The notes below the pieces were generated by a model. The model saw only the letters and a program-made list of their open reading frames with translations, was not told the origin of the DNA and made no database searches. Source: Bacteroidaceae bacterium (GTDB lineage Bacteria > Bacteroidota > Bacteroidia > Bacteroidales > Bacteroidaceae). Taken from it: 64,000 nt of DNA. This document shows, piece by piece, positions 1-64,000 of this stretch. The position numbers were made by a program, and so were the translations under genes. Location: assembly GCA_045616065.1 (NCBI GenBank), contig JAZLFZ010000076.1, positions 20,216 through 84,215 on the forward strand. The letters are read 5' to 3'. Each line of letters starts with the position of its first letter. Within the stretch, counting starts at the first letter, position 1.

Positions 1-322
1 ACATACGTGTATAATGGAGGTCGGAAGAAGGGCGGAACGAACGGACGGGCGACACGGTATAGCCTTCCGACTGGAGGAAACGTGTCAGGCGGACCAGTGT
101 CATTGTCTTGCCACATGAGGGTGGACCGAAGAGGACGACAATGGGGGTGTCCTGATCGGCGATGGTGACGATGATTTTATTGGGGTCAGTCTGCTCCTCT
201 GCAGTCAGGCCGTGGGTGGTAGAGCCAAAGGTGCCTGCAGACTCATTCTGTGCGCTGTTCGTCAGTGTTTCGGCTGCTGTATGGCTGCCATTCTCGCTGA
301 CGTTGTTGATAGATATTCCCAT
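1..322 (-). CDS. P-loop NTPase, N-terminal fragment (gene continues past the left edge)
   Basis: Absent from the ORF track because there is no stop in the window. ATG at 322-320 lies 6 nt after the stop of the upstream gene. My translation MGISINNVSENGS...DTPIVVLFGPPSCGKTMTLVRLTRFLQSEG has a Walker A GxxxxGKT after a low-complexity leader of about 60 aa. Confidence 0.55.
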   Translation of the reverse strand, partial: MGISINNVSENGSHTAAETLTNSAQNESAGTFGSTTHGLTAEEQTDPNKIIVTIADQDTPIVVLFGPPSCGKTMTLVRLTRFLQSEGYTVSPVRSFRPSSDLHYTRM

Positions 323-328
323 TCTTGT

Positions 329-1381
329 TTATTTCTTTTTGAATGCAATGTCGAAGAAGATGAAGGCCGCAAAGTCTACCAGCACCGAAATGATGATCCA
401 GAAGACAAAGCTCAGACCGCCCGTCTCGCCTTTGACAAAGTCCACCCACACGTCGTAGACGCTGAGCAGTCGTTTCACTTTGGTCTCGGGGTTGGGAGCT
501 GTGTAGGCTGCTTTGTCGCCCTCGCTGTTGAAGGCCACGAACTCCTGGTAGGTCTTGATGGTGGTATAGCCCTCGTTGAGTGCTTCGCATACACGCTTCA
601 CGTCGTCTGACGAACTGAGCGAGATGTTTTTCTTCTCAATGTCCTTGGTGATGGCCTCCAGTGCCTTCCAATTGGCGTCGGCTATCTGCTTGAAGTTCGC
701 ATTGGCGGGACTCATCTCCTGTTTGATGTTGGCTATCTTGCTGTCCAACAGGATGTATATCTTCTTGCGATAGGCGTCGTAGAGCACTTGGCGCTCCTCC
801 TTCGTCACGCCCTTGTAGGAGAGCGGTTCCACCTTGGCTACGCCCAGCAGTTCTGCAAACTCGCGCAGTATGTCGTTCGACTTGGGGCCAAAGCCGGGGT
901 TGGCCTCGTTCTCAATTTCTGCCTTCAGCTCTCCCAACTTGATGTCCACCTGGTTGCGAGTCTGTGCGATGCGCTGCTGTATCTTACCTTCCGTCAGGGT
1001 GTTGTCCTTAATCTGAGCCAGATAGCCCTGTGTGGTGAGCGCGTCGCTCGTCACACGTTCGTGGATGAGGTTGCGGTAGAAGAAGGTGTGGGTATTGGTG
1101 GGCATGCTGCACACCAGCCAGAAAATGAGTACGATGAAGAGTCCGCCCAGCAACCTTGTGCCTCGGTTCTCCATGTAGATGTGCTGGTTCAGGCTGTCGG
1201 CCATCATCTTGGTGCCCAGCGAGGCGATGAAGAAGAAGCCGATGGTGACGATCCAGCAGAAGAGGGCCGGAAGGTCAGGCAGCAGCAGATGTAGCGACTC
1301 GGCCGTGGCCCAGCAGCTGACTGCGGCAAAGGAGAGGAATCCAAAGACAGTGAATAGCTTGACGTATGGATTTTCGTTCAT
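329..1381 (-). CDS. Hypothetical integral membrane protein with a long central helical/coiled-coil region
   Basis: 350-aa ORF with several hydrophobic segments in the first ~110 aa, a charged heptad-like middle (KLGELKAEIENE...) and a C-terminal hydrophobic helix (FVFWIIISVLVDFAAFIFF). A promoter box lies upstream. No family recognised. Confidence 0.7.
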   Translation of the reverse strand: MNENPYVKLFTVFGFLSFAAVSCWATAESLHLLLPDLPALFCWIVTIGFFFIASLGTKMMADSLNQHIYMENRGTRLLGGLFIVLIFWLVCSMPTNTHTFFYRNLIHERVTSDALTTQGYLAQIKDNTLTEGKIQQRIAQTRNQVDIKLGELKAEIENEANPGFGPKSNDILREFAELLGVAKVEPLSYKGVTKEERQVLYDAYRKKIYILLDSKIANIKQEMSPANANFKQIADANWKALEAITKDIEKKNISLSSSDDVKRVCEALNEGYTTIKTYQEFVAFNSEGDKAAYTAPNPETKVKRLLSVYDVWVDFVKGETGGLSFVFWIIISVLVDFAAFIFFDIAFKKK

Positions 1382-1424
1382 GATGAGGTATTCTTGTAAC
1401 GTGTTAGTATGTACATAATCGTGA

Positions 1425-1432
1425 CAAAGTTA
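1425..1432 (-). promoter_or_regulatory. Bacteroidota -7 box TAACTTTG for the 1381-1 operon
   Basis: Reverse complement of caaagtta matches TAnnTTTG, 44 nt upstream of the ATG at 1381. Confidence 0.45.
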
Positions 1433-1548
1433 CTACTTTTTTTTAATATTTCCTCCTTAAATGCGCCTCAAACGTGTGGAATGACTGGTATTTTATATTT
1501 TTCTGCGAGAAAAGTGACAATATGCGAGTGAAACTCAGATTTTATTGT

Positions 1549-1556
1549 TACCTTTG
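1549..1556 (+). promoter_or_regulatory. Bacteroidota -7 box TACCTTTG for the GH3 gene
   Basis: tacctttg lies 37 nt upstream of the ATG at 1593. Confidence 0.5.
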
Positions 1557-1592
1557 CTATACCATATTAATATGAACTGAACAAAACACGTT

Positions 1593-4217
1593 ATGAGAAG
1601 AAAGACATGTATTGTGGCAGCTCTTTGCTTTGCCCTTGGCAGCGTGCATGCCCAGCAGCTGCCTTACCAGAACAACAACCTGTCGGCGCACGAGCGTGCT
1701 GTGGACCTTTGTAGCCGTCTGACCCTTGAGGAGAAGGCACAGCTGATGCTCGACGATTCGCCCGCCATACCCCGACTGGGCATCAAGCGCTGGCAGTGGT
1801 GGAGCGAGGCGCTGCATGGCTACGCCAATATGGGCAATGTGACCAACTTTCCTGAGCCCATCGGAATGGCCGCTTCGTTCAATGATAAGTTGGTGCAGCG
1901 GGTCTTCGATGCCGTGAGCACCGAGGCGCGTGCCAAGTGGAACGTGCTGCAGAAGAATGGTGACGAGGTGACGCGTTTCCACGCTCTGAGTGTCTGGACA
2001 CCCAACGTGAATATCTTTCGCGACCCACGCTGGGGACGCGGTCAGGAGACGTATGGTGAGGATCCTTATCTGACGGGCTTGATGGGCAATGCAGTGGTGC
2101 GAGGCCTGCAGGGTCCCGAGGATGCCAAGTACCGCAAACTGTGGGCTTGTGCCAAACATTATGCCGTGCACAGCGGTCCGGAGTGGAGTCGCCATACGGC
2201 CGATGTGAACAATGTCTCATTGCGCGACCTCTACGAGACCTATCTGCCTGCCTTCAAGACGCTTGTGGAGGACGGCCAGGTTCGCGAGGTGATGTGCGCC
2301 TATCAGCGTTATGACAACGAGCCTTGCTGCTCGAGCACCCGTATCCTGCAGCAGATTCTGCGTGAGGAGTGGGGGTTCAAGTATCTGGTAGTCAGTGACT
2401 GCAGTGCCGTGTCGGATATCCATCAGACGCACAAGGTGGCCAGCGATGCCGTGCATTCGGCTGCTCGTGCTGCGCTGGCTGGAACGGATGTGGAGTGTGG
2501 TTACGACTATGCCTACAAGAGCATTCCCGATGCTGTGAAGCGTGGTCTCATTAGTCAAGCAGAGGTAGACAAGCACGTAGTGCGTCTGCTGGAGGGGCGC
2601 TTCGACCTAGGCGAGATGGACGATCCCTCACAGGTGGAGTGGAGCACGATTCCTGCCTCTGTGTGCGAGAGCAAAGAGCACCTCAACCTGGCCCTCGAAA
2701 TGGCACGACAGACGCAGGTGCTGCTGCAGAACCGTAACAATGCCTTGCCGCTCAAAAAGGGTGAGAAGGTGGCTGTCATCGGTCCCAACGCAGCCAACCA
2801 GACCATGATGTGGGGAAACTACAACGGTACGCCTACCACGACGGTGACCATACTGGACGGCATACGTAAGTATAACAGTAAGGTGAAATACATGCAGGGT
2901 TGCGACTTGACGGACGAGAACATCGTGACCGACCTCTTCGACCAATGTTCGTTTGAGGGTAGGAAGGGATTCAAGGGTACGTTCTGGAACAACACCAAGC
3001 GGGAGGGAACGCCTGTGACCACGGCCTACTATACCCGTCCCTTCAGTAAGACTACAGCTGGTAACTACCAGTTTGCCAACGGTGTGAACCTCACTGGGTT
3101 CAGCGCGCAGTACGAGACGGTGTTCCGCCCCAAGGAGTCGGGCGAGGTGGTCATCAACGTGGAGTCGGTGAGCCAGTTCGACGTGGTGGTTGACGGCAAG
3201 ACACTCACCCGGCAGAACACTTGGCGTGTGACGCCCACTCGCAATGTCTTGCAGGTTGTGGCAGGCAAGGAGTACAAGGTGGAGATTCATTTTGCACACG
3301 TGCCTACCTGGGGTGCAAGCATCAAGGTGAACATCGGCCGTGAGTCGCACATCGACTATCAGGCCCTCATCGACCAACTGAAGGGCATCGACAAGGTTAT
3401 CTTCGTGGGCGGTATTGCTCCCAGCCTCGAGGGCGAGGAGATGCCTGTGCAGATAGATGGCTTCAAGGGTGGCGATCGTACGCATATCGAGTTGCCCCTT
3501 GTGCAGCGTAACTTCATGAAAGCCTTGAAGGAGAGTGGCAAGCATGTTGTCTTCGTTTGCTGCTCTGGTTCGGCAATCGCGTTGGCACCTGAGAGCGAGT
3601 ACTGCGATGCCATACTGCAATCGTGGTATGCGGGTCAGGAGGGTGGCAAGGCTGTGGCCGAAGTGTTGTATGGTCAGTATAATCCCAGCGGCAAGCTGCC
3701 CATCACGTTCTATCGTGACAGCCAGCAGATCGGCGACTTCGAGGACTACAAGATGGAGGGTCGCACGTATCGTTACATGCGCCACGATAAGCCCCTCTTC
3801 CCCTTTGGTCATGGCCTGAGCTATACGACCTTTGAGATTGGCAAGGCTGCCCTGAGCAGTACCACACTGGATGTTACACTCGCTGGAGGAAAGCCCAGTC
3901 AGGCCAGCCTTAAGCTGTCCATACCCGTCAGCAACACGGGCAAGATGGATGGTACAGAGATTGTACAGCTCTACGTTCGTAATCCGCAAGACCCTGCAGG
4001 CCCGGTGATGCAGCTGCGTGGTTTCCAGCGCGTTGACGTCAAGGCAGGTCAGACCACCACGGCCGAGATACAGCTCGATGCCAAGTCGTTCGAATGGTTC
4101 GACGAGCAGACGGGCACTATCCATACCAAGTCCGGTCAGTACGAGTTGCTCTATGGCAACACGTCCGATGTCACCGCCTTGCAGTCCGCTATGGTAACCG
4201 TCGTCGACAAACGATAA
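1593..4217 (+). CDS. Glycoside hydrolase family 3 beta-glucosidase/beta-xylosidase with inserted PA14-like domain
   Basis: 874 aa with signal peptide MRRKTCIVAALCFALGSVHAQ. GH3 motifs are FRDPRWGRGQETYGEDP and YLVVSDCSAV (nucleophile region). A PA14-like segment of about 140 aa (FKGTFWNNTKREG...KVEIHFAHV) sits between the catalytic halves, followed by a C-terminal Fn3-like region. Confidence 0.93.
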   Translation: MRRKTCIVAALCFALGSVHAQQLPYQNNNLSAHERAVDLCSRLTLEEKAQLMLDDSPAIPRLGIKRWQWWSEALHGYANMGNVTNFPEPIGMAASFNDKLVQRVFDAVSTEARAKWNVLQKNGDEVTRFHALSVWTPNVNIFRDPRWGRGQETYGEDPYLTGLMGNAVVRGLQGPEDAKYRKLWACAKHYAVHSGPEWSRHTADVNNVSLRDLYETYLPAFKTLVEDGQVREVMCAYQRYDNEPCCSSTRILQQILREEWGFKYLVVSDCSAVSDIHQTHKVASDAVHSAARAALAGTDVECGYDYAYKSIPDAVKRGLISQAEVDKHVVRLLEGRFDLGEMDDPSQVEWSTIPASVCESKEHLNLALEMARQTQVLLQNRNNALPLKKGEKVAVIGPNAANQTMMWGNYNGTPTTTVTILDGIRKYNSKVKYMQGCDLTDENIVTDLFDQCSFEGRKGFKGTFWNNTKREGTPVTTAYYTRPFSKTTAGNYQFANGVNLTGFSAQYETVFRPKESGEVVINVESVSQFDVVVDGKTLTRQNTWRVTPTRNVLQVVAGKEYKVEIHFAHVPTWGASIKVNIGRESHIDYQALIDQLKGIDKVIFVGGIAPSLEGEEMPVQIDGFKGGDRTHIELPLVQRNFMKALKESGKHVVFVCCSGSAIALAPESEYCDAILQSWYAGQEGGKAVAEVLYGQYNPSGKLPITFYRDSQQIGDFEDYKMEGRTYRYMRHDKPLFPFGHGLSYTTFEIGKAALSSTTLDVTLAGGKPSQASLKLSIPVSNTGKMDGTEIVQLYVRNPQDPAGPVMQLRGFQRVDVKAGQTTTAEIQLDAKSFEWFDEQTGTIHTKSGQYELLYGNTSDVTALQSAMVTVVDKR

Positions 4218-4424
4218 GCATGTCACAGGGACAGGTCAGACTCTAATTTGCGTCTTTCAATCTGCAGAGAGTGCCTGGCGTCCGCAATTCCAGAACTGAA
4301 ATGCCGGTTAATTACCCTTTTGTTTTGCCGAATGACGAAATAATGTGACCAGTAATGTAGCCCACATTTTTAAAATTGAAGAAGAATAGAATACAAAAGT
4401 CCGAAGAACTAACATAAAGAAGAT

Positions 4425-4754
4425 ATGAAGAAAGTCATTAAAGCTGTTCTGCTCACTCTCTTCTCTGCCCACGCTATGGCTGAGAATATCCAAACCATTG
4501 TATACACTCCCACGCCAAAGATGGTATGCGAGAAATGCGAGAAAAAGATCAAGGACAACCTTCGATTCGTAAAAGGCACCAAGAAGATAGAGACATCACT
4601 CAAAGACCAGACCATCTCCATCACCTTTGATGCAGATAAGGCCAAGACTGACCAGTATGTAAAGGCGTTGGCCAAGCTGGGGCGCGAGGTAAAGGAGGTG
4701 AGTGTCTCAGATACGTCCGATAAGCAGTCAGGTAACCAATCGAATAGAAAATAG
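4425..4754 (+). CDS. Secreted heavy-metal-associated (HMA) domain protein
   Basis: 109 aa with signal peptide MKKVIKAVLLTLFSAHAMA, then an HMA-type CxxC motif (KMVCEKCEKKIKDNLRFVKG) and a Ser/Gln/Asn-rich tail. Confidence 0.8.
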   Translation: MKKVIKAVLLTLFSAHAMAENIQTIVYTPTPKMVCEKCEKKIKDNLRFVKGTKKIETSLKDQTISITFDADKAKTDQYVKALAKLGREVKEVSVSDTSDKQSGNQSNRK

Positions 4755-4985
4755 GTAGTGATATTCCATTTGGCACAAGCAGAAATGTCAATCCGAGGAA
4801 CTGCTTTTGCTGACGTGCAAATGCTGTTTTCTATTTAGCGACGTCTCACAATTTCCATCAAGGAAACACAAATCGTAGAGACGGGCTGATATTTGTATTT
4901 TGCCTGTCGGTAAAAGCCGTTCCTCGGGATAACATTACAGCTTAATGCCTAATAGCTTTTCGTTACCTGTTTTTCTTGTATACTG

Positions 4986-5034
4986 AAAAAGGGTGTATCA
5001 AATCGCTTTGCAGTGATTTGATACACCCTCTTTA
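4986..5034. terminator. Bidirectional rho-independent terminator
   Basis: 14-bp perfect stem gggtgtatcaaatc / gatttgatacaccc with a 10-nt loop, flanked by aaaaa on the left and tctttagttt on the right. It lies between convergent genes 4425-4754 (+) and 5057-6109 (-). Confidence 0.8.
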
Positions 5035-5056
5035 GTTTGAGAATGTTTTCTTTTCG

Positions 5057-6109
5057 CTAAAAAATGTTGTAGGCCAACTTAACTTCCAGAACGGGGAATA
5101 CGGGGAGGTTTTTGGCCAGATTACTGTATTTCTTGATGACGTTGCTTGTCACATCGACTTCTTTCAGTATGTCTATTGTACACCTGTTGATGATAGGATT
5201 CCTGCCATACTCGTCGTAAGTGATGTCGGTCGGACCGTTCTCATCGCCAACATATCCGTTGCAGTAAATCTTGGGAGTGCCCCAGATCATGATTCCTGCG
5301 TCGAAACCGAAATTCCAACGCTTGTCTTTGCCTAGTAATGTGTTATAGCCAAATCCTATATAGGGTTTGAAGGCATTGACAAACATCTCGGCCTTGAGAT
5401 TGCCCTGAGGGTCTGGATCCAGATAAAAGAAGCTTCCGTCAGAGAGAGTTCCCACATTCATTCCGATTCTGCCATAATACTTGAAGCCATCCTTCATGTA
5501 CTGTCCGGCATAAGGATCCATCTCGTAGCTTAAGTCGCCGATTGAGAGGCTAGGGTACTCGTATTCGTCCAGCGTCTGGGTCTGGTCATACATCTTGTTG
5601 TAGATGTTCATTGCCAGGGTGGTGATTTGCTCATTCACCGAGTTGCAGAAACTTATCGTCTTGCGTGAACCTACATAGAAACCGACAGAGAAATGCCAGT
5701 TCTTCTTGGCGAATGGATACCAGTCGAGAATTACCTTCCCATTGTAGTAGCCCATCTTACGTTCCATATCTACGATGCTGTCGACATCATTGTTCTGTAC
5801 AAAGCCGCGAAGGAACTTAACCAATCGGCCAGTTTTGTACTCTATCTGTGAGTCGGTGCCTTGTAACACGCCAAGACGTGTCATTTCGTATCCTTCAATG
5901 TCAGAAATCTTAGGCATCCACGAAAAGCCGGCACGCAACTTGAGGTTCTTATTCAGGGGAACACCCACGTCAAGACCCACTCCCGTTGTGCCTGCAGTGG
6001 CTCCTATCTCCATGTGCTCGAATGCATGGGAGCTTTCCAATCCGTAATGCGAATTCTGCGCAAAGACTGCACAAGGTATAAATGCAAGAAGATACAGGAA
6101 CTTTCTCAT
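5057..6109 (-). CDS. Outer-membrane beta-barrel protein (unassigned family), last gene of the surface operon
   Basis: 350 aa with signal peptide MRKFLYLLAFIPCAVFAQ, alternating hydrophobic strands and a C-terminal beta-signal ending LEVKLAYNIF. The start is 2 nt after the stop of the upstream gene. Confidence 0.7.
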   Translation of the reverse strand: MRKFLYLLAFIPCAVFAQNSHYGLESSHAFEHMEIGATAGTTGVGLDVGVPLNKNLKLRAGFSWMPKISDIEGYEMTRLGVLQGTDSQIEYKTGRLVKFLRGFVQNNDVDSIVDMERKMGYYNGKVILDWYPFAKKNWHFSVGFYVGSRKTISFCNSVNEQITTLAMNIYNKMYDQTQTLDEYEYPSLSIGDLSYEMDPYAGQYMKDGFKYYGRIGMNVGTLSDGSFFYLDPDPQGNLKAEMFVNAFKPYIGFGYNTLLGKDKRWNFGFDAGIMIWGTPKIYCNGYVGDENGPTDITYDEYGRNPIINRCTIDILKEVDVTSNVIKKYSNLAKNLPVFPVLEVKLAYNIF

Positions 6110-6111
6110 TT

Positions 6112-8235
6112 TTATTTAACGATATATTTGTGATTGTTCTTGATAACCAAACCCTTGCGGTTAGCAGAAGAGTTGAGCTTGCGACCATTGAGGTCGTAGG
6201 TTTTCTCCTTTGAATTAATGTTTCGGATGCCCTTGATTGCCGTTTCGGTGTTGGCTGACTGGTTGAAGGTGATATCCTTAGTAACAGTCTGTCCATCAAC
6301 GCCGGTTGCGGTGATGGTGACAACAAATCCTTGACGGGGTTCTTCGGTCTCGTTGGTTGAAACGCTGACAACACCATCTTTGAGGGTAAATCCTTCTACG
6401 GCATTCTTCACCTCATAGCTCAAGTCAACTTCTTTGTCTTCTACTGCACCACTTGTATATTTGACTGCCTGGGTTGCAATCACGTTAAGGCTGATGTCGT
6501 ATCTGCCTTCAACATAATGGAAGTTAACTTCCTTGTCCATGGGAGCGAGGTAGATTTCGCCGTAACTGATAACCTCGTTGGCTTGCTGATAGATGTCGAT
6601 AGAGCCGAATGTTACTTCGCAGTTCTTCAAAGCGTTGAAGTCCGTTCTCTCTGCTTTCAGTTCATTGCCTTGAGCATCGGTGAGTACGAGGGATGCGGGT
6701 TGACTTGTGCCAACGACACTTCTCTCCTTCAGAGTTCTCATCAGTGACTCATGCTCTATGTATTCGCCGTATGCAATAACCTCCTGCTGAGCAGAGACTT
6801 CACTGTCTTTATAACTTCCGTCAGAAAGGAAAGTACGAGTGATGTATGCATAGCTTACCTTAGCCATGGCTCTGTCCTTACCGCCGGCTGCGGGAATGTC
6901 TGTGCCCAATTCAGAGGTAGTAGCGGATACTGTTACGTCTTTTGCAATGAGAGCCTTACCGACTTCGGTGATAGTAGACTTCTTGGAAATCTGGTTGAAG
7001 GTAATGTCCTGTGTCGCTGTCTTATTGGCAGCACCTTTTGCGGTTACGGTCACAACAAATCCATTGCGTGCATCATCGGTGTTATTGCTGGTTGCGCTAA
7101 CAACACTTTCTTTCAAGTTGAAGCCTTCTACGGCATTCTTTATTGCATAGCTAATTTCTGCAGCCTTTTCTTCCGATGCACCGCTTGTGTACTTGAGGGT
7201 TTGGCTTGCCTTTACATTCTGTGCAATGTCGTATGTGCTTTCCTCGTATGAAAAGTTTACTTGTGTGTCCTTTACCTCGAGTTTGATGTCACTTGTCTCT
7301 GTGAGTGCGTTAGCCTCCTGATAGATGTCGAGAGGATTGATGCTAACCTCACAATCTTTCAGTGCATTAAGAACAGTTCCTTCCGCTTTCAATACTTTGC
7401 CATCGGCATCGGTAAGCTGAGGTGCAGTAGGTTGGCTCTTGCCAGCAATTGCTCTTTCCTTGATGGTTTGTTCTAACGAGGGCTTCTCTACATATTCGCC
7501 ATAAACCGTGATTTCCTTCTTTGCAGAAGCTTCACCATCTTTATAGGTTCCGTTTGACAAGAAGGTACGGGTGAAGTATGCATAGCTTACTTTAGCAACT
7601 GCTCTGTCCTTGCCACCGGCGGCGGGGATGTCCTTCCCCAGTTCTGATGTGGTGGTATAAACGGTTACGCCTGAAGCAATGTTAGCCTTGCCAATCTCTG
7701 TGATTATCTCAGGGATTGTCATCTTGGATACTTTGTCAGTAGGATAAACTTGGCCTTCTGCCGATCCATCCTTTGCGAGGTTCTGGTTGGTCACCTTAAC
7801 CTCGTAGCTGCCTGGTTTCATATCGGTAGAAGTCAGATAGTAGAATGTAAGGATGGCGCCAGAGGTACCGTGAATCTTTAAGTCGGGATCTGAGTGGTAG
7901 AGTGTTACTCGATAGAATCCGTCCTTGGGAGTTACATCGAAGTCCGCTCTGCAGGCTCCTTTCTTGAATTCGAAACGTGTCTCGGAGGCATCGCATTGCA
8001 CGTCGCCCTCGTCCAGAGCCAATGTCATACCTTGAGGCAGATAGAGGTCGAACATGAGGGAAGTGTATGTGTCGGCAACAGCGTTGACCAACTCTACATC
8101 GAAAGAATAATCCTTGTTGTAGTCGTTCTGTGTGATTCCTGCTTTTGCTTCGAAATCAACAATATGCAGGTAGTCTTCTGCCTTGGCTACTGTCAAGCCT
8201 AAGAGCATGACTAATGAAAGTAGAATCTTTTTCAT
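6112..8235 (-). CDS. Secreted surface protein: cohesin-like N-terminal module, two 244-aa tandem repeats, T9SS C-terminal sorting domain
   Basis: 707 aa with signal peptide MKKILLSLVMLLGLTVAKA. Residues ~20-155 show a beta-sandwich-like pattern (FDVELVNAV...LMFDLYLPQGMT...GSYEVKVTNQNLA). Residues 178-421 and 422-665 are clearly homologous. The C-terminus KTYDLNGRKLNSSANRKGLVIKNNHKYIVK resembles a Por secretion tail. Confidence 0.75.
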   Translation of the reverse strand: MKKILLSLVMLLGLTVAKAEDYLHIVDFEAKAGITQNDYNKDYSFDVELVNAVADTYTSLMFDLYLPQGMTLALDEGDVQCDASETRFEFKKGACRADFDVTPKDGFYRVTLYHSDPDLKIHGTSGAILTFYYLTSTDMKPGSYEVKVTNQNLAKDGSAEGQVYPTDKVSKMTIPEIITEIGKANIASGVTVYTTTSELGKDIPAAGGKDRAVAKVSYAYFTRTFLSNGTYKDGEASAKKEITVYGEYVEKPSLEQTIKERAIAGKSQPTAPQLTDADGKVLKAEGTVLNALKDCEVSINPLDIYQEANALTETSDIKLEVKDTQVNFSYEESTYDIAQNVKASQTLKYTSGASEEKAAEISYAIKNAVEGFNLKESVVSATSNNTDDARNGFVVTVTAKGAANKTATQDITFNQISKKSTITEVGKALIAKDVTVSATTSELGTDIPAAGGKDRAMAKVSYAYITRTFLSDGSYKDSEVSAQQEVIAYGEYIEHESLMRTLKERSVVGTSQPASLVLTDAQGNELKAERTDFNALKNCEVTFGSIDIYQQANEVISYGEIYLAPMDKEVNFHYVEGRYDISLNVIATQAVKYTSGAVEDKEVDLSYEVKNAVEGFTLKDGVVSVSTNETEEPRQGFVVTITATGVDGQTVTKDITFNQSANTETAIKGIRNINSKEKTYDLNGRKLNSSANRKGLVIKNNHKYIVK
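6241..7704 (-). repeat. In-frame tandem duplication, 2 x 732 nt (2 x 244 aa) inside CDS 6112-8235
   Basis: Both units start ITE(I/V)GKA.IA and end DITFNQ. They share long identical blocks, for example TTSELG.DIPAAGGKDRA.AKVSYAY.TRTFLS and KNAVEGF.LK..VVS. Confidence 0.9.
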
Positions 8236-8238
8236 TGT

Positions 8239-9486
8239 TTAATTGGTCTTTTTGATTATTTCGAGTACGCGAGTTACGTCACCCATGTTGATGCGTCCAT
8301 CCTTGTTGACGTCTGCATCATCAAACTTGGTGCCTGCTTTAATGATTTCCAATACTTTGGTAACATCACCCATGTTGACCTTATCGTCACCATTTACGTC
8401 ACCCTCTTTTTTCTTCAGTGATTCTAAGTACTTAAGGTATTCAGCGTATTCTGTTTCGTTCATCACCTTAAGTTGAGCGGGACAGTCGGCATCAACCTTC
8501 AGATATGCATGGTTGTGAGGGATGCATCGTACGTTGTTCTGCCATTGATCGTTGATCTTAACTCTCAAGGATACTGTGTTATTGCTTGTTGCAACGTTCG
8601 TAAAGGTGAGGTTGCCCTCTGCATCAACAGCCAAAAGGCGCATTGTGCTTGCATCATAAGGCACGAAGGCAGGTGACTTACCTGCATGGTTTAATCCGCT
8701 GCGGTCTGCGTTGGCAAAGTATACTCCTTGCATGATGTTGCCTGATGCCTTGTTACCTTCGTTTGTTGTGAGGTCCACTTTGTTGCCATCAGTTGTGGTT
8801 GAAGGGCACTCGACGAAGACGGGCTGATTCTTGGCAACGGTTCCAGTTATACTCTTAATAACTGCGACACCGTTTTCTTTGTCAATCTTGTTTACGTACC
8901 AGGTCTTTACGTCGTTCTTTGGGGTATAGGCAAAATCTGCATAGAAGGGGGTGTAGTGTTTGCCTTTAGCTGTGATGGTGGGGCGGAAACCAAAGTAGTT
9001 ATCGGAGTTGCTATCAACAGCAGGCACTTTCCACAGGCGGAAGGCCGACTTGCCGGGCATCTCCTGACTGGTTTTTGCACCCAGTATTCCTTGGTTTATA
9101 TTAAAGTCACTTGTACCTATCTCGTATAAGTATTGTCCGCTGGCAGAAACCATCCAGTTTTCACCTGCCTGGGTAATGCGCATATAGTAGTTCGTTAACT
9201 TATATACGCCTGTGCCCTGAGATGTCAGGTCGTACTTGGGATCAATGTACTTGATGTATAATACTGAACTGGGGTCGCTGATGGCCTCCTGAAGGTTGGG
9301 CCACAACTCAATAGCACCCATGTCCGCTCCTAATGTAGAAACATCTCCTACACAGTCCCTAACGTAAAGATATCTGCTAGAACCGACGTTCTGAACGCGG
9401 TAGAATCCTTCCGGTAGTGTCTTTTGAGCAAAGGCTGCCATGCATGAAAGCATGGCAGCCATAGCCATAGATAGAGTTTTTTTCAT
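8239..9486 (-). CDS. Secreted protein with C-terminal dockerin (two Ca-binding repeat segments)
   Basis: Preferred start is MKKTLSMAMAAMLSCMAAFAQ at 9486, 2 nt after the upstream stop; the ORF-track start 9504 would overlap the upstream gene. The C-terminus GDVNGDDKVNMGDVTKVLEII...ADVNKDGRINMGDVTRVLEII matches the duplicated DxNxDxx(I/V)xxxD loop-helix of dockerins. The N-terminal ~340 aa is unassigned. Confidence 0.8.
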   Translation of the reverse strand: MKKTLSMAMAAMLSCMAAFAQKTLPEGFYRVQNVGSSRYLYVRDCVGDVSTLGADMGAIELWPNLQEAISDPSSVLYIKYIDPKYDLTSQGTGVYKLTNYYMRITQAGENWMVSASGQYLYEIGTSDFNINQGILGAKTSQEMPGKSAFRLWKVPAVDSNSDNYFGFRPTITAKGKHYTPFYADFAYTPKNDVKTWYVNKIDKENGVAVIKSITGTVAKNQPVFVECPSTTTDGNKVDLTTNEGNKASGNIMQGVYFANADRSGLNHAGKSPAFVPYDASTMRLLAVDAEGNLTFTNVATSNNTVSLRVKINDQWQNNVRCIPHNHAYLKVDADCPAQLKVMNETEYAEYLKYLESLKKKEGDVNGDDKVNMGDVTKVLEIIKAGTKFDDADVNKDGRINMGDVTRVLEIIKKTN

Positions 9487-9488
9487 TC

Positions 9489-10652
9489 TTATTCTGCGAT
9501 ACAAATTGATACTCGGTTCAAGTCGTTGATATCGTAGGGCTGAACAGTGTCACCCTTTGAATCTACCTTGATGCGGCTTGAACTGATGCCAAACTTCTCC
9601 TTAAGGATCTTGGCAACCATTTCAGCACGGTTACGAGCATATTTGATGTTACCCTTTGCATTACCGGTACCCTTGTCTGCATAACCCGTGATGGATACGG
9701 TTGCTTCGGGATAGCGGTTCAAGTAGCTGGCAATATCTTCAACCTTAGGCATCTCAGCGCTGCTTACGTCTGACTTGCAGATGGTGAAGAATATGTCGCG
9801 ACGGATGGGCTCCTTGGCAGGCTTTTTAGCCTCGATACGGATAGTATCATGTACGGGAACCTCCACGATCTTGTCAACGTACACAACTTCAGGCTGCTTT
9901 GCGGGAACCTTCTTGGTAGTCTTGCCAAGAGCAATCTTCACACCAGCGAGGGTATTGAAATACCAGTCTACGTTGGTAGATTTCTTGCTGTTGTACTTGT
10001 CGCTAAGGAAGTTGATGTTGGCCTCGATGCCAACAGAAACACGCTTGCTTACCTTGAAGTCAAGAGCTGCACCAAACTGGCCAACGGGGAGAATCTGACT
10101 GCCATCCCAGAGGTACTCGAGCTTGCTAATCTCTTTAACCTCGGCCATGTTTTCTGCCGTAGTATAGCCGGCAATGTGGTTTGCTGCCAATCCCTGTGCG
10201 GTTGCAGCCTCACCGTTTGCCCAACCAATGTTGGCACCTACACCTGCGAACAGAGTGAAGTCAACGATACGCTTGGGGTTGAAACCGCCGATAGCGTTGG
10301 TGACGTTGAAGGTTGCATTCAGGGTGGGAGCTACGTAGTTCCATTTGTAGCCATAGTCAGCTGAATCCCAGCGATACTTGGGCTTTCCTTCGAAGTGAAT
10401 ACCGCCCTTGCTCTGCCAACCGCCAATGGTCAGACGAGCACCCCAAACCTTTGTGAAGTTGTAACCCACGGCAATCTGTGCATTGAGTGAGTTCAAGTCA
10501 CAGTCACTGATCTCGCCCAGAGTGTGCTGGAAGCCAAACTGGCCCTGTACATACCAGTGCGGGTTGAAGACCTCTTCAGTCTTCACTTCCTGCGCGGATG
10601 CATTGAAGCATCCGGCAGCAAGTAAAATCATTGAAAATATTGTTTTCTTCAT
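9489..10652 (-). CDS. OmpA-family outer membrane protein (beta-barrel N-domain plus peptidoglycan-binding OmpA-like C-domain)
   Basis: 387 aa with signal peptide MKKTIFSMILLAAGCFNASAQ. The C-terminal OmpA-like region is ITGYADKGTGNAKGNIKYARNRAEMVAKIL...RIKVDSKGDTVQPY. It is a paralog of the CDS at 18033-19208. Confidence 0.9.
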   Translation of the reverse strand: MKKTIFSMILLAAGCFNASAQEVKTEEVFNPHWYVQGQFGFQHTLGEISDCDLNSLNAQIAVGYNFTKVWGARLTIGGWQSKGGIHFEGKPKYRWDSADYGYKWNYVAPTLNATFNVTNAIGGFNPKRIVDFTLFAGVGANIGWANGEAATAQGLAANHIAGYTTAENMAEVKEISKLEYLWDGSQILPVGQFGAALDFKVSKRVSVGIEANINFLSDKYNSKKSTNVDWYFNTLAGVKIALGKTTKKVPAKQPEVVYVDKIVEVPVHDTIRIEAKKPAKEPIRRDIFFTICKSDVSSAEMPKVEDIASYLNRYPEATVSITGYADKGTGNAKGNIKYARNRAEMVAKILKEKFGISSSRIKVDSKGDTVQPYDINDLNRVSICIAE

Positions 10653-10689
10653 ATTCGTATAAACATATTATAATATGTACGCGCGAGGC

Positions 10690-13395
10690 TTACTTACACT
10701 TAACGTAGAATTCGCGGGTCTCCTGCTTACCAGCATAGTCGAGGCCAGAGTAAGAGAACTCATAGATAACGCCGCTCTTCAGACCGCTTACCTCAACGTT
10801 GGTCTGTGTGCCGGGGTAAACCTTGTTGATACCAGCGTTAACGGCATCGATAGCAGCCTTCTTCTCGGTCTCGTTTGCGAAGGGACCCCAAGCGTTGGTA
10901 ACGCAGAGGTGCTTCTTCCATGCGGGTACGAGGATTTCGGCGTTCAGGTTGGTCATCATTACGGTGAAGCTTGAGCTAACAGCGGGAGCGGTGGTCAAAG
11001 AACGACGCATGATGTTTACGCTGCCACCATCCTTGACGAGCAGTGCAAGCTCGAAGCGGCTCTCGATGCCAGAGTAGATGTAGTTCAGCTTGTTCCAGAT
11101 CTTGTCGATAATCTGATCCAAACGGTTGGTTACCTTGTCTGAGAGGTCAGCGTCCATGATCTTGTTCATGATGTCGAGTGCCTGCTGAGCAGCGTCTGCC
11201 ATATCATCGAGCATGTCGTTGAAGTCCTTCATGTCCTTGTTGAGAACACGATAGAGCTCAACTGCCTCCTGGCTGGTGATCTCAACGTTGGTGCAACCGC
11301 AGCTACCGCAGTCGAAGGTGATAACAACCTTTGAGGGATCTGCAGCGTGGTCGGGATCAGTCTCCTTGGTACCGAAGGTAACGTGCTTGATGCTGCCCTT
11401 CATGTCGTTGATGGTGTTGTAAGCCTGAGTCAGAGTACCATTCTTCTGGATAGTCTCGATAGCCTTCTTAATGGTCTTGTTCATGAAGTTGATCAGCTTG
11501 TCGTGACCGGGGAGCTCAGAAGGAATCTTAGAAAGAGACTCGTAACCGAAGGGCTTAATCAGAGCAGCCTGAATGTCTGCTGCAGACTTGATAATGTGCT
11601 TGTTGCCATCGTCGGTAGAGAGGTCGTCGCTGGTCTCGATGTTCAGGGCGTATGCCTTGGTCTGGAGAGCGTCAACGGTAGACTTCAGTGCGCTTACGAG
11701 GTCGCCGATATTGCTACTCTTGTTCATGATACCCTTAGCAGCAGCGATGTAAGAGTCGATGTCGATCTCAATCTTTTCGATGTTGTCGAACTCGCTAACA
11801 GTAGCAACAGACTCGTAGAAGCCAGTAGCGCGAGTGGGGGGGGTATAACCCATGTTCAAGGCGGTGTTTGAAACAGCAGCAGCGCTCAGGGCGATACCAC
11901 TCTTCTGACCCTTGGTGTTAACCAATGAGATGTCAGTGCCGGTGAAGTCAATCTGTGAGGGGTTGATGTTGTAGTAAACCTTACCGATCTCCTTAGAGTA
12001 GATGATATCGGGGCTAACGGTCTCGCGGTTCAGCGTTACGTATGTGTCATTAAGGATGGTTGAAGCCTCACCATAGTATGCAGCGTTGGTGGTGGGGAAC
12101 ATGACAGCGGTGCCAATCTCGCCACAGAAACCGAACAGCATGTTGGTGTTGATGCCGGTGCTAGTCTTCAGCATACCGAATACAGTGTTGTTAACACCAT
12201 TGATAGAGATGCTGGTTGCACGCTCCTTCAGGCTGTCGATGTACTTGAGAGCCTTCTCGATGTCATCAAGTGCCTTCTTAACCTTGGCGCCGAAGTCAGC
12301 GAGCTCAGATGCAGTCAGAAGCTTGTTGGGGTTGCCGAATGCCTTGGTGATTTCGTAAACGATAGCAACAGCGTTGTCGTATGCCTCGTGGTCGTGAGTG
12401 CAAGTTGCGTCACCCATGGTGTAAACCTCGGGATCACCAACGAACTTGATCCAGAACTTGCCATCGGTGGTCACACCATAGCTCTCGATCTCGGTGATAG
12501 AGTAGCCACCGCCACCGGTGCCATTGTCGCCCTTGTCGCCCTTGTCACCCTTGTCACCCTTGTCGCCCTGGTCACCCTTGTCACCTTGGTCGCCCTTAGC
12601 GCCCTTCAGTGACTCGAGCCACTCCTGCTCAGTGCCGGTGAAGCCATACTTAACAGCGATCTCGTATGCTGAGAGACCATTCTGGCCTGCTGCACGTACA
12701 CCGAGGTCGGTAGTGCCAATCCACCAGTTACCATTGTTGCCGATGTAGGGAGTCAAACCATCCTGGCCGTTCTGGCCGTTCTGGCCGTCCTGGCCGTTCT
12801 GACCCTGACCCTGACCGTTCTGGCCATCCTGACCATTCTGGCCATCCTGGCCGTCCTTGCCTTCTGCCTTAACGCCGGTGTTGACACCATCTACATACCA
12901 GTAGCCGTCAATAATCTCAACCTTGGGAGTGTGTCCGTCCTGGCCATTGAGACCATTCTGACCGTTCTGGCCATCCTGGCCGTTCAGACCATCCTTACCT
13001 TCTGCCTTGACACCGGTGTTGACACCATCGATGTACCAGTAGCCGTCGATAATCTGTACTGTGGTTGAGTGTCCATCCTGGCCGTTCTGGCCGTTCTGGC
13101 CATCCTGACCATTCAGACCGTCCTTACCAGCTGCACGCACGCCAGTGTCGGTAGTTCCGATCCACCAGTTGCCGTTAGAACCGATGTAGGGCGTCTCGCC
13201 GTCTTTGCCATCCTTAGCATTCTTAATCTTGCTGTACAAATCGTCGATCTTTGCCTGCAATTCTGCAATCTGAACGAGATTGTCCAAGCGTACTTCGTTA
13301 ATTGCGTCTTCATCATAGTCCTTACATGATGAAACCACCAGGGGTGTTACACACATGAACAACCCAACGTACTTTAAACTGCTGAAAAATTTCAT
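10690..13395 (-). CDS. Collagen-like repeat surface lipoprotein (first gene of the surface operon)
   Basis: 901 aa with a lipobox (LVVSSC, Cys24), a short coiled coil, then Gly-X-Y runs (GKDGLNGQDGQNGQNGQDG, GDQGDKGDQGDKGDKGDKGD) interleaved with IG.NGNWWIGTTD and IIDGYWY.DGVNTG modules. The C-terminal region of about 600 aa is unassigned. Confidence 0.85.
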   Translation of the reverse strand: MKFFSSLKYVGLFMCVTPLVVSSCKDYDEDAINEVRLDNLVQIAELQAKIDDLYSKIKNAKDGKDGETPYIGSNGNWWIGTTDTGVRAAGKDGLNGQDGQNGQNGQDGHSTTVQIIDGYWYIDGVNTGVKAEGKDGLNGQDGQNGQNGLNGQDGHTPKVEIIDGYWYVDGVNTGVKAEGKDGQDGQNGQDGQNGQGQGQNGQDGQNGQNGQDGLTPYIGNNGNWWIGTTDLGVRAAGQNGLSAYEIAVKYGFTGTEQEWLESLKGAKGDQGDKGDQGDKGDKGDKGDKGDNGTGGGGYSITEIESYGVTTDGKFWIKFVGDPEVYTMGDATCTHDHEAYDNAVAIVYEITKAFGNPNKLLTASELADFGAKVKKALDDIEKALKYIDSLKERATSISINGVNNTVFGMLKTSTGINTNMLFGFCGEIGTAVMFPTTNAAYYGEASTILNDTYVTLNRETVSPDIIYSKEIGKVYYNINPSQIDFTGTDISLVNTKGQKSGIALSAAAVSNTALNMGYTPPTRATGFYESVATVSEFDNIEKIEIDIDSYIAAAKGIMNKSSNIGDLVSALKSTVDALQTKAYALNIETSDDLSTDDGNKHIIKSAADIQAALIKPFGYESLSKIPSELPGHDKLINFMNKTIKKAIETIQKNGTLTQAYNTINDMKGSIKHVTFGTKETDPDHAADPSKVVITFDCGSCGCTNVEITSQEAVELYRVLNKDMKDFNDMLDDMADAAQQALDIMNKIMDADLSDKVTNRLDQIIDKIWNKLNYIYSGIESRFELALLVKDGGSVNIMRRSLTTAPAVSSSFTVMMTNLNAEILVPAWKKHLCVTNAWGPFANETEKKAAIDAVNAGINKVYPGTQTNVEVSGLKSGVIYEFSYSGLDYAGKQETREFYVKCK
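12508..13215 (-). repeat. Collagen-like Gly-X-Y coding repeats and duplicated modules
   Basis: Residues 61-296 of the 901-aa protein. The nucleotide runs of ggccagaacgg / ggtgacaaggg type units are visible on the plus strand as gccgttctggcc and cccttgtcaccc repeats. Confidence 0.9.
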
Positions 13396-13490
13396 AATGT
13401 TTAAAAATTAATAAATATTTTGGTTTTGTTTGATTAATCTAGATGTTCATTCTCTCTTACGCACAGACGCTTCTGTGCAATTATTGTTTG

Positions 13491-13498
13491 CAAAGTTA
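13491..13498 (-). promoter_or_regulatory. Bacteroidota -7 box TAACTTTG for the surface operon
   Basis: Reverse complement of caaagtta, 96 nt upstream of the ATG at 13395. The predicted 5' UTR begins with hairpin gcacaga-agcg-tctgtgc (13461-13478). Confidence 0.45.
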
Positions 13499-13663
13499 GT
13501 TATTTTTTTGTAATGGGCAATATCTTTTCGTCTAAAAATTGCCTTTTATATATAAAAAAGTATAAAAATGTGTGTTTCCTGACTTTTTTGCGCGTAAAAT
13601 GTCCTATTGTGTCCTTGTTTTGTGTCTAGGTGTGTTAATTTGAGCTGTCAAAAATCGCCCTGT

Positions 13664-14269
13664 TCAATTGCGTGCTTCATGCGGCATTACTATGCGATAT
13701 AAGTTGCATCCGACAAAGTTTCCGATTACTATTGAAATGTAAAAAAGAATTACCTCCGTTATGTGGGAAATGAGAAAGCTTGTTGGTACACATAAATAGT
13801 AGAAACCATCTGCTACACAGTGAGGAAAGCCACATGTTATGAAGAGAGGTACGCCAAACAGAAGTGGTAAATTATTTCCTTTTCTTGCAAAAGTTACGGC
13901 TGTTGTCATGATAAAGCCACATCCGATTGATGTGACCGCTCCTCGCCATGGTCCCATGGCCAGTCGTCCTTCTAGTATATTTTGAGCTGTTTCCTGCAGA
14001 GGAAATGGGCTACATCTAACCATCAGACTCATTAATCCGCAACCTACAAGATTAAAAAATAGAATGGCGAACAGTGTTCCGAGTTCGCCTTTTTTGATAA
14101 AGCCAGCGGTACCCGTATACAATTTTAGGCCGTAGTTGACGACTGTCAATAAGCCGAAAGCAAACAAGACAGCTCCGACGATAGACTTTTCTGCCAGATA
14201 GCCAAATCCGGCTGTGCCGATGGCGATTCCCGAGAGGATGGAAGAGCGTGCGATGATTTTCCAATCCAT
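13664..14269 (-). CDS. Small polytopic membrane protein, formate/nitrite transporter (FNT)-like
   Basis: 201 aa and hydrophobic throughout. The motif CGFPHCVADGFY resembles the FNT GFEHSIAN signature. It is shorter than canonical FNT proteins, so the assignment is tentative. Confidence 0.5.
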   Translation of the reverse strand: MDWKIIARSSILSGIAIGTAGFGYLAEKSIVGAVLFAFGLLTVVNYGLKLYTGTAGFIKKGELGTLFAILFFNLVGCGLMSLMVRCSPFPLQETAQNILEGRLAMGPWRGAVTSIGCGFIMTTAVTFARKGNNLPLLFGVPLFITCGFPHCVADGFYYLCVPTSFLISHITEVILFYISIVIGNFVGCNLYRIVMPHEARN

Positions 14270-14307
14270 AAAGGATGACGTGTTTAGTTTAAAATATAAT
14301 GGTTTTA

Positions 14308-14315
14308 CAAAGGTA
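14308..14315 (-). promoter_or_regulatory. -7 box TACCTTTG for 13664-14269
   Basis: Reverse complement of caaaggta, 39 nt upstream of the ATG at 14269. Confidence 0.45.
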
Positions 14316-14439
14316 CACTTTCTTCTTCAGTCTCGCAAATATTGCGGCTTATTTTTTTCGTTTACCCCTTATATCGTGTTATTTTTATACTTTTGGTACG
14401 AATTTTTGCAGAAGATTTTGTTACATTATTTATTTTAAC

Positions 14440-14447
14440 TAATTTTG
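14440..14447 (+). promoter_or_regulatory. -7 box TAATTTTG for the nuclease gene
   Basis: taattttg lies 70 nt upstream of the ATG at 14517. Confidence 0.4.
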
Positions 14448-14516
14448 TAAAATTGTAGCGGATTGGCGGTCTCATGATGCTACGTATAAATAATTAATGG
14501 TTACTTTTTTGTTCCC

Positions 14517-16265
14517 ATGAAAGCGAGAATTCATTTTATATTTACCCTTTTTATGATGCTGTGTATGCATTCGTATGCACAGTTCAACAAGGCATCCTAC
14601 TATGCCAAGGCCGATGGCAAGAAAGGTGAGGCTCTGAAGTCAGCTCTTGCCAGTATTATCTCGTCTCATACCTCATTGAGCTACGATGGTCTTTACGAAG
14701 TGTACAAGACCACCGATGTGCGTTCTGATGGTAAGATATGGGACATGTATTCCAACATGACCAATTATGATCCCGACAAAGGACATTCGGGTTCCTATAA
14801 GAAGGAGGGAGACTGCTTTAATCGTGAGCATTCCATTCCTCAAAGTGTTTTCAGTGAGCAGTCGCCAATGAAGACTGACATCTATCATGTAATTCCTACA
14901 GATGGTTATGTCAACAACCGTCGTTCCAACTATTGTTTTGGTGAGGTGGGAACTATTGAGTATCAGTCTAATGGCGGATTCAGTAAGGTTGGCTCTCCAT
15001 CAAGCCGTACGAAACAGATGGGCTGCAGTGAGTCCCGTGTATTTGAACCGAACGACGAGTATAAGGGGGATCAGGCACGCAGTTGTTTCTATTTTGTGAC
15101 GTGCTATGAATCCCGTCTATCTTCTTTCAAACATTATGGCATGTTCAGTAACAATTCCTATCCCGGCATGACGGAATGGGCTATTACGTTGATGATGGAA
15201 TGGTCGCAGAAAGATCAAGTAAGCAAAAAGGAGACGGACCGCATAGAAGCAGCCTATATAAAGCAGAAAAACCGGAATCCCTTCATTGATTTCCCCGGTC
15301 TCGAACAATATATTTGGGGAACATACAAGAATGTTGCCTTCAACGTGACAGATTATGTGAACCCCTACGATGGTATTATCATGCCTTCTGATCCTGACGA
15401 GCCTGTCGTTGATCCTGATGAGCCTGTCGTTGATCCTGACGAGCCTGTCGTAGAACCTGACATTACGGGTGACTATGCTTATCAGAAAGTAACGTCAAAT
15501 CTTTCAGATTGGCGAGGTGAGTATCTCTTTGTGTATGAGGATGGAAGTCTGGCTTTGAACAGTGCTTCCGATAATATTGATGGAGCAGGCAATGGTGTTG
15601 CTGTTAAGATAGAAGATGGTTTGATACAACCTTCTGCCAATGCGGATGCTGCCGTGTTTACCGTGACTTCTGGCAATGCAGGTTCCTATTTCGTAATGAC
15701 CTCTACGGGCGAATATGTAGGAAATGTGAGTGGCAAGAATGCAATAGATACGTCTGTTGAATCGCCAATACCATGTCACATTTCTGTCTCAAATGGTAAT
15801 CTTGTACTTGAATCCAATCTGTCTGGAAATAGCCTTATGTATTTGAAATACAATAAGTCTGCTACGCGTTTCCGCTTCTATAAGTCCGGGCAGGCCGATG
15901 TGTCTATCTACAAGAAAGTGTATAAGCAGACAGAAGGCACTGACGAACCCGGCACCGATGATCCCGACACCGACGAACCCGGTACTGACGATCCCGGCAT
16001 TGACGAACCCGGTACTGATGATCCCGGTGCTGAAGAGCCCGGTATAGATGAACCTGGTACTGACGAACCTAGCACCGACGAACCCAGTACTGACAATCCC
16101 GGAGAAGATACTCCTGCGGAAGGCGGTGAAGATGATAATACGAACGTTGAAAAAGTGGTCAATAGAAATGCTAAGCGTATTATCGTTGATATTACGGGAC
16201 GACGCCTTTCGCGTGTTCCCGCTAAGGGTATCTACTTCGTGAATGGTAGAAAGTATGTACGTTAG
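14517..16265 (+). CDS. Secreted endonuclease I family nuclease with acidic Pro-rich linkers and T9SS C-terminal domain
   Basis: 582 aa with a signal peptide. Endonuclease I motifs are FNREHSIPQSVF and DIYHVIPTDGYVNNRRSNYCFGEV. The tail VDITGRRLSRVPAKGIYFVNGRKYVR resembles a Por secretion tail. Confidence 0.85.
   Translation: MKARIHFIFTLFMMLCMHSYAQFNKASYYAKADGKKGEALKSALASIISSHTSLSYDGLYEVYKTTDVRSDGKIWDMYSNMTNYDPDKGHSGSYKKEGDCFNREHSIPQSVFSEQSPMKTDIYHVIPTDGYVNNRRSNYCFGEVGTIEYQSNGGFSKVGSPSSRTKQMGCSESRVFEPNDEYKGDQARSCFYFVTCYESRLSSFKHYGMFSNNSYPGMTEWAITLMMEWSQKDQVSKKETDRIEAAYIKQKNRNPFIDFPGLEQYIWGTYKNVAFNVTDYVNPYDGIIMPSDPDEPVVDPDEPVVDPDEPVVEPDITGDYAYQKVTSNLSDWRGEYLFVYEDGSLALNSASDNIDGAGNGVAVKIEDGLIQPSANADAAVFTVTSGNAGSYFVMTSTGEYVGNVSGKNAIDTSVESPIPCHISVSNGNLVLESNLSGNSLMYLKYNKSATRFRFYKSGQADVSIYKKVYKQTEGTDEPGTDDPDTDEPGTDDPGIDEPGTDDPGAEEPGIDEPGTDEPSTDEPSTDNPGEDTPAEGGEDDNTNVEKVVNRNAKRIIVDITGRRLSRVPAKGIYFVNGRKYVR
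15390..15452 (+). repeat. 21-nt tandem repeat x3 encoding DPDEPVV
   Basis: gatcctga(c/t)gagcctgtcgt(t/a) occurs three times in frame. Confidence 0.9.
15936..16108 (+). repeat. Degenerate 15-nt coding repeats (GTDEP / GTDDP / GIDEP / STDEP)
   Basis: Protein run GTDEPGTDDPDTDEPGTDDPGIDEPGTDDPGAEEPGIDEPGTDEPSTDEPSTDNPGED. Confidence 0.85.
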
Positions 16266-16332
16266 CGTTAGATATCTTTAGTCCCTCCTTGCATATTATA
16301 AATATAATAAGGTATAATATAAACTAAAAGAA

Positions 16333-17193
16333 ATGAAATTAGAAGGAAGAAGAGAGAGCCAGAACGTAGAAGACCGTCGTGGCAAAAAAGGCATGATGCT
16401 TGGCGGTATGGGTATTGTCGGAGTTGTTATTGCTGTGGTAATGACGCTCATGCAAGGCGGTGACCTGTCGCAGGCTGTGCAGAACATTGATTTGTCAAGC
16501 ATGACGACAGAGCAGACCAATACGACAGAATTCAGCCCAGAAGAGCAGGCTCTGGCAAAGTTTTCAAGTCAGATTCTTGCCGGTACGGAAGACGTCTGGA
16601 CGAAGGAATTCAAGAAGATGGGTAAGGTCTACAAGGCTCCTAAACTGGTGCTCTATACTGGCAGTGTTCAGACAGCCTGCGGCAATGGGTCGGCGCAGAT
16701 GGGTCCCTTCTATTGCTCTGCAGATCAAACGGTCTACATCGACCTGTCCTTCTTTATGTCGATGAAGAAGCAGCTCGGTGCAGATGGCGACTTTGCCTAT
16801 GCATACGTTATTGCGCATGAGGTAGGCCACCACGTGCAGTATCTGCTTGGCATTCTTGATGATGCCCATGAGAAGATGGCCAACAGCGACAAGCGTACCT
16901 CCAATCAGATAAGTGTTCGTCTGGAGCTTCAGGCAGATTTCTTCGCCGGTGTCTGGGCTCACCACGATAATGCGATGTTTGGTAGCCTTGAGGACGGTGA
17001 TGTTGAGGAGGGCATTCGTTGTGCTGAGGTTATCGGCGATAACTACCTGCAGGAGAAGGCGCAGGGTCGTAGCGTTCCCGACTCATTCACACATGGTACG
17101 TCAGCTCAGCGTATGCGTTGGCTCAAGCGTGGTATTACGACAGGTGATGTCAACGCCGGCGATACCTTCTCTCCGGCTTATACTTCTTTGTAG
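16333..17193 (+). CDS. ypfJ: YpfJ-type neutral zinc metallopeptidase
   Basis: 286 aa. The N-terminus MKLEGRRESQNVEDRRG, one TM segment and the zinc motif AHEVGHHVQ are typical of the YpfJ/KPN_02809 family. Confidence 0.85.
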   Translation: MKLEGRRESQNVEDRRGKKGMMLGGMGIVGVVIAVVMTLMQGGDLSQAVQNIDLSSMTTEQTNTTEFSPEEQALAKFSSQILAGTEDVWTKEFKKMGKVYKAPKLVLYTGSVQTACGNGSAQMGPFYCSADQTVYIDLSFFMSMKKQLGADGDFAYAYVIAHEVGHHVQYLLGILDDAHEKMANSDKRTSNQISVRLELQADFFAGVWAHHDNAMFGSLEDGDVEEGIRCAEVIGDNYLQEKAQGRSVPDSFTHGTSAQRMRWLKRGITTGDVNAGDTFSPAYTSL

Positions 17194-17230
17194 AAGTAGC
17201 TTGCTCTATTGCAGTCATATCATAGTTTGA

Positions 17231-17280
17231 AAAAAATCCCGCTGCGTGAAATCAGGAATCACGCAGCGGGATTTTCTTTT
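17231..17280. terminator. Bidirectional rho-independent terminator
   Basis: Stem aaatcccgctgcgtga / tcacgcagcgggattt, flanked by aaaaaa and ttctttt, between convergent genes. Confidence 0.8.
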
Positions 17281-17349
17281 GTCAATGTCGATATTGCGTC
17301 GTATGCAGTTTTACAGGATTTCAGGTGCACAGGTGGTGTCTTCTTGCTT

Positions 17350-17880
17350 CTATTCAACCTCGTAAAGGCTGATGTATTCATGCGTGTTGCCTATCACCTT
17401 TAGGTACGTTTCAAAGGCTTCCTTGCTGATTACTACGGTTCCTCTGCAATCATTTGGGTGGAATGACAGTGAGTTGGCATTCTTCAGGTTTTCGTCAAGG
17501 AAGAGGTGGACGTGGTTTTCCGTGTCGTTTATCAGTCCGAAGGGTGATACGCTGCCGGGTTCAAGTCCCAGGTATTTCTCCATTCTCTCGGCAGAAGCAA
17601 ACGATAGTTTTCCGCACGATGGCAGTCCTTGTGCTACAAGCGTAGCCTTCAGACGTGCTTCGAGGTCATGTATTGCCAGGTCGTAGTCGCAATGGAAGCA
17701 TACAAGATAATGGTGATTGCCCTTGTGGTTGCGGAAGAACAGGTTCTTGCAATGCACGGAACCGTCGTCGTGCCACCATCGTTTGGCTTCTTCGATGGTC
17801 TTTCCCTCCGGATGATGGTAGCACGAATAGGGGATGTTGTGCTTGTCCAGGTAGTTCAGTACTATTTCTTCGCGTGTCAT
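17350..17880 (-). CDS. YbaK/ProX-type aminoacyl-tRNA editing domain protein
   Basis: Start moved to MTREEIVLNYLDKHNIPYSCYHHPEG (ATG at 17880). The fold signature GSVSPFGLIND...LFLDENL is typical of prolyl-tRNA synthetase associated domain proteins. Confidence 0.8.
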   Translation of the reverse strand: MTREEIVLNYLDKHNIPYSCYHHPEGKTIEEAKRWWHDDGSVHCKNLFFRNHKGNHHYLVCFHCDYDLAIHDLEARLKATLVAQGLPSCGKLSFASAERMEKYLGLEPGSVSPFGLINDTENHVHLFLDENLKNANSLSFHPNDCRGTVVISKEAFETYLKVIGNTHEYISLYEVE

Positions 17881-17970
17881 TATTGATGTAGGTTGTTGGT
17901 TTGTACGTCCTGTAATCTTACAAGCTGCGTCAGTATGTAAGAAATGCTTTGCTTGTGATAATAATATCAA

Positions 17971-18005
17971 AAGAGCGTGCCTTTGATGGGGCACGCTCTT
18001 TTTTT
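17971..18005. terminator. Hairpin terminator downstream of the OmpA paralog
   Basis: 11-bp stem aagagcgtgcc / ggcacgctctt with T-run 18001-18005 on plus and an A/T-rich flank on minus, 28 nt past the stop at 18033. Confidence 0.6.
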
Positions 18006-18032
18006 ATCTTATTCCGTTGTGTAGCGTAACGA

Positions 18033-19208
18033 TTAGTTTACACGAACCTGACGCTCGCTGGTGCGGAACTTCTTAACGGTGTAGGGCTTCTTGCCGGGCT
18101 TCAGACCGGTAGCAGTGATGATGGTGCAACGGTTCTTGTCGTTCTCCTCGAAGGGCTGAACGGTGTCGCCGAAGTACTCAGCGGTCAGCATGTCATCGGT
18201 TACACCAGCCTCCTTCAGAGCAGCAACAGCCTTGTCGCTACGCTGCTTTGAGTAACCCATGTTGATCTTGGGGTTACCGGTACCGCGGTCAGCGTATGAC
18301 TTACAGGTTACCTTACAGCCCTTGTGCTCAGCGAGGAACTTACCGATGGCAGCCAGCTGTGCGCCGGGATCGGTGAAGTCAGACTCACGAATCTCATAGA
18401 ATACGGTCCAGCTCATGTTGCCGTCCTCCTCGATAGCCTTGTACTCGGTATCGTCGTACCAAGTGGTATCGATAACAGTCTGGTAAACGGGAGCTACGTC
18501 GCTTTCGGTGTAGGTCTTGCCCAGGGCGATCTTCACACCTGCGAGTGCGTTGAAATACCAGTCAGCATTGTCAGTGTGCTTGCTGTTGTACTGGTCGTTG
18601 ATGAGGTTAGCGTTACCCTCGATGTTGATGCTCACGCGGCTTGATACGTTGAAGTCCAGATCCAGACCGAACTTGCCAACGGGGCGGATGCTGGTGCCAC
18701 TGACGGTGGGGTAGTGTGTCAGCAGGTCGGGACGAGATGCATAGAAGGGAGCGATGCCATCGTGATCGAATGCGATGTTGGCACCGATACCAGCAATCAG
18801 GTTCAGGCCGAATACACGCTTGGGCTTCCATCCTGCGATGGCGTTGACGATGTTGAATTTAACGTCCAGTGAGGGAGTGATGTACTTCCACTTGTAGGTG
18901 TTGTCAGCAAAACCGTAAGCGGTAGCAGAGTTCTTACCCCAGCCACCCTTGCTCTCCCAGCCTGAAGCTGCAAGACGCAGCGCCCAAACGGGGTTGAACT
19001 GGTAACCAAGTGCAATCTGTGCAGTAGGAGAAATCAGATCGGTGAACTTGGCCTCACCCAAGGTGTAGGCAGCACCACCCTGCAGCTGCAGGAACATGTG
19101 GGGCTTGAAAGTGTACTGGGTGTTACCCTCAGTGTACGTAGCCTGAGCGTTAGCGGTCAGACCCGTTGCAAGCATGGCAGTTGCCAAAATAGATTTAACA
19201 AATTTCAT
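18033..19208 (-). CDS. OmpA-family outer membrane protein (paralog of 9489-10652)
   Basis: 391 aa with signal peptide MKFVKSILATAMLATGLTANAQ. Blocks shared with the other copy include NAI.G..PKR, NADWYFNALAGVKIALGKT and an OmpA-like C-domain (SYADRGTGNPKINMGYSKQRSDKAVAAL). Confidence 0.9.
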   Translation of the reverse strand: MKFVKSILATAMLATGLTANAQATYTEGNTQYTFKPHMFLQLQGGAAYTLGEAKFTDLISPTAQIALGYQFNPVWALRLAASGWESKGGWGKNSATAYGFADNTYKWKYITPSLDVKFNIVNAIAGWKPKRVFGLNLIAGIGANIAFDHDGIAPFYASRPDLLTHYPTVSGTSIRPVGKFGLDLDFNVSSRVSINIEGNANLINDQYNSKHTDNADWYFNALAGVKIALGKTYTESDVAPVYQTVIDTTWYDDTEYKAIEEDGNMSWTVFYEIRESDFTDPGAQLAAIGKFLAEHKGCKVTCKSYADRGTGNPKINMGYSKQRSDKAVAALKEAGVTDDMLTAEYFGDTVQPFEENDKNRCTIITATGLKPGKKPYTVKKFRTSERQVRVN

Positions 19209-19242
19209 ACCTTTTTTTATTTATATGATTAATAAATTTGTG

Positions 19243-19250
19243 CAAAGATA
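19243..19250 (-). promoter_or_regulatory. -7 box TATCTTTG for the OmpA paralog
   Basis: Reverse complement of caaagata, 35 nt upstream of the ATG at 19208. Confidence 0.5.
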
Positions 19251-19372
19251 CTACAAATCTGCATTTTGACCAAAAAAAATAGAAAAAAAGTTAATTTTGC
19301 GCGTTTTTTGCGTCGTTTTTTCTTTTTTGGTTATCAATTAGCCCTGTTCGGAAGCACTTTTATCAGTATTTC

Positions 19373-20557
19373 TTATTTCATAACCTCTTTTTTCCATGTG
19401 ATGCCTGGTGTGCCGTCCGTACCGTAATCGATGGGCAGCCATACGTGAAGCGAGTGGCTCAGGTGTCTTGGATTCCATCTGTCGGCCATGAAATAATGTT
19501 TGCCGTCCAGGTCCAGGATGTAGGTGCCCTGGCATCCGAATGTTTTGTTTGCGCTGAACTCCTCATAACGGTCGTTGCGGCCATGGATGAGCAGACGAGC
19601 CTTCTCTTCGCCTGTGAATGGACTTGGCAGCTGCTTCCAGGGTCCCCAGATGTTGTCGGCCACGAACATGCGGGCTTCGTTGGGATCCCAGCCCGTACAC
19701 CCCGAGCAGATAAGCCAGTATTTACCTTGGTTCCTGACGATTGTTGGAGCCTCGTTTTGTCCTCCGGGTGCTACCATGATGTATTTGCCGGTATAGTCGA
19801 GGTAGTCGTCGGTCAGTTCGCTGATAAGGAGTGTTAGATTCTCCTGCGATGAGGTGATGTGGTAAGCCTTTCCGTCCTCGTCGACGTATACGGTCATGTC
19901 TCTCGACATCTGTCCGCCCTGGAAGTCCCGCCACAGATACATGCCCTTCTTCACCTCCTTTCTCCATTCGGGTGTCCACCAGTCCTTCCATTTTCCAGCA
20001 TCCGTCTTTTGTGCCAGCTCCTGTTTCTGCTTGTTGAAGTCGGTGGGCCACTTGCCTGCGTGCAGTCGGGTGGAACGTATGAAACGGAATGGTCCGGTGG
20101 GCGTGTCGCTTACGGCAAATGCCACGCGTGCGGCCTCGTATCCGCGTCCCTTTAGTTCAAGGTGAAAAAGCATGACAAACTTGCCCGTCTTCGGGTTGTG
20201 TACCACCTTGGGCCGCTCCATGATGCACCCACGTTCGATGTCGTGGCCGGGCGTGCTGCTGACGGCCAGTGCCACCCCCTCGTCCTTCCACGTCTTGAGG
20301 TCGGTGCTTGAGTAGACCTCGACACCAACTTCTGTTGTGAATCCCTGATAGGGTCTGTTTTCCCCGTACCAATAGTATTTATCAGCATATTTGATGATGT
20401 TTCCGCCATGCGCATTGATAGGTTTCCCGTTGGTGTCCAACCAGAGTTCGCCGTTCACTCCCACGTTGTTGCTGGTAGTCTCCTGTGCGTTTGCCCATGG
20501 CAAAGCATAGGCATTCATTATGCACAGACACGTTAGCACTAGATTCTTTACTTTCAT
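19373..20557 (-). CDS. Glycoside hydrolase family 43 protein (resembles the exo-beta-1,3-galactanase-type subfamily)
   Basis: 394 aa with a signal peptide. The segment LDTNGKPINAHGGNIIKYADKYYWYGENR and later five-bladed propeller-like repeats fit GH43. The subfamily call is from memory of the HGG...YYW.GE motif only. Confidence 0.75.
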   Translation of the reverse strand: MKVKNLVLTCLCIMNAYALPWANAQETTSNNVGVNGELWLDTNGKPINAHGGNIIKYADKYYWYGENRPYQGFTTEVGVEVYSSTDLKTWKDEGVALAVSSTPGHDIERGCIMERPKVVHNPKTGKFVMLFHLELKGRGYEAARVAFAVSDTPTGPFRFIRSTRLHAGKWPTDFNKQKQELAQKTDAGKWKDWWTPEWRKEVKKGMYLWRDFQGGQMSRDMTVYVDEDGKAYHITSSQENLTLLISELTDDYLDYTGKYIMVAPGGQNEAPTIVRNQGKYWLICSGCTGWDPNEARMFVADNIWGPWKQLPSPFTGEEKARLLIHGRNDRYEEFSANKTFGCQGTYILDLDGKHYFMADRWNPRHLSHSLHVWLPIDYGTDGTPGITWKKEVMK

Positions 20558-20618
20558 AGTTCCTTCTATTATGTTTTTGTTTGAGCAGTTTCGAATAATA
20601 TTGACTTAATGGCGATTC

Positions 20619-22358
20619 TCATCGGGCCTGACGTATCAGTAGTATACTATCCACCAGTTGAGCCTTCTGTATGCTGTCAGCCTCGTGGATGGCATCGATA
20701 CGTTCCTTGATCATCTCCCTGCGAATCTTCTCCTCAGCCTCGCCCGTCTGCCGTGGGCTTCCGCCCCATACTAGTTCGTAGTATCCGCGTGTGATCAGAC
20801 GTTTTGTTCCGTCGTAGATGAAGGCGAAGACGTAGAGCGCCCCCTTCTGTGGCGTACCATAGAATTCGCTGTAGTGATCGCCTGGATAGAGCACGGCGTA
20901 GGATGGTTCGCCTCGGTGCACCTCCTTGCTGATGCGCACGAAGTAGTATTCGTTGTTCTTGCTGGCATAAGCATTGGTGACGTGTATCATGCTGTCGTTT
21001 GGTGTAACCTCGAAGCAGAGGTCGAATCCCTTTTCGCCGTACCAGTCCTTCACCTTGTATGAGTTGTCATGGTAGGCCGTGAGTTGTCGCTTTATGCTGT
21101 GTTCCTGTTCTTGGCACAGGTATGCGTCTACCTCCGTTGTCCATGTAGGGGTGGGCGAGAAGAGGGTGGAAACAGCCATGATGCCCACGTACGACCAGTG
21201 AGCCACAAATCCTGCAAATATGCCACCCGTTATCTGACTGATGAAATCCTTGGAGAGCAGCTGGCGGTAGCCCATCGTGTCGAGCATGGCCGTGTGCGTG
21301 GACAGGAACCCGCTCCAGCACATGCCCATGGCCGTAAAGACAGCGATGGCATTGCCGTCGATGATACCTTTCGACTCGAACTCCGGTATCAGACTCAGTG
21401 CCGCTCCCACGGTGCCCAGAGCCGTGATGGGGAAGGATATCAGCTCGGGAGCAGTGAAGCCGAACAGCCATTCGAACAGCCAGCTCAGTTTGCCGCCCAG
21501 CCAGGGCAGCAGACCCGTTCCTTCGTAGGGGCCACCCGTGTACACCTCCACCGAGTTGCCCACAGCATCCATGCCCTCGTTGCTGCCGCCAAAGGTGAGC
21601 ATCATGACGAATGTACTGATAATCAATACGCCCGGTATGATGGCCAGTCCTATGCTGACACCATCCTTTCCGCCATCCAGCAGGCAGTTCAGCACCTGCA
21701 CGAATGTGGATTCCTTTGGTTCGTCCTTCTTGGCTGTCTCCTCCTTCACCTTCTGTGCTTCCAGCAGACTTATCTCGTCATCAGTCTGCACGTTTTCGCC
21801 CTTGAACGAGGGATAGCGCTTGCACACGAAGTATTGCATCAGACGAGTGGCCACGATACCACCCATGGCTGCACCGAAGAGCCCGATGAAAGGCTCGGTG
21901 TAGTAGCCCTGTCCCAGCATGAAGACGATGACCAGCAGTCCCATGCCGAAGGCTGTGCCAAAGTTGGCCATCGAGATGAACTGGTATTTCTTGAAGTATC
22001 TCGAGAAGCCCTTGTCCTTGCTCAGCGTGATGATGACGGGATTGTCGCTCAGGAAGGTCATGATGGCTCCCAGCGATGCAACTCCCGGCATGTTGTAGAG
22101 CGGACGCATGACGGGCTTCAGTGCCTTCTGCAGCAAGCCCACCACGCCGAAGTCGATGAGAATCTTGCTCAGCGCGCCCGTGATGACACACATGCCCATG
22201 AGGTAGAACACGGTGTTGAGCAACAGGTCGTGTGCCGTCTTCATTATGGTATTCAGCATGTTGGTCAGCCCCATGACCGACCCTATGTAGCAGAAGAGCA
22301 AGAGTACGATGATGAGACACGGCACTCCGTTTGGTATCCATTTCTTGATTCTCTCCAT
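20619..22358 (-). CDS. Nucleoside-recognition (Gate) domain membrane protein fused to an unassigned soluble C-terminal domain of about 190 aa
   Basis: 579 aa. The N-terminal ~390 aa is polytopic, with YjiH/SpmA-like segments (LLQKALKPVMRPLYNMPGVASLGAIMTFLSDNPVII). The C-terminal part (TEVDAYLCQEQEH...YYELVWGG...) is hydrophilic. Confidence 0.6.
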   Translation of the reverse strand: MERIKKWIPNGVPCLIIVLLLFCYIGSVMGLTNMLNTIMKTAHDLLLNTVFYLMGMCVITGALSKILIDFGVVGLLQKALKPVMRPLYNMPGVASLGAIMTFLSDNPVIITLSKDKGFSRYFKKYQFISMANFGTAFGMGLLVIVFMLGQGYYTEPFIGLFGAAMGGIVATRLMQYFVCKRYPSFKGENVQTDDEISLLEAQKVKEETAKKDEPKESTFVQVLNCLLDGGKDGVSIGLAIIPGVLIISTFVMMLTFGGSNEGMDAVGNSVEVYTGGPYEGTGLLPWLGGKLSWLFEWLFGFTAPELISFPITALGTVGAALSLIPEFESKGIIDGNAIAVFTAMGMCWSGFLSTHTAMLDTMGYRQLLSKDFISQITGGIFAGFVAHWSYVGIMAVSTLFSPTPTWTTEVDAYLCQEQEHSIKRQLTAYHDNSYKVKDWYGEKGFDLCFEVTPNDSMIHVTNAYASKNNEYYFVRISKEVHRGEPSYAVLYPGDHYSEFYGTPQKGALYVFAFIYDGTKRLITRGYYELVWGGSPRQTGEAEEKIRREMIKERIDAIHEADSIQKAQLVDSILLIRQAR

Positions 22359-22386
22359 CCTTCCTGTTGTCAGATTTATGCAGCGC

Positions 22387-23163
22387 TCATTTCATGTTGC
22401 GCGCCTTGTAGATACGCTCTTTGGCCTCGTTGATCTCCTGGAACTTCTTCTCCGAAGCCTTGCGTACGTCCTCTCCCAGATAGGCCACGCGGTCGGGGTG
22501 ATGCTGCATGGCCATCTTCTTGTAGGCGCGTCTCACCTCGTCGTCGGTGTTTTCGGCCGTGATGCCCAGCAGCTTGTATGCATCGTCCAGGCTCGTGCCT
22601 CCCAGCCCCATCAGCTGTTCGGCCGTCTGCGGGGCAAGTCCCATGGCCTGACAGATGTTGCGCAGGGCTTCCCGCTCCTGGGTAGCCACGGTGCCATCTG
22701 CCTTGGCAATCTCGCAGAGGAATGCGATGAGCTGCACCCTGTGTTCTTCCGGCATGTTGGCGGCCAGTTGCCGGCAGATGCCCGTTATCTGCGCGTGCCA
22801 GGCTGCGGGGTTCTTCTTTTTCTCTTCGAAGAGCCGCAGCAGTATGGCCTCGCCCTCCTGCTCTGCCTCGTTCGAGAAGTTCGTGCGCAGGAAGCGTCTC
22901 ACATATTCCATCTCACTGTGCATGATGCGTCCGTCGGCCTGTATCACGTCGGCAGCCATCACCATCATCGAGAAGAGGAAGCTGTTGCGGTATCCTTGCT
23001 GCTGGTAGGCCCTCTGCCCCCGTTCGTCCATGGGGGTACCTTGTTCGTCGTGGTCCTCGGTGAGGTAGTCAAAGACCGAACCGATGATCAGGCCAAACAA
23101 TGCGCCCAGTGGTCCGGCGTTCATGGCGCCCAGTACGCATCCAATCCATTTTCCCATTGCCAT
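22387..23163 (-). CDS. DjlA-like co-chaperone (TM segment, TerB-like domain, C-terminal J domain)
   Basis: 258 aa. The N-terminal hydrophobic segment is followed by a TerB-like region (ADGRIMHSEMEYVRRFL, IAKADGTVATQEREAL). The J domain is DAYKLLGITAENTDDEVRRAYKKMAMQHHPDR. Confidence 0.8.
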   Translation of the reverse strand: MAMGKWIGCVLGAMNAGPLGALFGLIIGSVFDYLTEDHDEQGTPMDERGQRAYQQQGYRNSFLFSMMVMAADVIQADGRIMHSEMEYVRRFLRTNFSNEAEQEGEAILLRLFEEKKKNPAAWHAQITGICRQLAANMPEEHRVQLIAFLCEIAKADGTVATQEREALRNICQAMGLAPQTAEQLMGLGGTSLDDAYKLLGITAENTDDEVRRAYKKMAMQHHPDRVAYLGEDVRKASEKKFQEINEAKERIYKARNMK

Positions 23164-23184
23164 ATCCAGTATTCTCCCTTTTCG

Positions 23185-23430
23185 TTACATCATGGCACCG
23201 ATGATGCGCTGGAAGTAGGCCGCATGGTCCTGCTTCCACTGTATGATGGCATCGTCAATCACTCTTTGTTCCATGTCGCGAGGCGACAGCATGCGCCCGT
23301 CTTCCATCTCGAGCGTCAGGTTCAGGTTGTCGTCTGTCCGTACATTTCTTATTCCGTTGATGCCCAGTGGCATGCAGCCTTCGTGTGCCTCAGCCAGGGC
23401 AATGAGGGTGTCGATTGTTGTCTCGTCCAT
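23185..23430 (-). CDS. Hypothetical 81-aa acidic protein upstream of the DjlA-like gene
   Basis: ORF with its own -7 box 28 nt upstream and 21 nt before the next gene. No family recognised. Confidence 0.5.
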   Translation of the reverse strand: MDETTIDTLIALAEAHEGCMPLGINGIRNVRTDDNLNLTLEMEDGRMLSPRDMEQRVIDDAIIQWKQDHAAYFQRIIGAMM

Positions 23431-23457
23431 AATCTTTCGGTTTTACACTTATTAATG

Positions 23458-23465
23458 CAAATGTA
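23458..23465 (-). promoter_or_regulatory. -7 box TACATTTG for 23430-19373 gene string
   Basis: Reverse complement of caaatgta, 28 nt upstream of the ATG at 23430. Confidence 0.4.
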
Positions 23466-23529
23466 CAAAGAATATTTGGAAAAGGTGCAAGAATGACGTA
23501 GTTTTTTTGGAAAAACGCTAAAAATGGCG

Positions 23530-23537
23530 TACCTTTG
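23530..23537 (+). promoter_or_regulatory. -7 box TACCTTTG for the ABC-F gene
   Basis: tacctttg lies 72 nt upstream of the ATG at 23609. Confidence 0.5.
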
Positions 23538-23608
23538 CAGCCGATTCAATAAACTCAACAAGTGGTATGCAGTATTAACTTCCTGCAACTCCCCCTATAT
23601 ATATAAAT

Positions 23609-25267
<1,659 letters not shown>

Positions 25268-25370
25268 GCCGTAGCGTTTCCCGTTGCTGAGGTCTTCCCT
25301 GTTTTTGATTTTATTTTACATCCTGAAGACTCGTGCGTGTTTTATTTTTTCATGCAGCGGAAAATAAAAT

Positions 25371-25470
25371 GCGACGCAGCGTCGCAGATTTTGTAACGCT
25401 GCGTCGCAGAATTTGTAACGCAGCGTCACAGAAATTGTAACGCAGCGTCGCGGAAAAAGTCACGTGTGAC
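25371..25470. repeat. Array A: five palindromic cores at an exact 22-bp phase (GTAACGCWGCGTCRC type)
   Basis: Cores start at 25371, 25393, 25415, 25437 and 25459: gcgacgcagcgtcgc, gtaacgctgcgtcgc, gtaacgcagcgtcac, gtaacgcagcgtcgc, gtcacgtgtgac. Spacers are aga(a/t)(a/t)tt. Confidence 0.85.
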
Positions 25471-25514
25471 TTGTTTTTCATGTTCCTTGGTAAACGAATC
25501 AGCCTGCGCTCTCA

Positions 25515-25624
25515 AATTTTACCTTCACCCTTCAGTCTATCTGCATAACTTGCATGAAATTAGTAATATAATGGCTGAAGGTGAAGTGTGTTTACTTTCA
25601 GTTACTTTCATTTTTCTTTCAGTG
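25515..25624. repeat. CTGAAG/CTTTCAG-type repeat block shared with locus 53545-53915
   Basis: aattttaccttcacccttcag (25515-25535) matches the reverse complement of 53892-53912 at 20 of 21 positions. ctttcagttactttca (25595-25610) is identical to 53622-53636. Confidence 0.8.
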
Positions 25625-25934
25625 TGGCATTTTGCGACGCACTAATCTGTGGGCTGGTACGTGTAATCCGGACGAGGCGAATGTTCGGTGCAGTGAGATA
25701 GGCTGGGTGTTCTGACTTGACTTTGAAATTGATTGACAAGACCCGTAGTTACAGAAGCCCAATGCTCTCTTTCCTTGATCGATTCCCAATCGAACCGCCA
25801 GCATCGATGGTACTCGCTGCTGTGCTCTTTGTCATCGGTTGCTTTTCTGTCGACGGGAGGGATGTGTGAGGGAGGGGGCGTTGTTTCGTCTGTTTTTTTT
25901 TGGGTGATTGTTTTGTCACATCATAAATTATGCG

Positions 25935-25942
25935 TAACTTTG
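25935..25942 (+). promoter_or_regulatory. -7 box TAACTTTG for 26038-26913
   Basis: taactttg lies 96 nt upstream of the ATG at 26038. Confidence 0.4.
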
Positions 25943-26037
25943 CAATGAAAATCAAACAGGAGCCTGCGCTCAGTTCCCTCGAGGCGTATTTTCTCGGTAG
26001 GTGCGAAACGTTCTTAATTATCTAATTATCTATACCC

Positions 26038-26913
26038 ATGAAGCAACTGTTTTACCTGATTATTCCTTTGCTGTTCTTCTCGTGCGAGATGTACAATTTC
26101 GACGATGATGGTACACTGATAGAGGAGGATGCTTGCAGCGTTACCTTCCAGGTGACAGAAATCGAACAGATTTCTTTCGGTGAGGCATCGCATACACGTG
26201 CTGCTGACCTCCAGTCGCTCTGTTCGCGTATACAACTTGTTGTTTTTCAAGGTTCGGAGAAGCTTAAGAACGTAAGCCAGCAACGCTCGGATGCCTCGTT
26301 CGGCACCTTCACGGTGGGGCTGACTCCAGGCACGTATCAGGTGGTAGTGCTTGCTCACAATGGCCTGGGAAATGCCACGGTATCAAGCCCGGAGAAGATA
26401 ACCTTTGCCAGCAATAAATGTACCGACACCTTTTATTATTATGCCGAGGTGGAAGTTACGGAGAGCTTCACCAAACAGATTCTGCTCAAGCGTGCCGTCG
26501 CAGCATTCCGCATGACGCTGACCGACGAGATGCCCAGTGAAGTGGCCAGGATGCAGTTCTACTATACGGGCGGAAGCAGCACCTTCAATGCCGTTTCGGG
26601 CTATGGATGTGTGAACAGCAAGCAGACGGAGACCTTCGATGTTACGGCCGATATGAGTGGTAAGGCAGCTGAATTTCAGGTGTATACGTTCCCACATGCA
26701 CAGGAGGGTACGCTGAAGATGACCGTCAGTGCACTCAATGCATCGGGAGCGGTATTCTGCGAGAAGACATTGGAGTCTGTGCCCGTCACCCTCAACAAGA
26801 TTTCCTGTTGGAAGGGGCCATTCTTTGAGGCCGAGAATGTGCAGCAGTCCAATTCGCTCTCCGTCAGGGTAGAGAACGATGGCGAGTGGGGTGGTGTGCA
26901 GAATATTAATTAG
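26038..26913 (+). CDS. Lipoprotein, fimbrillin-fold / Mfa2-FimB-like (tentative)
   Basis: 291 aa with lipobox LLFFSC. The pattern VTFQV...TRAAD...IQLVVFQG...GTYQVVVLAHNG...LLKRAVAAFRMTL resembles Bacteroidales type V pilus accessory/anchor subunits. No other pilus genes are adjacent. Confidence 0.5.
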   Translation: MKQLFYLIIPLLFFSCEMYNFDDDGTLIEEDACSVTFQVTEIEQISFGEASHTRAADLQSLCSRIQLVVFQGSEKLKNVSQQRSDASFGTFTVGLTPGTYQVVVLAHNGLGNATVSSPEKITFASNKCTDTFYYYAEVEVTESFTKQILLKRAVAAFRMTLTDEMPSEVARMQFYYTGGSSTFNAVSGYGCVNSKQTETFDVTADMSGKAAEFQVYTFPHAQEGTLKMTVSALNASGAVFCEKTLESVPVTLNKISCWKGPFFEAENVQQSNSLSVRVENDGEWGGVQNIN

Positions 26914-27039
26914 CAGGTTGCTCCCGTAAAGAGCCATATTAACTGTATGCCGTGCATTCATTTCTTGACCTGATTCGTTTTTTTTGCCCTGGCGAGTTGT
27001 TTTTCTTTGCTCCGATAGCAGATTTTCGAATTTTCTTCG

Positions 27040-27047
27040 TATCTTTG
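27040..27047 (+). promoter_or_regulatory. -7 box TATCTTTG for carB
   Basis: tatctttg lies 93 nt upstream of the ATG at 27140. Confidence 0.5.
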
Positions 27048-27139
27048 CACAATTTTAGGCGGTGCATAGGTTTTTATGCCGTGTAGCATGCGCCTCACGA
27101 CACATCGACGCATTTAACCAATAATATTACATTCACTCA

Positions 27140-30100
27140 ATGAAAAAGCAACTCAAGAAAGTACTTGTGCTGGGTTCTGGCGCACTTAAGATTGGCCAGG
27201 CCGGTGAGTTCGACTATTCTGGTAGTCAGGCGCTGAAAGCCCTTCGTGAAGAGGGCATCAAGAGCGTGCTCATCAACCCCAACGTAGCAACTATTCAGAC
27301 CAGCGAAGGTATTGCTGACAAGGTTTATTTCCTGCCAGTGACACCTTTTTTTGTGACTGAAATCATCAAGAAGGAGCGTCCCGACGGCATTATGCTGGCA
27401 TGGGGCGGACAGACCGGTCTGAACGTGGGTACGGCCCTTTACCAGACGGGCGTGCTCAAGGAGTACGGCGTTGACGTGCTGGGTACGTCCGTAGAGGCCA
27501 TCATGAACACCGAGGACCGCGACCTCTTCGTGCAGGAACTCAACAAGGTTGACCTCAAGGTGCCCGTGAGTGAGGCTTGCGAGACCATGGAGGCTGCCGT
27601 GGCTGCTGCCCGCAAGATTGGCTATCCCATTATGATCCGTTCGGCATACGCGCTGGGCGGTCTGGGTTCGGGTGTGTGTCCCGACGAGCAGACTTTCAAG
27701 GAGATTGCCGAGTCGGCCTTCACCTTCGCTCCCCAGGTATTGGTGGAGGAGAGCCTCAAGGGCTGGAAGGAGATTGAGTTCGAGTGCATCCGCGATGCCA
27801 ACGACCACTGCTTCACCGTGGCCAGCATGGAAAACTTCGACCCCCTGGGTATCCACACGGGTGAGAGTATCGTAGTAGCTCCCACCTGTTCGCTCACCGA
27901 TGAGCAGGTCAAGATGCTGCAGGAGATTACTGTGAAGTGTGTGCGTCACCTTAACATCGTGGGAGAGTGCAACATACAGTTCGCCTTCAACGCCGTTACC
28001 AACGACTATCGTATCATCGAGATCAATGCTCGTTTGAGCCGTTCATCTGCCCTCGCTTCCAAGGCTACCGGTTATCCTCTGGCCTTCGTGGCTGCCAAGA
28101 TTGCCTTGGGTTATACCCTCGACCAGATTGGCGAGATGGGCACTACCAACTCGGCATACGTAGCTCCTTCGCTCGACTACATGATCTGTAAGATTCCTCG
28201 TTGGGACCTCACCAAGTTTGCCGGCGTAAGCCACAAACTGGGCTCCAGCATGAAGTCGGTCGGCGAGATTATGTCCATCGGTCGCTCTTTCGAGGAGATG
28301 CTGCAGAAGGGTCTGCGTATGATAGGCCAGGGTATGCATGGCTTTGTGGGCAATGACCATACTAAGTTCGACAACCTCGACGAGGAACTGGCCAACCCCA
28401 CCGACCTTCGCATCTTCGCCATCGCACAGGCTCTGGAGGAGGGCTATACTGTGGAGCGTATTGAGGAGCTCACCAAGATCGATCCCTGGTTCATCGAGCG
28501 CATGAAGAACATCGTGGACTTCAAGCATAAGCTTGAGGGATACAACAAACTGGAGGACCTCTCAGCCGACGTGATGCGTGAGGCTAAGATTCTTGGATTC
28601 AGCGATTTCCAGATTGCACGGTTCGTCCTGAAGCCTCAGGATGGTAACATGGAGAAGGAGAACCTCGCTGTGCGTGCTTATCGTAAGGGCTTGGGCATCT
28701 TGCCCGCCGTAAAGCGCATCCCCACCGTGGCAAGCGAGCATCCCGAGCTGACCAACTACCTCTACATGACATACGCTGTTGAGGGTTACGACATCAACTA
28801 TTATAATAATGAGAAGTCTGTCATCGTGCTCGGTTCGGGTGCCTATCGCATCGGCTCCAGCGTTGAGTTCGACTGGTGTTCGGTCAATGCCGTCACCACG
28901 GCTCGCAAGCTGGGCTACAAGAGCATCATGATCAACTATAACCCCGAGACTGTGTCAACCGACTATGACATGTGCGACCGTCTCTACTTCGACGAGCTGA
29001 GCTTCGAGCGTGTACTCGACGTTATCGACCTGGAGAGTCCTCGTGGTGTCATCGTCAGCGTGGGTGGACAGATTCCCAACAACCTGGCCATGAAGCTGCA
29101 TCGTCAGAGTGTGGCCATCCTGGGAACCTCGCCCGTCAGCATCGACCGCGCCGAGAACCGTGGCAAGTTCAGCGCCATGCTCGACCAGCTGGGCATCGAC
29201 CAGCCCAAGTGGAGTGCCTTGACTTCAATGGACGACGTCAAGAAGTTCATCGACGAGGTGGGCTATCCCGTACTGGTTCGTCCTTCATACGTCCTCTCGG
29301 GCGCTGCCATGAATGTCTGCTACAACGACGAGGAACTGGAGCGTTTCCTCGCTGCTGCCAGCGAAGTCAGCAAGGAGTATCCCGTCGTCATCTCTCAGTT
29401 CATGACCGAGACCAACGAGATCGAGTTCGACGGTGTGGCTCAGTGTGGCGAGATTGTCGAATACGGCATCTCTGAGCATGTCGAGTACGCCGGTGTTCAC
29501 TCAGGCGACGCCACCATGACCTTCCCCGCTCAGCAGATCAGCTTTGCTACGATGCGTCAGATTAAGAAGATCTCGCGTGCCATTGCCAAGGAGCTCAACA
29601 TCAGCGGTCCCTTCAATATCCAGTATCTGGCCAAGGGACGCAGCGTGAAGGTTATCGAGTGCAACCTCCGTGCCAGCCGTTCGTTCCCCTTCGTCAGCAA
29701 GGTGCTCAAGCGTAACCTCATCGAGACTGCTACCCGCATCATGCTCGATGCTCCCTTCCAGAAGGCCGAGAAGAGTGTCTTCGACATCGATCGTATGGGT
29801 GTCAAGGCCAGCCAGTTCTCCTTCAACCGTCTGCAGAATGCCGACCCCGTCCTTGGCGTTGACATGAGTTCTACCGGCGAGGTTGGTTGCATTGGCGACA
29901 CCTTCCAGGAGGCTCTCCTGAACTCAATGATTGCCACCGGATATAAGATTCCCTCAAAGGATAAGGGCATCATGATCAGCAGCGGCAGTGCGAAGGAGAA
30001 GGCGTCTATGCTCGATGCTGCCATCGCACTTGACAAGGCTGGCTACACAGTTTACGCCTCCGAGGGTACGGCTGACTACCTGAATGCCAACGGAGCCAAG

Positions 30101-30370
30101 GCAGTTGCCGTGTCATGGCCTGATGAGAACCATCCTGAGCGTGAGAACGTAATGCAGATGATCAGCGAGCACAAGTTCGATCTCATCGTCAATATCCCCA
30201 AGAACCACAGCAATCGCGAGTTGACCAATGGTTACAAGATTCGTCGTGGTGCTATTGACCACAACATTCCTCTTATCACCAACGCTCGTCTGGCAAGCGC
30301 CTTCATCGAGGCTTTCTGCGAGATGGGTATGCAGGACTTGCAGATCAAGAGCTGGCAGGATTATGAATAA
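27140..30370 (+). CDS. carB: Carbamoyl-phosphate synthase large subunit
   Basis: 1076 aa with duplicated ATP-grasp halves (KKVLVLGSGALKIGQAGEFDYSGSQA and SVIVLGSGAYRIGSSVEFDWC), an oligomerisation domain and a C-terminal MGS-like domain. Confidence 0.97.
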   Translation: MKKQLKKVLVLGSGALKIGQAGEFDYSGSQALKALREEGIKSVLINPNVATIQTSEGIADKVYFLPVTPFFVTEIIKKERPDGIMLAWGGQTGLNVGTALYQTGVLKEYGVDVLGTSVEAIMNTEDRDLFVQELNKVDLKVPVSEACETMEAAVAAARKIGYPIMIRSAYALGGLGSGVCPDEQTFKEIAESAFTFAPQVLVEESLKGWKEIEFECIRDANDHCFTVASMENFDPLGIHTGESIVVAPTCSLTDEQVKMLQEITVKCVRHLNIVGECNIQFAFNAVTNDYRIIEINARLSRSSALASKATGYPLAFVAAKIALGYTLDQIGEMGTTNSAYVAPSLDYMICKIPRWDLTKFAGVSHKLGSSMKSVGEIMSIGRSFEEMLQKGLRMIGQGMHGFVGNDHTKFDNLDEELANPTDLRIFAIAQALEEGYTVERIEELTKIDPWFIERMKNIVDFKHKLEGYNKLEDLSADVMREAKILGFSDFQIARFVLKPQDGNMEKENLAVRAYRKGLGILPAVKRIPTVASEHPELTNYLYMTYAVEGYDINYYNNEKSVIVLGSGAYRIGSSVEFDWCSVNAVTTARKLGYKSIMINYNPETVSTDYDMCDRLYFDELSFERVLDVIDLESPRGVIVSVGGQIPNNLAMKLHRQSVAILGTSPVSIDRAENRGKFSAMLDQLGIDQPKWSALTSMDDVKKFIDEVGYPVLVRPSYVLSGAAMNVCYNDEELERFLAAASEVSKEYPVVISQFMTETNEIEFDGVAQCGEIVEYGISEHVEYAGVHSGDATMTFPAQQISFATMRQIKKISRAIAKELNISGPFNIQYLAKGRSVKVIECNLRASRSFPFVSKVLKRNLIETATRIMLDAPFQKAEKSVFDIDRMGVKASQFSFNRLQNADPVLGVDMSSTGEVGCIGDTFQEALLNSMIATGYKIPSKDKGIMISSGSAKEKASMLDAAIALDKAGYTVYASEGTADYLNANGAKAVAVSWPDENHPERENVMQMISEHKFDLIVNIPKNHSNRELTNGYKIRRGAIDHNIPLITNARLASAFIEAFCEMGMQDLQIKSWQDYE

Positions 30371-30397
30371 TCATCGTCTCTTTCAGACGAACAATAT

Positions 30398-30437
30398 GCA
30401 GAAAGATGCACTTTCGAGTGCATCTTTCTGCTTTTTT
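30398..30437 (+). terminator. Rho-independent terminator of carB
   Basis: Stem gcagaaagatgcac / gtgcatctttctgc followed by tttttt. Confidence 0.85.
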
Positions 30438-30622
30438 GTTTTCTATTTTTGAAGTTTTCCTTCTTTTCTGCAGTATTTGATGTAATTTTGTTACAATTAT
30501 ATATCCTTGATATTCAGATATGTCAATTGTATATGTTACGAAATTGATATTTTCTGTATCGCTTAATTTCATCTGTGACAACGAATGTTACATGCCTGTT
30601 TGTCTGACTTCTGTTTTCTTTG

Positions 30623-30630
30623 TACCTTTG
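30623..30630 (+). promoter_or_regulatory. -7 box TACCTTTG driving a short non-annotated transcript
   Basis: tacctttg has no long ORF downstream. A terminator lies ~160 nt downstream. Confidence 0.4.
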
Positions 30631-30636
30631 CAGCGT

Positions 30637-30822
30637 AAAAGAAGAACAAACGCAATCGCTTACATCACAACGTAGGTTGTTTTAAGGTTATCTTTGTAAG
30701 CGGTATACGAATGAATTTGGTTAGTTTAAAGTTAGTATTAAGGTTAGTTAGTTTAAATTTTCATGGTTAGGTTCTACTAAAGAAAATTGAAATGCCTCTG
30801 TTGTGAAACAGGGGCATTTTCG
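30637..30822 (+). ncRNA. Candidate small RNA or leader transcript (promoter-to-terminator unit of about 190 nt)
   Basis: Bounded by the -7 box at 30623-30630 and hairpin aatgcctctgtt-gtga-aacaggggcatt plus T-run (30791-30822). An internal 8-bp stem pairs cgcttaca (30657-30664) with tgtaagcg (30695-30702). There are GGTTAGTTTAAA direct repeats and a 19-codon ORF at 30711-30770. No known RNA family recognised. Confidence 0.3.
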
Positions 30823-30865
30823 TTACTACTGATTCGTTTTGATTTCGTTACTACTGATTCGTTTT
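30819..30865 (+). repeat. Perfect 22-nt direct repeat x2 (ttcgttactactgattcgtttt), 25-nt period
   Basis: Copies at 30819-30840 and 30844-30865, immediately after the candidate terminator. Confidence 0.9.
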
Positions 30866-30920
30866 TACAGATTGGTTTGTCTCATGTGCACTTTGCAACT
30901 GGTTTGCAAAAGAAAGTCCG

Positions 30921-30928
30921 TACCTTTG
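30921..30928 (+). promoter_or_regulatory. -7 box TACCTTTG for the metal permease gene, overlapping palindrome TTTGCA-C-TGCAAA
   Basis: tacctttg lies 88 nt upstream of the ATG at 31016. The palindrome spans 30925-30937. Confidence 0.5.
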
Positions 30929-31015
30929 CACTGCAAAACAAGAAAAGTGTGTTCCGCGTTTTGCAACTCGTGAGACTAATATGAGTATTGTATTATTTAT
31001 AATTTATGGTATGCC

Positions 31016-32401
31016 ATGCATGAGATAGTTCATTTGATAAACGAGATGTCGCCTTACCTGCTGCTGGGCTTTCTGCTGGCAGGTTTGATGCATGTGTTTA
31101 TTCCGGGCACGTACTACCACAAGTATCTGTCGACCCATAGTTTCCGGAGTGTTATCAATGCCGCACTCTTCGGCATACCTTTGCCACTTTGTTCGTGTGG
31201 CGTAATACCTACGGCCATGTCGCTCCGCAAGGAGGGAGCCTCGAAGGGTGCTGTGGCCAGCTTCCTTATCGCCACGCCGCAGACGGGTGTCGACAGCATC
31301 GTGGCCACGTTCAGCCTGATGGGTCTTCCGTTTGCCATCGTGCGTCCGCTGGCAGCTCTTTTCACAGCTGTGTTTGGTGGTCAGATGGTCAATATGTTTG
31401 GCGATAAGGATTCGGCAGAGGTGGTACATGTTACGGCGCACAGTCATCATCATGATTGTGAGGTGCATGTTGAGCACGAGACTCTGTTCCTGCGGTTGAA
31501 GGAGGCGCTCGAATACGCTTACCTGGAAATGATGGAGGACATTGGTAAGTGGCTTGTCATCGGCCTTGTGGTGGCTGGATTGATTACCGTCTTTGTGCCT
31601 ACCGAGTTCTTCGCTGTCTTCCAGGGTAATACGCTGGCCAGCATGCTGCTTGTCCTCCTGATAGCATTACCCATGTACCTGTGTGCCACGGGCAGCATAC
31701 CCATTGCTGTGGCACTCATGATGAAGGGCTTGACGCCCGGTGCTGCCCTGGTGTTGCTGATGGCGGGTCCTGCCTGCAACTTTGCTTCTATTTTGATTAT
31801 TAATAAGGTTCTGGGACGCCGCACCCTCATAACTTACCTTTGCAGCATCGTCCTTGGTGCAGTCTTGTTCGGCGTAGGCATCGACTTCCTGCAGTTTCAT
31901 GGCATCGTGGACTTTCTGCAACATCTCACCTACGAGAAGCAGTGTTGCATGGAAGGCGATGGTTGGTTTGCCTGGTTCTGCACCATCTTGCTTGCGCTGA
32001 TGCTCATCAATGCCATTGTGTTGCCCAAACTCGGGCTGCGTAAGGCACATTGCCATTGCGGTTGTCACGACGACTCCTGCGGTTGCCATGACGACCATTG
32101 CGGTTGTCACGACGACCATTGCGGTTGTCACGACGACTCTTGCGGTTGCCATGACGATCATTGCGATTGTCGCGACAAAGTGAAAAGTGAGACTGTAGCG
32201 CCTATACATATTTATATTATAGAGGGCATGAACTGCAATCACTGCCGTTCGGCAGCCGAGAAAGCTCTGACAGCAGTAGAAGGCGTGGAGAAAGTGAGTG
32301 TGGAGCTCGCTACGAAGCAGGCTCACATCGTGGGACAAGCCGATTTCGAATCACTCGCGCAGGCAGTGGGGGATATAGGTTTCACGCTATTGAAGCAATA
32401 G
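31016..32401 (+). CDS. Permease-family (ArsP/SO_0444-like) putative Cu/Zn transporter with Cys/His heptad array and C-terminal HMA domain
   Basis: 461 aa and polytopic, with CSCG (LPLCSCGVIP) and His-rich loops (HSHHHDCEVHVEHE). A CGCHDD(S/H) x5 array is followed by an HMA domain (GMNCNHCRSAAEKALTAVEGVEKVSVEL). Confidence 0.8.
   Translation: MHEIVHLINEMSPYLLLGFLLAGLMHVFIPGTYYHKYLSTHSFRSVINAALFGIPLPLCSCGVIPTAMSLRKEGASKGAVASFLIATPQTGVDSIVATFSLMGLPFAIVRPLAALFTAVFGGQMVNMFGDKDSAEVVHVTAHSHHHDCEVHVEHETLFLRLKEALEYAYLEMMEDIGKWLVIGLVVAGLITVFVPTEFFAVFQGNTLASMLLVLLIALPMYLCATGSIPIAVALMMKGLTPGAALVLLMAGPACNFASILIINKVLGRRTLITYLCSIVLGAVLFGVGIDFLQFHGIVDFLQHLTYEKQCCMEGDGWFAWFCTILLALMLINAIVLPKLGLRKAHCHCGCHDDSCGCHDDHCGCHDDHCGCHDDSCGCHDDHCDCRDKVKSETVAPIHIYIIEGMNCNHCRSAAEKALTAVEGVEKVSVELATKQAHIVGQADFESLAQAVGDIGFTLLKQ
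32048..32176 (+). repeat. 21-nt tandem coding repeat (tgcggttg(t/c)ca(c/t)gacga(c/t)nnn) x5 plus partial units
   Basis: Encodes HCHCGCHDDSCGCHDDHCGCHDDHCGCHDDSCGCHDDHCDCRDK. Confidence 0.9.
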
Positions 32402-32452
32402 TCAAGCGATGCTTCTGGGTTAGTGTTACTATTCTTGCTTATTACTGCGGAA

Positions 32453-32480
32453 CTGCACAAAAGTTGAGTGATTTGTGCAG
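32453..32480 (+). terminator. Hairpin downstream of the permease gene (possible terminator)
   Basis: 9-bp stem ctgcacaaa / tttgtgcag with a 10-nt loop. The trailing sequence atttgcgcattt is only moderately T-rich. Confidence 0.4.
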
Positions 32481-32549
32481 ATTTGCGCATTTAGTGGTGT
32501 GTTTGTGCAAATTTATCGTGTTTTTCTTGCAAGATAATCTAATTTGGTT

Positions 32550-32557
32550 TACCTTTG
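32550..32557 (+). promoter_or_regulatory. -7 box TACCTTTG for the FadL-like gene
   Basis: Its position argues against the ORF-track start at 32573 and for the MQKKS start at 32609. Confidence 0.45.
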
Positions 32558-32608
32558 CGTTGATTTCGAACAATGAAACCAACAAATAAACCAAAAGGTA
32601 AAGAGATT

Positions 32609-34081
32609 ATGCAGAAAAAATCTATTGTTCTCATGGCTGCAGTAGCTATGAGTAGTGTGAATGCGCTGGCCGGCGGTCTGCTGACCAACACCAACCAGAA
32701 CGCTGCCTACGTACGTCAGATGTCGCAGAATGGTGTAATGGGACTCGAAGGTCTGTACGCCAATCCTGCCGGTACTGCCTTCCTTAGCAGGGGCTGGCAC
32801 TTGTCGCTCAACAGCCAAAGTGCCTGGCAAGAGCGTAACATTGCCACGACATTCCCCCTATTTGCTTTCAACGCCAACGATCCTGGCAACGCCACCCATG
32901 CGTTTACTGGTAAGGCTTCGGCTCCCGTCATCCCCTCATTTTCCTTGTCATACAATCAGGACAAGTGGAGCGTCAACGCGCATTTCGGCCTCATTGGCGG
33001 TGGCGGTAAGCTCACTTTCGAGAAGGGGCTCGGTTCGTTCGAGGCCTTGGTGGGAGGCAATATCGCCACCGGCATCATCCAGAACATTGCCACTGGTTAT
33101 GCACAGCAGGCCATACCTCAATACATGTCACAGGGTCTGACCCTGGAGCAGGCACAGGCCGCTGTGGCAGGTCCGGCTCAGGAGTACGCCATGAATGCTT
33201 TTGGCAGCAGCCCCACCACCTACCTGAAGGGCTATAATGTGAACTCGAAGATGGTAGGCACGTCCTATTACTTCGGTTTGCAGATTGGCGGTACCTACAA
33301 GATAACCAACAACCTTGCAGCCTTCGTGGGCTTGCGTGGTGTCTATGGTTCGTGCAACTACAATGGTTATGTGGCCGACATCCAGTACAATACAGCTGCG
33401 GGTCCCGGTTCGGCACCCAACATCGAACTGGATTGTGACCAGTCAGCCTTCGGTATTACTCCCATCATTGGCATTGACTGGAAGATCAACGAGCATTGGA
33501 ATGTAGCTGCTAAGTATGAGATTCCCACCATGATGAAGCTGAAGAACAAGAGTACGCTGAGTGCAGCGGCTCAGGTCATGGCCGCCGATCCTACCAGTCC
33601 CCTGTCGCAGTTTGCCGACGGAGCTACGGTGCGTGAGGATATCCCTGGCATTCTGGCTCTCGGTGCCCAGTACAGCCCTACGAAGTGCATCCGTCTGAAT
33701 GCTGGTGGTAACTACTATTTTGATAAGCAGGCCAAGAAGTTTGGCGACAAGCAGGAACTGCTCGACCACAATACGTGGGAAGTGAACGCCGGTTGTGAGG
33801 TTGACGTCTGCAAGTGGTTGACGATCAGTGCTTCTTGGCAGACCACTCAGTATGGATTGAGCGATGCTTCGATGAGCGATCTCAACTTCAACAACTCGAA
33901 CAATATGATTGGTGCAGGTCTGCGCATTCATGCTGTCAAGTGCCTGGATATCGATCTCGGTTACATGCATACGTTCTATCAGGACCGCACCGTTGTCAGC
34001 AAGACGGCCGTGGGCGACAAGACGGACGTCTATAGCCGCAAGAACGATGTGATCGGTGTAGGTGTAACGCTTAACCTGTAA
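32609..34081 (+). CDS. Outer-membrane transport protein, FadL/TodX-like (tentative)
   Basis: The start is taken at MQKKSIVLMAAVAMSSVNALA (signal peptide). The N-terminal plug-like GGLLTNTNQNAAYVRQMSQNG...LYANPAG is followed by beta-strand periodicity, ending GVGVTLNL. Confidence 0.6.
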   Translation: MQKKSIVLMAAVAMSSVNALAGGLLTNTNQNAAYVRQMSQNGVMGLEGLYANPAGTAFLSRGWHLSLNSQSAWQERNIATTFPLFAFNANDPGNATHAFTGKASAPVIPSFSLSYNQDKWSVNAHFGLIGGGGKLTFEKGLGSFEALVGGNIATGIIQNIATGYAQQAIPQYMSQGLTLEQAQAAVAGPAQEYAMNAFGSSPTTYLKGYNVNSKMVGTSYYFGLQIGGTYKITNNLAAFVGLRGVYGSCNYNGYVADIQYNTAAGPGSAPNIELDCDQSAFGITPIIGIDWKINEHWNVAAKYEIPTMMKLKNKSTLSAAAQVMAADPTSPLSQFADGATVREDIPGILALGAQYSPTKCIRLNAGGNYYFDKQAKKFGDKQELLDHNTWEVNAGCEVDVCKWLTISASWQTTQYGLSDASMSDLNFNNSNNMIGAGLRIHAVKCLDIDLGYMHTFYQDRTVVSKTAVGDKTDVYSRKNDVIGVGVTLNL

Positions 34082-34121
34082 TCCGCATCTGCATAACAAA
34101 AACATAACAAACAAAACAACA

Positions 34122-34155
34122 ATGAGCCCCGAAACGAAGACGTTCCGGGGCTCAT
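34122..34155. terminator. Hairpin between convergent OMP genes
   Basis: Stem atgagcccc / ggggctcat. The flanks are not strongly T-rich on either strand. Confidence 0.45.
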
Positions 34156-34194
34156 GCTATTTAGGTTCAATTTCCTTTTGTCCAAAAGACTCGA

Positions 34195-34899
34195 TCAGAA
34201 GCGGTAGCCTACGCTGATGGTGGCACAGAAGTTGTGCAACTTGTCGAGCGTCTTACCGGGATTCAGCTTTGCGTAAGATTCACGAACGCTATCCTTGTAG
34301 AGGTCGGTGATGCCCCAGTCGAAGCCGAGGTTGAGGCTGTAGTGGTTCTCGAACTCGCCACCGATTAGGAATCCCAAACCGAAGTCGGTGCGTTGCGTAT
34401 CGTCGAACAATGATGATGAATCTGAAAAGTCTCTGTATCCGTCAACGTCCACTTTGATCTTCTGTTTTCCTGAAAGTCCCAGTGAGAAGTAAGGGCCAAA
34501 TTCTGCATAAACACCAAGCTTGTCGCTCAGGTTGTAGCGGAAACCTACGTGGATGGGTATCTGGATATAGTGTGTCTCCCAATTGTACGTGGCATTTATG
34601 GTTTCTCCGTATGGTGGAATGGGAAGCTTGTAACTGCCGTTGTGTGCTCCCTTCATCGTCCATGCAGCAGACGCATTGATGTAGGTTCCCAGTGCTCCAG
34701 GCAGCATATACTGACCCTTGATAGCCAATGTTCCACCAACTTTTGCGCCCAAATCAGCTTCTTTGGGAGCACCTGCGAGTGAACTGATGGTCATACCACC
34801 GCTCAGCTGAACCGACATGCCCGGTTCGGGCTCGTTGTCGATGGCAAATGCATTAGCTGCAAGCGAGACGGCCAGTGCAGTAATGAATAACTTCTTCAT
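34195..34899 (-). CDS. Small outer-membrane beta-barrel (porin-family / OmpW-like) protein
   Basis: 234 aa with signal peptide MKKLFITALAVSLAANAFA, alternating strands and a C-terminal ISVGYRF. Confidence 0.7.
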   Translation of the reverse strand: MKKLFITALAVSLAANAFAIDNEPEPGMSVQLSGGMTISSLAGAPKEADLGAKVGGTLAIKGQYMLPGALGTYINASAAWTMKGAHNGSYKLPIPPYGETINATYNWETHYIQIPIHVGFRYNLSDKLGVYAEFGPYFSLGLSGKQKIKVDVDGYRDFSDSSSLFDDTQRTDFGLGFLIGGEFENHYSLNLGFDWGITDLYKDSVRESYAKLNPGKTLDKLHNFCATISVGYRF

Positions 34900-34922
34900 A
34901 ATAAATGTATTTAAGGATGTTG

Positions 34923-35363
34923 TTACTTCTTTTCCTTCAAGAGGTCACGAATCTCGGTCAGTAGCTTCTCCTCTGCGCTGGGTTCGGGAGCGGGAGCAGG
35001 AGCTTCTTCTTCCTTCTTCTTGGTCATCTTGGTGATAGCCTTAACCATGAGGAAGATACAGAAGGCGATGATGATAAAGTCGAACACATCCTGCAGGAAC
35101 TGACCATAGTTCAGCATGACAGCCTCCTTGGCAGCCTCGACCTCTACGTCGCCGTCCATTACGGCAGGAACTGCCTCCTTGAGTGTGATGCTCAGCTTAG
35201 TGAAGTCCACACCGCCTACGAGCACACCGATGGGAGGCATGATGACGTTGGCCACTACCGAGCTTACAATCTTACCAAATGCACCACCGATGATAACACC
35301 GACAGCCATGTCAACCACGTTGCCCTTGAGAGCAAAAGCTTTAAATTCTTCGATAAATTTCAT
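34923..35363 (-). CDS. mscL: Large-conductance mechanosensitive channel
   Basis: 146 aa. [30 protein letters not shown] is the MscL TM1 signature. Confidence 0.93.
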
Positions 35364-35425
35364 AATAATGAGATAAAAAAGTTAAATTTTCCTTGTTTGA
35401 CGATGCGAAATTAAAAAGAATTTTG

Positions 35426-35433
35426 TAAATTTG
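35426..35433 (+). promoter_or_regulatory. -7 box TAAATTTG upstream of the mini-ORF and gap
   Basis: taaatttg lies 23 nt upstream of the ATG at 35456. No other TAnnTTTG box lies between here and gap. Confidence 0.4.
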
Positions 35434-35455
35434 CGCAGAAAATCAAAAAAAAGTG

Positions 35456-35545
35456 ATGAAAAGGACCATTTATTATATCATTTTGGGTGTTTCCGCACTC
35501 TTTTTGGTAGCGTGTCAGTCTGCTCATTACTGCAACTGCGGTTAG
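35456..35545 (+). CDS. Candidate 29-aa mini-lipoprotein (mature peptide CQSAHYCNCG)
   Basis: Below the ORF-track cutoff. My translation is MKRTIYYIILGVSALFLVACQSAHYCNCG-stop, a textbook signal peptide plus lipobox (LVAC) directly after a -7 box. Confidence 0.35.
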   Translation: MKRTIYYIILGVSALFLVACQSAHYCNCG

Positions 35546-35611
35546 TGCAGTGGGAAAATGATTTCGTGATTTATTAACTTAATAATTTAACTTTTTAATT
35601 ATTTACAACCA

Positions 35612-36643
35612 ATGGCAACAAAAGTAGCAATTAACGGTTTCGGCCGTATCGGTCGCCTCGCTTTCCGTCAGATGTTCGAGGCTGAGGGTTATGAGGTAGT
35701 AGCTATCAACGACCTGACCAGCCCCAAGATGCTGGCTCACCTGCTGAAGTATGATACCGCTCAGGGTGGTTTCGCTGGCAAGTTCGGTGAGGGCAAGCAC
35801 ACTGTAGAGGCAGGTGAGGACTACATCGTCGTTGACGGCAAGAAGATCACCATCTATGCAAAGCCCAACGCAGCTGAACTGCCCTGGGGTGAGCTGGGTG
35901 TTGACGTAGTTCTGGAGTGCACCGGTTTCTATACCTCAAAGGAGAAGGCTTCTGCACACATCCAGGCTGGTGCTCGCAAGTGCGTTATCTCAGCTCCCGC
36001 TGGTAACGACCTGCCCACTATCGTTTACAACGTTAACCACACCACTCTGACTAAGGAGGACAACGTAATCTCTGCAGCTTCTTGCACCACCAACTGTCTG
36101 GCTCCCATGGCAGCTGCTCTGAACAACTACGCTCCCATCGCCAGCGGTATCATGTCTACCATCCACGCTTACACTGGCGACCAGATGATTCTCGACGGTC
36201 CTCAGCGTAAGGGCGACCTCCGTCGTTCACGTGCTGGTGCTCAGAACATCGTTCCCAACTCAACGGGTGCTGCTAAGGCTATCGGCCTCGTTATCCCCGA
36301 GCTGAACGGTAAGCTGATCGGTTCTGCACAGCGTATCCCCACCCCCACCGGTTCTACCACTATCCTGGTAGCTGTTGTTAAGGGTAAGGACATCACCAAG
36401 GAGGGTATCAACGCTGCCATGAAGGCTGCTCAGACCGAGAGCTTCGGTTACACCGAGGATGAGATCGTATCAAGCGATATCATCGGTATGAAGTACGGTT
36501 CACTCTTCGACGCTACCCAGACCATGGTAAGCAAGATCGACGAGGATACCTATCAGGTACAGGTTGTTTCTTGGTATGACAACGAGAACAGCTACACCTC
36601 TCAGATGGTTCGTACTATCAAGTACTTCTCAGAGAACTGCTAA
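35612..36643 (+). CDS. gap: Glyceraldehyde-3-phosphate dehydrogenase, type I
   Basis: 343 aa with INGFGRIGR at the N-terminus and the catalytic motif [10 protein letters not shown]. Confidence 0.97.
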
Positions 36644-36669
36644 TCTCTCGTCCTAACAAGACAAAGCAT

Positions 36670-36706
36670 AGCCGCCCTTGGCCTACGCCTTGGGCGGCTT
36701 TTTTTA
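36670..36706 (+). terminator. Rho-independent terminator of gap
   Basis: Stem agccgccc / gggcggct followed by ttttttt. Confidence 0.8.
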
Positions 36707-36712
36707 TTTACT

Positions 36713-37624
36713 ATGAGTTACGATTTGATTACAATCCTTGGCCCTACGGCCAGTGGCAAGACGGACCTCGCTGCTCATCTTGCGGCATGTTTGGGCGACG
36801 CTGAGATTATCAGTGCCGACAGTCGTCAGGTGTATTGCGGCATGGACATCGGCACGGGAAAGGACCTTGCCGACTATACCGTGGATGGCGTGCAGATTCC
36901 CTATCACCTTATTGATATATTAGAGGCGGGTGAAAAGTACAATCTGTTCCAGTATCAGCAGGACTTCTGGTCGGCTTACAACGACATTGTGGCACGTGGC
37001 AAGACGCCAATCCTCTGTGGCGGCACGGGGTTGTACATCGAATCGATACTGAAGAGTTACAAGATGGTTCCCGTACCCGAGAATACATCTTTGCGTCAGC
37101 AACTTGAAGGCAAGTCGCTGCCGGAACTGACATCCATTCTGCAGACCTACAAGTCGCTCCACAACACCACTGATGTGGATACGGCCAAGCGCGCCATCCG
37201 TGCCATCGAGATTCAGGAGTACTACCGCGAGCATCATATAGAAGAGCAGGACTTTCCCCAGCTCCGCAGTCTGACTGTGGGTGTGAGTATTGACCGTGAG
37301 CAGCGGCGCAACAAGATCAGCCTTCGGTTGCGCAAGCGTTTGGAGGAGGGGATGGTCGAGGAGATTCGAGGTTTGCTCGAGCGTGTTCCGGCCGAGGATC
37401 TGCTGTATTACGGTCTTGAGTATAAGTTTGTTACAATGTATTGCCTTGGTCAACTGAGCTATGATGAGATGTTTCGCCAGTTGGAGATTGCCATCCATCA
37501 GTTTGCCAAGCGACAGATGACCTGGTTCCGTGGTATGGAAGAGCGTCGTGGCATACCTATACACTGGATAGATGCCACCATGCCAATGGAGGAGAAAGTG
37601 GGTAAGGTGTTGAGCCTGTTGTAG
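36713..37624 (+). CDS. miaA: tRNA dimethylallyltransferase
   Basis: 303 aa with P-loop GPTASGKT, SADSRQVYCGMDIGTGK and conserved GGTGLYI. Confidence 0.93.
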   Translation: MSYDLITILGPTASGKTDLAAHLAACLGDAEIISADSRQVYCGMDIGTGKDLADYTVDGVQIPYHLIDILEAGEKYNLFQYQQDFWSAYNDIVARGKTPILCGGTGLYIESILKSYKMVPVPENTSLRQQLEGKSLPELTSILQTYKSLHNTTDVDTAKRAIRAIEIQEYYREHHIEEQDFPQLRSLTVGVSIDREQRRNKISLRLRKRLEEGMVEEIRGLLERVPAEDLLYYGLEYKFVTMYCLGQLSYDEMFRQLEIAIHQFAKRQMTWFRGMEERRGIPIHWIDATMPMEEKVGKVLSLL

Positions 37625-37686
37625 AAAAGAGCAGAAAGGGGAGGGTAGGGAGTAACGATGACATGCCTGGGGGGAGTGGCATGGTG

Positions 37687-38388
37687 TCATCCGAATCGAC
37701 TGATGCGTTCGAGCTCTTCCGTATTGATGAGCTTTATCTTTCGCCCGTCGATGGCAATAATCTTTTCCTGTGCAAAGGTGCTCAGCGTGCGTATGGCGTT
37801 GCTTGTGGTCATATTCGACATGTTAGCCATGTCTTCGCGCGAGAGATAGATGCTCAGCGTGCATCCATCCTCTTCCAGTCCGTAGGCGTCGCGCAGGAAG
37901 AGCAATGCCTCTGCCAGTCTGCCTCTCACGTGTTTCTGAGTCAGATTGACGGTGCGCTCGTTGGCAGATCCCAGTCTTACGGACAGTTCCTTGATGAAGA
38001 ACCACCCGAGTGCAGCGTTCTTTTGAATAATAGCTGACAGCAAGGTCAGCGGAATTCGCGCCAGGACGGTGGGTTCCAGTGCGGCAGCACACGTATGGTA
38101 CACCTCGCCCGCAAAGAAAGCTCGGTGTCCGGTGAAGGTGACGGGCTTCAGCACGCGTATCAGTTGGCTTCTGCCGCTTACTCCCTCCTTGAAAATCTTT
38201 AACTTACCGGATATGACGCAGAGCATGTCTCTTGGCATGTCTCCGTCCTTATAGACTATTTCGTTCTTGCGCAGCTGCTGGACCTTGATGTTGTCCATAA
38301 GTTGCTGTCGTTGCTCTTCCGTCAGCAGTTCGACAATCATCGAAAGTTTGTCTTTTACCATGTGCAGCGTTGTCTCTTCTCTCGTCAT
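37687..38388 (-). CDS. Crp/Fnr family transcriptional regulator
   Basis: 233 aa. The cNMP-binding-like beta-roll (ISGKLKIFKEGVSGRSQLIRV) is followed by a C-terminal HTH (LSREDMANMSNMTTSNAIRTLSTF). Confidence 0.85.
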   Translation of the reverse strand: MTREETTLHMVKDKLSMIVELLTEEQRQQLMDNIKVQQLRKNEIVYKDGDMPRDMLCVISGKLKIFKEGVSGRSQLIRVLKPVTFTGHRAFFAGEVYHTCAAALEPTVLARIPLTLLSAIIQKNAALGWFFIKELSVRLGSANERTVNLTQKHVRGRLAEALLFLRDAYGLEEDGCTLSIYLSREDMANMSNMTTSNAIRTLSTFAQEKIIAIDGRKIKLINTEELERISRFG

Positions 38389-38418
38389 TTTACGGCTTAA
38401 TTTTTATGCTTTTCGGCA

Positions 38419-38426
38419 CAAAATTA
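38419..38426 (-). promoter_or_regulatory. -7 box TAATTTTG for the Crp/Fnr gene
   Basis: Reverse complement of caaaatta, 31 nt upstream of the ATG at 38388. Confidence 0.45.
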
Positions 38427-38521
38427 GTATATTTCTTTCTTTTGTACAAGAAAAAATAAAAAAAATAAGGTTATTGTAGCAAAATGTTATCAAATAATTT
38501 TTCCAATTCGCGAAAAGTTTG

Positions 38522-38529
38522 TAATTTTG
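38522..38529 (+). promoter_or_regulatory. -7 box TAATTTTG for the glycogen cluster
   Basis: It lies inside the ORF-track N-terminal extension, which supports the downstream start at 38601. Confidence 0.45.
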
Positions 38530-38600
38530 AGGTGCATTTTTGTATGCTAACCTTTTTATTGTACCCAATTAGAAAACCATTTAAAACATATTTTTCGACT

Positions 38601-40547
38601 ATGAGTTATTTACGTTTCGACAAGGCGCAGATGACGAATCTCGAGACTTCCCTGAAGAAGGAAATTCTGCGAAGCAATCGTTCTGGTGCCTATTCGTGCA
38701 CAACACTCGTGGATTGCAACACGAGAAAATACCATGGTCTCTTGGTTGTACCCGTACCCGAGCTCGACGATGAGAATCACGTCCTGCTCAGTTCGTTGGA
38801 CGCTACCGTGATTCAGCACGGTGCAGAGTTCAATCTGGGTCTGCACAAGTACCAGGGTAATAATTTTGCACCTCGTGGCCACAAGTACATCCGTGAGTTT
38901 GACAGTCAGAAGGTTCCCACCACTATCTACCGTGTGGGTGGCGTGCTGCTCAAGCGTGAGGAGGTGTTCCAGCATTTCGAGAACCGCCTCATTATCCGTT
39001 ATACGCTGCTCGAGGCGCACAGCGAGACCACGCTTCGCCTCACTCCCTTCCTGGCCTTCCGCAGTGTTCGCGAGTTCACTCACGAGAATGGTGTTGCCAG
39101 CCGTGAGTACCATAATGTGAAGAACGGCATCAAGACTTGTATGTACAAGGGTTATCCCGACCTGTACATGCAGATTAGCAAGGCCAACGAGTTCGTCTTC
39201 CAGCCCGACTGGTGGCGTGGCATCGAGTATCCCAAGGAGCAGGAGCGCGGTTATGGCGGTACCGAGGATCTCTACGTGCCCGGCTACTTTGAGTTTACCA
39301 TCAAGAAGGGCGAGAGCGTCATCTTTGCGGCAGGCCTTGAGGAAGCAGACGTGAAGAAGCTGCCTGAATTGGCCGAGTTCGAGGTGAACGTTCGTACGCC
39401 TCGCGACAATTTCTACCACAATCTTGTCAACAGCGCTCATCAGTTCATTGTGCATCAGGACGATAACGACTACGTTCTGGCCGGTTATCCCTGGTTCAAG
39501 TGCCGTGCGCGCGACATGTTCATCTCGCTGCCGGGTCTTACCATCACCAATGGCGAGTTCGACAAGTTCGAAGCTGTCATGGCTACGGCAGAGAAGGGCA
39601 TCCGTGAATTCATGGAGGGCGAACCCCTATCTGTCAAGATCTACGAGATCAATCAGCCTGACGTCCTGCTCTGGGCCGTATGGTGCATCCAGCAGTATGG
39701 CAAGCTCACCGACATGACGACGGCTTATAAGAAATATGGTAAGCTCGTGCGCGACATCATGAAGTACATCCATCTGGGCAACCATCCCGGCCTTGAGATG
39801 CATGAGAACGGACTTCTCTATGCTGCAGGCGGACAGGATCGTGCTATCACCTGGATGAACAGCCAGGCCAATGGCCGCCCCATCGTTCCCCGTTCGGGTT
39901 ATATCGTAGAGATCAATGCCTTGTGGTATAACTGTCTGAAGTTCAGTGAGGAGCTTTCGCGTTTTGTCAACGACGATGTTAATGCCGAGATGATTTGCAA
40001 GCTGGCTGAAAAGTGCAAGCAGGGATTCCTCGATACGTTCCTCAATCAGCATGGTTATCTGCTTGACTACGTCGATGGCCAGATGATGGACTGGAGCGTA
40101 CGTCCCAATATGATCTTCCCCGTGGCCTTCGACTTCAGTCCCCTCGACCAGAAGCAGAAGAAGACCATCCTCGACCTCTGCACCAAGGAGCTGCTCACTC
40201 CCAAGGGCTTGCGCTCCCTCTCTCCCAAGAGCGGTGGCTACAACCCCATGTATGTCGGTCCCCAGGCACAGCGCGACTATGCCTACCATCAGGGTACGGC
40301 ATGGCCCTGGCTCGGTGGTTTCTACATGGAAGCATGTTTGCGTGTTTATGGTCGCAGCAAGGTGGGCTTCATTGAGCGTCAGCTTGTGGGCTATGAGGAG
40401 GAACTCTTCTACCACTGCATCGGCACCATTCCCGAGCTCTTCGATGGCAATCCCCCCTTCCATGGCCGCGGTGCCGTCAGCTTTGCTATGAACGTTGCCG
40501 AGCTGATGCGTGTGTTGAAACTGTTGGATAAATATAATGAATATTAA
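38601..40547 (+). CDS. Glycogen debranching enzyme (GDE N-domain plus amylo-alpha-1,6-glucosidase six-hairpin domain)
   Basis: Start moved to MSYLRFDKAQ. The N-terminal region is CNTRKYHGLLV and the C-terminal signature is YHQGTAWPWLGGFY. Confidence 0.88.
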   Translation: MSYLRFDKAQMTNLETSLKKEILRSNRSGAYSCTTLVDCNTRKYHGLLVVPVPELDDENHVLLSSLDATVIQHGAEFNLGLHKYQGNNFAPRGHKYIREFDSQKVPTTIYRVGGVLLKREEVFQHFENRLIIRYTLLEAHSETTLRLTPFLAFRSVREFTHENGVASREYHNVKNGIKTCMYKGYPDLYMQISKANEFVFQPDWWRGIEYPKEQERGYGGTEDLYVPGYFEFTIKKGESVIFAAGLEEADVKKLPELAEFEVNVRTPRDNFYHNLVNSAHQFIVHQDDNDYVLAGYPWFKCRARDMFISLPGLTITNGEFDKFEAVMATAEKGIREFMEGEPLSVKIYEINQPDVLLWAVWCIQQYGKLTDMTTAYKKYGKLVRDIMKYIHLGNHPGLEMHENGLLYAAGGQDRAITWMNSQANGRPIVPRSGYIVEINALWYNCLKFSEELSRFVNDDVNAEMICKLAEKCKQGFLDTFLNQHGYLLDYVDGQMMDWSVRPNMIFPVAFDFSPLDQKQKKTILDLCTKELLTPKGLRSLSPKSGGYNPMYVGPQAQRDYAYHQGTAWPWLGGFYMEACLRVYGRSKVGFIERQLVGYEEELFYHCIGTIPELFDGNPPFHGRGAVSFAMNVAELMRVLKLLDKYNEY

Positions 40548-40564
40548 ATAAGGAGGAACGAAAG

Positions 40565-41872
40565 ATGAAAGTATTAATGTTCGGATGGGAATTTCCTCCC
40601 AAGATTTATGGTGGTCTTGCAGTAGCCTCTTACGGTATCACTAAGGGATTGAGTCTGCAGGGCGACATCGAGACAACCTTCTGTATGCCCAAGCCCACTG
40701 GCGAGGAGGAAGGTTTCCTTAAGATTGTTAACATGAGTCAGGTGCCCGTGGCATGGCGCGATGTGCAGTACGACCAGATCAAGGACCGCATGGTGGGTCA
40801 TTCGGCCGAGGACTACTACCGTTTCCGCGACCATATCTATGCCGACTTCAACTACATGCAGGGTCTTGACGACATGGGTTGCATTGGTTTTGCCGGTGGC
40901 TATCCTGGCAATCTTCACGACGAGATCAACAACTTCTCTATCATTGCCGGCGTGCTGGCCCGCAGCGAGGAGTTCGACCTCATCCATGCCCACGACTGGC
41001 TGACCTATCCTGCCGGTGTGCATGCCAAGATGGTCAGCGGCAAGCCCCTCTGTATCCACGTGCACGCTACCGACTTCGACCGTTCTCGCGGTAAGGTGAA
41101 CCCCACCGTCTACAGCATCGAGAAGAACGGTATGGACCATGCCGACTGCATCATGTGTGTGAGCGAGCTGACCCGTCAGACCGTCATCAACCAGTATCAT
41201 CAGGATCCCGCCAAGTGCGTAGCCATGCACAATGCGGTATATCCTCTCAGCGAGGAGTACACCAACATCCCCTCAACCCGCAATCCCAAGGAGAAGGTCG
41301 TTACCTACCTGGGTCGTATCACCATGCAGAAGGGTCCCGAGTACTTCATCGAGGCTGCCAAGCGTGTGCTCGACCGTACGCACAACATCCGTTTCTGCTT
41401 TGCCGGTTCGGGCGATATGATGAACGCCATGATCAATCTTGCTGCAAGCTATGGTATCGCCGACCGCTGCCACTTCCCCGGTTTCCAGCGCGGTAAGCAG
41501 GTCTACGAGTGCTACAAGCGCAGCGACGTCTTCGTCATGCCGTCCGTCAGCGAGCCCTTCGGTATTGCTCCCTTGGAGGCCATGCAGTGCGGCTGCCCCA
41601 GCATCATCTCCAAGCAGTCCGGTTGCGGTGAGATTCTCGACAACGTTATCAAGGTGGACTACTGGGACATCGATGCGATGGCTGATGCCATGTACTCACT
41701 CTGCACCAACGAGGAGCTCTGGAAGCAACTCAGCGAGGAGGGCATCAAGGAGGTGGACCGCATAACGTGGGAGAAGGTTGGCCTTCGCATCCGCGAGTGC
41801 TACAATCAGCTTATCAACCGTGGGTGGTTCAACAACGACGAGTACCTCAATGCCGTGAAGGACATCAAATAA
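40565..41872 (+). CDS. GT4-type glycosyltransferase (glycogen-synthase-like)
   Basis: 435 aa. The N-terminus is MKVLMFGWEFPPKIYGGLAV and the C-terminal GT-B motif is PSVSEPFGIAPLEAMQCGCP. It sits between the GDE and GH57 genes. Confidence 0.85.
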   Translation: MKVLMFGWEFPPKIYGGLAVASYGITKGLSLQGDIETTFCMPKPTGEEEGFLKIVNMSQVPVAWRDVQYDQIKDRMVGHSAEDYYRFRDHIYADFNYMQGLDDMGCIGFAGGYPGNLHDEINNFSIIAGVLARSEEFDLIHAHDWLTYPAGVHAKMVSGKPLCIHVHATDFDRSRGKVNPTVYSIEKNGMDHADCIMCVSELTRQTVINQYHQDPAKCVAMHNAVYPLSEEYTNIPSTRNPKEKVVTYLGRITMQKGPEYFIEAAKRVLDRTHNIRFCFAGSGDMMNAMINLAASYGIADRCHFPGFQRGKQVYECYKRSDVFVMPSVSEPFGIAPLEAMQCGCPSIISKQSGCGEILDNVIKVDYWDIDAMADAMYSLCTNEELWKQLSEEGIKEVDRITWEKVGLRIRECYNQLINRGWFNNDEYLNAVKDIK

Positions 41873-41955
41873 TCAATAATTCATAATCCACAATTCATAA
41901 TTTCGTTGGAGTCAGCTTCTCATACGGAATAGGAATTTATTAAATAAGTATAGCA

Positions 41956-43488
41956 ATGAAAACCATTTGTTTATATTTCGAGATACATCAGCCCGTTCAT
42001 CTCAAGAGATACCGCTTCTTTGACATCGGTACCGACCATTATTACTATGATGACTATGAGAATGAGCGTGCCATCACTGAGACCGCTGAGCGCAGCTACA
42101 TCCCTTCGCTGAAGGCCATGTTGGAGATGACGCAGACCTATGGCAAGTACTTCAAGGTTGCCTTCTCGCTTTCGGGCGTTGCCATCGAGTTGCTCGAGGA
42201 CTATGCCCCCGAGGTCATCGAACTCCTGCAGGAGCTCGCAAAGACCGGCTGTGTGGAGTTCCTCGCTGAACCCTACAGCCACGGCCTTTCTTCCCTGGCC
42301 AACGAGGAAGTGTTCCGTGAGGAGGTGCTGCGTCAGAGCAAGAAGATCAAGGAGCTCTTCGGCCAGACTCCCAAGGTGCTGCGCAACAGCTCACTGATCT
42401 ATAGCGACGAAATTGGTGCCATGGCAGGCGACATGGGCTTCAAGGGCATGATTGCCGAGGGTGCCAAGCACGTGCTCGGCTGGAAGAGCCCCCACTTCGT
42501 CTACAGTTGTGCCCACAATCCCAAGGTGAGCCTCTTGCTGCGCGACTACAAGCTTTCCGACGACATCTCGCTGCGCTTCAACGATGCCAGCTGGAGCGAG
42601 TACCCCCTCATGAGTGACCGCTATGCCGACTGGATTGCTCAGTTGCCTCAGGAGGAGCAGGTTGTCAACATCTTCATGGAACTCTGTGCGCTGGGTATCT
42701 TCCAGCCCCTCAGCAGCAACATCCTCGAGTTCTTCAAGGCTCTCCCCGCTGCCTGCAAGGAACGTGGCATCGAGTTTGCCACGCCCAGCGAGATCATCGG
42801 CAAGACCAAGGCTGTGGCTCCCATGGACATGCCCGAACCCGTGAGCTGGAACGACGAGGAGCGCGATACCTCTTGCTGGCTCGGCAACGGCATGCAGCGC
42901 GAGGCCTTCAACAAGCTCTATCAGGAGGCCGGTCGCATCATGGCTTGTCAGGACCGTCGTATCAAGCAGGACTGGGATCGCATCCAGGCCAGCAACAACT
43001 TCCGCTACATGACCACCAAGCCTATGAGCGTCAACATGATACGTGGCTTCTATGACAGTCCCTACGATGCCTTCACCAACTACATGAACGTGCTGGGTGA
43101 CTTCATCAAGCGCGTGCAGGATCTCTTCCCCATCGAGGTGGAGAACGATGAGCTCAATGCACTCTATACTACTATCCACAACCAGGGCAAGGAGATCGAG
43201 ACGCGTGAGCACGAGATTGCTCAGCTGCGTGCTCGTCTGGCCAAGCTGGAGAAGAGTGTTGAACCTGTCAAGGAGAAGGCACCCGCCAAGAAGGCAGCTC
43301 CCGCCAAGGCTGCTGCGCCTAAGGTAGAGCCAAAGCCCGCTCCCAAGAAAGCTGCCGCTCCCAAGGCAGAGGTGAAGGCCGAACCTGCCAAGGAAGCCCC
43401 CAAGACAGAGGCTCCCGCTAAGAAGGCTCCTGCCAAGAAGGCCACTACGGCCAAGGCTCCCGCCAAGAAAGCTCCTGCCAAGAAGTAA
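41956..43488 (+). CDS. Glycoside hydrolase family 57 alpha-glucan enzyme with Ala/Lys/Pro-rich C-terminal tail
   Basis: 510 aa. The N-terminus ICLYFEIHQPVHLKRY is typical of GH57. The last ~76 aa are (A/P)AKK-type low complexity. Confidence 0.88.
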   Translation: MKTICLYFEIHQPVHLKRYRFFDIGTDHYYYDDYENERAITETAERSYIPSLKAMLEMTQTYGKYFKVAFSLSGVAIELLEDYAPEVIELLQELAKTGCVEFLAEPYSHGLSSLANEEVFREEVLRQSKKIKELFGQTPKVLRNSSLIYSDEIGAMAGDMGFKGMIAEGAKHVLGWKSPHFVYSCAHNPKVSLLLRDYKLSDDISLRFNDASWSEYPLMSDRYADWIAQLPQEEQVVNIFMELCALGIFQPLSSNILEFFKALPAACKERGIEFATPSEIIGKTKAVAPMDMPEPVSWNDEERDTSCWLGNGMQREAFNKLYQEAGRIMACQDRRIKQDWDRIQASNNFRYMTTKPMSVNMIRGFYDSPYDAFTNYMNVLGDFIKRVQDLFPIEVENDELNALYTTIHNQGKEIETREHEIAQLRARLAKLEKSVEPVKEKAPAKKAAPAKAAAPKVEPKPAPKKAAAPKAEVKAEPAKEAPKTEAPAKKAPAKKATTAKAPAKKAPAKK

Positions 43489-43520
43489 GCCCATACGCGT
43501 ATTTCATACTAATACAAACA

Positions 43521-43555
43521 AGCCCCTTCGTTGATTGACGAAGGGGCTTTTTTTT
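43521..43555 (+). terminator. Rho-independent terminator of the glycogen cluster
   Basis: 10-bp stem agccccttcg / cgaaggggct followed by ttttttt. Confidence 0.85.
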
Positions 43556-43853
43556 GGCCATGATATACTTGTTGGCACACGGTTGCCATTATAGTTTATC
43601 ACGCGACAAAGATTGTGCTGTTTTACCTGCCAGGATACCTCTTTTTTGCAATTCGTCTGTCCCCCCTTATAACCGAACTACCGCTTCTCTGCAAGCCAGG
43701 CCGAGACTGACAAGACACAATGATTAGCAGCCTTGAAAATTCCATACAAATTCTTGTGCGGAATTTCTTTCAACTAGAAATACAGAAAGGCCGGGATGAT
43801 TTTTTTTGAGCATAAATTGGCTTCTTTTGGGGTGATGCAGCATGTTCTGAGCT

Positions 43854-43956
43854 GTAACGCAGCGTTACTTTTTTGTTAACGCTACGTCACTTTTTTGTTA
43901 ACGCAGCGTCACACTCCCGAACATGCAGCGTCATTTCTGGCTTTTTGCAGCGTTTT
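43854..43956. repeat. Array B: five palindromic cores at an exact 22-bp phase
   Basis: Cores start at 43854, 43876, 43898, 43920 and 43942. The first, gtaacgcagcgttac, is a perfect 15-bp palindrome. The rest are ttaacgctacgtcac, ttaacgcagcgtcac, aacatgcagcgtcat and tttttgcagcgtttt. Spacers are T-rich. Confidence 0.85.
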
Positions 43957-44127
43957 ATTGCGTCTTTCAAATAGATGTTTTTTGTATGTGTCAGATAGTT
44001 AATGTGTTAGTCATTGGCGTATACGCCTACCCTGATTGTCGAGGATGAAAATATCGCAAGGAAAAGTGATTAAAATTCAGAACTTTCTTTACAGGCGTCC
44101 CTCCGGGTAGTGTGAAGGTTGGGCGTG

Positions 44128-44169
44128 GGAAAAAAGAAAACGTGCCCCGTTGTTGAGACGAGGCACGTT
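44128..44169 (-). terminator. Rho-independent terminator of the FGGY kinase gene
   Basis: Stem aacgtgcc / ggcacgtt. On the minus strand it is followed by ttttcttttttcc. Confidence 0.7.
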
Positions 44170-44314
44170 CTTCATATATCCGGACCTAGGCCGGTGATGT
44201 GTTTTGTGCTTAAGAGGTTCTACTTACTATTCAGATACACTTTTCTTTCTTACGTTGTTATTACTTATATATAGTTTATTCGGTCAGTTGGTATCTGCTT
44301 CTTATTGCATGTTT

Positions 44315-45718
44315 TTACAGGCAAGCCTTCCAGCGTTCGTAGGCCTCCTTGAGTGCATCGGAAGCGGCCTCGGGCTCGATGACGGCAATCTTCTGCAACG
44401 TGGCAAAAGCCTCGTCGTAATCCTTGTAGATGCCCGCTCCGATACCAGCACCACGAGCGGCGCCCGCAGCTCCATCGGTGTCGTAGAGGTGGATGGTGGC
44501 ACCCGATATGTTGGCCAGTGTCTGACGGAAGAGGGGAGAGAGGAAGAGGTTGGCATTACCAGCCTTGATGGTCTTGATCTCTACACCCATCTTGGCCATG
44601 ATCTCCATGCCGTACATGAAGGAGAAGGCGATGCCCTCCTGTGCTGCACGCAGCATGTGGGCCTTGGTATGGATGTTGAAGTTTATGCCGTGAACACTGG
44701 CTCCGGGGTTCTCGTTGCAAAGCACGCGCTCGGCACCGTTGCCGAAGGGAATGATGCTCAGGCCTTCGCAACCGACGGGTACGCTGGCTGCCAGGTCGTT
44801 CATCTCGGGGTAGGAGATGTTCTCGGGAGCTACGGTCCGCTTCATCCAGGCGTTCAGGATGCCTGTGCCGTTGATGCAGAGCAGAATGCCGTTGTGCTCC
44901 ACGTGCTTGAAGATGTTGACGCGGTTCTGCTCGTCGGGAGTAACCTTGGCCGCCACACCGTAGACCACTCCGCTCGTACCACCCGTGGCTGCAATCTCAC
45001 CATCGCGCACGACGTTGAGCGAAAGAGCGTTGTTAGGCTGGTCGCCGGCACGGTAACTGATGGGTGTGCCTTCGGGCATGCCGAGCAGGTCGGCTATCTC
45101 CTTGCAGACACGTGATTGTACGGAGAAGGTAGGCTTCACCTCGGGAATGAGGCTTTCGGAGAATCCGAAGTGCTCCAGGGTAGGCATGTCGAGACAGTCG
45201 TTCTGCAAGTCCCAGAACATTCCTTCGCTCAGGCCGCTGGCCGTGGTGTTGATGTCGCCACCACTGAGACGCATGGCAATGTAGTCGCCGGGCAGCATGA
45301 TCTTCTTCACCTTATTATATATATCGGGTTCTTCGTTCTTCACCCATGCCAGCTTGGCCGCAGTGAAGTTGCCGTACTTTGTGCCACCATACTTGGACGC
45401 ACGCGAGTCGCACCAGATGATGCTGGGACGCAGTACCTTGTTTTGCTCGTCCACGCATACGAGGCCGTGCATCTGATAGCTGATGCCGATGGCTGCCACG
45501 TCGGCCAGGTTGGCCTTGGCACCGACGCGCTTTGTGGCTTCGGTGAGTTCGTTCCACCACATTTCGGGATCCTGCTCTGCCCAGCCGGGCTTGGGAGCGC
45601 TGATGGGTGCCTCGCCGTCAGGATACTGTGCGGCTGCTACTATTGCGCCAGTTTCGGCATCTACCACGGATGCCTTTACGCTGCTGGTGCCAATGTCATA
45701 ACCAAGTAGGTATTTCAT
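44315..45718 (-). CDS. FGGY-family carbohydrate kinase (xylulokinase-like)
   Basis: Start moved to MKYLLGYDIGTSSVKASVVD (ATG at 45718), with a -7 box 42 nt upstream. The layout is a two-domain actin-fold kinase (GGTSGVVYGV, ...GAARGAGIGAG). Confidence 0.85.
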   Translation of the reverse strand: MKYLLGYDIGTSSVKASVVDAETGAIVAAAQYPDGEAPISAPKPGWAEQDPEMWWNELTEATKRVGAKANLADVAAIGISYQMHGLVCVDEQNKVLRPSIIWCDSRASKYGGTKYGNFTAAKLAWVKNEEPDIYNKVKKIMLPGDYIAMRLSGGDINTTASGLSEGMFWDLQNDCLDMPTLEHFGFSESLIPEVKPTFSVQSRVCKEIADLLGMPEGTPISYRAGDQPNNALSLNVVRDGEIAATGGTSGVVYGVAAKVTPDEQNRVNIFKHVEHNGILLCINGTGILNAWMKRTVAPENISYPEMNDLAASVPVGCEGLSIIPFGNGAERVLCNENPGASVHGINFNIHTKAHMLRAAQEGIAFSFMYGMEIMAKMGVEIKTIKAGNANLFLSPLFRQTLANISGATIHLYDTDGAAGAARGAGIGAGIYKDYDEAFATLQKIAVIEPEAASDALKEAYERWKACL

Positions 45719-45759
45719 GTCTTTGTTGTTAGTTTTGGTTGTTACGCTTATTTCGACTG

Positions 45760-45767
45760 CAAAATTA
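45760..45767 (-). promoter_or_regulatory. -7 box TAATTTTG for the FGGY kinase gene
   Basis: Reverse complement of caaaatta. Confidence 0.45.
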
Positions 45768-45925
45768 GCAAATCTTTTCCAACCGGCACGCGTCAATGTA
45801 ACCAAATTGTGTCAAAAATGTAACATTGTACTTCAAAATGCCCTGTAAATGGGCTCTTTTTGAGCACTTCATTCTTATTTATATAATAAGTTACTTCAAC
45901 GATAGTTGTTCTTGTATTTTTTTTG

Positions 45926-45933
45926 TAAATTTG
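45926..45933 (+). promoter_or_regulatory. -7 box TAAATTTG for the AKR-to-uxaA operon
   Basis: It lies 37 nt upstream of the ATG at 45970, inside the ORF-track N-terminal extension, and supports the shorter start. Confidence 0.5.
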
Positions 45934-45969
45934 CATGTAAATTGTAAAATCAACAAAAACGGAACAGTC

Positions 45970-46917
45970 ATGGAATACAGAGATCTGGGCAAGACGGGAC
46001 TTCGAATCTCTAACATCAGCTTCGGTGCGTCGTCGCTGGGCAGTGTTTTTCGCGCTACGCGTGAGGAGGAATCGGTCGAGGCTGTGTTTGCGGCCATCGA
46101 GGGTGGAATAAACTTTATCGACGTGAGTCCCTACTATGGTCATTACAAGGCCGAGACGGTGTTGGGCAAGGCCCTCCGACAGCTGCCTCGTGACAAGTAC
46201 TACCTCTCAACCAAGGTGGGACGCTACGGCAAGGATGGCGTCAACACATGGGACTACAGCGGCCAGCGCGCAACGGAATCGGTCAGCGAGAGCATGGAGC
46301 GACTGGGTGTCGACTACATCGACATTATCAATGTGCATGACATCGAGTTTCAGGCTGCTCTGCCAGGCGGGCTGCAGAAGGTGGTGGACGAGACCCTGCC
46401 TGCACTGGTGGAACTGAAGAAGAAGGGGCTGGTAGGTCACGTGGGCATCACCGACCTGCAGCTGAAGAACCTCAAGTGGGTCATTGACCATAGCGAACCG
46501 GGCACCGTGGAGAGTGTGCTGAATTTCTGCCATTATTGTCTGAACGATGACGAACTCCTTGACTATCTGGACTATTTTGAGGAACGTGGCATCGGCATCA
46601 TCAACGCCTCGCCTCTGAGCATGGGACTGCTGAGTCAGCGTGGTGTGCCCGACTGGCATCCGGCTCCCAAGCCTCTGGTTGAAGCTTGTCGTCAGGCGGC
46701 ATGTTATTGTTCGGAGCAGGGTTGTCCTATCGAGAAGCTGGCCGTGCAGTTCAGTGTCAGTCATCCGCGCATTGCCAGCACGCTCTTCAGCAGTGCCAAT
46801 CCCGAAAACGTGAAGCGTAATATCCAGTGGGCCAACGAATCTCCTGACCCCGCGCTTGTGCAAAAAGTGCAGGAACTCATTGGCGACCAGAAGCGTGTCA
46901 GCTGGGCAAACTCATAA
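45970..46917 (+). CDS. Aldo/keto reductase (candidate L-galactose/L-fucose-type sugar 1-dehydrogenase)
   Basis: Start moved to MEYRDLGKTGLRISNISFGASSLG. It has the AKR fold pattern (INFIDVSPYYG...). Confidence 0.85.
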   Translation: MEYRDLGKTGLRISNISFGASSLGSVFRATREEESVEAVFAAIEGGINFIDVSPYYGHYKAETVLGKALRQLPRDKYYLSTKVGRYGKDGVNTWDYSGQRATESVSESMERLGVDYIDIINVHDIEFQAALPGGLQKVVDETLPALVELKKKGLVGHVGITDLQLKNLKWVIDHSEPGTVESVLNFCHYCLNDDELLDYLDYFEERGIGIINASPLSMGLLSQRGVPDWHPAPKPLVEACRQAACYCSEQGCPIEKLAVQFSVSHPRIASTLFSSANPENVKRNIQWANESPDPALVQKVQELIGDQKRVSWANS

Positions 46918-46926
46918 CAGGACACT

Positions 46927-47820
46927 ATGAACTATATTATTGATGCACATAGTCACCTGTGGCTAAGGCAGGACGCCATGGTGGACGGACTGGCCGTCAG
47001 GACAAGGGAGGGGAACGGGTCGCGCTCCCTCTTCCTGGGCGAAGAGCGACAGATGCTGCCCCCCTTCATGATTGACGGGCGTAATACAGCCGAGGTCTTT
47101 CTCTCCAATATGGACTATGCTCAGGTCAGTGCGGCTGTGGTGGTACAGGAAGTCATTGACGGCAATCAGAATGCCTATCTGACTGAGGTGCAGCAGCGAT
47201 ATCCTCATCGTTTCTGCTGCATGGGCATGGCCAATACGCTCGAGGAGGCTGTGGCCGTCAAGGAAGCCGGGCTAAAAGGCATTGCCATCCCGGGCCATCG
47301 TCTTAAGGAGTCGCTCCTGACGTGGATGCCCATGTTCCAGTACATGGAACGGGAGGGCTTGATCTTGTCCATGTGCCTGGGCGAGGACCCAAGGCAGATT
47401 GCCGAGATGGCCGAGGTCATACAGCAGTGTCCACGCCTGAAGGTGGCCATCGGACACTTTGGCATGGTGACTACGCCCATTTGGGAGAGCCAGGTGCGTC
47501 TGGCCAACGAGGGTGCTAATGTAATGGTTGAATCGGGCGGTATTACTTGGCTGTACAACAGCGAGTTCTATCCTTATCCATCTGCTATCCGTAGCATCCG
47601 CGAAGCGGCCGACATGGTGGGGTGGGACAAGTTGATGTGGGGCAGTGACTATCCTCGCACCATCACCGCCATCACCTATAGGATGAGTTACGACTTCGTA
47701 CTGAAATCCCCTGAGCTGACGGACGAGCAGAAGGCACTCTTCCTGGGGCAGAATGCGGTAGCGTTCTATGGGTTCAGGGACTTGGTCGATCTGCCCTACA
47801 TTAAGAATATGTCTGAATAA
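46927..47820 (+). CDS. Amidohydrolase-2 family protein (candidate sugar 1,5-lactonase)
   Basis: 297 aa. The N-terminal metal-ligand motif is IIDAHSHLW and the C-terminal motif is MWGSDYPR, typical of the cog3618 lactonase group. Confidence 0.85.
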   Translation: MNYIIDAHSHLWLRQDAMVDGLAVRTREGNGSRSLFLGEERQMLPPFMIDGRNTAEVFLSNMDYAQVSAAVVVQEVIDGNQNAYLTEVQQRYPHRFCCMGMANTLEEAVAVKEAGLKGIAIPGHRLKESLLTWMPMFQYMEREGLILSMCLGEDPRQIAEMAEVIQQCPRLKVAIGHFGMVTTPIWESQVRLANEGANVMVESGGITWLYNSEFYPYPSAIRSIREAADMVGWDKLMWGSDYPRTITAITYRMSYDFVLKSPELTDEQKALFLGQNAVAFYGFRDLVDLPYIKNMSE

Positions 47821-47847
47821 CAATACAAACTTTGCAAAAAAGAGAAA

Positions 47848-48870
47848 ATGAAAGCAATACAGATCAAGGGACTCCAGCAGATAGGAGTCGTAGAGATAGA
47901 AAACGCTCCTCAGCCCAAGGCCGACGAGGTGCTTATCCGCCTGCAGTACGTAGGCTTCTGTGGCAGCGACCTCAATACGTTCCTGGGCCGTAATGGCATG
48001 GCAAAGGAGAATGTCATACCCGGTCACGAGGTGGGTGCCGTCATCGAGGCTGTGGGCGACAACGTGCCCGGTACGCTGAGGGCTGGCATGCAGGTCACCG
48101 TCAATCCCTATACCAACTGCGGACATTGTGCCTCGTGTCGAAACGGACGTGTCAATGCGTGCCAGCACAACGAGACATTGGGCGTGCAGCGCGACGGTGC
48201 CATGCGCGAACTGATGATTCTGCCTTGGCAGAAGATTATCCCAGCCGAAGGACTTGCTCCCAAGACCTGCGCCCTCATCGAACCCATGAGCGTGGGATTC
48301 CATGCCGTCGATCGTGCCCAGGTCTGTGATATTGACACCGTAATGGTCATCGGCTGCGGTATGGTGGGACTGGGTGCCATCGTACGGGCCGTCCTGCGTG
48401 GTGCTACGGTTATTGCCGCCGACCTCGACGACGAGAAGCTGGCGCTGGCCAGACGGTTGGGTGCGCAATATGCCGTCAATACCAAGACGGAGAATGTGCA
48501 CGACCGATTGGCTGAACTGACGGGCGGATTGGGGCCCGATGTCATTGTGGAGGCCGTTGGAAGTGTTCCTACATACCAGCTGGCTGTCAACGAGGTGGCC
48601 TTCACCGGACGTATAGCCTGCATCGGCTATGCCAAGGCTGATGCTGAACTGCCCACACGTCTCTTCGTGCAGAAGGAGCTTGACGTGAGGGGTAGCCGCA
48701 ATGCCATGCCGAGTGACTTCCGGGCTGTTATCCAGTACCTGCAGCGTGGCACGTGTCCTGTCGACGAACTCATCAGCCGCGTCGTCAAGCCCGAGGAGAG
48801 CCAGGCTACCATGGAATACTGGATGCAGCATCCCGGCAAGGTGTTCCGTATACTTGTCGACATGATGTAA
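47848..48870 (+). CDS. Zn-dependent medium-chain dehydrogenase (candidate L-galactonate 5-dehydrogenase)
   Basis: 340 aa with GHEVGAV, structural-zinc CGHCASCRNGRVNAC and Rossmann VIGCGMVGLG. Confidence 0.88.
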   Translation: MKAIQIKGLQQIGVVEIENAPQPKADEVLIRLQYVGFCGSDLNTFLGRNGMAKENVIPGHEVGAVIEAVGDNVPGTLRAGMQVTVNPYTNCGHCASCRNGRVNACQHNETLGVQRDGAMRELMILPWQKIIPAEGLAPKTCALIEPMSVGFHAVDRAQVCDIDTVMVIGCGMVGLGAIVRAVLRGATVIAADLDDEKLALARRLGAQYAVNTKTENVHDRLAELTGGLGPDVIVEAVGSVPTYQLAVNEVAFTGRIACIGYAKADAELPTRLFVQKELDVRGSRNAMPSDFRAVIQYLQRGTCPVDELISRVVKPEESQATMEYWMQHPGKVFRILVDMM

Positions 48871-48911
48871 TACTTGCAAACTAACTGCCTAATATATTAA
48901 TTTCAAGAGAA

Positions 48912-50144
48912 ATGGAAAATGTAAAGATTCTGCAGTTCGGTGAAGGTAACTTCCTTCGTGCATTCATCGACTGGATGATGGAAGAGAATACCGTGATGGT
49001 TGTCAAGCCTAGACCTGGCAAGGGACTGGAGCGTCTGCTCAGTATCAACTGTCGTTACAAGGTGGCCCTCCAGGGATTGCTCGACGGCAGGGAGATAGAT
49101 AGCATCGAGGAGGTAAAGAGCCTTGCAGGTGCCATCAATCCTTACGAGCAGCATGATGCTTTTCTGGCATTGGCCGAGTTGCCGTCCTTGCGTTTCGTGG
49201 TGAGCAATACGACCGAGGCTGGCATTGTGTTTGACGAGACGTGTCGGCTGAACGGTGCACCTGCCTTGTCCTATCCCGGCAAACTGACCCAGTTGCTCTA
49301 TCATCGTTGGCAGCACTTCGAGGGCGATGTTTCCAAGGGGCTTGTCGTCCTGCCCTGCGAACTTATCTTCCACAATGCCCGCGAACTTCGTCGTTGTGTG
49401 GACAAGTATGTAGAGCTGTGGCAGCTTGATGCTGCTTTTGCGAAGTGGCTCAACGAGGCTTGCCTCTTCTGCAACACGCTTGTCGATCGCATCGTACCCG
49501 GTGGCGAAGACTATGCTGTGGTGAAAGCCGAGCCGTACCATCTGTGGGTAATAGAAGGCCCTGAAAGTCTGCGTAATGAGTTGCCTCTCCGCAAGCAAGA
49601 CTTCAACATCGTCTTTACCGACAACGAACAGCCCTATCACCAGCGCAAGGTTACCATGCTCAATGGGCCTCATACGGCTCTCTCTGCCGTCGGACACCTG
49701 GCTGGCCTGGAGACCGTACGCGATTGTATGCTCGACGAGCAGATCTCTAAATATATTAATAAGGTGATGCTCGACGAACTGCTTCCCACCGTCGACCTGC
49801 CTCGCGAGGAGATGGAGGCCTTTGCATCCGACGTGCGCTACCGTTTCTTGAATCCCTTTGTGCGTCACATGCTGACAAGCATCATGCTCAATAACCTGTC
49901 CAAGTATCGTACGCGCGACTTACCGGCTCTCAGGTGGCACGTCGCGAACCGTGGTGAGTTGCCCCATGCTCTCACGATTGGTCTGGCCGCCAATCTGCTC
50001 TGTGCTGATGTCGCCGACATCAGGGGTTGCCTTAGCGATGCTGCACTCTGGGGTGAAGACCTCACTCTGATTCCCGGCCTGCTCGAGGCTGTGACGGAGC
50101 ATGCAGAGGCCATCAAGGCTGACGGCATGCGAAGCTTGCTGTAA
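48912..50144 (+). CDS. uxaB: Tagaturonate reductase (altronate oxidoreductase), compact form
   Basis: 410 aa. ILQFGEGNFLRAFIDWM, VVSNTTEAGI, FCNTLVDRIVPG and RKVTMLNGPHTA align by eye with E. coli UxaB, with shorter loops. Confidence 0.85.
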   Translation: MENVKILQFGEGNFLRAFIDWMMEENTVMVVKPRPGKGLERLLSINCRYKVALQGLLDGREIDSIEEVKSLAGAINPYEQHDAFLALAELPSLRFVVSNTTEAGIVFDETCRLNGAPALSYPGKLTQLLYHRWQHFEGDVSKGLVVLPCELIFHNARELRRCVDKYVELWQLDAAFAKWLNEACLFCNTLVDRIVPGGEDYAVVKAEPYHLWVIEGPESLRNELPLRKQDFNIVFTDNEQPYHQRKVTMLNGPHTALSAVGHLAGLETVRDCMLDEQISKYINKVMLDELLPTVDLPREEMEAFASDVRYRFLNPFVRHMLTSIMLNNLSKYRTRDLPALRWHVANRGELPHALTIGLAANLLCADVADIRGCLSDAALWGEDLTLIPGLLEAVTEHAEAIKADGMRSLL

Positions 50145-50199
50145 GTCGCTGTTTCGTCGTTTGTAATCTTATGTTTATAATACATTATCAACTTCTGTT

Positions 50200-51645
50200 A
50201 TGTCTTGCATCCAACTAAATCCCAACGATAATGTCGAGGTGCTCTTGCAGCCGCAGGACGGGATATCTGCTGGCCACAAGAAGGCCCTATGCGACATCAA
50301 GCGCGGAGAGAATGTCATAAAGTATGGCTTCCCCATTGGTCATGCCACTTGTGACATTGCCAAGGGCGAATGGGTTCATTCCCACAACCTTGCCACCAAT
50401 CTTGAGGGTACGCTTGCTTACAGATGGAGAGGCGATAAGGCTTCGTCGATTACTGAGCCTGCCGCTCGCGTCGTATCTTCTCTCTCGTCGGCTGTCACGA
50501 CCTTCAGGGGGTATGAACGTGAAGATGGTAGAGTCGGTGTCCGGAACGAACTGTGGATTGTGCCAACAGTAGGTTGTGTGGCCGACTTGGCCTCTCGACT
50601 GGCTTGTGAGATGCAGTCGCGCACTTCGCTCGCGGTTCGAGCCTTTCCCCACACATTCGGGTGTTCGCAGCTGGGCGAAGACCATGCCAACACCCGACAG
50701 CTGTTAGCCTCGCTGGCTATGCATCCCAATGCGGGTGGCGTGCTGGTGCTTGGCTTGGGATGCGAGAACAACCAGATTGCCGAGCTGAAAACTCTGATAA
50801 CCTCATCGCGCGTACGCTATCTTGTGTCGCAAGAGGTGGAGGACGAGGTTGCCGAGGGCCTTCGCTTATTGCAGGAATTGGCCGCCGTAGCCGAACGGGA
50901 CCAGCGCACCGATCAGCCGTTCAGCCGTCTTTGCATCGGCTTGAAGTGTGGTGGCAGCGACGGATTCTCAGGCATTACCGCCAACCCGTTGCTGGGCCGT
51001 TTCTCTGATCTTGTGACGTCCTTGGGTGGCACGACGATTCTTACGGAGGTGCCCGAGATGTTCGGTGCTGAGACCATCCTGATGGATCGTTGCATCAACC
51101 AGACCATCTTCGACAAGAATGTGCGTCTCATCAACGACTTTAAGGAGTATTACCTCAAGCAGGGATTGCCCGTGGGCGAGAATCCTTCGCCCGGAAACAA
51201 GGAGGGCGGCATCACCACGCTCGAGGATAAATCGCTGGGCTGCATACAGAAGGGCGGTACGAGTGCAGTGACGGATGTCATCGACTATGGACACCGTGTT
51301 CAGACGGCCGGCCTCAACCTGCTTTGTGCTCCCGGCAACGATCTGGTTGCCAGTACCGCCCTTGCCGTGGCAGGCTGCCAGCTGGTGCTTTTCACCACGG
51401 GGCGCGGCACTCCCTTTGGTACCTGTGTGCCTACCGTTAAGGTCAGCACCAACAGCGCGCTGGCACGTCGCAAGCCGCACTGGGTTGACTTTAATGCCGG
51501 CCAACTGGTCGAGGGAAGAACGTTCGACGACGTCCTGCCCGACTTCGTGGCCAAGGTGGTCGACGTGCTCAACGGTTCTGCAACTCACAACGAGAGTCAG
51601 GGCTACAGCAGCATTGCCATCTGGAAAGGTGGTGTCACGCTGTAG
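50200..51645 (+). CDS. uxaA: Altronate dehydratase (UxaA family)
   Basis: 481 aa. The N-terminal SAF-like domain (LNPNDNVEVLL...GHKKAL..IKRGENVIKYGFPIGHA) is followed by the UxaA/GarD C-domain (GLKCGGSDGFSGITANP). Confidence 0.9.
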   Translation: MSCIQLNPNDNVEVLLQPQDGISAGHKKALCDIKRGENVIKYGFPIGHATCDIAKGEWVHSHNLATNLEGTLAYRWRGDKASSITEPAARVVSSLSSAVTTFRGYEREDGRVGVRNELWIVPTVGCVADLASRLACEMQSRTSLAVRAFPHTFGCSQLGEDHANTRQLLASLAMHPNAGGVLVLGLGCENNQIAELKTLITSSRVRYLVSQEVEDEVAEGLRLLQELAAVAERDQRTDQPFSRLCIGLKCGGSDGFSGITANPLLGRFSDLVTSLGGTTILTEVPEMFGAETILMDRCINQTIFDKNVRLINDFKEYYLKQGLPVGENPSPGNKEGGITTLEDKSLGCIQKGGTSAVTDVIDYGHRVQTAGLNLLCAPGNDLVASTALAVAGCQLVLFTTGRGTPFGTCVPTVKVSTNSALARRKPHWVDFNAGQLVEGRTFDDVLPDFVAKVVDVLNGSATHNESQGYSSIAIWKGGVTL

Positions 51646-51976
51646 GGGGCAGTATTCCTCCTCCTTAGCCTGTATTATTCATAGCCTTTGGCGATGATGT
51701 ATAGAAAGCCATACATGGCGAAGGCTACGCATGTGGAACTCGTGGAACTATTGCTTCGCAGATGGAAACTACAGCATCAGGATGCTATAATGACAAAACT
51801 GCGTGGGGAAGTATAGAACTACTACCGCAAATAGGTACAAAAGATTACAGCGACTATCTACTCCAACATGAAGTGATGGTCGCTGTAACTTTAGTGATGA
51901 TTAAAAAATAACTTGGTACAAAATAAGTAGTTACGCCTTTGCATTGTCTTGCTGGCTATTTTGAAACTGTTTCGCT

Positions 51977-52020
51977 ACTTTCGTCCCGTAGGCGAATACT
52001 TTCGTCCCGTAGGCGAAAGT
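51977..52020. repeat. 21-nt tandem direct repeat x2 (actttcgtcccgtaggcgaa), each a small hairpin
   Basis: Copies at 51977-51996 and 51998-52017. The second is followed by agtcac, resembling the reverse complement of 54101-54124. Confidence 0.8.
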
Positions 52021-52153
52021 CACGATGCCCGCATCGCTCTTTTGTCACATTTCCAAAATATCTCAGCAATCCAACACAAAATCGTACCAACTTATTATTT
52101 AATCATCACTTAATGTTGATGGTATTTCGTTAATCTAATTTACTTTATACACA

Positions 52154-52197
52154 GAAAGCCTTCCGAAGATGCTGTCAAGCACCTACGGAAGGCTTTC
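52154..52197. other. 12-bp perfect-stem hairpin in a non-coding region
   Basis: gaaagccttccg (52154-52165) pairs with cggaaggctttc (52186-52197) around a 20-nt loop. There is no clear T-run, and it lies ~150 nt downstream of the Rpn gene stop on the minus strand. Confidence 0.5.
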
Positions 52198-52347
52198 AAA
52201 TTCGTTGTAATAAAAGATGTCAGAGCAGAGCGATGCTCCCCCTGTTTTATTGATTAACAAGGAGCTGCACAAAACAAGCGGATCGATACTGTACACTTTC
52301 ACCATGTTTCTTGTATTATTCTATGTGTTGTTCCGAAAGTGTTAAAG

Positions 52348-53292
52348 TTATTGCTCTATATCTTCAGCCGTTAAGCCAAGAGTCTCGAGGACAGTCTCTG
52401 CCGGGAAGCCTGCAGCAATCATCTTGCGGGCATTTGCAATCTTTTCTTCTGCACGCCCTTCTGCACGCCCTTCTGCACGCCCTTCTGCACGCCCTTCTTC
52501 GCGTCCTTCTGCACGCCCTTCTTCGCGTCCTTCTTCGCGTCCTTCTGCACGCCCTTCTTCGCGCCCTGTTTCAATAACACTACGCTGATAGCGCAGATTC
52601 TCCATCATGCGATAATAGTCGTTCTTTTCCGCTTCGGAGAGTGAGTCGATGCGAAGAATCTCACGTGCCTCTTGGAGTCCAGGTGCTGTTGCGGATACAG
52701 GGATGTCTCCGTCCTTGAGGAAGCTGATCCACTCGTCAAGAGGAGTCGTGGCCACTTCGTCGAACTTGTCAACTCGCAGCAGGTAGTACTCTGGAAATAT
52801 CTCCGATGGCATATTGCAGCCGAAGGCATTGCGCTGGGCGGCTGACAGCTGAAGTACATCCGAAGAGTCGTGCATACTGACAAACTCGGTCTTTCCATGA
52901 TATGCATAGTCTTGACCTTGCCCGAGCGAGAAGTAGACGATATTTATGGAATATACCTTGCGTAACTTTTGGTACGGATCGCCAAGATTCAGGTATTCTG
53001 TCACAACCTTCGATGCACCGTATGCCATACGGTGAAAGTAATCCAACTCACGGTTATTCTGTATTTCGAAGAGCATGAGTTCGCCGTCCTCGTCCTCGGC
53101 AAGAATGTCCACTCGGTTGAACTTGTCGTTGGCATCCTCCTGATTGCTCTCGCTCTCAAGCAGACGCTCAATCTTGATGGTTCTGCCTAAGAGAGAAGTA
53201 AGCAGGCCTTCCAAAACTACAAAGTTGGCTTTGTTGCGCAGCAGGCGTTTGATAGCCCAGTCGAAGCGTACAAGTGTATTGGCTCTTCCCAT
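52348..53292 (-). CDS. Rpn-family recombination-promoting nuclease / putative transposase (PD-(D/E)XK)
   Basis: 314 aa. The nuclease core is RVDILAEDEDGELMLFEIQ. The C-terminus carries 10 x GR(A/E)E repeats, then IANARKMIAAGFPAETVLETLGLTAEDIEQ, as is typical for this family. Confidence 0.85.
   Translation of the reverse strand: MGRANTLVRFDWAIKRLLRNKANFVVLEGLLTSLLGRTIKIERLLESESNQEDANDKFNRVDILAEDEDGELMLFEIQNNRELDYFHRMAYGASKVVTEYLNLGDPYQKLRKVYSINIVYFSLGQGQDYAYHGKTEFVSMHDSSDVLQLSAAQRNAFGCNMPSEIFPEYYLLRVDKFDEVATTPLDEWISFLKDGDIPVSATAPGLQEAREILRIDSLSEAEKNDYYRMMENLRYQRSVIETGREEGRAEGREEGREEGRAEGREEGRAEGRAEGRAEGRAEEKIANARKMIAAGFPAETVLETLGLTAEDIEQ
52447..52566 (-). repeat. 12-nt tandem coding repeat x10 (plus-strand units ttctgcacgccc / ttcttcgcgtcc)
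   Basis: Encodes GREEGRAEGREEGREEGRAEGREEGRAEGRAEGRAEGRAE. Confidence 0.95.
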
Positions 53293-53544
53293 AATGATTT
53301 TATCTTTGATAGATATAATATGTGCGCAAATGTATAAGTTTTATTTGAAATAACCAAATGATTTGGATATAATCTCACCTAAAAGCAGAATTTTAGCGTC
53401 AGATGCGTGTAATACAGACATAATTCCTTACTCGTTTTTAGTGCTTAGCGGAGAGGCTACGGCAGCTTCAACGGAAAGCCACACCTGCGTAAAATGCTGT
53501 CTTATATACTGCACACATTCTGCAGAATCATACGCTCCCAAAAT

Positions 53545-53915
53545 TTACTTTCAGCCTTCAGTTTCGTGTTATAAGTGTCAGATTGACACGATGATAAATG
53601 ACTGAAAGTGAAGCCTTACTTCTTTCAGTTACTTTCAGCTGTTCCTTCAACCCATCTTATCGTAGTAATATGTTCCCATCCTGTTACCTCAGCATCTCGC
53701 GAAGCTGATGGACGCCTGTTAGCAGAACTGAATGCTGACTGGGGCAGAGCTGAATGCTGCTTGATGGAAAACTATTGGCTGGCTGTAGGTGAGCCGAAAG
53801 TAGGCTGAATAGAGCTGAATGTAGGCTGAAAGTAAACTGAAAGTAAATCCATGCTTTAACGCGCTAATATACAGCTGAGTATAAAGATTGGCTGAAGGGT
53901 GAAGGTGAAATTGAA
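53545..53915. repeat. Block of CTGAA(A/T)G / CTTTCAG short repeats phased at 10-11 and 22 nt
   Basis: ctgaa starts at 53805, 53815, 53826 and 53837 (with ccgaa at 53794). ctgaatgctg occurs at 53728 and 53750. The block shares segments with 25515-25624. Confidence 0.8.
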
Positions 53916-53964
53916 TAATTCTTTTCATTTCATGCTGTTTCTCACTCTGGATACACCGGATTCT

Positions 53965-54045
53965 GCAACGCTACGTTACGGAATTTGCTACGCTACATCT
54001 TTATTTTTTTCTTGCAGCAGAAAAAAATAACTGTCGCAGCGCTTT
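53965..54045. repeat. Array C: four degenerate palindromic cores at an exact 22-bp phase (inverted relative to array A)
   Basis: Core centres lie at 53972, 53994, 54016 and 54038: gcaacgctacgttac, gctacgctacatctt, ttcttgcagcagaaa, ctgtcgcagcgcttt. The segment 53961-54030 aligns by eye with the reverse complement of 25350-25410. Confidence 0.7.
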
Positions 54046-54081
54046 AAATATGACTTAGCGAAGACATTTTTTTGGCACACG

Positions 54082-54144
54082 GTTGTCATTCTGAACGAAT
54101 GTGACTTTTGCCCGTCGGCAAAAGCTCTTCGTCAGGATGACAAC
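54082..54144. repeat. Nested long hairpin (outer arms gttgtcattctgaacgaa / cttcgtcaggatgacaac, inner cttttgcc-cgtc-ggcaaaag)
   Basis: The arms were checked base by base. The outer stem has 16 paired positions with one mismatch and one bulge, and the inner stem is a perfect 8 bp. The preceding ttggcacacggttgtcat recurs at 43572-43589 as ttggcacacggttgccat. Confidence 0.7.
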
Positions 54145-54264
54145 TATTTGTGCCTAATTGTATATTATCTCCTTTATTTAAGTTTCTAAGCCCTTTTGTT
54201 GCTAAATTAGTCTGTTGATGAAAGAAAAGCAGCGGAAAATGTGGGCTTTCTCAGATTTTATTTG

Positions 54265-54272
54265 TAACTTTG
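54265..54272 (+). promoter_or_regulatory. -7 box TAACTTTG for the nucleotidyltransferase/kinase pair
   Basis: It lies 180 nt upstream of the ATG at 54452. The following cttgtcttgctg resembles cattgtcttgctg at 51944-51955. Confidence 0.35.
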
Positions 54273-54451
54273 CCTTGTCTTGCTGCGTTTCCCGGGCAGT
54301 CTTCTAATCGCAACGCGTAGATGGACGGAGAAGCTGGCAGGACGTAATGTGGGGGCGCATGGTTTTGTCGTCTGTAGTGCATGGACGCTTGTGGCTCCTC
54401 TACCTAACTAATTTTATAGTAAATCAAAACGGGTTGCGGTATCAGAAGAAG

Positions 54452-55186
54452 ATGAAATGCATTATATTGGCAGCGGGTTATGCCACGCGTCTGTATCCTT
54501 TGACGGAGAATTTCCCCAAACCTCTTCTCAAGGTTGGGGACAAGACTATACTCGACTGGTTGGTGGACGACATCGACGGAGCTAATCTTGTGGACGAGTA
54601 CGTCGTCATCAGTAATCATAAGTTTGCATCCCACTTTGAACAGTGGGCTGCCACGAAACAACAGAAAATCAAGGTGGTGGACGATGGTACAAGCACTAAC
54701 GAGACGCGTCTGGGTGCCGTTCGTGACATTCAGTTTGCCATTGATCAGCTGGGGCTGGACGACGATATGCTGGTCATTGCCGGCGACAACGTGCTCGACT
54801 TCAGCCTGCAGCGCTTTGTCCGTTATTCCGATGAGACGAAGACGAGTTGCGTGATGCGCTTCTTCGAGCCCAATGAGGAGCGCCTCCACAAGTGTGGCGT
54901 TCTCGAACTGGATGGCGATCGCATACTGGGCATGGAGGAGAAACCTGCTGAGCCCAAGAGTCATTGGTGCTGTCCTCCTTTTTATTTTTATACGCGCGAG
55001 AATGCCAAGTGGGTGAAGCGTGCCATCGAGGGCGGCTGCGGCGTAGACGCACCGGGCAGTTTCATTGCCTGGCTGGCGGAACAGACCACGGTTCATGCGA
55101 TGGAGATGCCCGGTCGCCGCTACGATATTGGCAATCTGCAAAGCTACGAGCAGGTGCAGCAGGAGTATCCCGGTATCGTGAAGTAG
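54452..55186 (+). CDS. Sugar-1-phosphate nucleotidyltransferase (NTP_transferase family)
   Basis: Start moved to MKCIILAAGYATRLYPLTENFPKPLLKV (G-x-G-T-R-L motif); 244 aa. Confidence 0.85.
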   Translation: MKCIILAAGYATRLYPLTENFPKPLLKVGDKTILDWLVDDIDGANLVDEYVVISNHKFASHFEQWAATKQQKIKVVDDGTSTNETRLGAVRDIQFAIDQLGLDDDMLVIAGDNVLDFSLQRFVRYSDETKTSCVMRFFEPNEERLHKCGVLELDGDRILGMEEKPAEPKSHWCCPPFYFYTRENAKWVKRAIEGGCGVDAPGSFIAWLAEQTTVHAMEMPGRRYDIGNLQSYEQVQQEYPGIVK

Positions 55187-55227
55187 GGAAAGGGCGGAAC
55201 AAGAATAAACAGTAAACAGAAGGTAAC

Positions 55228-56478
55228 GTGAAAAAGAAGGTTTTTGTATCAGGGTGCTATGACCTGTTGCACTCGGGCCATGTTGAGTTCTTCAAGCAAG
55301 CCTCGCAATATGGCGATGTGTACGTCGGTATCGGCTCGGATGCCACCTATCAGGAGTATAAGCATCGCAAGCCGATGTTCCCCGAGGAGGAGCGCCTCTT
55401 CATGGTGCAGTCGGTAAGGTATGTCAAGGAGGCGTATGTTAACGCCGGCAGTGGGGTGATAGATTTCCTTCCCACACTTGATCTCGTCAAGCCCGATATC
55501 TTCGTAGTGAATGCCGAGGGAGGCAGCGACGAGAAGCGTAAGCTCTGTGAGGCACGAGGCATCGAGTACGTCGAGTTGCAGCGCACACCCCACGAGGGTC
55601 TGGCGGCTCGCAGTTCGTCTTCGCTCAAGGCTGCCATCAGCAGTGGCGACAACGAAGCAAGGAGTGAGGGACAGAACTGTCAGATTCCTACGCGACTGGA
55701 CTTGGCCGGCACCTGGATTGACCAGCCTTACGTGTCGCAGTATCACCCGGGTTGGGCCTTGACAATTTCGCTCGAGCCCACCTTTGAGGTACGTGACCGT
55801 TGCGGCCTATCCACGTCAACCCGCAAGATTATCCAGAAGATTTGGCCCCTGAAATTGCCGAAGATGGACCCTGAGGTACTGGCACGTCTGGTGTTCTGCT
55901 TTGAGAATAGTCCCGAACGTGAGGATGGCATCATCTCGGGTGCCCAGGATGCTATCGGCATCTGTGTGCCTGGCCTGTGCCGTCATTACTACGACAACCA
56001 TTTCTGGCCCGAACGTATAGAGACCTGCAACGATGAGATGACGCTGCGTTTCCTTGAAAGTCATCTTGTTATGATTCCCATCGAACCTCGCAAGCGAGGG
56101 TGCAGTGTGGTGGATGGCAAGGCTATCAATCCCGCGAAGGTCAAGGCCTTGGCTGATGCGGCCGATGCCTGCTGGGCTGCTATTATGGCTCGCGACCTGG
56201 AGGGGTTTGCCAAGGCTTACAAGGCTTCCTACGAGGCACAAATTGCCATGTTCCCCGGTATGCTGATGCCGACCATCGACAATCCTGTGGGGGAGGGCCG
56301 TGTGAAGGACGAGAGCGTAGCCCCTCTTGTCCAGCAATACCTTCAGACACCTGGTGTGCTGGCCCTGAAGATGCCCGGTGCGGGTGGTGGCGGCTATCTG
56401 GCACTGGTAGTGGAGGATGCCGCGTCCTTCTGCCAGTCTCATCCCGAAGCGTTCCCTCTGCATATTCGCAGAGCCTGA
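55228..56478 (+). CDS. Fusion protein: cytidylyltransferase-like (HxGH) domain plus GHMP-family sugar kinase (fucokinase-like)
   Basis: GTG start per the ORF track. The N-terminal VSGCYDLLHSGHVEFF is the HxGH nucleotidyltransferase motif. The C-terminal part has IPTRLDLAGTWIDQPY and KMPGAGGGGYLALVV, GHMP motifs close to the fucokinase type. Confidence 0.8.
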   Translation: MKKKVFVSGCYDLLHSGHVEFFKQASQYGDVYVGIGSDATYQEYKHRKPMFPEEERLFMVQSVRYVKEAYVNAGSGVIDFLPTLDLVKPDIFVVNAEGGSDEKRKLCEARGIEYVELQRTPHEGLAARSSSSLKAAISSGDNEARSEGQNCQIPTRLDLAGTWIDQPYVSQYHPGWALTISLEPTFEVRDRCGLSTSTRKIIQKIWPLKLPKMDPEVLARLVFCFENSPEREDGIISGAQDAIGICVPGLCRHYYDNHFWPERIETCNDEMTLRFLESHLVMIPIEPRKRGCSVVDGKAINPAKVKALADAADACWAAIMARDLEGFAKAYKASYEAQIAMFPGMLMPTIDNPVGEGRVKDESVAPLVQQYLQTPGVLALKMPGAGGGGYLALVVEDAASFCQSHPEAFPLHIRRA

Positions 56479-56488
56479 AAGATAAAGT

Positions 56489-56535
56489 AAAAAAGCGAAG
56501 GCACGGACCATCAGGTTCGTGCCTTCGCTTTTTAC
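56489..56535. terminator. Bidirectional rho-independent terminator
   Basis: Stem aaaagcgaaggcacg / cgtgccttcgctttt between convergent genes. Confidence 0.85.
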
Positions 56536-56566
56536 GTATGTTAACCCCGCTTGACGAGGGCTGCAT

Positions 56567-56944
56567 CTACTGTTTGTCGGCTTCTTCTTTCTCCCAGGCT
56601 TCCCATTCCTCCTGCGCCTTCTTCCAGTCGGTCTGTTCGCCACTGGCAATGGCAGCGGCTTCGGCCTCGGCTGCGTCGCGAGCCTTGTCGCGTGCCCGCT
56701 TGGCCTTCATGGCCTCGATGGTGGCATCGTCCAGGATCTGGATGCGTCCGCGCTCCAGACACTGCTGCAGCTCCTCGTATCCGAAGGCTTTGCCAGGCTC
56801 GTTGAAGTCGGAGATGTTGAACTCGTAGTTGACGCGCAACTCGTGTCGGATCAGCTTCTGCTGGAAGCGCGTGCCAGAGGCTTTGCGCTTCAGCAGTTTG
56901 CCGATCTTTTCTATTTCGCTCTGCGAATACTTGTTGCGACCCAT
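56567..56944 (-). CDS. Hypothetical 125-aa protein, basic N-half and acidic helical C-half
   Basis: Its ATG at 56944 directly abuts the GH51 stop codon (56945-56947). The C-terminal part is KRARDKARDAAEAEAAAIASGEQTDWKKAQEEWEAWEKEEADKQ. No family recognised. Confidence 0.55.
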   Translation of the reverse strand: MGRNKYSQSEIEKIGKLLKRKASGTRFQQKLIRHELRVNYEFNISDFNEPGKAFGYEELQQCLERGRIQILDDATIEAMKAKRARDKARDAAEAEAAAIASGEQTDWKKAQEEWEAWEKEEADKQ

Positions 56945-58954
56945 TTAGAGACTGATGGTGTACATCACGAGGCCGTGGGCGGGAACCTCGACGGTCATCT
57001 TCTTGGCAGCCTTGGCGTTCTCCTTCTTGGGCTCAACGGGATGCTTGTCGTAGTTGTTCTCTGCATCGAGTGCACCCTCGAGGGTAGTCTTCACAGCGTT
57101 GGCCTTTACGGAGAAGCGGCTCAGGTCGACGTCAGCCTTGATGGCGTTGTCGGTCATGTTGCCCACCTTGACGAAGAGCTTGCGGTCCTTGACGTTCAGG
57201 ATAACCGACTGGCCCAGCTTATGGTTCTTGAACTCGTCGTCGCCGCCCTCGAACTTCACGCAGTCGCCGTAGTAGTACTGACCGCTTGACTGTCCGAACA
57301 TCTGCTGCACGTAGTATGAGCAGGTAAAGAAGGGACGCTCGTTGTCAAAGTAAATCATATCGGGATTCCAGTTCGTGTTGTGCTTGTAGGCAAAGAGGGG
57401 AGCGTAAGAGGTCATCACCACCTTGTCGGCATTGCGCTCCACGTGCATCAGATAGATGGCCTCTGCCAGGGCGTCGCCCCACTGGTTCATCTGGCCGTGG
57501 CCCTTGTCCTGTACGGAGTACTCACCGAGGTAGACCTTGCACTTCTTGTCCTTGTAGAACTCGTTGTCATACTGGCGGCTGTCGATGAACTGCTGACGGG
57601 GATCGTAGTAGTGCTCGTCGATGATGGGCAGACCAATCTCCTCGGCCAGCTTCCACGCTGCCTCGTAGTCCTGGTTGCCAGCGTGTGAGCCGGGACCGGC
57701 GGTACCCACGATGACGATCTCGGGATAAGCCTTGGTCACCTTGTCGTACATATACTTGAAGCGCTCGATGAACTCGGGAGAGATCTTCTCCTCGTTACCG
57801 ATACCCAGATACTTCAGGTTGAAGGGAGCAGGATGACCGGCAGCGGCACGTACGGCACCCCACTTGGTGGTCACGTCGCCGTTAGCCCACTCGATGAGGT
57901 CGAGGGCATCCTGTACCCACTCGTCCATCTCGTCCATGGGTACTGCCTTCTGAGCCTGCTTGGGCCACATGCCCCAACCACCGTTCACACCCTGACAGCT
58001 CACGCCACAGGGAAGGATGGGCAGGGGCTGCATCTTCATGTCCTCGCACAGCTGGAAGTACTCGAAATAGCCTACCTCCATTGACTGGCCGTAGCCCCAG
58101 GTGTTCTTCAGCGCCTTGCGGGTCTCCTTGGGACCTACGGTTGTCTTCCAGCGATAGGTGTCCCAGAAGCCGTCGCCACCACCGTGAGCCACGCAGCCGC
58201 CGGGGAAGCGCATGAACTTGGGATTCAGACCCTCAAGTGCCTCAGCCAGATCCTTGCGGATGCCATGGCCGTGGTAGGTATCCTGGGGAACGAGGTTGAC
58301 CATGTCGACGTCCAGCTCACCCATTTCGAGCACGAGCAGCTGCAGCATGGCGTTCTTGCAGTCCTCGCTGGCCGTCAGCACAGCCTCGTACTTCTGCCAT
58401 TCGCGGTCGTAGACGTTCAGCGTGGCTTCGGCCAGGATCTTGGGCTTGCGACCCGGCTCTGCCAGTACGATGCGTACGGGCTTGCCCTTGCCGCTGACGT
58501 TGCGCATGAAGACGCTGAAGTTGTACTTGGCACCGGCCTTGATATTCATGCCGTTGTAACCATTGTTCTGCATGCCGACACCCGTCCAGCCGTCAAAGTC
58601 GTCGTAGTGACCGATGCGCTCGGCATAGATGCGCATGTAGGTGGGGTTGTTAGAGTGGATGGGGTTCTGCTGGCCGAAGTTGATGTAGCCAGCCGAATGA
58701 CCGGGACGCTGGAAGATCCAGCAAGTACCGGGGCCCCAACCGTCGCGAATCTGGGGACTGTACTCGAACGAGCCGTTCTGAACGAGGTTGGCGTTCAGAC
58801 CTCCGTCGGTAGCCGAGCTGATATCCTCAAAGAAGATACCGATGAGTTCGTCACTAATGGCCTTGCCTCCCTTTGGAGCCTGCATCGCCTTCTGCGCGCT
58901 GGCTGTCAGGGCGGCACCCATCATTACCATTCCCAAAGCATTACGTAGTTTCAT
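56945..58954 (-). CDS. GH51-type alpha-L-arabinofuranosidase with N-terminal CBM-like domain
   Basis: 669 aa with a signal peptide. It has GGLNANLVQNGSFEY (CBM4/9-like), then MRFPGGCVAHGG...YRWKTTVGPKETR and YLGIGNEE (acid/base region). Confidence 0.88.
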   Translation of the reverse strand: MKLRNALGMVMMGAALTASAQKAMQAPKGGKAISDELIGIFFEDISSATDGGLNANLVQNGSFEYSPQIRDGWGPGTCWIFQRPGHSAGYINFGQQNPIHSNNPTYMRIYAERIGHYDDFDGWTGVGMQNNGYNGMNIKAGAKYNFSVFMRNVSGKGKPVRIVLAEPGRKPKILAEATLNVYDREWQKYEAVLTASEDCKNAMLQLLVLEMGELDVDMVNLVPQDTYHGHGIRKDLAEALEGLNPKFMRFPGGCVAHGGGDGFWDTYRWKTTVGPKETRKALKNTWGYGQSMEVGYFEYFQLCEDMKMQPLPILPCGVSCQGVNGGWGMWPKQAQKAVPMDEMDEWVQDALDLIEWANGDVTTKWGAVRAAAGHPAPFNLKYLGIGNEEKISPEFIERFKYMYDKVTKAYPEIVIVGTAGPGSHAGNQDYEAAWKLAEEIGLPIIDEHYYDPRQQFIDSRQYDNEFYKDKKCKVYLGEYSVQDKGHGQMNQWGDALAEAIYLMHVERNADKVVMTSYAPLFAYKHNTNWNPDMIYFDNERPFFTCSYYVQQMFGQSSGQYYYGDCVKFEGGDDEFKNHKLGQSVILNVKDRKLFVKVGNMTDNAIKADVDLSRFSVKANAVKTTLEGALDAENNYDKHPVEPKKENAKAAKKMTVEVPAHGLVMYTISL

Positions 58955-59037
58955 GTTTTGATTGTTGTTATTGTTAAGTATTAGACAAATTCATAATTGC
59001 ATAATTGCATGTTGTAATTGCAACTGCATTTTCATTG

Positions 59038-59045
59038 CAAAGATA
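59038..59045 (-). promoter_or_regulatory. -7 box TATCTTTG for the GH51 gene
   Basis: Reverse complement of caaagata, 84 nt upstream of the ATG at 58954. Confidence 0.45.
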
Positions 59046-59151
59046 ACAAAAAATATCATAAATAGCCCTATTAATATATAATAATGTATAATAATATATG
59101 TATTTTCTTCTAAAACGTACTAAAGTCTTTGGTTTTTTTGCCTATTATGAT

Positions 59152-59159
59152 TAATTTTG
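59152..59159 (+). promoter_or_regulatory. -7 box TAATTTTG for the P-type ATPase gene
   Basis: It lies 71 nt upstream of the ATG at 59230. Confidence 0.4.
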
Positions 59160-59229
59160 TGGTTTGTAAGAGCAGCTTCGTCCCCAAAGCGGGGGTGTCG
59201 CGTGTAGATTATCATATTACTCAGTTAAC

Positions 59230-61983
59230 ATGTCAAGCCAAAAGTACTATAACGACCTGTGCCTTGATGCCTTGAGTGAGAAGGTGCAGCAAGGGCAGGG
59301 ACGCAACATCATTCCGCCTCCTGAACGCGAACCGTTGTGGAAGGGATTTCTCGAGAAATTCAAGGATCCTCTTATTATTATTCTGCTTATTGTCTTCTGC
59401 TTCTCCACGGCCGTATCGGTATATGAATTCAACCAAGGAAAAGGCGTGGAGGTGCTCATCGAGCCTCTCGGCGTGCTGGTGGCCTTGCTGCTGGCCACGG
59501 GTGTCGGCTTCATATTTGAGGTACGTGCCGCCCGCGAGTTTGATGTGCTCAACAAGGTCAAGGATCACCGCAAGGTGAAGGTCTCGCGTCGTGTCAACGG
59601 CAAGGTACGCCGGATGGAGATCTCCAAAAGTGATGTTTGTGTGGGCGATGTCGTATGGCTTGAGGGAGGCGATGAAGTGCCGGCCGACGGCATCCTCTTG
59701 CATAGCAATGCCCTGCGAGTGGACGAGTCCAATTTTACGGGTGAACCATACGCCAACAAGAACGCCGAACCCACTGCCGTTCATGAGGAAGCGGCCTATC
59801 CTGCCAACCGCATGCTGCGCAACAGCATCGTCATCGAGGGCTCGGCCGTGATGCACGTCGAAGCTGTCGGAGTAGACACCGAAGAAGGGAGGGGCGTGAT
59901 GCGCAGTGCTGAGGGAAGCGATGTCAAGACTCCGCTCAGCCAGCAGCTCGACCGCCTGGGACGCTACATCTCCGTGGCCAGCTTTGTCATAGCAGCTCTC
60001 ATCGTCGCTGGGCGAATGCTCTATTTCTTCCTGCATCTTCCTGCGGGGCAGTTCGACTGGATATCCTTTGCCGACACGCTTCTCAGCAGCATCATGATTG
60101 CCGTCACCCTTATTGTGGTGGCCGTGCCCGAGGGATTGCCGCTCAGCATCACGCTCAGCCTCGCCCTTAGCATGCGTCAGATGCTCAAGCAGAAGAACCT
60201 CGTACGTAAGCTTCATGCCTGCGAGACGATGGGGGCCACCACCGTCATCTGCACCGACAAGACGGGTACGCTGACGCAGAACCGTATGCGCGTTACCGAG
60301 CAGCATTTCTACGATGCGCCCATCAGCCTTGTGACCACTGCCATAGCGGCCAACAGCACGGCTGAACTGGGAATTGATGAGAAGACGGGCGAGCGGCTCC
60401 CTATCGGTAATCCCACCGAAGGTGCCCTGCTGGGCTGGATTCAGGATCAAGGCTTGGATTACAGTCTGTTGCGTGATGCTTGCAACGTCCGCTCCTCGGT
60501 ACCGTTCTCTACCGAACGCAAGATGATGGAGACCACGGTGCAGGTTGACTGGCAGCAGATCCCCGCTGCTATGGAAGTGCAACCAGCGGGCTCGCTGCGT
60601 TTCGTCAAGGGAGCTCCCGAGATTGTGCTCGACATGTGCGAGGCGTTACCCGTAGGCCTGCAGCGAGAAGACGTACAGGCACAGCTCCTGGCTATGCAGG
60701 ACCATGCTATGCGCACGCTGGCCTTTGCCTGGCAGGAGGAAGGCAAGCCCCTGATGCTTATGGGTGTTGTGGGCATTGCCGACCCCGTTCGCGAGGACGT
60801 GCCTGCCGCCATCTCCATTTGCCGTCACGAGGCTCACGTACGAGTTATCATCGTCACGGGCGACACTTCCGGAACGGCACTTGAGATAGGACGTCAGGTG
60901 GGGCTCATCCGGGAGGGTGACGGTTCGCTCTCAGTCACGGGTCAGGAGTTTGCCTCGATGAGCGATGATGCTGCCAAGTCCTTGCTGGCCGATCCCGCCT
61001 TCAAGGTCATCTGCCGTGCGCGTCCCGACGACAAGGCTCGCCTCGTCATGCTGCTCCAGGAGTTGGGCGAGGTCGTTGCCGTAACGGGCGATGGCACCAA
61101 CGATGCACCCGCCCTGAGTAAGGCCCAGGTGGGACTGTCGATGGGCGACGGAACCTCGCGTGCCAAGGAGGCCAGCGACATCACCATCATCGACAATTCC
61201 TTCTCGAGCATCAACAACGCCATTATGTGGGGACGTTCCTTGTACTTGAATATCAAGCGCTTCATCCTCTTCCAGATGACCATTAACGTCAGTGCTTGTC
61301 TCATCGTCCTACTCGGTGCTTTCATGGGTCTTGACTCGCCCCTCACCGTCACGCAGATGCTGTGGGTCAATCTTATCATGGACACCTTTGCTGCCATTGC
61401 ACTCTCTTCCTTGCCTGCCGATCCGCAGACGCTGCATCATCGTCCGCGCAATCCAAAGTCGAACATCATCGACCGTGGCATGGCCTGGCGCACGCTTGGC
61501 GTAGGCTTTGTCCTCTTTGCTGTGATGGGTGCCCTGTGGCAACTCATGTGGCACATGGACATCCGCCATATTTCCGACATCTTCCGGGGCGGAAACTGGC
61601 AGGCATTGCCCAGCTACCTCTTCGACCTTGGACATAAGACCGAACCTTCGGCCGCGGAGAAGAGTATCTTTTTTACCATCTTCATTATGCTCCAGTTCTG
61701 GAACATCTTCAATGCCCGCTATTACCGCACAGACCGTAGCCTTTTGCTCGATCTCTTTGACATGCTGCGTGGCAACGGCCGTTGGCGCAACTCTTTCAGC
61801 AAGGGGTTTGTCGGTGTGGTGCTGGCCATCTTGCTTGGGCAGATTCTAATCGTGGAATGTGGCGGCGATATGTTCAATACCACCCCATTGAGTCTTTACG
61901 AGTGGATCTGGGTCATTGCCAGTGCCTCGCTTGTTATGTGGATTCCTGATTTTTGGAGAACAATAAAACTATGCAGAAAATAG
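59230..61983 (+). CDS. Calcium-translocating P-type ATPase (P2 type)
   Basis: 917 aa with phosphorylation site ICTDKTGTLTQN, hinge VTGDGTNDAPALSKA, PEGLP in M4 and cation-ATPase N- and C-terminal domains. Confidence 0.93.
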   Translation: MSSQKYYNDLCLDALSEKVQQGQGRNIIPPPEREPLWKGFLEKFKDPLIIILLIVFCFSTAVSVYEFNQGKGVEVLIEPLGVLVALLLATGVGFIFEVRAAREFDVLNKVKDHRKVKVSRRVNGKVRRMEISKSDVCVGDVVWLEGGDEVPADGILLHSNALRVDESNFTGEPYANKNAEPTAVHEEAAYPANRMLRNSIVIEGSAVMHVEAVGVDTEEGRGVMRSAEGSDVKTPLSQQLDRLGRYISVASFVIAALIVAGRMLYFFLHLPAGQFDWISFADTLLSSIMIAVTLIVVAVPEGLPLSITLSLALSMRQMLKQKNLVRKLHACETMGATTVICTDKTGTLTQNRMRVTEQHFYDAPISLVTTAIAANSTAELGIDEKTGERLPIGNPTEGALLGWIQDQGLDYSLLRDACNVRSSVPFSTERKMMETTVQVDWQQIPAAMEVQPAGSLRFVKGAPEIVLDMCEALPVGLQREDVQAQLLAMQDHAMRTLAFAWQEEGKPLMLMGVVGIADPVREDVPAAISICRHEAHVRVIIVTGDTSGTALEIGRQVGLIREGDGSLSVTGQEFASMSDDAAKSLLADPAFKVICRARPDDKARLVMLLQELGEVVAVTGDGTNDAPALSKAQVGLSMGDGTSRAKEASDITIIDNSFSSINNAIMWGRSLYLNIKRFILFQMTINVSACLIVLLGAFMGLDSPLTVTQMLWVNLIMDTFAAIALSSLPADPQTLHHRPRNPKSNIIDRGMAWRTLGVGFVLFAVMGALWQLMWHMDIRHISDIFRGGNWQALPSYLFDLGHKTEPSAAEKSIFFTIFIMLQFWNIFNARYYRTDRSLLLDLFDMLRGNGRWRNSFSKGFVGVVLAILLGQILIVECGGDMFNTTPLSLYEWIWVIASASLVMWIPDFWRTIKLCRK

Positions 61984-62792
61984 CAGTTATTACAGGTGCT
62001 TCGTCCGGCATCGGACGTGCCAGCGCCACTATGTTGGTAGCCCGTGGCTATCGTGTCTACGACCTCTCACGTACTGAGAATCCGCAACCGGGTGTGCAAC
62101 ATATCTATTGCGACGTCATGAAGACCGACACCATCCAGTCCGCCATGCGCCAGATCGGTGAGGAGTGCGGACGCATTGACATCCTGCTTCTGTCAGCCGG
62201 TTTTGGTATTGCCGGTGCCATCGAGTTCACGCAGGAGAGTGAGATGCAACGTCAGTTCGACGTCAATGTCTACGGCCCCATCCGTGTTATTCAGGCAGCA
62301 CTTCCCCTCATGCGCACACAACCCCTGCAAGAGCCTGGCACGGGTCTCTGCAAGCGCAGGGAGCGTGGCCGTATCGTCTTCATCAGCAGCATGGCCGCCG
62401 TCTTCAGCATCCCCTTCCAAAGCATGTATTCGGCCAGCAAGGCAGCTATCAACTCATACGCCTTTGCCCTGCGCAACGAGCTGAAGCACTACGACATCAA
62501 GGTGTCGTGCGTCATGCCGGGCGACGTGCATACCAACTTCAAACGTTCCACCGACCTCAACGGTTCCGACGTCTATCCGCAAATGAAGCCTGCCATCGAG
62601 CAGATGATACACGACGAGGAGCACGGACTGACCAGCGAGGCCGTGGCACGTCAGGTCATGAAGGCTTGTCTGCGTCGCAGTCCCCGTCTTTATTATACTT
62701 CCGATTTTCTTTCCGACCTTGAGTGCATCGCCAAGCGAGTGGTCAGCAACAACCTGGCCAACCGCATCGTCGGCATGATGTACCATGCATAA
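61971..62792 (+). CDS. Short-chain dehydrogenase/reductase (SDR)
   Basis: The start is taken at MQKIAVITGASSGIGRA, overlapping the ATPase stop by 13 nt. The catalytic motif is YSASKAA. Confidence 0.88.
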   Translation: MQKIAVITGASSGIGRASATMLVARGYRVYDLSRTENPQPGVQHIYCDVMKTDTIQSAMRQIGEECGRIDILLLSAGFGIAGAIEFTQESEMQRQFDVNVYGPIRVIQAALPLMRTQPLQEPGTGLCKRRERGRIVFISSMAAVFSIPFQSMYSASKAAINSYAFALRNELKHYDIKVSCVMPGDVHTNFKRSTDLNGSDVYPQMKPAIEQMIHDEEHGLTSEAVARQVMKACLRRSPRLYYTSDFLSDLECIAKRVVSNNLANRIVGMMYHA

Positions 62793-62807
62793 GGTTGTTC
62801 ATCTTTT

Positions 62808-64000
62808 TTAGGGCAAAGGCTGCAGCCCTTCGTATATCACGTTCCAGCGTCCGTCCTTGGGGAAGCCGGGAAGGGGCGTGGTGCATCCGTCATAACCGGC
62901 ACACATGAGGGCCACAGCTGTCAGCAGTCCGCCGTTGCCAGGCAGGTAGCAGCGTAATCGGCTGTCCTGGTAGTTGTGTCCGTTGGGCAGGTAGGTGTTG
63001 GTGCGTACGTCCTTCAGCAAAGCTTCTATGGCCAGTTCGGGCTCGCCGCAGCGCACAGCCGTCATGCAGACGGTGGGAAAGTCCCATCCCCATGTCTTGT
63101 CCCAGTTCCAGTTCTTCATCACCCACTTCAGCGTGGCACGCATCGTTTGCTGGTTGTAGAGCGCCTGCCTGGGTGCGGCCGGACCTTCCGTTGGGGGTGT
63201 GGGCAGTACGCCGCAGGCACAGAGTACGGCTGGATGGTCGGAGAAGAGGCGTATGGCACCATTCAGTTCGCTGGCTTCGAAGGGACCATTGGCAGGCGAT
63301 GCATTCTGCTGCCCGGACGATTGTACCATGCGGAGCAGGGAGGGATAGCTTGGTGAGTCCTCACTGGCCGTATAGATGCCTTCCTTTGCAGTCAGTGGAG
63401 CCAGGTTGCGCAGTATCTCGTCCCATTGAGGATGGCGTGCCAGTCCCTGCCTTTCGCGCCATTGTTGGGCAATGGAGAGGGCAAAGTGCCAGTAGGCCAG
63501 TTCGAAGGGAGGGTTGATCGTGGTGGCTGCCTTCAGCGTCTCTTGTGCAGGGATGCTACCCTTGAGTATGTAATGCAGATTCAGGCTGTCGCGACTGACG
63601 TAGGATGCCATGAAGCGAGCCGTCTCGTCGACGAGCGGAGCCAGGTAGCGCGACCAGTCGTGGGTGTCAGAGGCTGCTGTGGAGTGGGGGATAGCTCCTT
63701 GGTAGTCAGTTCTTCGCAATAGTTCGGAAAGGTAGATGAGGTGGGGCTGTTGCCAGATGAGGAACGACCCCGTGTTGGAGGGAGCCTCTGCTGCTGACGG
63801 GTCTGTCATCTTCATCCAGCGGGCTCCGTCGAAGCCTTGCCGGCGGGCAATCTCGCGTGCCATGGGCAGAGCCCGGTGGTACCATGGCAATGTGCGGGCT
63901 AGCAGTTCCGGATGTCCCCAAAGGGCAAAGTGGGCTTGATGCCACCATGTCATCTCCAGGTGAAACTTGCCGAACCACGAATTATACGTCAGGCCCGTCT
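62808..64000 (-). CDS. Hypothetical protein, possibly an (alpha/alpha)6 glycoside-hydrolase-like enzyme; N-terminus lies beyond the right edge
   Basis: The reading frame stays open upstream of the ORF-track Met to the window end (...TGLTYNSWFGKFHLEMTWWHQAHFALWG...). The sequence is Trp/His-rich and helical-repeat-like. The function is not securely recognised. Confidence 0.55.
   Translation of the reverse strand, partial: TGLTYNSWFGKFHLEMTWWHQAHFALWGHPELLARTLPWYHRALPMAREIARRQGFDGARWMKMTDPSAAEAPSNTGSFLIWQQPHLIYLSELLRRTDYQGAIPHSTAASDTHDWSRYLAPLVDETARFMASYVSRDSLNLHYILKGSIPAQETLKAATTINPPFELAYWHFALSIAQQWRERQGLARHPQWDEILRNLAPLTAKEGIYTASEDSPSYPSLLRMVQSSGQQNASPANGPFEASELNGAIRLFSDHPAVLCACGVLPTPPTEGPAAPRQALYNQQTMRATLKWVMKNWNWDKTWGWDFPTVCMTAVRCGEPELAIEALLKDVRTNTYLPNGHNYQDSRLRCYLPGNGGLLTAVALMCAGYDGCTTPLPGFPKDGRWNVIYEGLQPLP

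Follow-up and report, generated by a model that had tools for sequence, protein, structure and literature searches.

A dockerin-cohesin pair in a Bacteroidales envelope operon: a probable split-gene variant of a conserved four-gene cassette

Cellulosomal type I pairs, such as those of the Ruminococcus flavefaciens ScaC cohesin (5LXV) and Clostridium thermocellum OlpA (3UL4), involve a dockerin with two duplicated calcium-loop/helix segments (PF00404), and in dual-binding-mode dockerins these segments are near-identical. Cohesins also occur outside cellulosomes: in the toxin and glycosidase complexes of Clostridium perfringens (2JH2, 2VO8, 2W1N), the pair joins two secreted proteins. T9SS type A cargo, which includes lectin adhesins such as Flavobacterium johnsoniae RemA, has a Sec signal peptide and a C-terminal GxYxx...KxxxK-like sorting segment. 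T9SS type B cargo is held by PorP/SprF-like barrels and the OmpA-domain protein PorE, as in PG1035-PorP-PorE of P. gingivalis and in SprB-SprF.

Anchoring to the cell by a single cohesin is described for R. albus and R. bromii (PMC6118326, PMC4611034). A metagenome survey by Bensoussan et al. (2016) reports dockerin-bearing proteins of rumen Prevotella and Bacteroides, with type-I-like dockerins on non-CAZyme proteins; in that survey, Bacteroidetes contribute only 1.7% of the cohesins found (PMC6487960). The locus analysed here combines a dockerin protein and a cohesin-like protein, encoded side by side, with a lipoprotein, an OmpA-like protein and a candidate barrel.

Organization of the operon

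The window (the whole 64-kb stretch of DNA that was analysed, from a Prevotella-like gut bacterium) carries five ORFs on the minus strand between 5057 and 13395, with successive gaps of 37, 2, 3 and 2 nt. These coordinates agree with the original prediction, and the upstream TAnnTTTG box and downstream terminator that it reported are both present.

13491-13498, minus strand: TAACTTTG, putative -7 promoter box of the Bacteroidetes type, some 95 nt ahead of the P1 gene
10690-13395, minus strand: P1, 901 aa
9489-10652, minus strand: P2, 387 aa
8239-9486, minus strand: P3, 415 aa from ATG (MKKTLS)
6112-8235, minus strand: P4, 707 aa
5057-6109, minus strand: P5, 350 aa
4985-5029, minus strand: intrinsic-terminator-like hairpin (4990-5029, 18-bp stem), then TTTTT

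Between 5057 and 13500, TAACTTTG is the sole minus-strand TAnnTTTG; the window as a whole contains 44 such boxes against 25 expected. Judging by their spacing, the five genes may form one transcript. The mechanical ORF of P3 opens further upstream, at TTG 9504. The lipobox, the signal peptides and the LAYNIF ending of P5 named in the original prediction can be read directly from the sequence.

13324-13395, minus strand: P1 signal peptide and lipobox (..VVSS-C24), then KDYDED; from sequence and conservation
12496-13218, minus strand: P1 residues 60-300, five short G-X-Y runs (6-11 triplets per run), with NGNWWIG / DGYWYIDG segments between them
10693-12405, minus strand: P1 residues 331-901, conserved C-terminal region; tblastn matches in 37 loci
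9534-9788, minus strand: P2 C-terminal OmpA domain (Pfam), peptidoglycan-binding by family

P1 had been called a collagen-like lipoprotein, which agrees with a Pfam Collagen match (E=5.6e-9) and with the lipobox VSSC followed by KDYDED. Among 33 homologues the S-C pair is invariant and KDYDED follows the cysteine, a stretch that resembles the lipoprotein export signal (LES), whose consensus is K-(D/E)2 (PMC5080379); P1 is probably surface-exposed. The N-terminal part of most homologues matches coiled-coil-type families, not collagen, and the family profile matches many coiled coils, including trimeric ones (sigma-1, HA2, SadA). Pfam and PDB profile searches with the C-terminal region returned no known domain and no specific globular family, coiled-coil matches being dominant. 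Seven homologues of this region are all unnamed.

The OmpA anchor proposed previously is recovered in P2, whose residues 289-373 match Pfam OmpA (8.1e-12). Its N-terminus is presumed to form a beta-barrel; P2 orthologues match OMP_b-brl weakly. P5 is a candidate outer-membrane beta-barrel, distantly CarO-like: within its family, 13 of 31 members match NCBIfam OMP_CarO (best 7.9e-7) and five match OMP_b-brl, and the family reaches PDB CarO 4rl9 at E=0.008. Profile searches gave no similarity of P5 to PorP, PorQ or PorV.

A four-gene cassette and its split form

The co-occurrence of the genes in related genomes, on which the original prediction depended, is found in about 40 Bacteroidales loci from gut and rumen, which share a cassette of lipoprotein, OmpA protein, head protein and CarO-like barrel. 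Among 44 loci, the head is present in 44, P5 in 39, P2 in 38 and the P1 C-terminal region in 37. The P5 gene adjoins the head gene in 39 of the 44, often convergently. The five-gene operon is not a fixed unit, because P5 lies on the opposite strand in most loci and the OmpA gene of L001 lies outside the cassette. All genes of the five-gene dockerin/cohesin form are present in L048, L049 and L066; the form is partial in L068, L070, L071 and L001, where the contig ends or the OmpA gene is missing or truncated. The function of the gene combination had been regarded as undescribed, and profile and literature searches indeed found no characterised family that spans the locus. The cassette is thus conserved but uncharacterised, and the function suggested for it below is a putative one. 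That the five genes represent a split variant of this cassette was not noticed in the original prediction.

9022-9423, minus strand: P3 residues 22-155, ricin-type beta-trefoil, lectin-like; Foldseek on the AF2 model
8452-9009, minus strand: P3 residues 160-345, second beta-rich head domain; high-confidence AF2 strands
8242-8409, minus strand: P3 residues 360-415, dockerin; its two Ca-loop/helix segments, DVNGDDKVNMGDVTKVLEIIK / DVNKDGRINMGDVTRVLEIIK, are near-identical
7711-8178, minus strand: P4 residues 20-175, divergent cohesin module; profile and fold matches
6991-7704, minus strand: P4 residues 178-415, repeat 1, 60% identical to repeat 2 (E=3e-102)
6259-6972, minus strand: P4 residues 422-659, repeat 2; self-comparison with repeat 1
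6115-6249, minus strand: P4 residues 663-707, putative C-terminal sorting tail, ..KTYDLNGRKL..KGLVIKNNHKYIVK

In P3, a signal peptide (AFA-Q) is followed by a beta-trefoil, another beta domain and finally the dockerin (AF2 model: pLDDT 91, pTM 0.83). According to Foldseek, the modelled trefoil resembles the fungal ricin-B lectins 9kl3, 4g9m, 3nbc and 4i4s (target-normalised TM 0.6-0.66), and 13 of 42 head homologues match PF14200. We therefore describe the trefoil as lectin-like, with putative sugar binding. This head was absent from the original prediction and emerged in the present analysis. The second beta domain has no specific match in PDB or BFVD. The canonical two-segment dockerin previously proposed for the end of P3 is confirmed by Pfam Dockerin_1 (1.3e-7; 32.1 bits, cut-off 22.9), and its helices occupy residues 372-384 and 401-414 of the model; it is the single dockerin of the window.

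P4 opens with a signal peptide and the cohesin-like module, continues with two repeats of 238 aa and closes with a short tail. The C-terminal part of repeat 1 has a weak BACON-like match, and P4 orthologues differ in repeat number (0, 1, 2, 4 or at least 4). The module, present in one copy in the window, had been predicted as cohesin-like and about 135 aa long. Its length is rather about 156 aa, and the proposed Pfam Cohesin search of P4 gave no direct match, but its cohesin identity is supported by profile, relatives and fold. A profile of the module matches PDB cohesins (5lxv at E=0.0017, then 3ul4, 5n5p and 5m2o), and PF00963 is found in 27 of 60 tested among the 4228 relatives that it retrieves; the orthologue in L068 has a weak Pfam Cohesin match. 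The AF2 model is of moderate quality (pLDDT 67, pTM 0.69), and the top of its Foldseek list consists mostly of cohesins (TM 0.5-0.7), in accordance with the expected cohesin-type fold. Relatives of the module occur in 2-8 copies per protein in scaffoldin-like proteins, many of which also contain dockerins. One P4 orthologue bears the NCBI name 'cohesin domain-containing'.

The relationship between P3 and P4 becomes apparent from their single-chain orthologues. Over residues 7-354, P3 shares 62% identity with residues 1-347 of P0007 and 48% with P0004; both of these proteins run from the head straight into P4-type repeats and the tail. The locus of P0007 (L002) has flanks in common with the window, i.e. 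Gate, GH43, tRNA_edit, Zn_peptidase and Endonuclease_1. At the head-repeat junction, the window has a dockerin, a stop, a start, a signal peptide and a cohesin. At the level of gene comparison, this shows P3 and P4 to be the split form of a single-chain head-repeat-tail protein. Heads usually terminate in a short sorting tail, directly or via spacer repeats, and their C-termini are interchangeable: direct tail, repeats plus tail, InlB-repeats plus tail, or dockerin. On a neighbour-joining tree of head sequences, types that end in a dockerin are intermixed with types that end in a tail.

In the clade of P3, the dockerin-head gene of all eight loci is directly followed by a gene that encodes a signal peptide, a cohesin, 0 to at least 4 repeats and a tail. 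Three dockerin classes pair with three cohesin classes (Mantel r=0.88, p=0.0015, from eight pairs, a small sample with some close relatives); the partial r given head identity is likewise 0.88, compared with r=0.33 for head versus cohesin. In a second dockerin-head clade (L011, L013, L014, L017, L031), no cohesin gene lies within 10 kb, so adjacency of dockerin and cohesin is not universal. The self-contained ligand-receptor pair suggested originally is supported by the co-variation of the classes and by the fused and split genes at orthologous loci: the P3 dockerin and P4 cohesin appear to be a matched pair that would bind physically.

Export and assembly

More difficult is the interpretation of the P4 tail. 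An HMM of the tail matches head proteins as well as an unrelated Endonuclease I at 14517-16265. Orthologous tails reach 14.5-20.7 bits against TIGR04183 (cut-off 23), which is the top NCBIfam match in 11 of 42 heads and in 4 of 6 head-family tails searched alone. At about 45 aa, the tail has approximately half the length of a canonical T9SS CTD, such as that of the related multi-cohesin protein P0113 (49.6 bits for TIGR04183). The T9SS sorting tail originally assigned to P4 thus stands as a sub-threshold type A likeness in homologues, but P4 itself matches neither TIGR04183 nor PF18962. The tail may be a general, T9SS type-A-like sorting signal, and P4 a T9SS export product. A Pfam scan of the ten ORFs flanking the operon identified no T9SS genes. 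P3 has a Sec signal alone and no recognisable outer-membrane route; its lack of an outer-membrane signal of its own implies co-export with its partner P4. To our knowledge, there is no precedent for a T9SS carrying a non-covalent partner, and for a two-protein complex the question becomes how the outer membrane is crossed.

We consider it probable that the five genes represent the four-gene cassette in a split-gene form, in which the lectin head is rejoined to stalk and tail by cohesin and dockerin in a surface complex. P3 retains the trefoil and the second beta domain and closes with a dockerin, while P4 begins with the cohesin, followed by two spacer repeats and the tail. Binding between them, presumably Ca-dependent, would restore non-covalently the head-stalk-tail protein made in relatives as a single chain. 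P4 would leave by the T9SS via its shortened type-A-like tail, with P3 co-exported in the bound state. P1, a lipoprotein whose N-terminal part is a long fibrous stalk (collagen-like in this protein, of coiled-coil type in most of its relatives), the putative peptidoglycan binder P2 and P5 would join the same complex. The most likely role is that of a lectin-tipped adhesin or glycan-capture complex or fibril, and the assembled product would be located at the cell surface.

A rather unlikely alternative is that the tail is a cassette-linked anchoring motif instead of a T9SS signal, e.g. a strand that binds barrel P5 or OmpA protein P2. Barrels would then hold head-stalk-tail proteins in the manner of type B cargo with PorP-like barrels and PorE, although the proteins are unrelated. 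In about 39 of 44 loci, P5 and P2 are neighbours of the head gene, which fits this idea, as do the sub-threshold scores and halved length of the tail and the position of a tail-bearing nuclease near the cassette in both the window and L002. However, an unrelated enzyme with the same tail is also what a general secretion signal would lead one to expect, TIGR04183 is still the best and most recurrent match, and related multi-cohesin proteins such as P0113 bear canonical CTDs; furthermore, P5 is unlike PorP, PorQ and PorV, and the outer-membrane route would still be unexplained.

Quite improbable is an envelope brace, periplasmic or on the inner face of the outer membrane, in which the dockerin-cohesin pair stays in the periplasm and a trimeric fibrous Lpp-like lipoprotein, together with the OmpA protein, ties the outer membrane to peptidoglycan. 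The LES-like acidic motif conserved in P1 is typical of surface lipoproteins, the P3 head is a lectin-type trefoil, the InlB B-repeats and BACON-like repeats that serve as alternative stalks are typical of surface proteins, and a secreted-type Endonuclease I has the same tail; these outweigh the Sec-only signal of P3, the family-based peptidoglycan binding of P2, the trimeric coiled-coil matches of P1 and a tail that is not a recognised CTD. Least probable of all is that P3 docks on a multi-cohesin scaffoldin elsewhere while the P4 cohesin recruits other dockerins, adjacency reflecting shared regulation only: the scaffoldin-like proteins with 2-8 related cohesins, many with dockerins, and the second clade without a nearby cohesin would suit it, but it is opposed by adjacency in eight of eight loci, by three-to-three class matching independent of head divergence, by a split exactly at the head-repeat junction and by the single dockerin and single cohesin in 64 kb.

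Comparison with known systems

As a probable split form of a lectin-headed surface protein, the P3/P4 pair shares features with several described systems. The gene logic of T9SS type B systems is similar: a cargo gene beside that of a small outer-membrane barrel, together with an OmpA-domain protein that binds peptidoglycan. The proteins are unrelated in sequence, however: P5 resembles CarO and not PorP/SprF, P2 matches PorE through the OmpA domain only, and a profile search of the operon proteins against TIGR04131, the type B CTD, gave no match at E<=1. With type A cargo such as RemA, the pair shares a Sec signal peptide, a similar sorting segment and a presumed lectin function at the surface; in contrast, its tail of about 45 aa stays under the TIGR04183 cut-off, and T9SS dependence is putative.

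Cellulosomal type I cohesins are the closest sequence and fold matches of the beta-sandwich module of P4, and P3 has both the duplicated segments of cellulosomal dockerins and the near-identity of dual-binding-mode ones. Unlike in cellulosomes, one cohesin faces one dockerin, the Pfam scan of the five proteins contained no scaffoldin or glycoside hydrolase, the host belongs to the diderm Bacteroidales, the cargo is lectin-like, P4 ends in a T9SS-like tail instead of an SLH or sortase anchor, and its cohesin has diverged beyond the reach of the Pfam model. The dockerins of Bensoussan et al. (PMC6487960) come from the same taxa and habitat as P3; their cohesin partner, locus context and function are not described in the accessible text, whereas P3 has a probable partner next door. 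As in the C. perfringens complexes, whose cohesin 2JH2 is among the best Foldseek matches of the P4 module, the pair proposed here would join two secreted proteins. The C. perfringens, R. albus and R. bromii systems are Gram-positive and assembled outside one membrane, whereas P3 and P4 must suit outer-membrane crossing, and here the pair appears to replace the covalent link of orthologues.

Gene order of the envelope locus

Five open reading frames, P1 to P5, follow one another on the minus strand, separated by intergenic gaps of 37, 2, 3 and 2 nt. The layout agrees with the original prediction of a five-gene operon in its reading frames, coordinates and gaps as well as in the upstream box and the terminator-like hairpin:

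13491-13498, minus strand: promoter-type box TAACTTTG, the sole minus-strand TAnnTTTG between 5057 and 13500
10690-13395, minus strand: P1, collagen-like lipoprotein, 901 aa
9489-10652, minus strand: P2, OmpA-like protein, 387 aa
8239-9486, minus strand: P3, head (N-terminal beta-trefoil and second beta domain) followed by a dockerin, 415 aa counted from the ATG giving MKKTLS...
6112-8235, minus strand: P4, putative cohesin adaptor, 707 aa, in which a signal peptide and an N-terminal module (residues 20-175) are followed by two 238-aa repeats and a 45-aa tail
5057-6109, minus strand: P5, candidate outer-membrane barrel, distantly CarO-like, 350 aa
4990-5029, minus strand: hairpin with an 18-bp stem, then TTTTT on this strand

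TAnnTTTG boxes are enriched across the window (44 found, about 25 expected), and an Rfam scan of 4000-15000 gave no match. Judged from the sequence, it is plausible that P1 to P5 are carried on one transcript.

The G+C content amounts to 45-46% over P5, P4 and P3 (4500-9000) and to about 49-51% over P2 and P1; the flanks (GH3 and GH43/Gate regions) have 52-55%, and the stretch at 13.5-15 kb only 40%. Another ORF of 350 aa, at 329-1381, was compared with P5 and is not its paralogue. At the P3/P4 junction (8233-8241, minus strand), the two genes are in the same reading frame, with a stop codon and one sense codon between them. Because the corresponding head and cohesin genes of the related locus L048 are 8 nt apart and out of frame, the shared frame in the window is probably a coincidence.

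The dockerin of P3 and its probable cohesin partner

P3 ends, as predicted, in a canonical two-segment dockerin. Dockerin_1 (PF00404) matches residues 362-407 with 32.1 bits (cut-off 22.9; E=1.3e-7), and the two duplicated DxNxDxxxxxxD segments, DVNGDDKVNMGD and DVNKDGRINMGD, are predicted Ca-binding loops, each followed by a helix; the helices span residues 372-384 and 401-414 (pLDDT 84-95 in the AF2 model).

The assignment of the N-terminal module of P4, for which a cohesin-like character had been proposed, is less direct. The Pfam Cohesin model (PF00963) matches neither P4 at E<=1 nor its close homologues at E<=10; no Cohesin entry is found for these homologues in Pfam, even for the protein that NCBI names a cohesin, and a phmmer search of full-length P4 against the PDB gave 0 matches. 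P0002, with 41% identity the nearest homologue over the full length, bears the NCBI name 'cohesin domain-containing protein'. A profile (A2) built from the five P4-type modules available matches the ScaC cohesin 5lxv of R. flavefaciens in the PDB with E=0.0017 over profile positions 7-122, and further PDB cohesins (3ul4, 5n5p, 5m2o). Searched exhaustively, this profile retrieves 4228 cluster representatives at E<=0.001; among the 60 that were scanned, Pfam Cohesin is present in 27 (best 6.9e-21) and Dockerin_1 in 35. A weak match to Pfam Cohesin is precomputed for the orthologue of 202 aa in locus L068. For residues 20-176, AF2 predicts an all-beta structure of 10 strands with moderate confidence (pLDDT 67, pTM 0.69), and the top Foldseek matches of this model in the PDB are mostly cohesins with TM 0.5-0.7 (2jh2, 5lxv, 5n5p, 3ul4, 2xdh, 4uyq, 6kgc, 1g1k). 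On four independent lines, namely naming, profile, intermediates and fold, the module is a divergent cohesin. The proposal thus stands in profile, intermediates and cohesin-type fold, but not as a direct Pfam Cohesin match, the only line on which it fails.

There is strong genomic evidence that the P3 dockerin and the P4 cohesin form a cognate, class-specific pair, because orthologues exist as fusions, the genes are adjacent, dockerin and cohesin classes co-vary, and no second dockerin or cohesin module occurs in the window; the fusions and the co-variation bear out the self-contained ligand-receptor pair of the original prediction. In the clade of the window, dockerin heads occur in eight loci (the window, L001, L048, L049, L066, L068, L070, L071), and in all eight the head gene is directly followed by a gene for an adaptor with a signal peptide, a cohesin and 0, 1, 2, 4 or at least 4 repeats. 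The A2 HMM matches these adaptor cohesins with E-values from 1e-26 to 5e-69. The tail is present on the adaptors, that of L071 running into the contig end before it, and a P5-like gene directly follows the adaptor in all seven loci that reach that far. The smallest adaptor (L068, 5155-5763, plus strand) comprises 202 aa, i.e. signal peptide, cohesin and tail with zero repeats.

Three dockerin classes can be told apart by the residues past the Ca loops: NMGDVT (the type of the window), V(A)DIQ (the type of L049) and I(T/V)DAT (the type of L001), the last with a longer linker; the cohesins form three classes that match them. Over the eight loci, a Mantel test shows dockerin identities to be strongly correlated, pair by pair, with cohesin identities (r=0.88, p=0.0015). 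Head identity varies little (53-70%) and accounts for little of this; its correlation with cohesin identity is r=0.33, and the partial correlation of dockerin and cohesin given the head is again r=0.88. The L071 head, for example, is 60% identical to that of the window and thus as close as any, while its dockerin and its cohesin both belong to another class.

A more distant, second clade of dockerin heads (L011, L013, L014, L017, L031) possesses dockerins of the DTQDVL type, and the cohesin HMM detects no cohesin gene within 10 kb; their partner must be encoded elsewhere. Genes for P1, head and P5 lie near one another in this clade (L031 ends before P5), P2 is also nearby in L011, L017 and L031, and in L011 an unrelated ATPase-like ORF separates the head gene from P5. 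A metagenome scan with the P4 alignment yielded solely remote BACON-type relatives and zero new dockerin-cohesin pairs.

The relation of P3 to P4 is further illuminated by homologues in which head and repeats form one chain. The two repeats of P4 share 60% identity (E=3e-102), part of the repeat being weakly BACON-like, and homologues of P4 show two architectures: they begin either with the cohesin, as P4 does, or with a domain of about 350 aa (P0004-P0007, P0010). This domain is the P3 head, as residues 7-354 of P3 are 62% identical to residues 1-347 of P0007 (E=2e-161) and 48% identical to P0004. In the single-chain proteins, the head end ...EYQAYLSSL is directly joined to VTEIGKAKIA..., the start of a P4-type repeat; exactly at this junction, the window has the dockerin with its stop codon, then a single further codon, and after it the ATG, signal peptide and cohesin of P4. 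The window and the P0007 locus (L002) have flanking genes in common (Gate, GH43, tRNA_edit, Zn_peptidase, Endonuclease_1), so the split and the single-chain forms occupy corresponding chromosomal places. Tallied over 74 homologues and the loci, head C-termini are of four kinds: the tail directly (about 370-400 aa), P4-type repeats plus tail, InlB B-repeats (Flg_new) plus tail, or a dockerin. In a neighbour-joining tree of head domains, which lacks support values and is indicative only, dockerin types appear in at least three places among tail types. Given these interchangeable C-termini and the tree, the dockerin would thus stand in for the covalent link of the head to the tail.

The conserved cassette and the proposed route of its products to the surface

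A scan with the head alignment, taking one genome per species, found 42 loci, nearly all from Bacteroidales MAGs of rumen, horse hindgut and human gut, in addition to the isolate Prevotella lacticifex JCM 34664, whose cassette (L044) is of the tail type. The conservation of gene order that the original prediction had put up for examination is found for four genes: the P1 C-terminal region, P2, head and P5 recur in this order in 37, 38, 44 and 39 of 44 non-redundant loci, some loci that lack a cassette gene being short or ending near the head gene. The P5 gene, where present, is always adjacent and often convergent. Four cassette contigs carry other record labels, namely Acutalibacteraceae (L011), a Methanomethylophilaceae archaeon (L013), Alistipes ihumii (L014) and Lachnospiraceae (L040), of which at least the non-Bacteroidales ones are probably binning errors. 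Literature searches found no description of the cassette, in line with the expectation that no characterized family covers the locus, and an exact-sequence look-up found neither P3 nor P4 on record. By sequence comparison, these four envelope genes with a lectin-like head appear as a conserved cassette, new to description, in abundant Bacteroidales of rumen and hindgut.

The head of P3 is modelled by AF2 with high scores (65 homologues; pLDDT 91, pTM 0.83). Residues 22-155 form a beta-trefoil whose best Foldseek matches are ricin-B-type fungal lectins (PPL 9kl3, RSA 4g9m, MOA, CNL, BEL) with a target-normalised TM of 0.6-0.66. Direct Pfam matches are absent for the trefoil of the window protein itself, and PF14200 is matched by 13 of 42 head homologues (best E=9.6e-5). 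Beta-trefoils also include non-lectins, e.g. fascin and protease inhibitors; from its fold, the head may bind sugars. For the second beta domain of the model (residues 160-345), no relative was identified with the head profile against PDB sequences, which matched nothing at all, with Foldseek, or in BFVD, where the P3 model matched beta-trefoils only.

Both the Collagen and the OmpA label of the original prediction score above their Pfam cut-offs, while its suggestion of DUF4988 was dropped after a Pfam/NCBIfam scan of the five proteins gave no match to it. In P1, Collagen (PF01391) reaches 36.1 bits against 27.2 (E=5.6e-9), and five G-X-Y runs of 6-11 triplets each alternate with NGNWWIG/DGYWYIDG segments. 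Its lipobox VSS-C24 is followed by KDYDED, i.e. by acidic residues resembling K-(D/E)2 after the cysteine, as looked for in a lipobox with a lipoprotein export signal (LES); S-C-K/N-D-x-D/E is kept in 33-37 homologues of P1 with the consensus SCKDYDED, a motif that fits the published LES consensus K-(D/E)2 of Bacteroidetes (PMC5080379). The N-terminal stalk of the family is collagen-like in 6 of 33 members, most members having Pfam matches of coiled-coil type, and the family profile matches many coiled coils in the PDB, including the trimeric reovirus sigma-1, HA2 and SadA. The C-terminal 570 aa of P1 have no known relative in these searches, Pfam and PDB profile matches being mostly to coiled-coil families and structures; a homology search with this region returned 7 matches, all without a name.

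In P2, OmpA (PF00691) covers residues 289-373 with 45.8 bits against 27.2 (8.1e-12). A second OmpA-like gene of the window (18033-19208, minus strand; 391 aa, weak OmpA match) lies about 5 kb from the cassette; L001 has an OmpA-like gene of equal length at the matching position and no OmpA gene inside its cassette.

P5 ends in LAYNIF and itself matches neither Pfam nor the NCBIfam model of CarO-like 8-stranded outer-membrane barrels (OMP_CarO, NF038067). That model is matched at E<=1 by 13 of 31 members of the P5 family (best 7.9e-7) and OMP_b-brl by 5 of 31, and the family profile matches CarO 4rl9 in the PDB with E=0.008, which is consistent with a distant relationship of the family to CarO. 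CarO is the sole recurrent match: neither P5 nor its family matches PorP/SprF, PorQ or PorV in NCBIfam and Pfam.

The tail of P4 reads ..KTYDLNGRKL..KGLVIKNNHKYIVK. It is found at the extreme C-terminus of unrelated Sec-exported proteins, i.e. heads, cohesin adaptors and Endonuclease I, the tail HMM matching the nuclease both in the window (14517-16265) and in L002; its occurrence on an unrelated nuclease therefore makes it a general sorting element and not one specific to the cassette. The nuclease of the window (plus strand, 582 aa, Pfam E=1.5e-63) ends in ..IIVDITGRRLSRVPAKGIYFVNGRKYVR, the same tail as that of P4, and has Asp/Glu/Pro-rich tandem repeats at 15389-15461 and 15936-16102; in L002, the tail-bearing orthologue is directly beside the cassette.

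The T9SS sorting tail claimed for P4 is upheld as a C-terminal tail shared by unrelated exported proteins, but it stays under the TIGR04183 cut-off of 23 bits. Neither the P4 tail nor the nuclease tail of the window matches TIGR04183, and P4 matches neither TIGR04183/PF18962 nor the type B C-terminal domain (CTD) TIGR04131. Isolated homologous tails reach 14.5-20.7 bits, and TIGR04183 is the commonest NCBIfam match among heads (11 of 42, best E=0.021, all under the cut-off); the canonical CTD of a related multi-cohesin protein scores 49.6 bits. The conserved tail measures about 40-45 residues, compared with about 70-80 for the Ig-like beta-sandwich of a type A CTD. In our reading, it would be a shortened derivative of this domain, its membership being unproven. 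No T9SS genes were identified among the scanned neighbours in the 64-kb window.

As follows directly from their signal peptides, P1 to P5 would all be exported by Sec. P1 would then be lipidated, flipped to the surface and form a fibrous stalk. Judged by their families, P2 and P5 would be outer-membrane proteins, P2 with peptidoglycan as its ligand. P4 would be sorted via its tail, probably by the T9SS, and P3 would bind the P4 cohesin through its dockerin, a step for which the comparative evidence is strong. The lectin-like head would then be carried by a stalk of two repeats, an arrangement that corresponds to the single chains made by relatives. Since no outer-membrane signal is found on P3 itself, its export would require that it first binds P4 in the periplasm and then leaves together with it; we know of no precedent for such co-export in the T9SS. 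That P3 reaches the surface only as a folded passenger on the P4 cohesin, i.e. that the T9SS secretes a non-covalent complex, and that the pair is the minimal form of a larger, undescribed 'plug-and-display' network, is a tentative proposal that we consider rather unlikely. Our best guess for the role of the cassette is adhesion or glycan capture, as the modelled beta-trefoil and the spacer modules of surface type suggest.

Significance and comparison with known systems

New here are the split variant of the conserved cassette, its beta-trefoil, lectin-like cargo head and the cognate, class-specific dockerin-cohesin link to which the comparisons point. Dockerins of rumen Prevotella and Bacteroides have been reported from metagenomes, with neither a cohesin partner nor a role given in the portions of that report considered here (PMC6487960); the papers covered by the literature searches likewise assign them no partner or role. 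The window locus gives Bacteroidales dockerins a probable partner, a context and, in the relatives that make this protein as one chain, a natural control. For type IX secretion it poses the problem of how a dockerin protein with only a Sec signal would cross the outer membrane. The cassette with its lectin-like head may be relevant to how these bacteria adhere to plant or host glycans; for displaying proteins on the surface of Bacteroidales, the three co-varying dockerin-cohesin classes could be used as orthogonal connectors, and the 202-aa adaptor of L068 would suit as a minimal construct.

Among the best 146 of the 4228 cohesin-family representatives (P0089-P0234; the query's own four homologues excluded), proteins have 1-8 cohesin modules, almost all at least two. 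Dockerins occur in 107 and the same tail in 55 of them, and BspA-type LRR, Big_2 and InlB repeats are found as other domains. The sequences suggest that cohesin-family proteins may form a larger, scaffoldin-like network. Literature searches found no account of cohesin-dockerin pairs combined with the T9SS in Bacteroidales.

T9SS type B systems consist of a cargo, the PorP barrel and the OmpA-domain protein PorE. The gene logic of the locus is similar (cargo, barrel, OmpA protein), but homology was not found. Cohesin-dockerin pairing is textbook knowledge for Gram-positive cellulosomes, and the pair described here is predicted to work like their type I cohesin-dockerin pairs. However, cellulosomes and amylosomes comprise a multi-cohesin scaffoldin and dockerin-bearing enzymes, whereas the five proteins of this locus include a single cohesin and a single dockerin and lack CAZyme domains; having only one cohesin and no enzyme, the locus is not a cellulosome. 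The pair resembles the non-cellulosomal pairs of C. perfringens (2jh2) and single-cohesin anchoring (PMC6118326).
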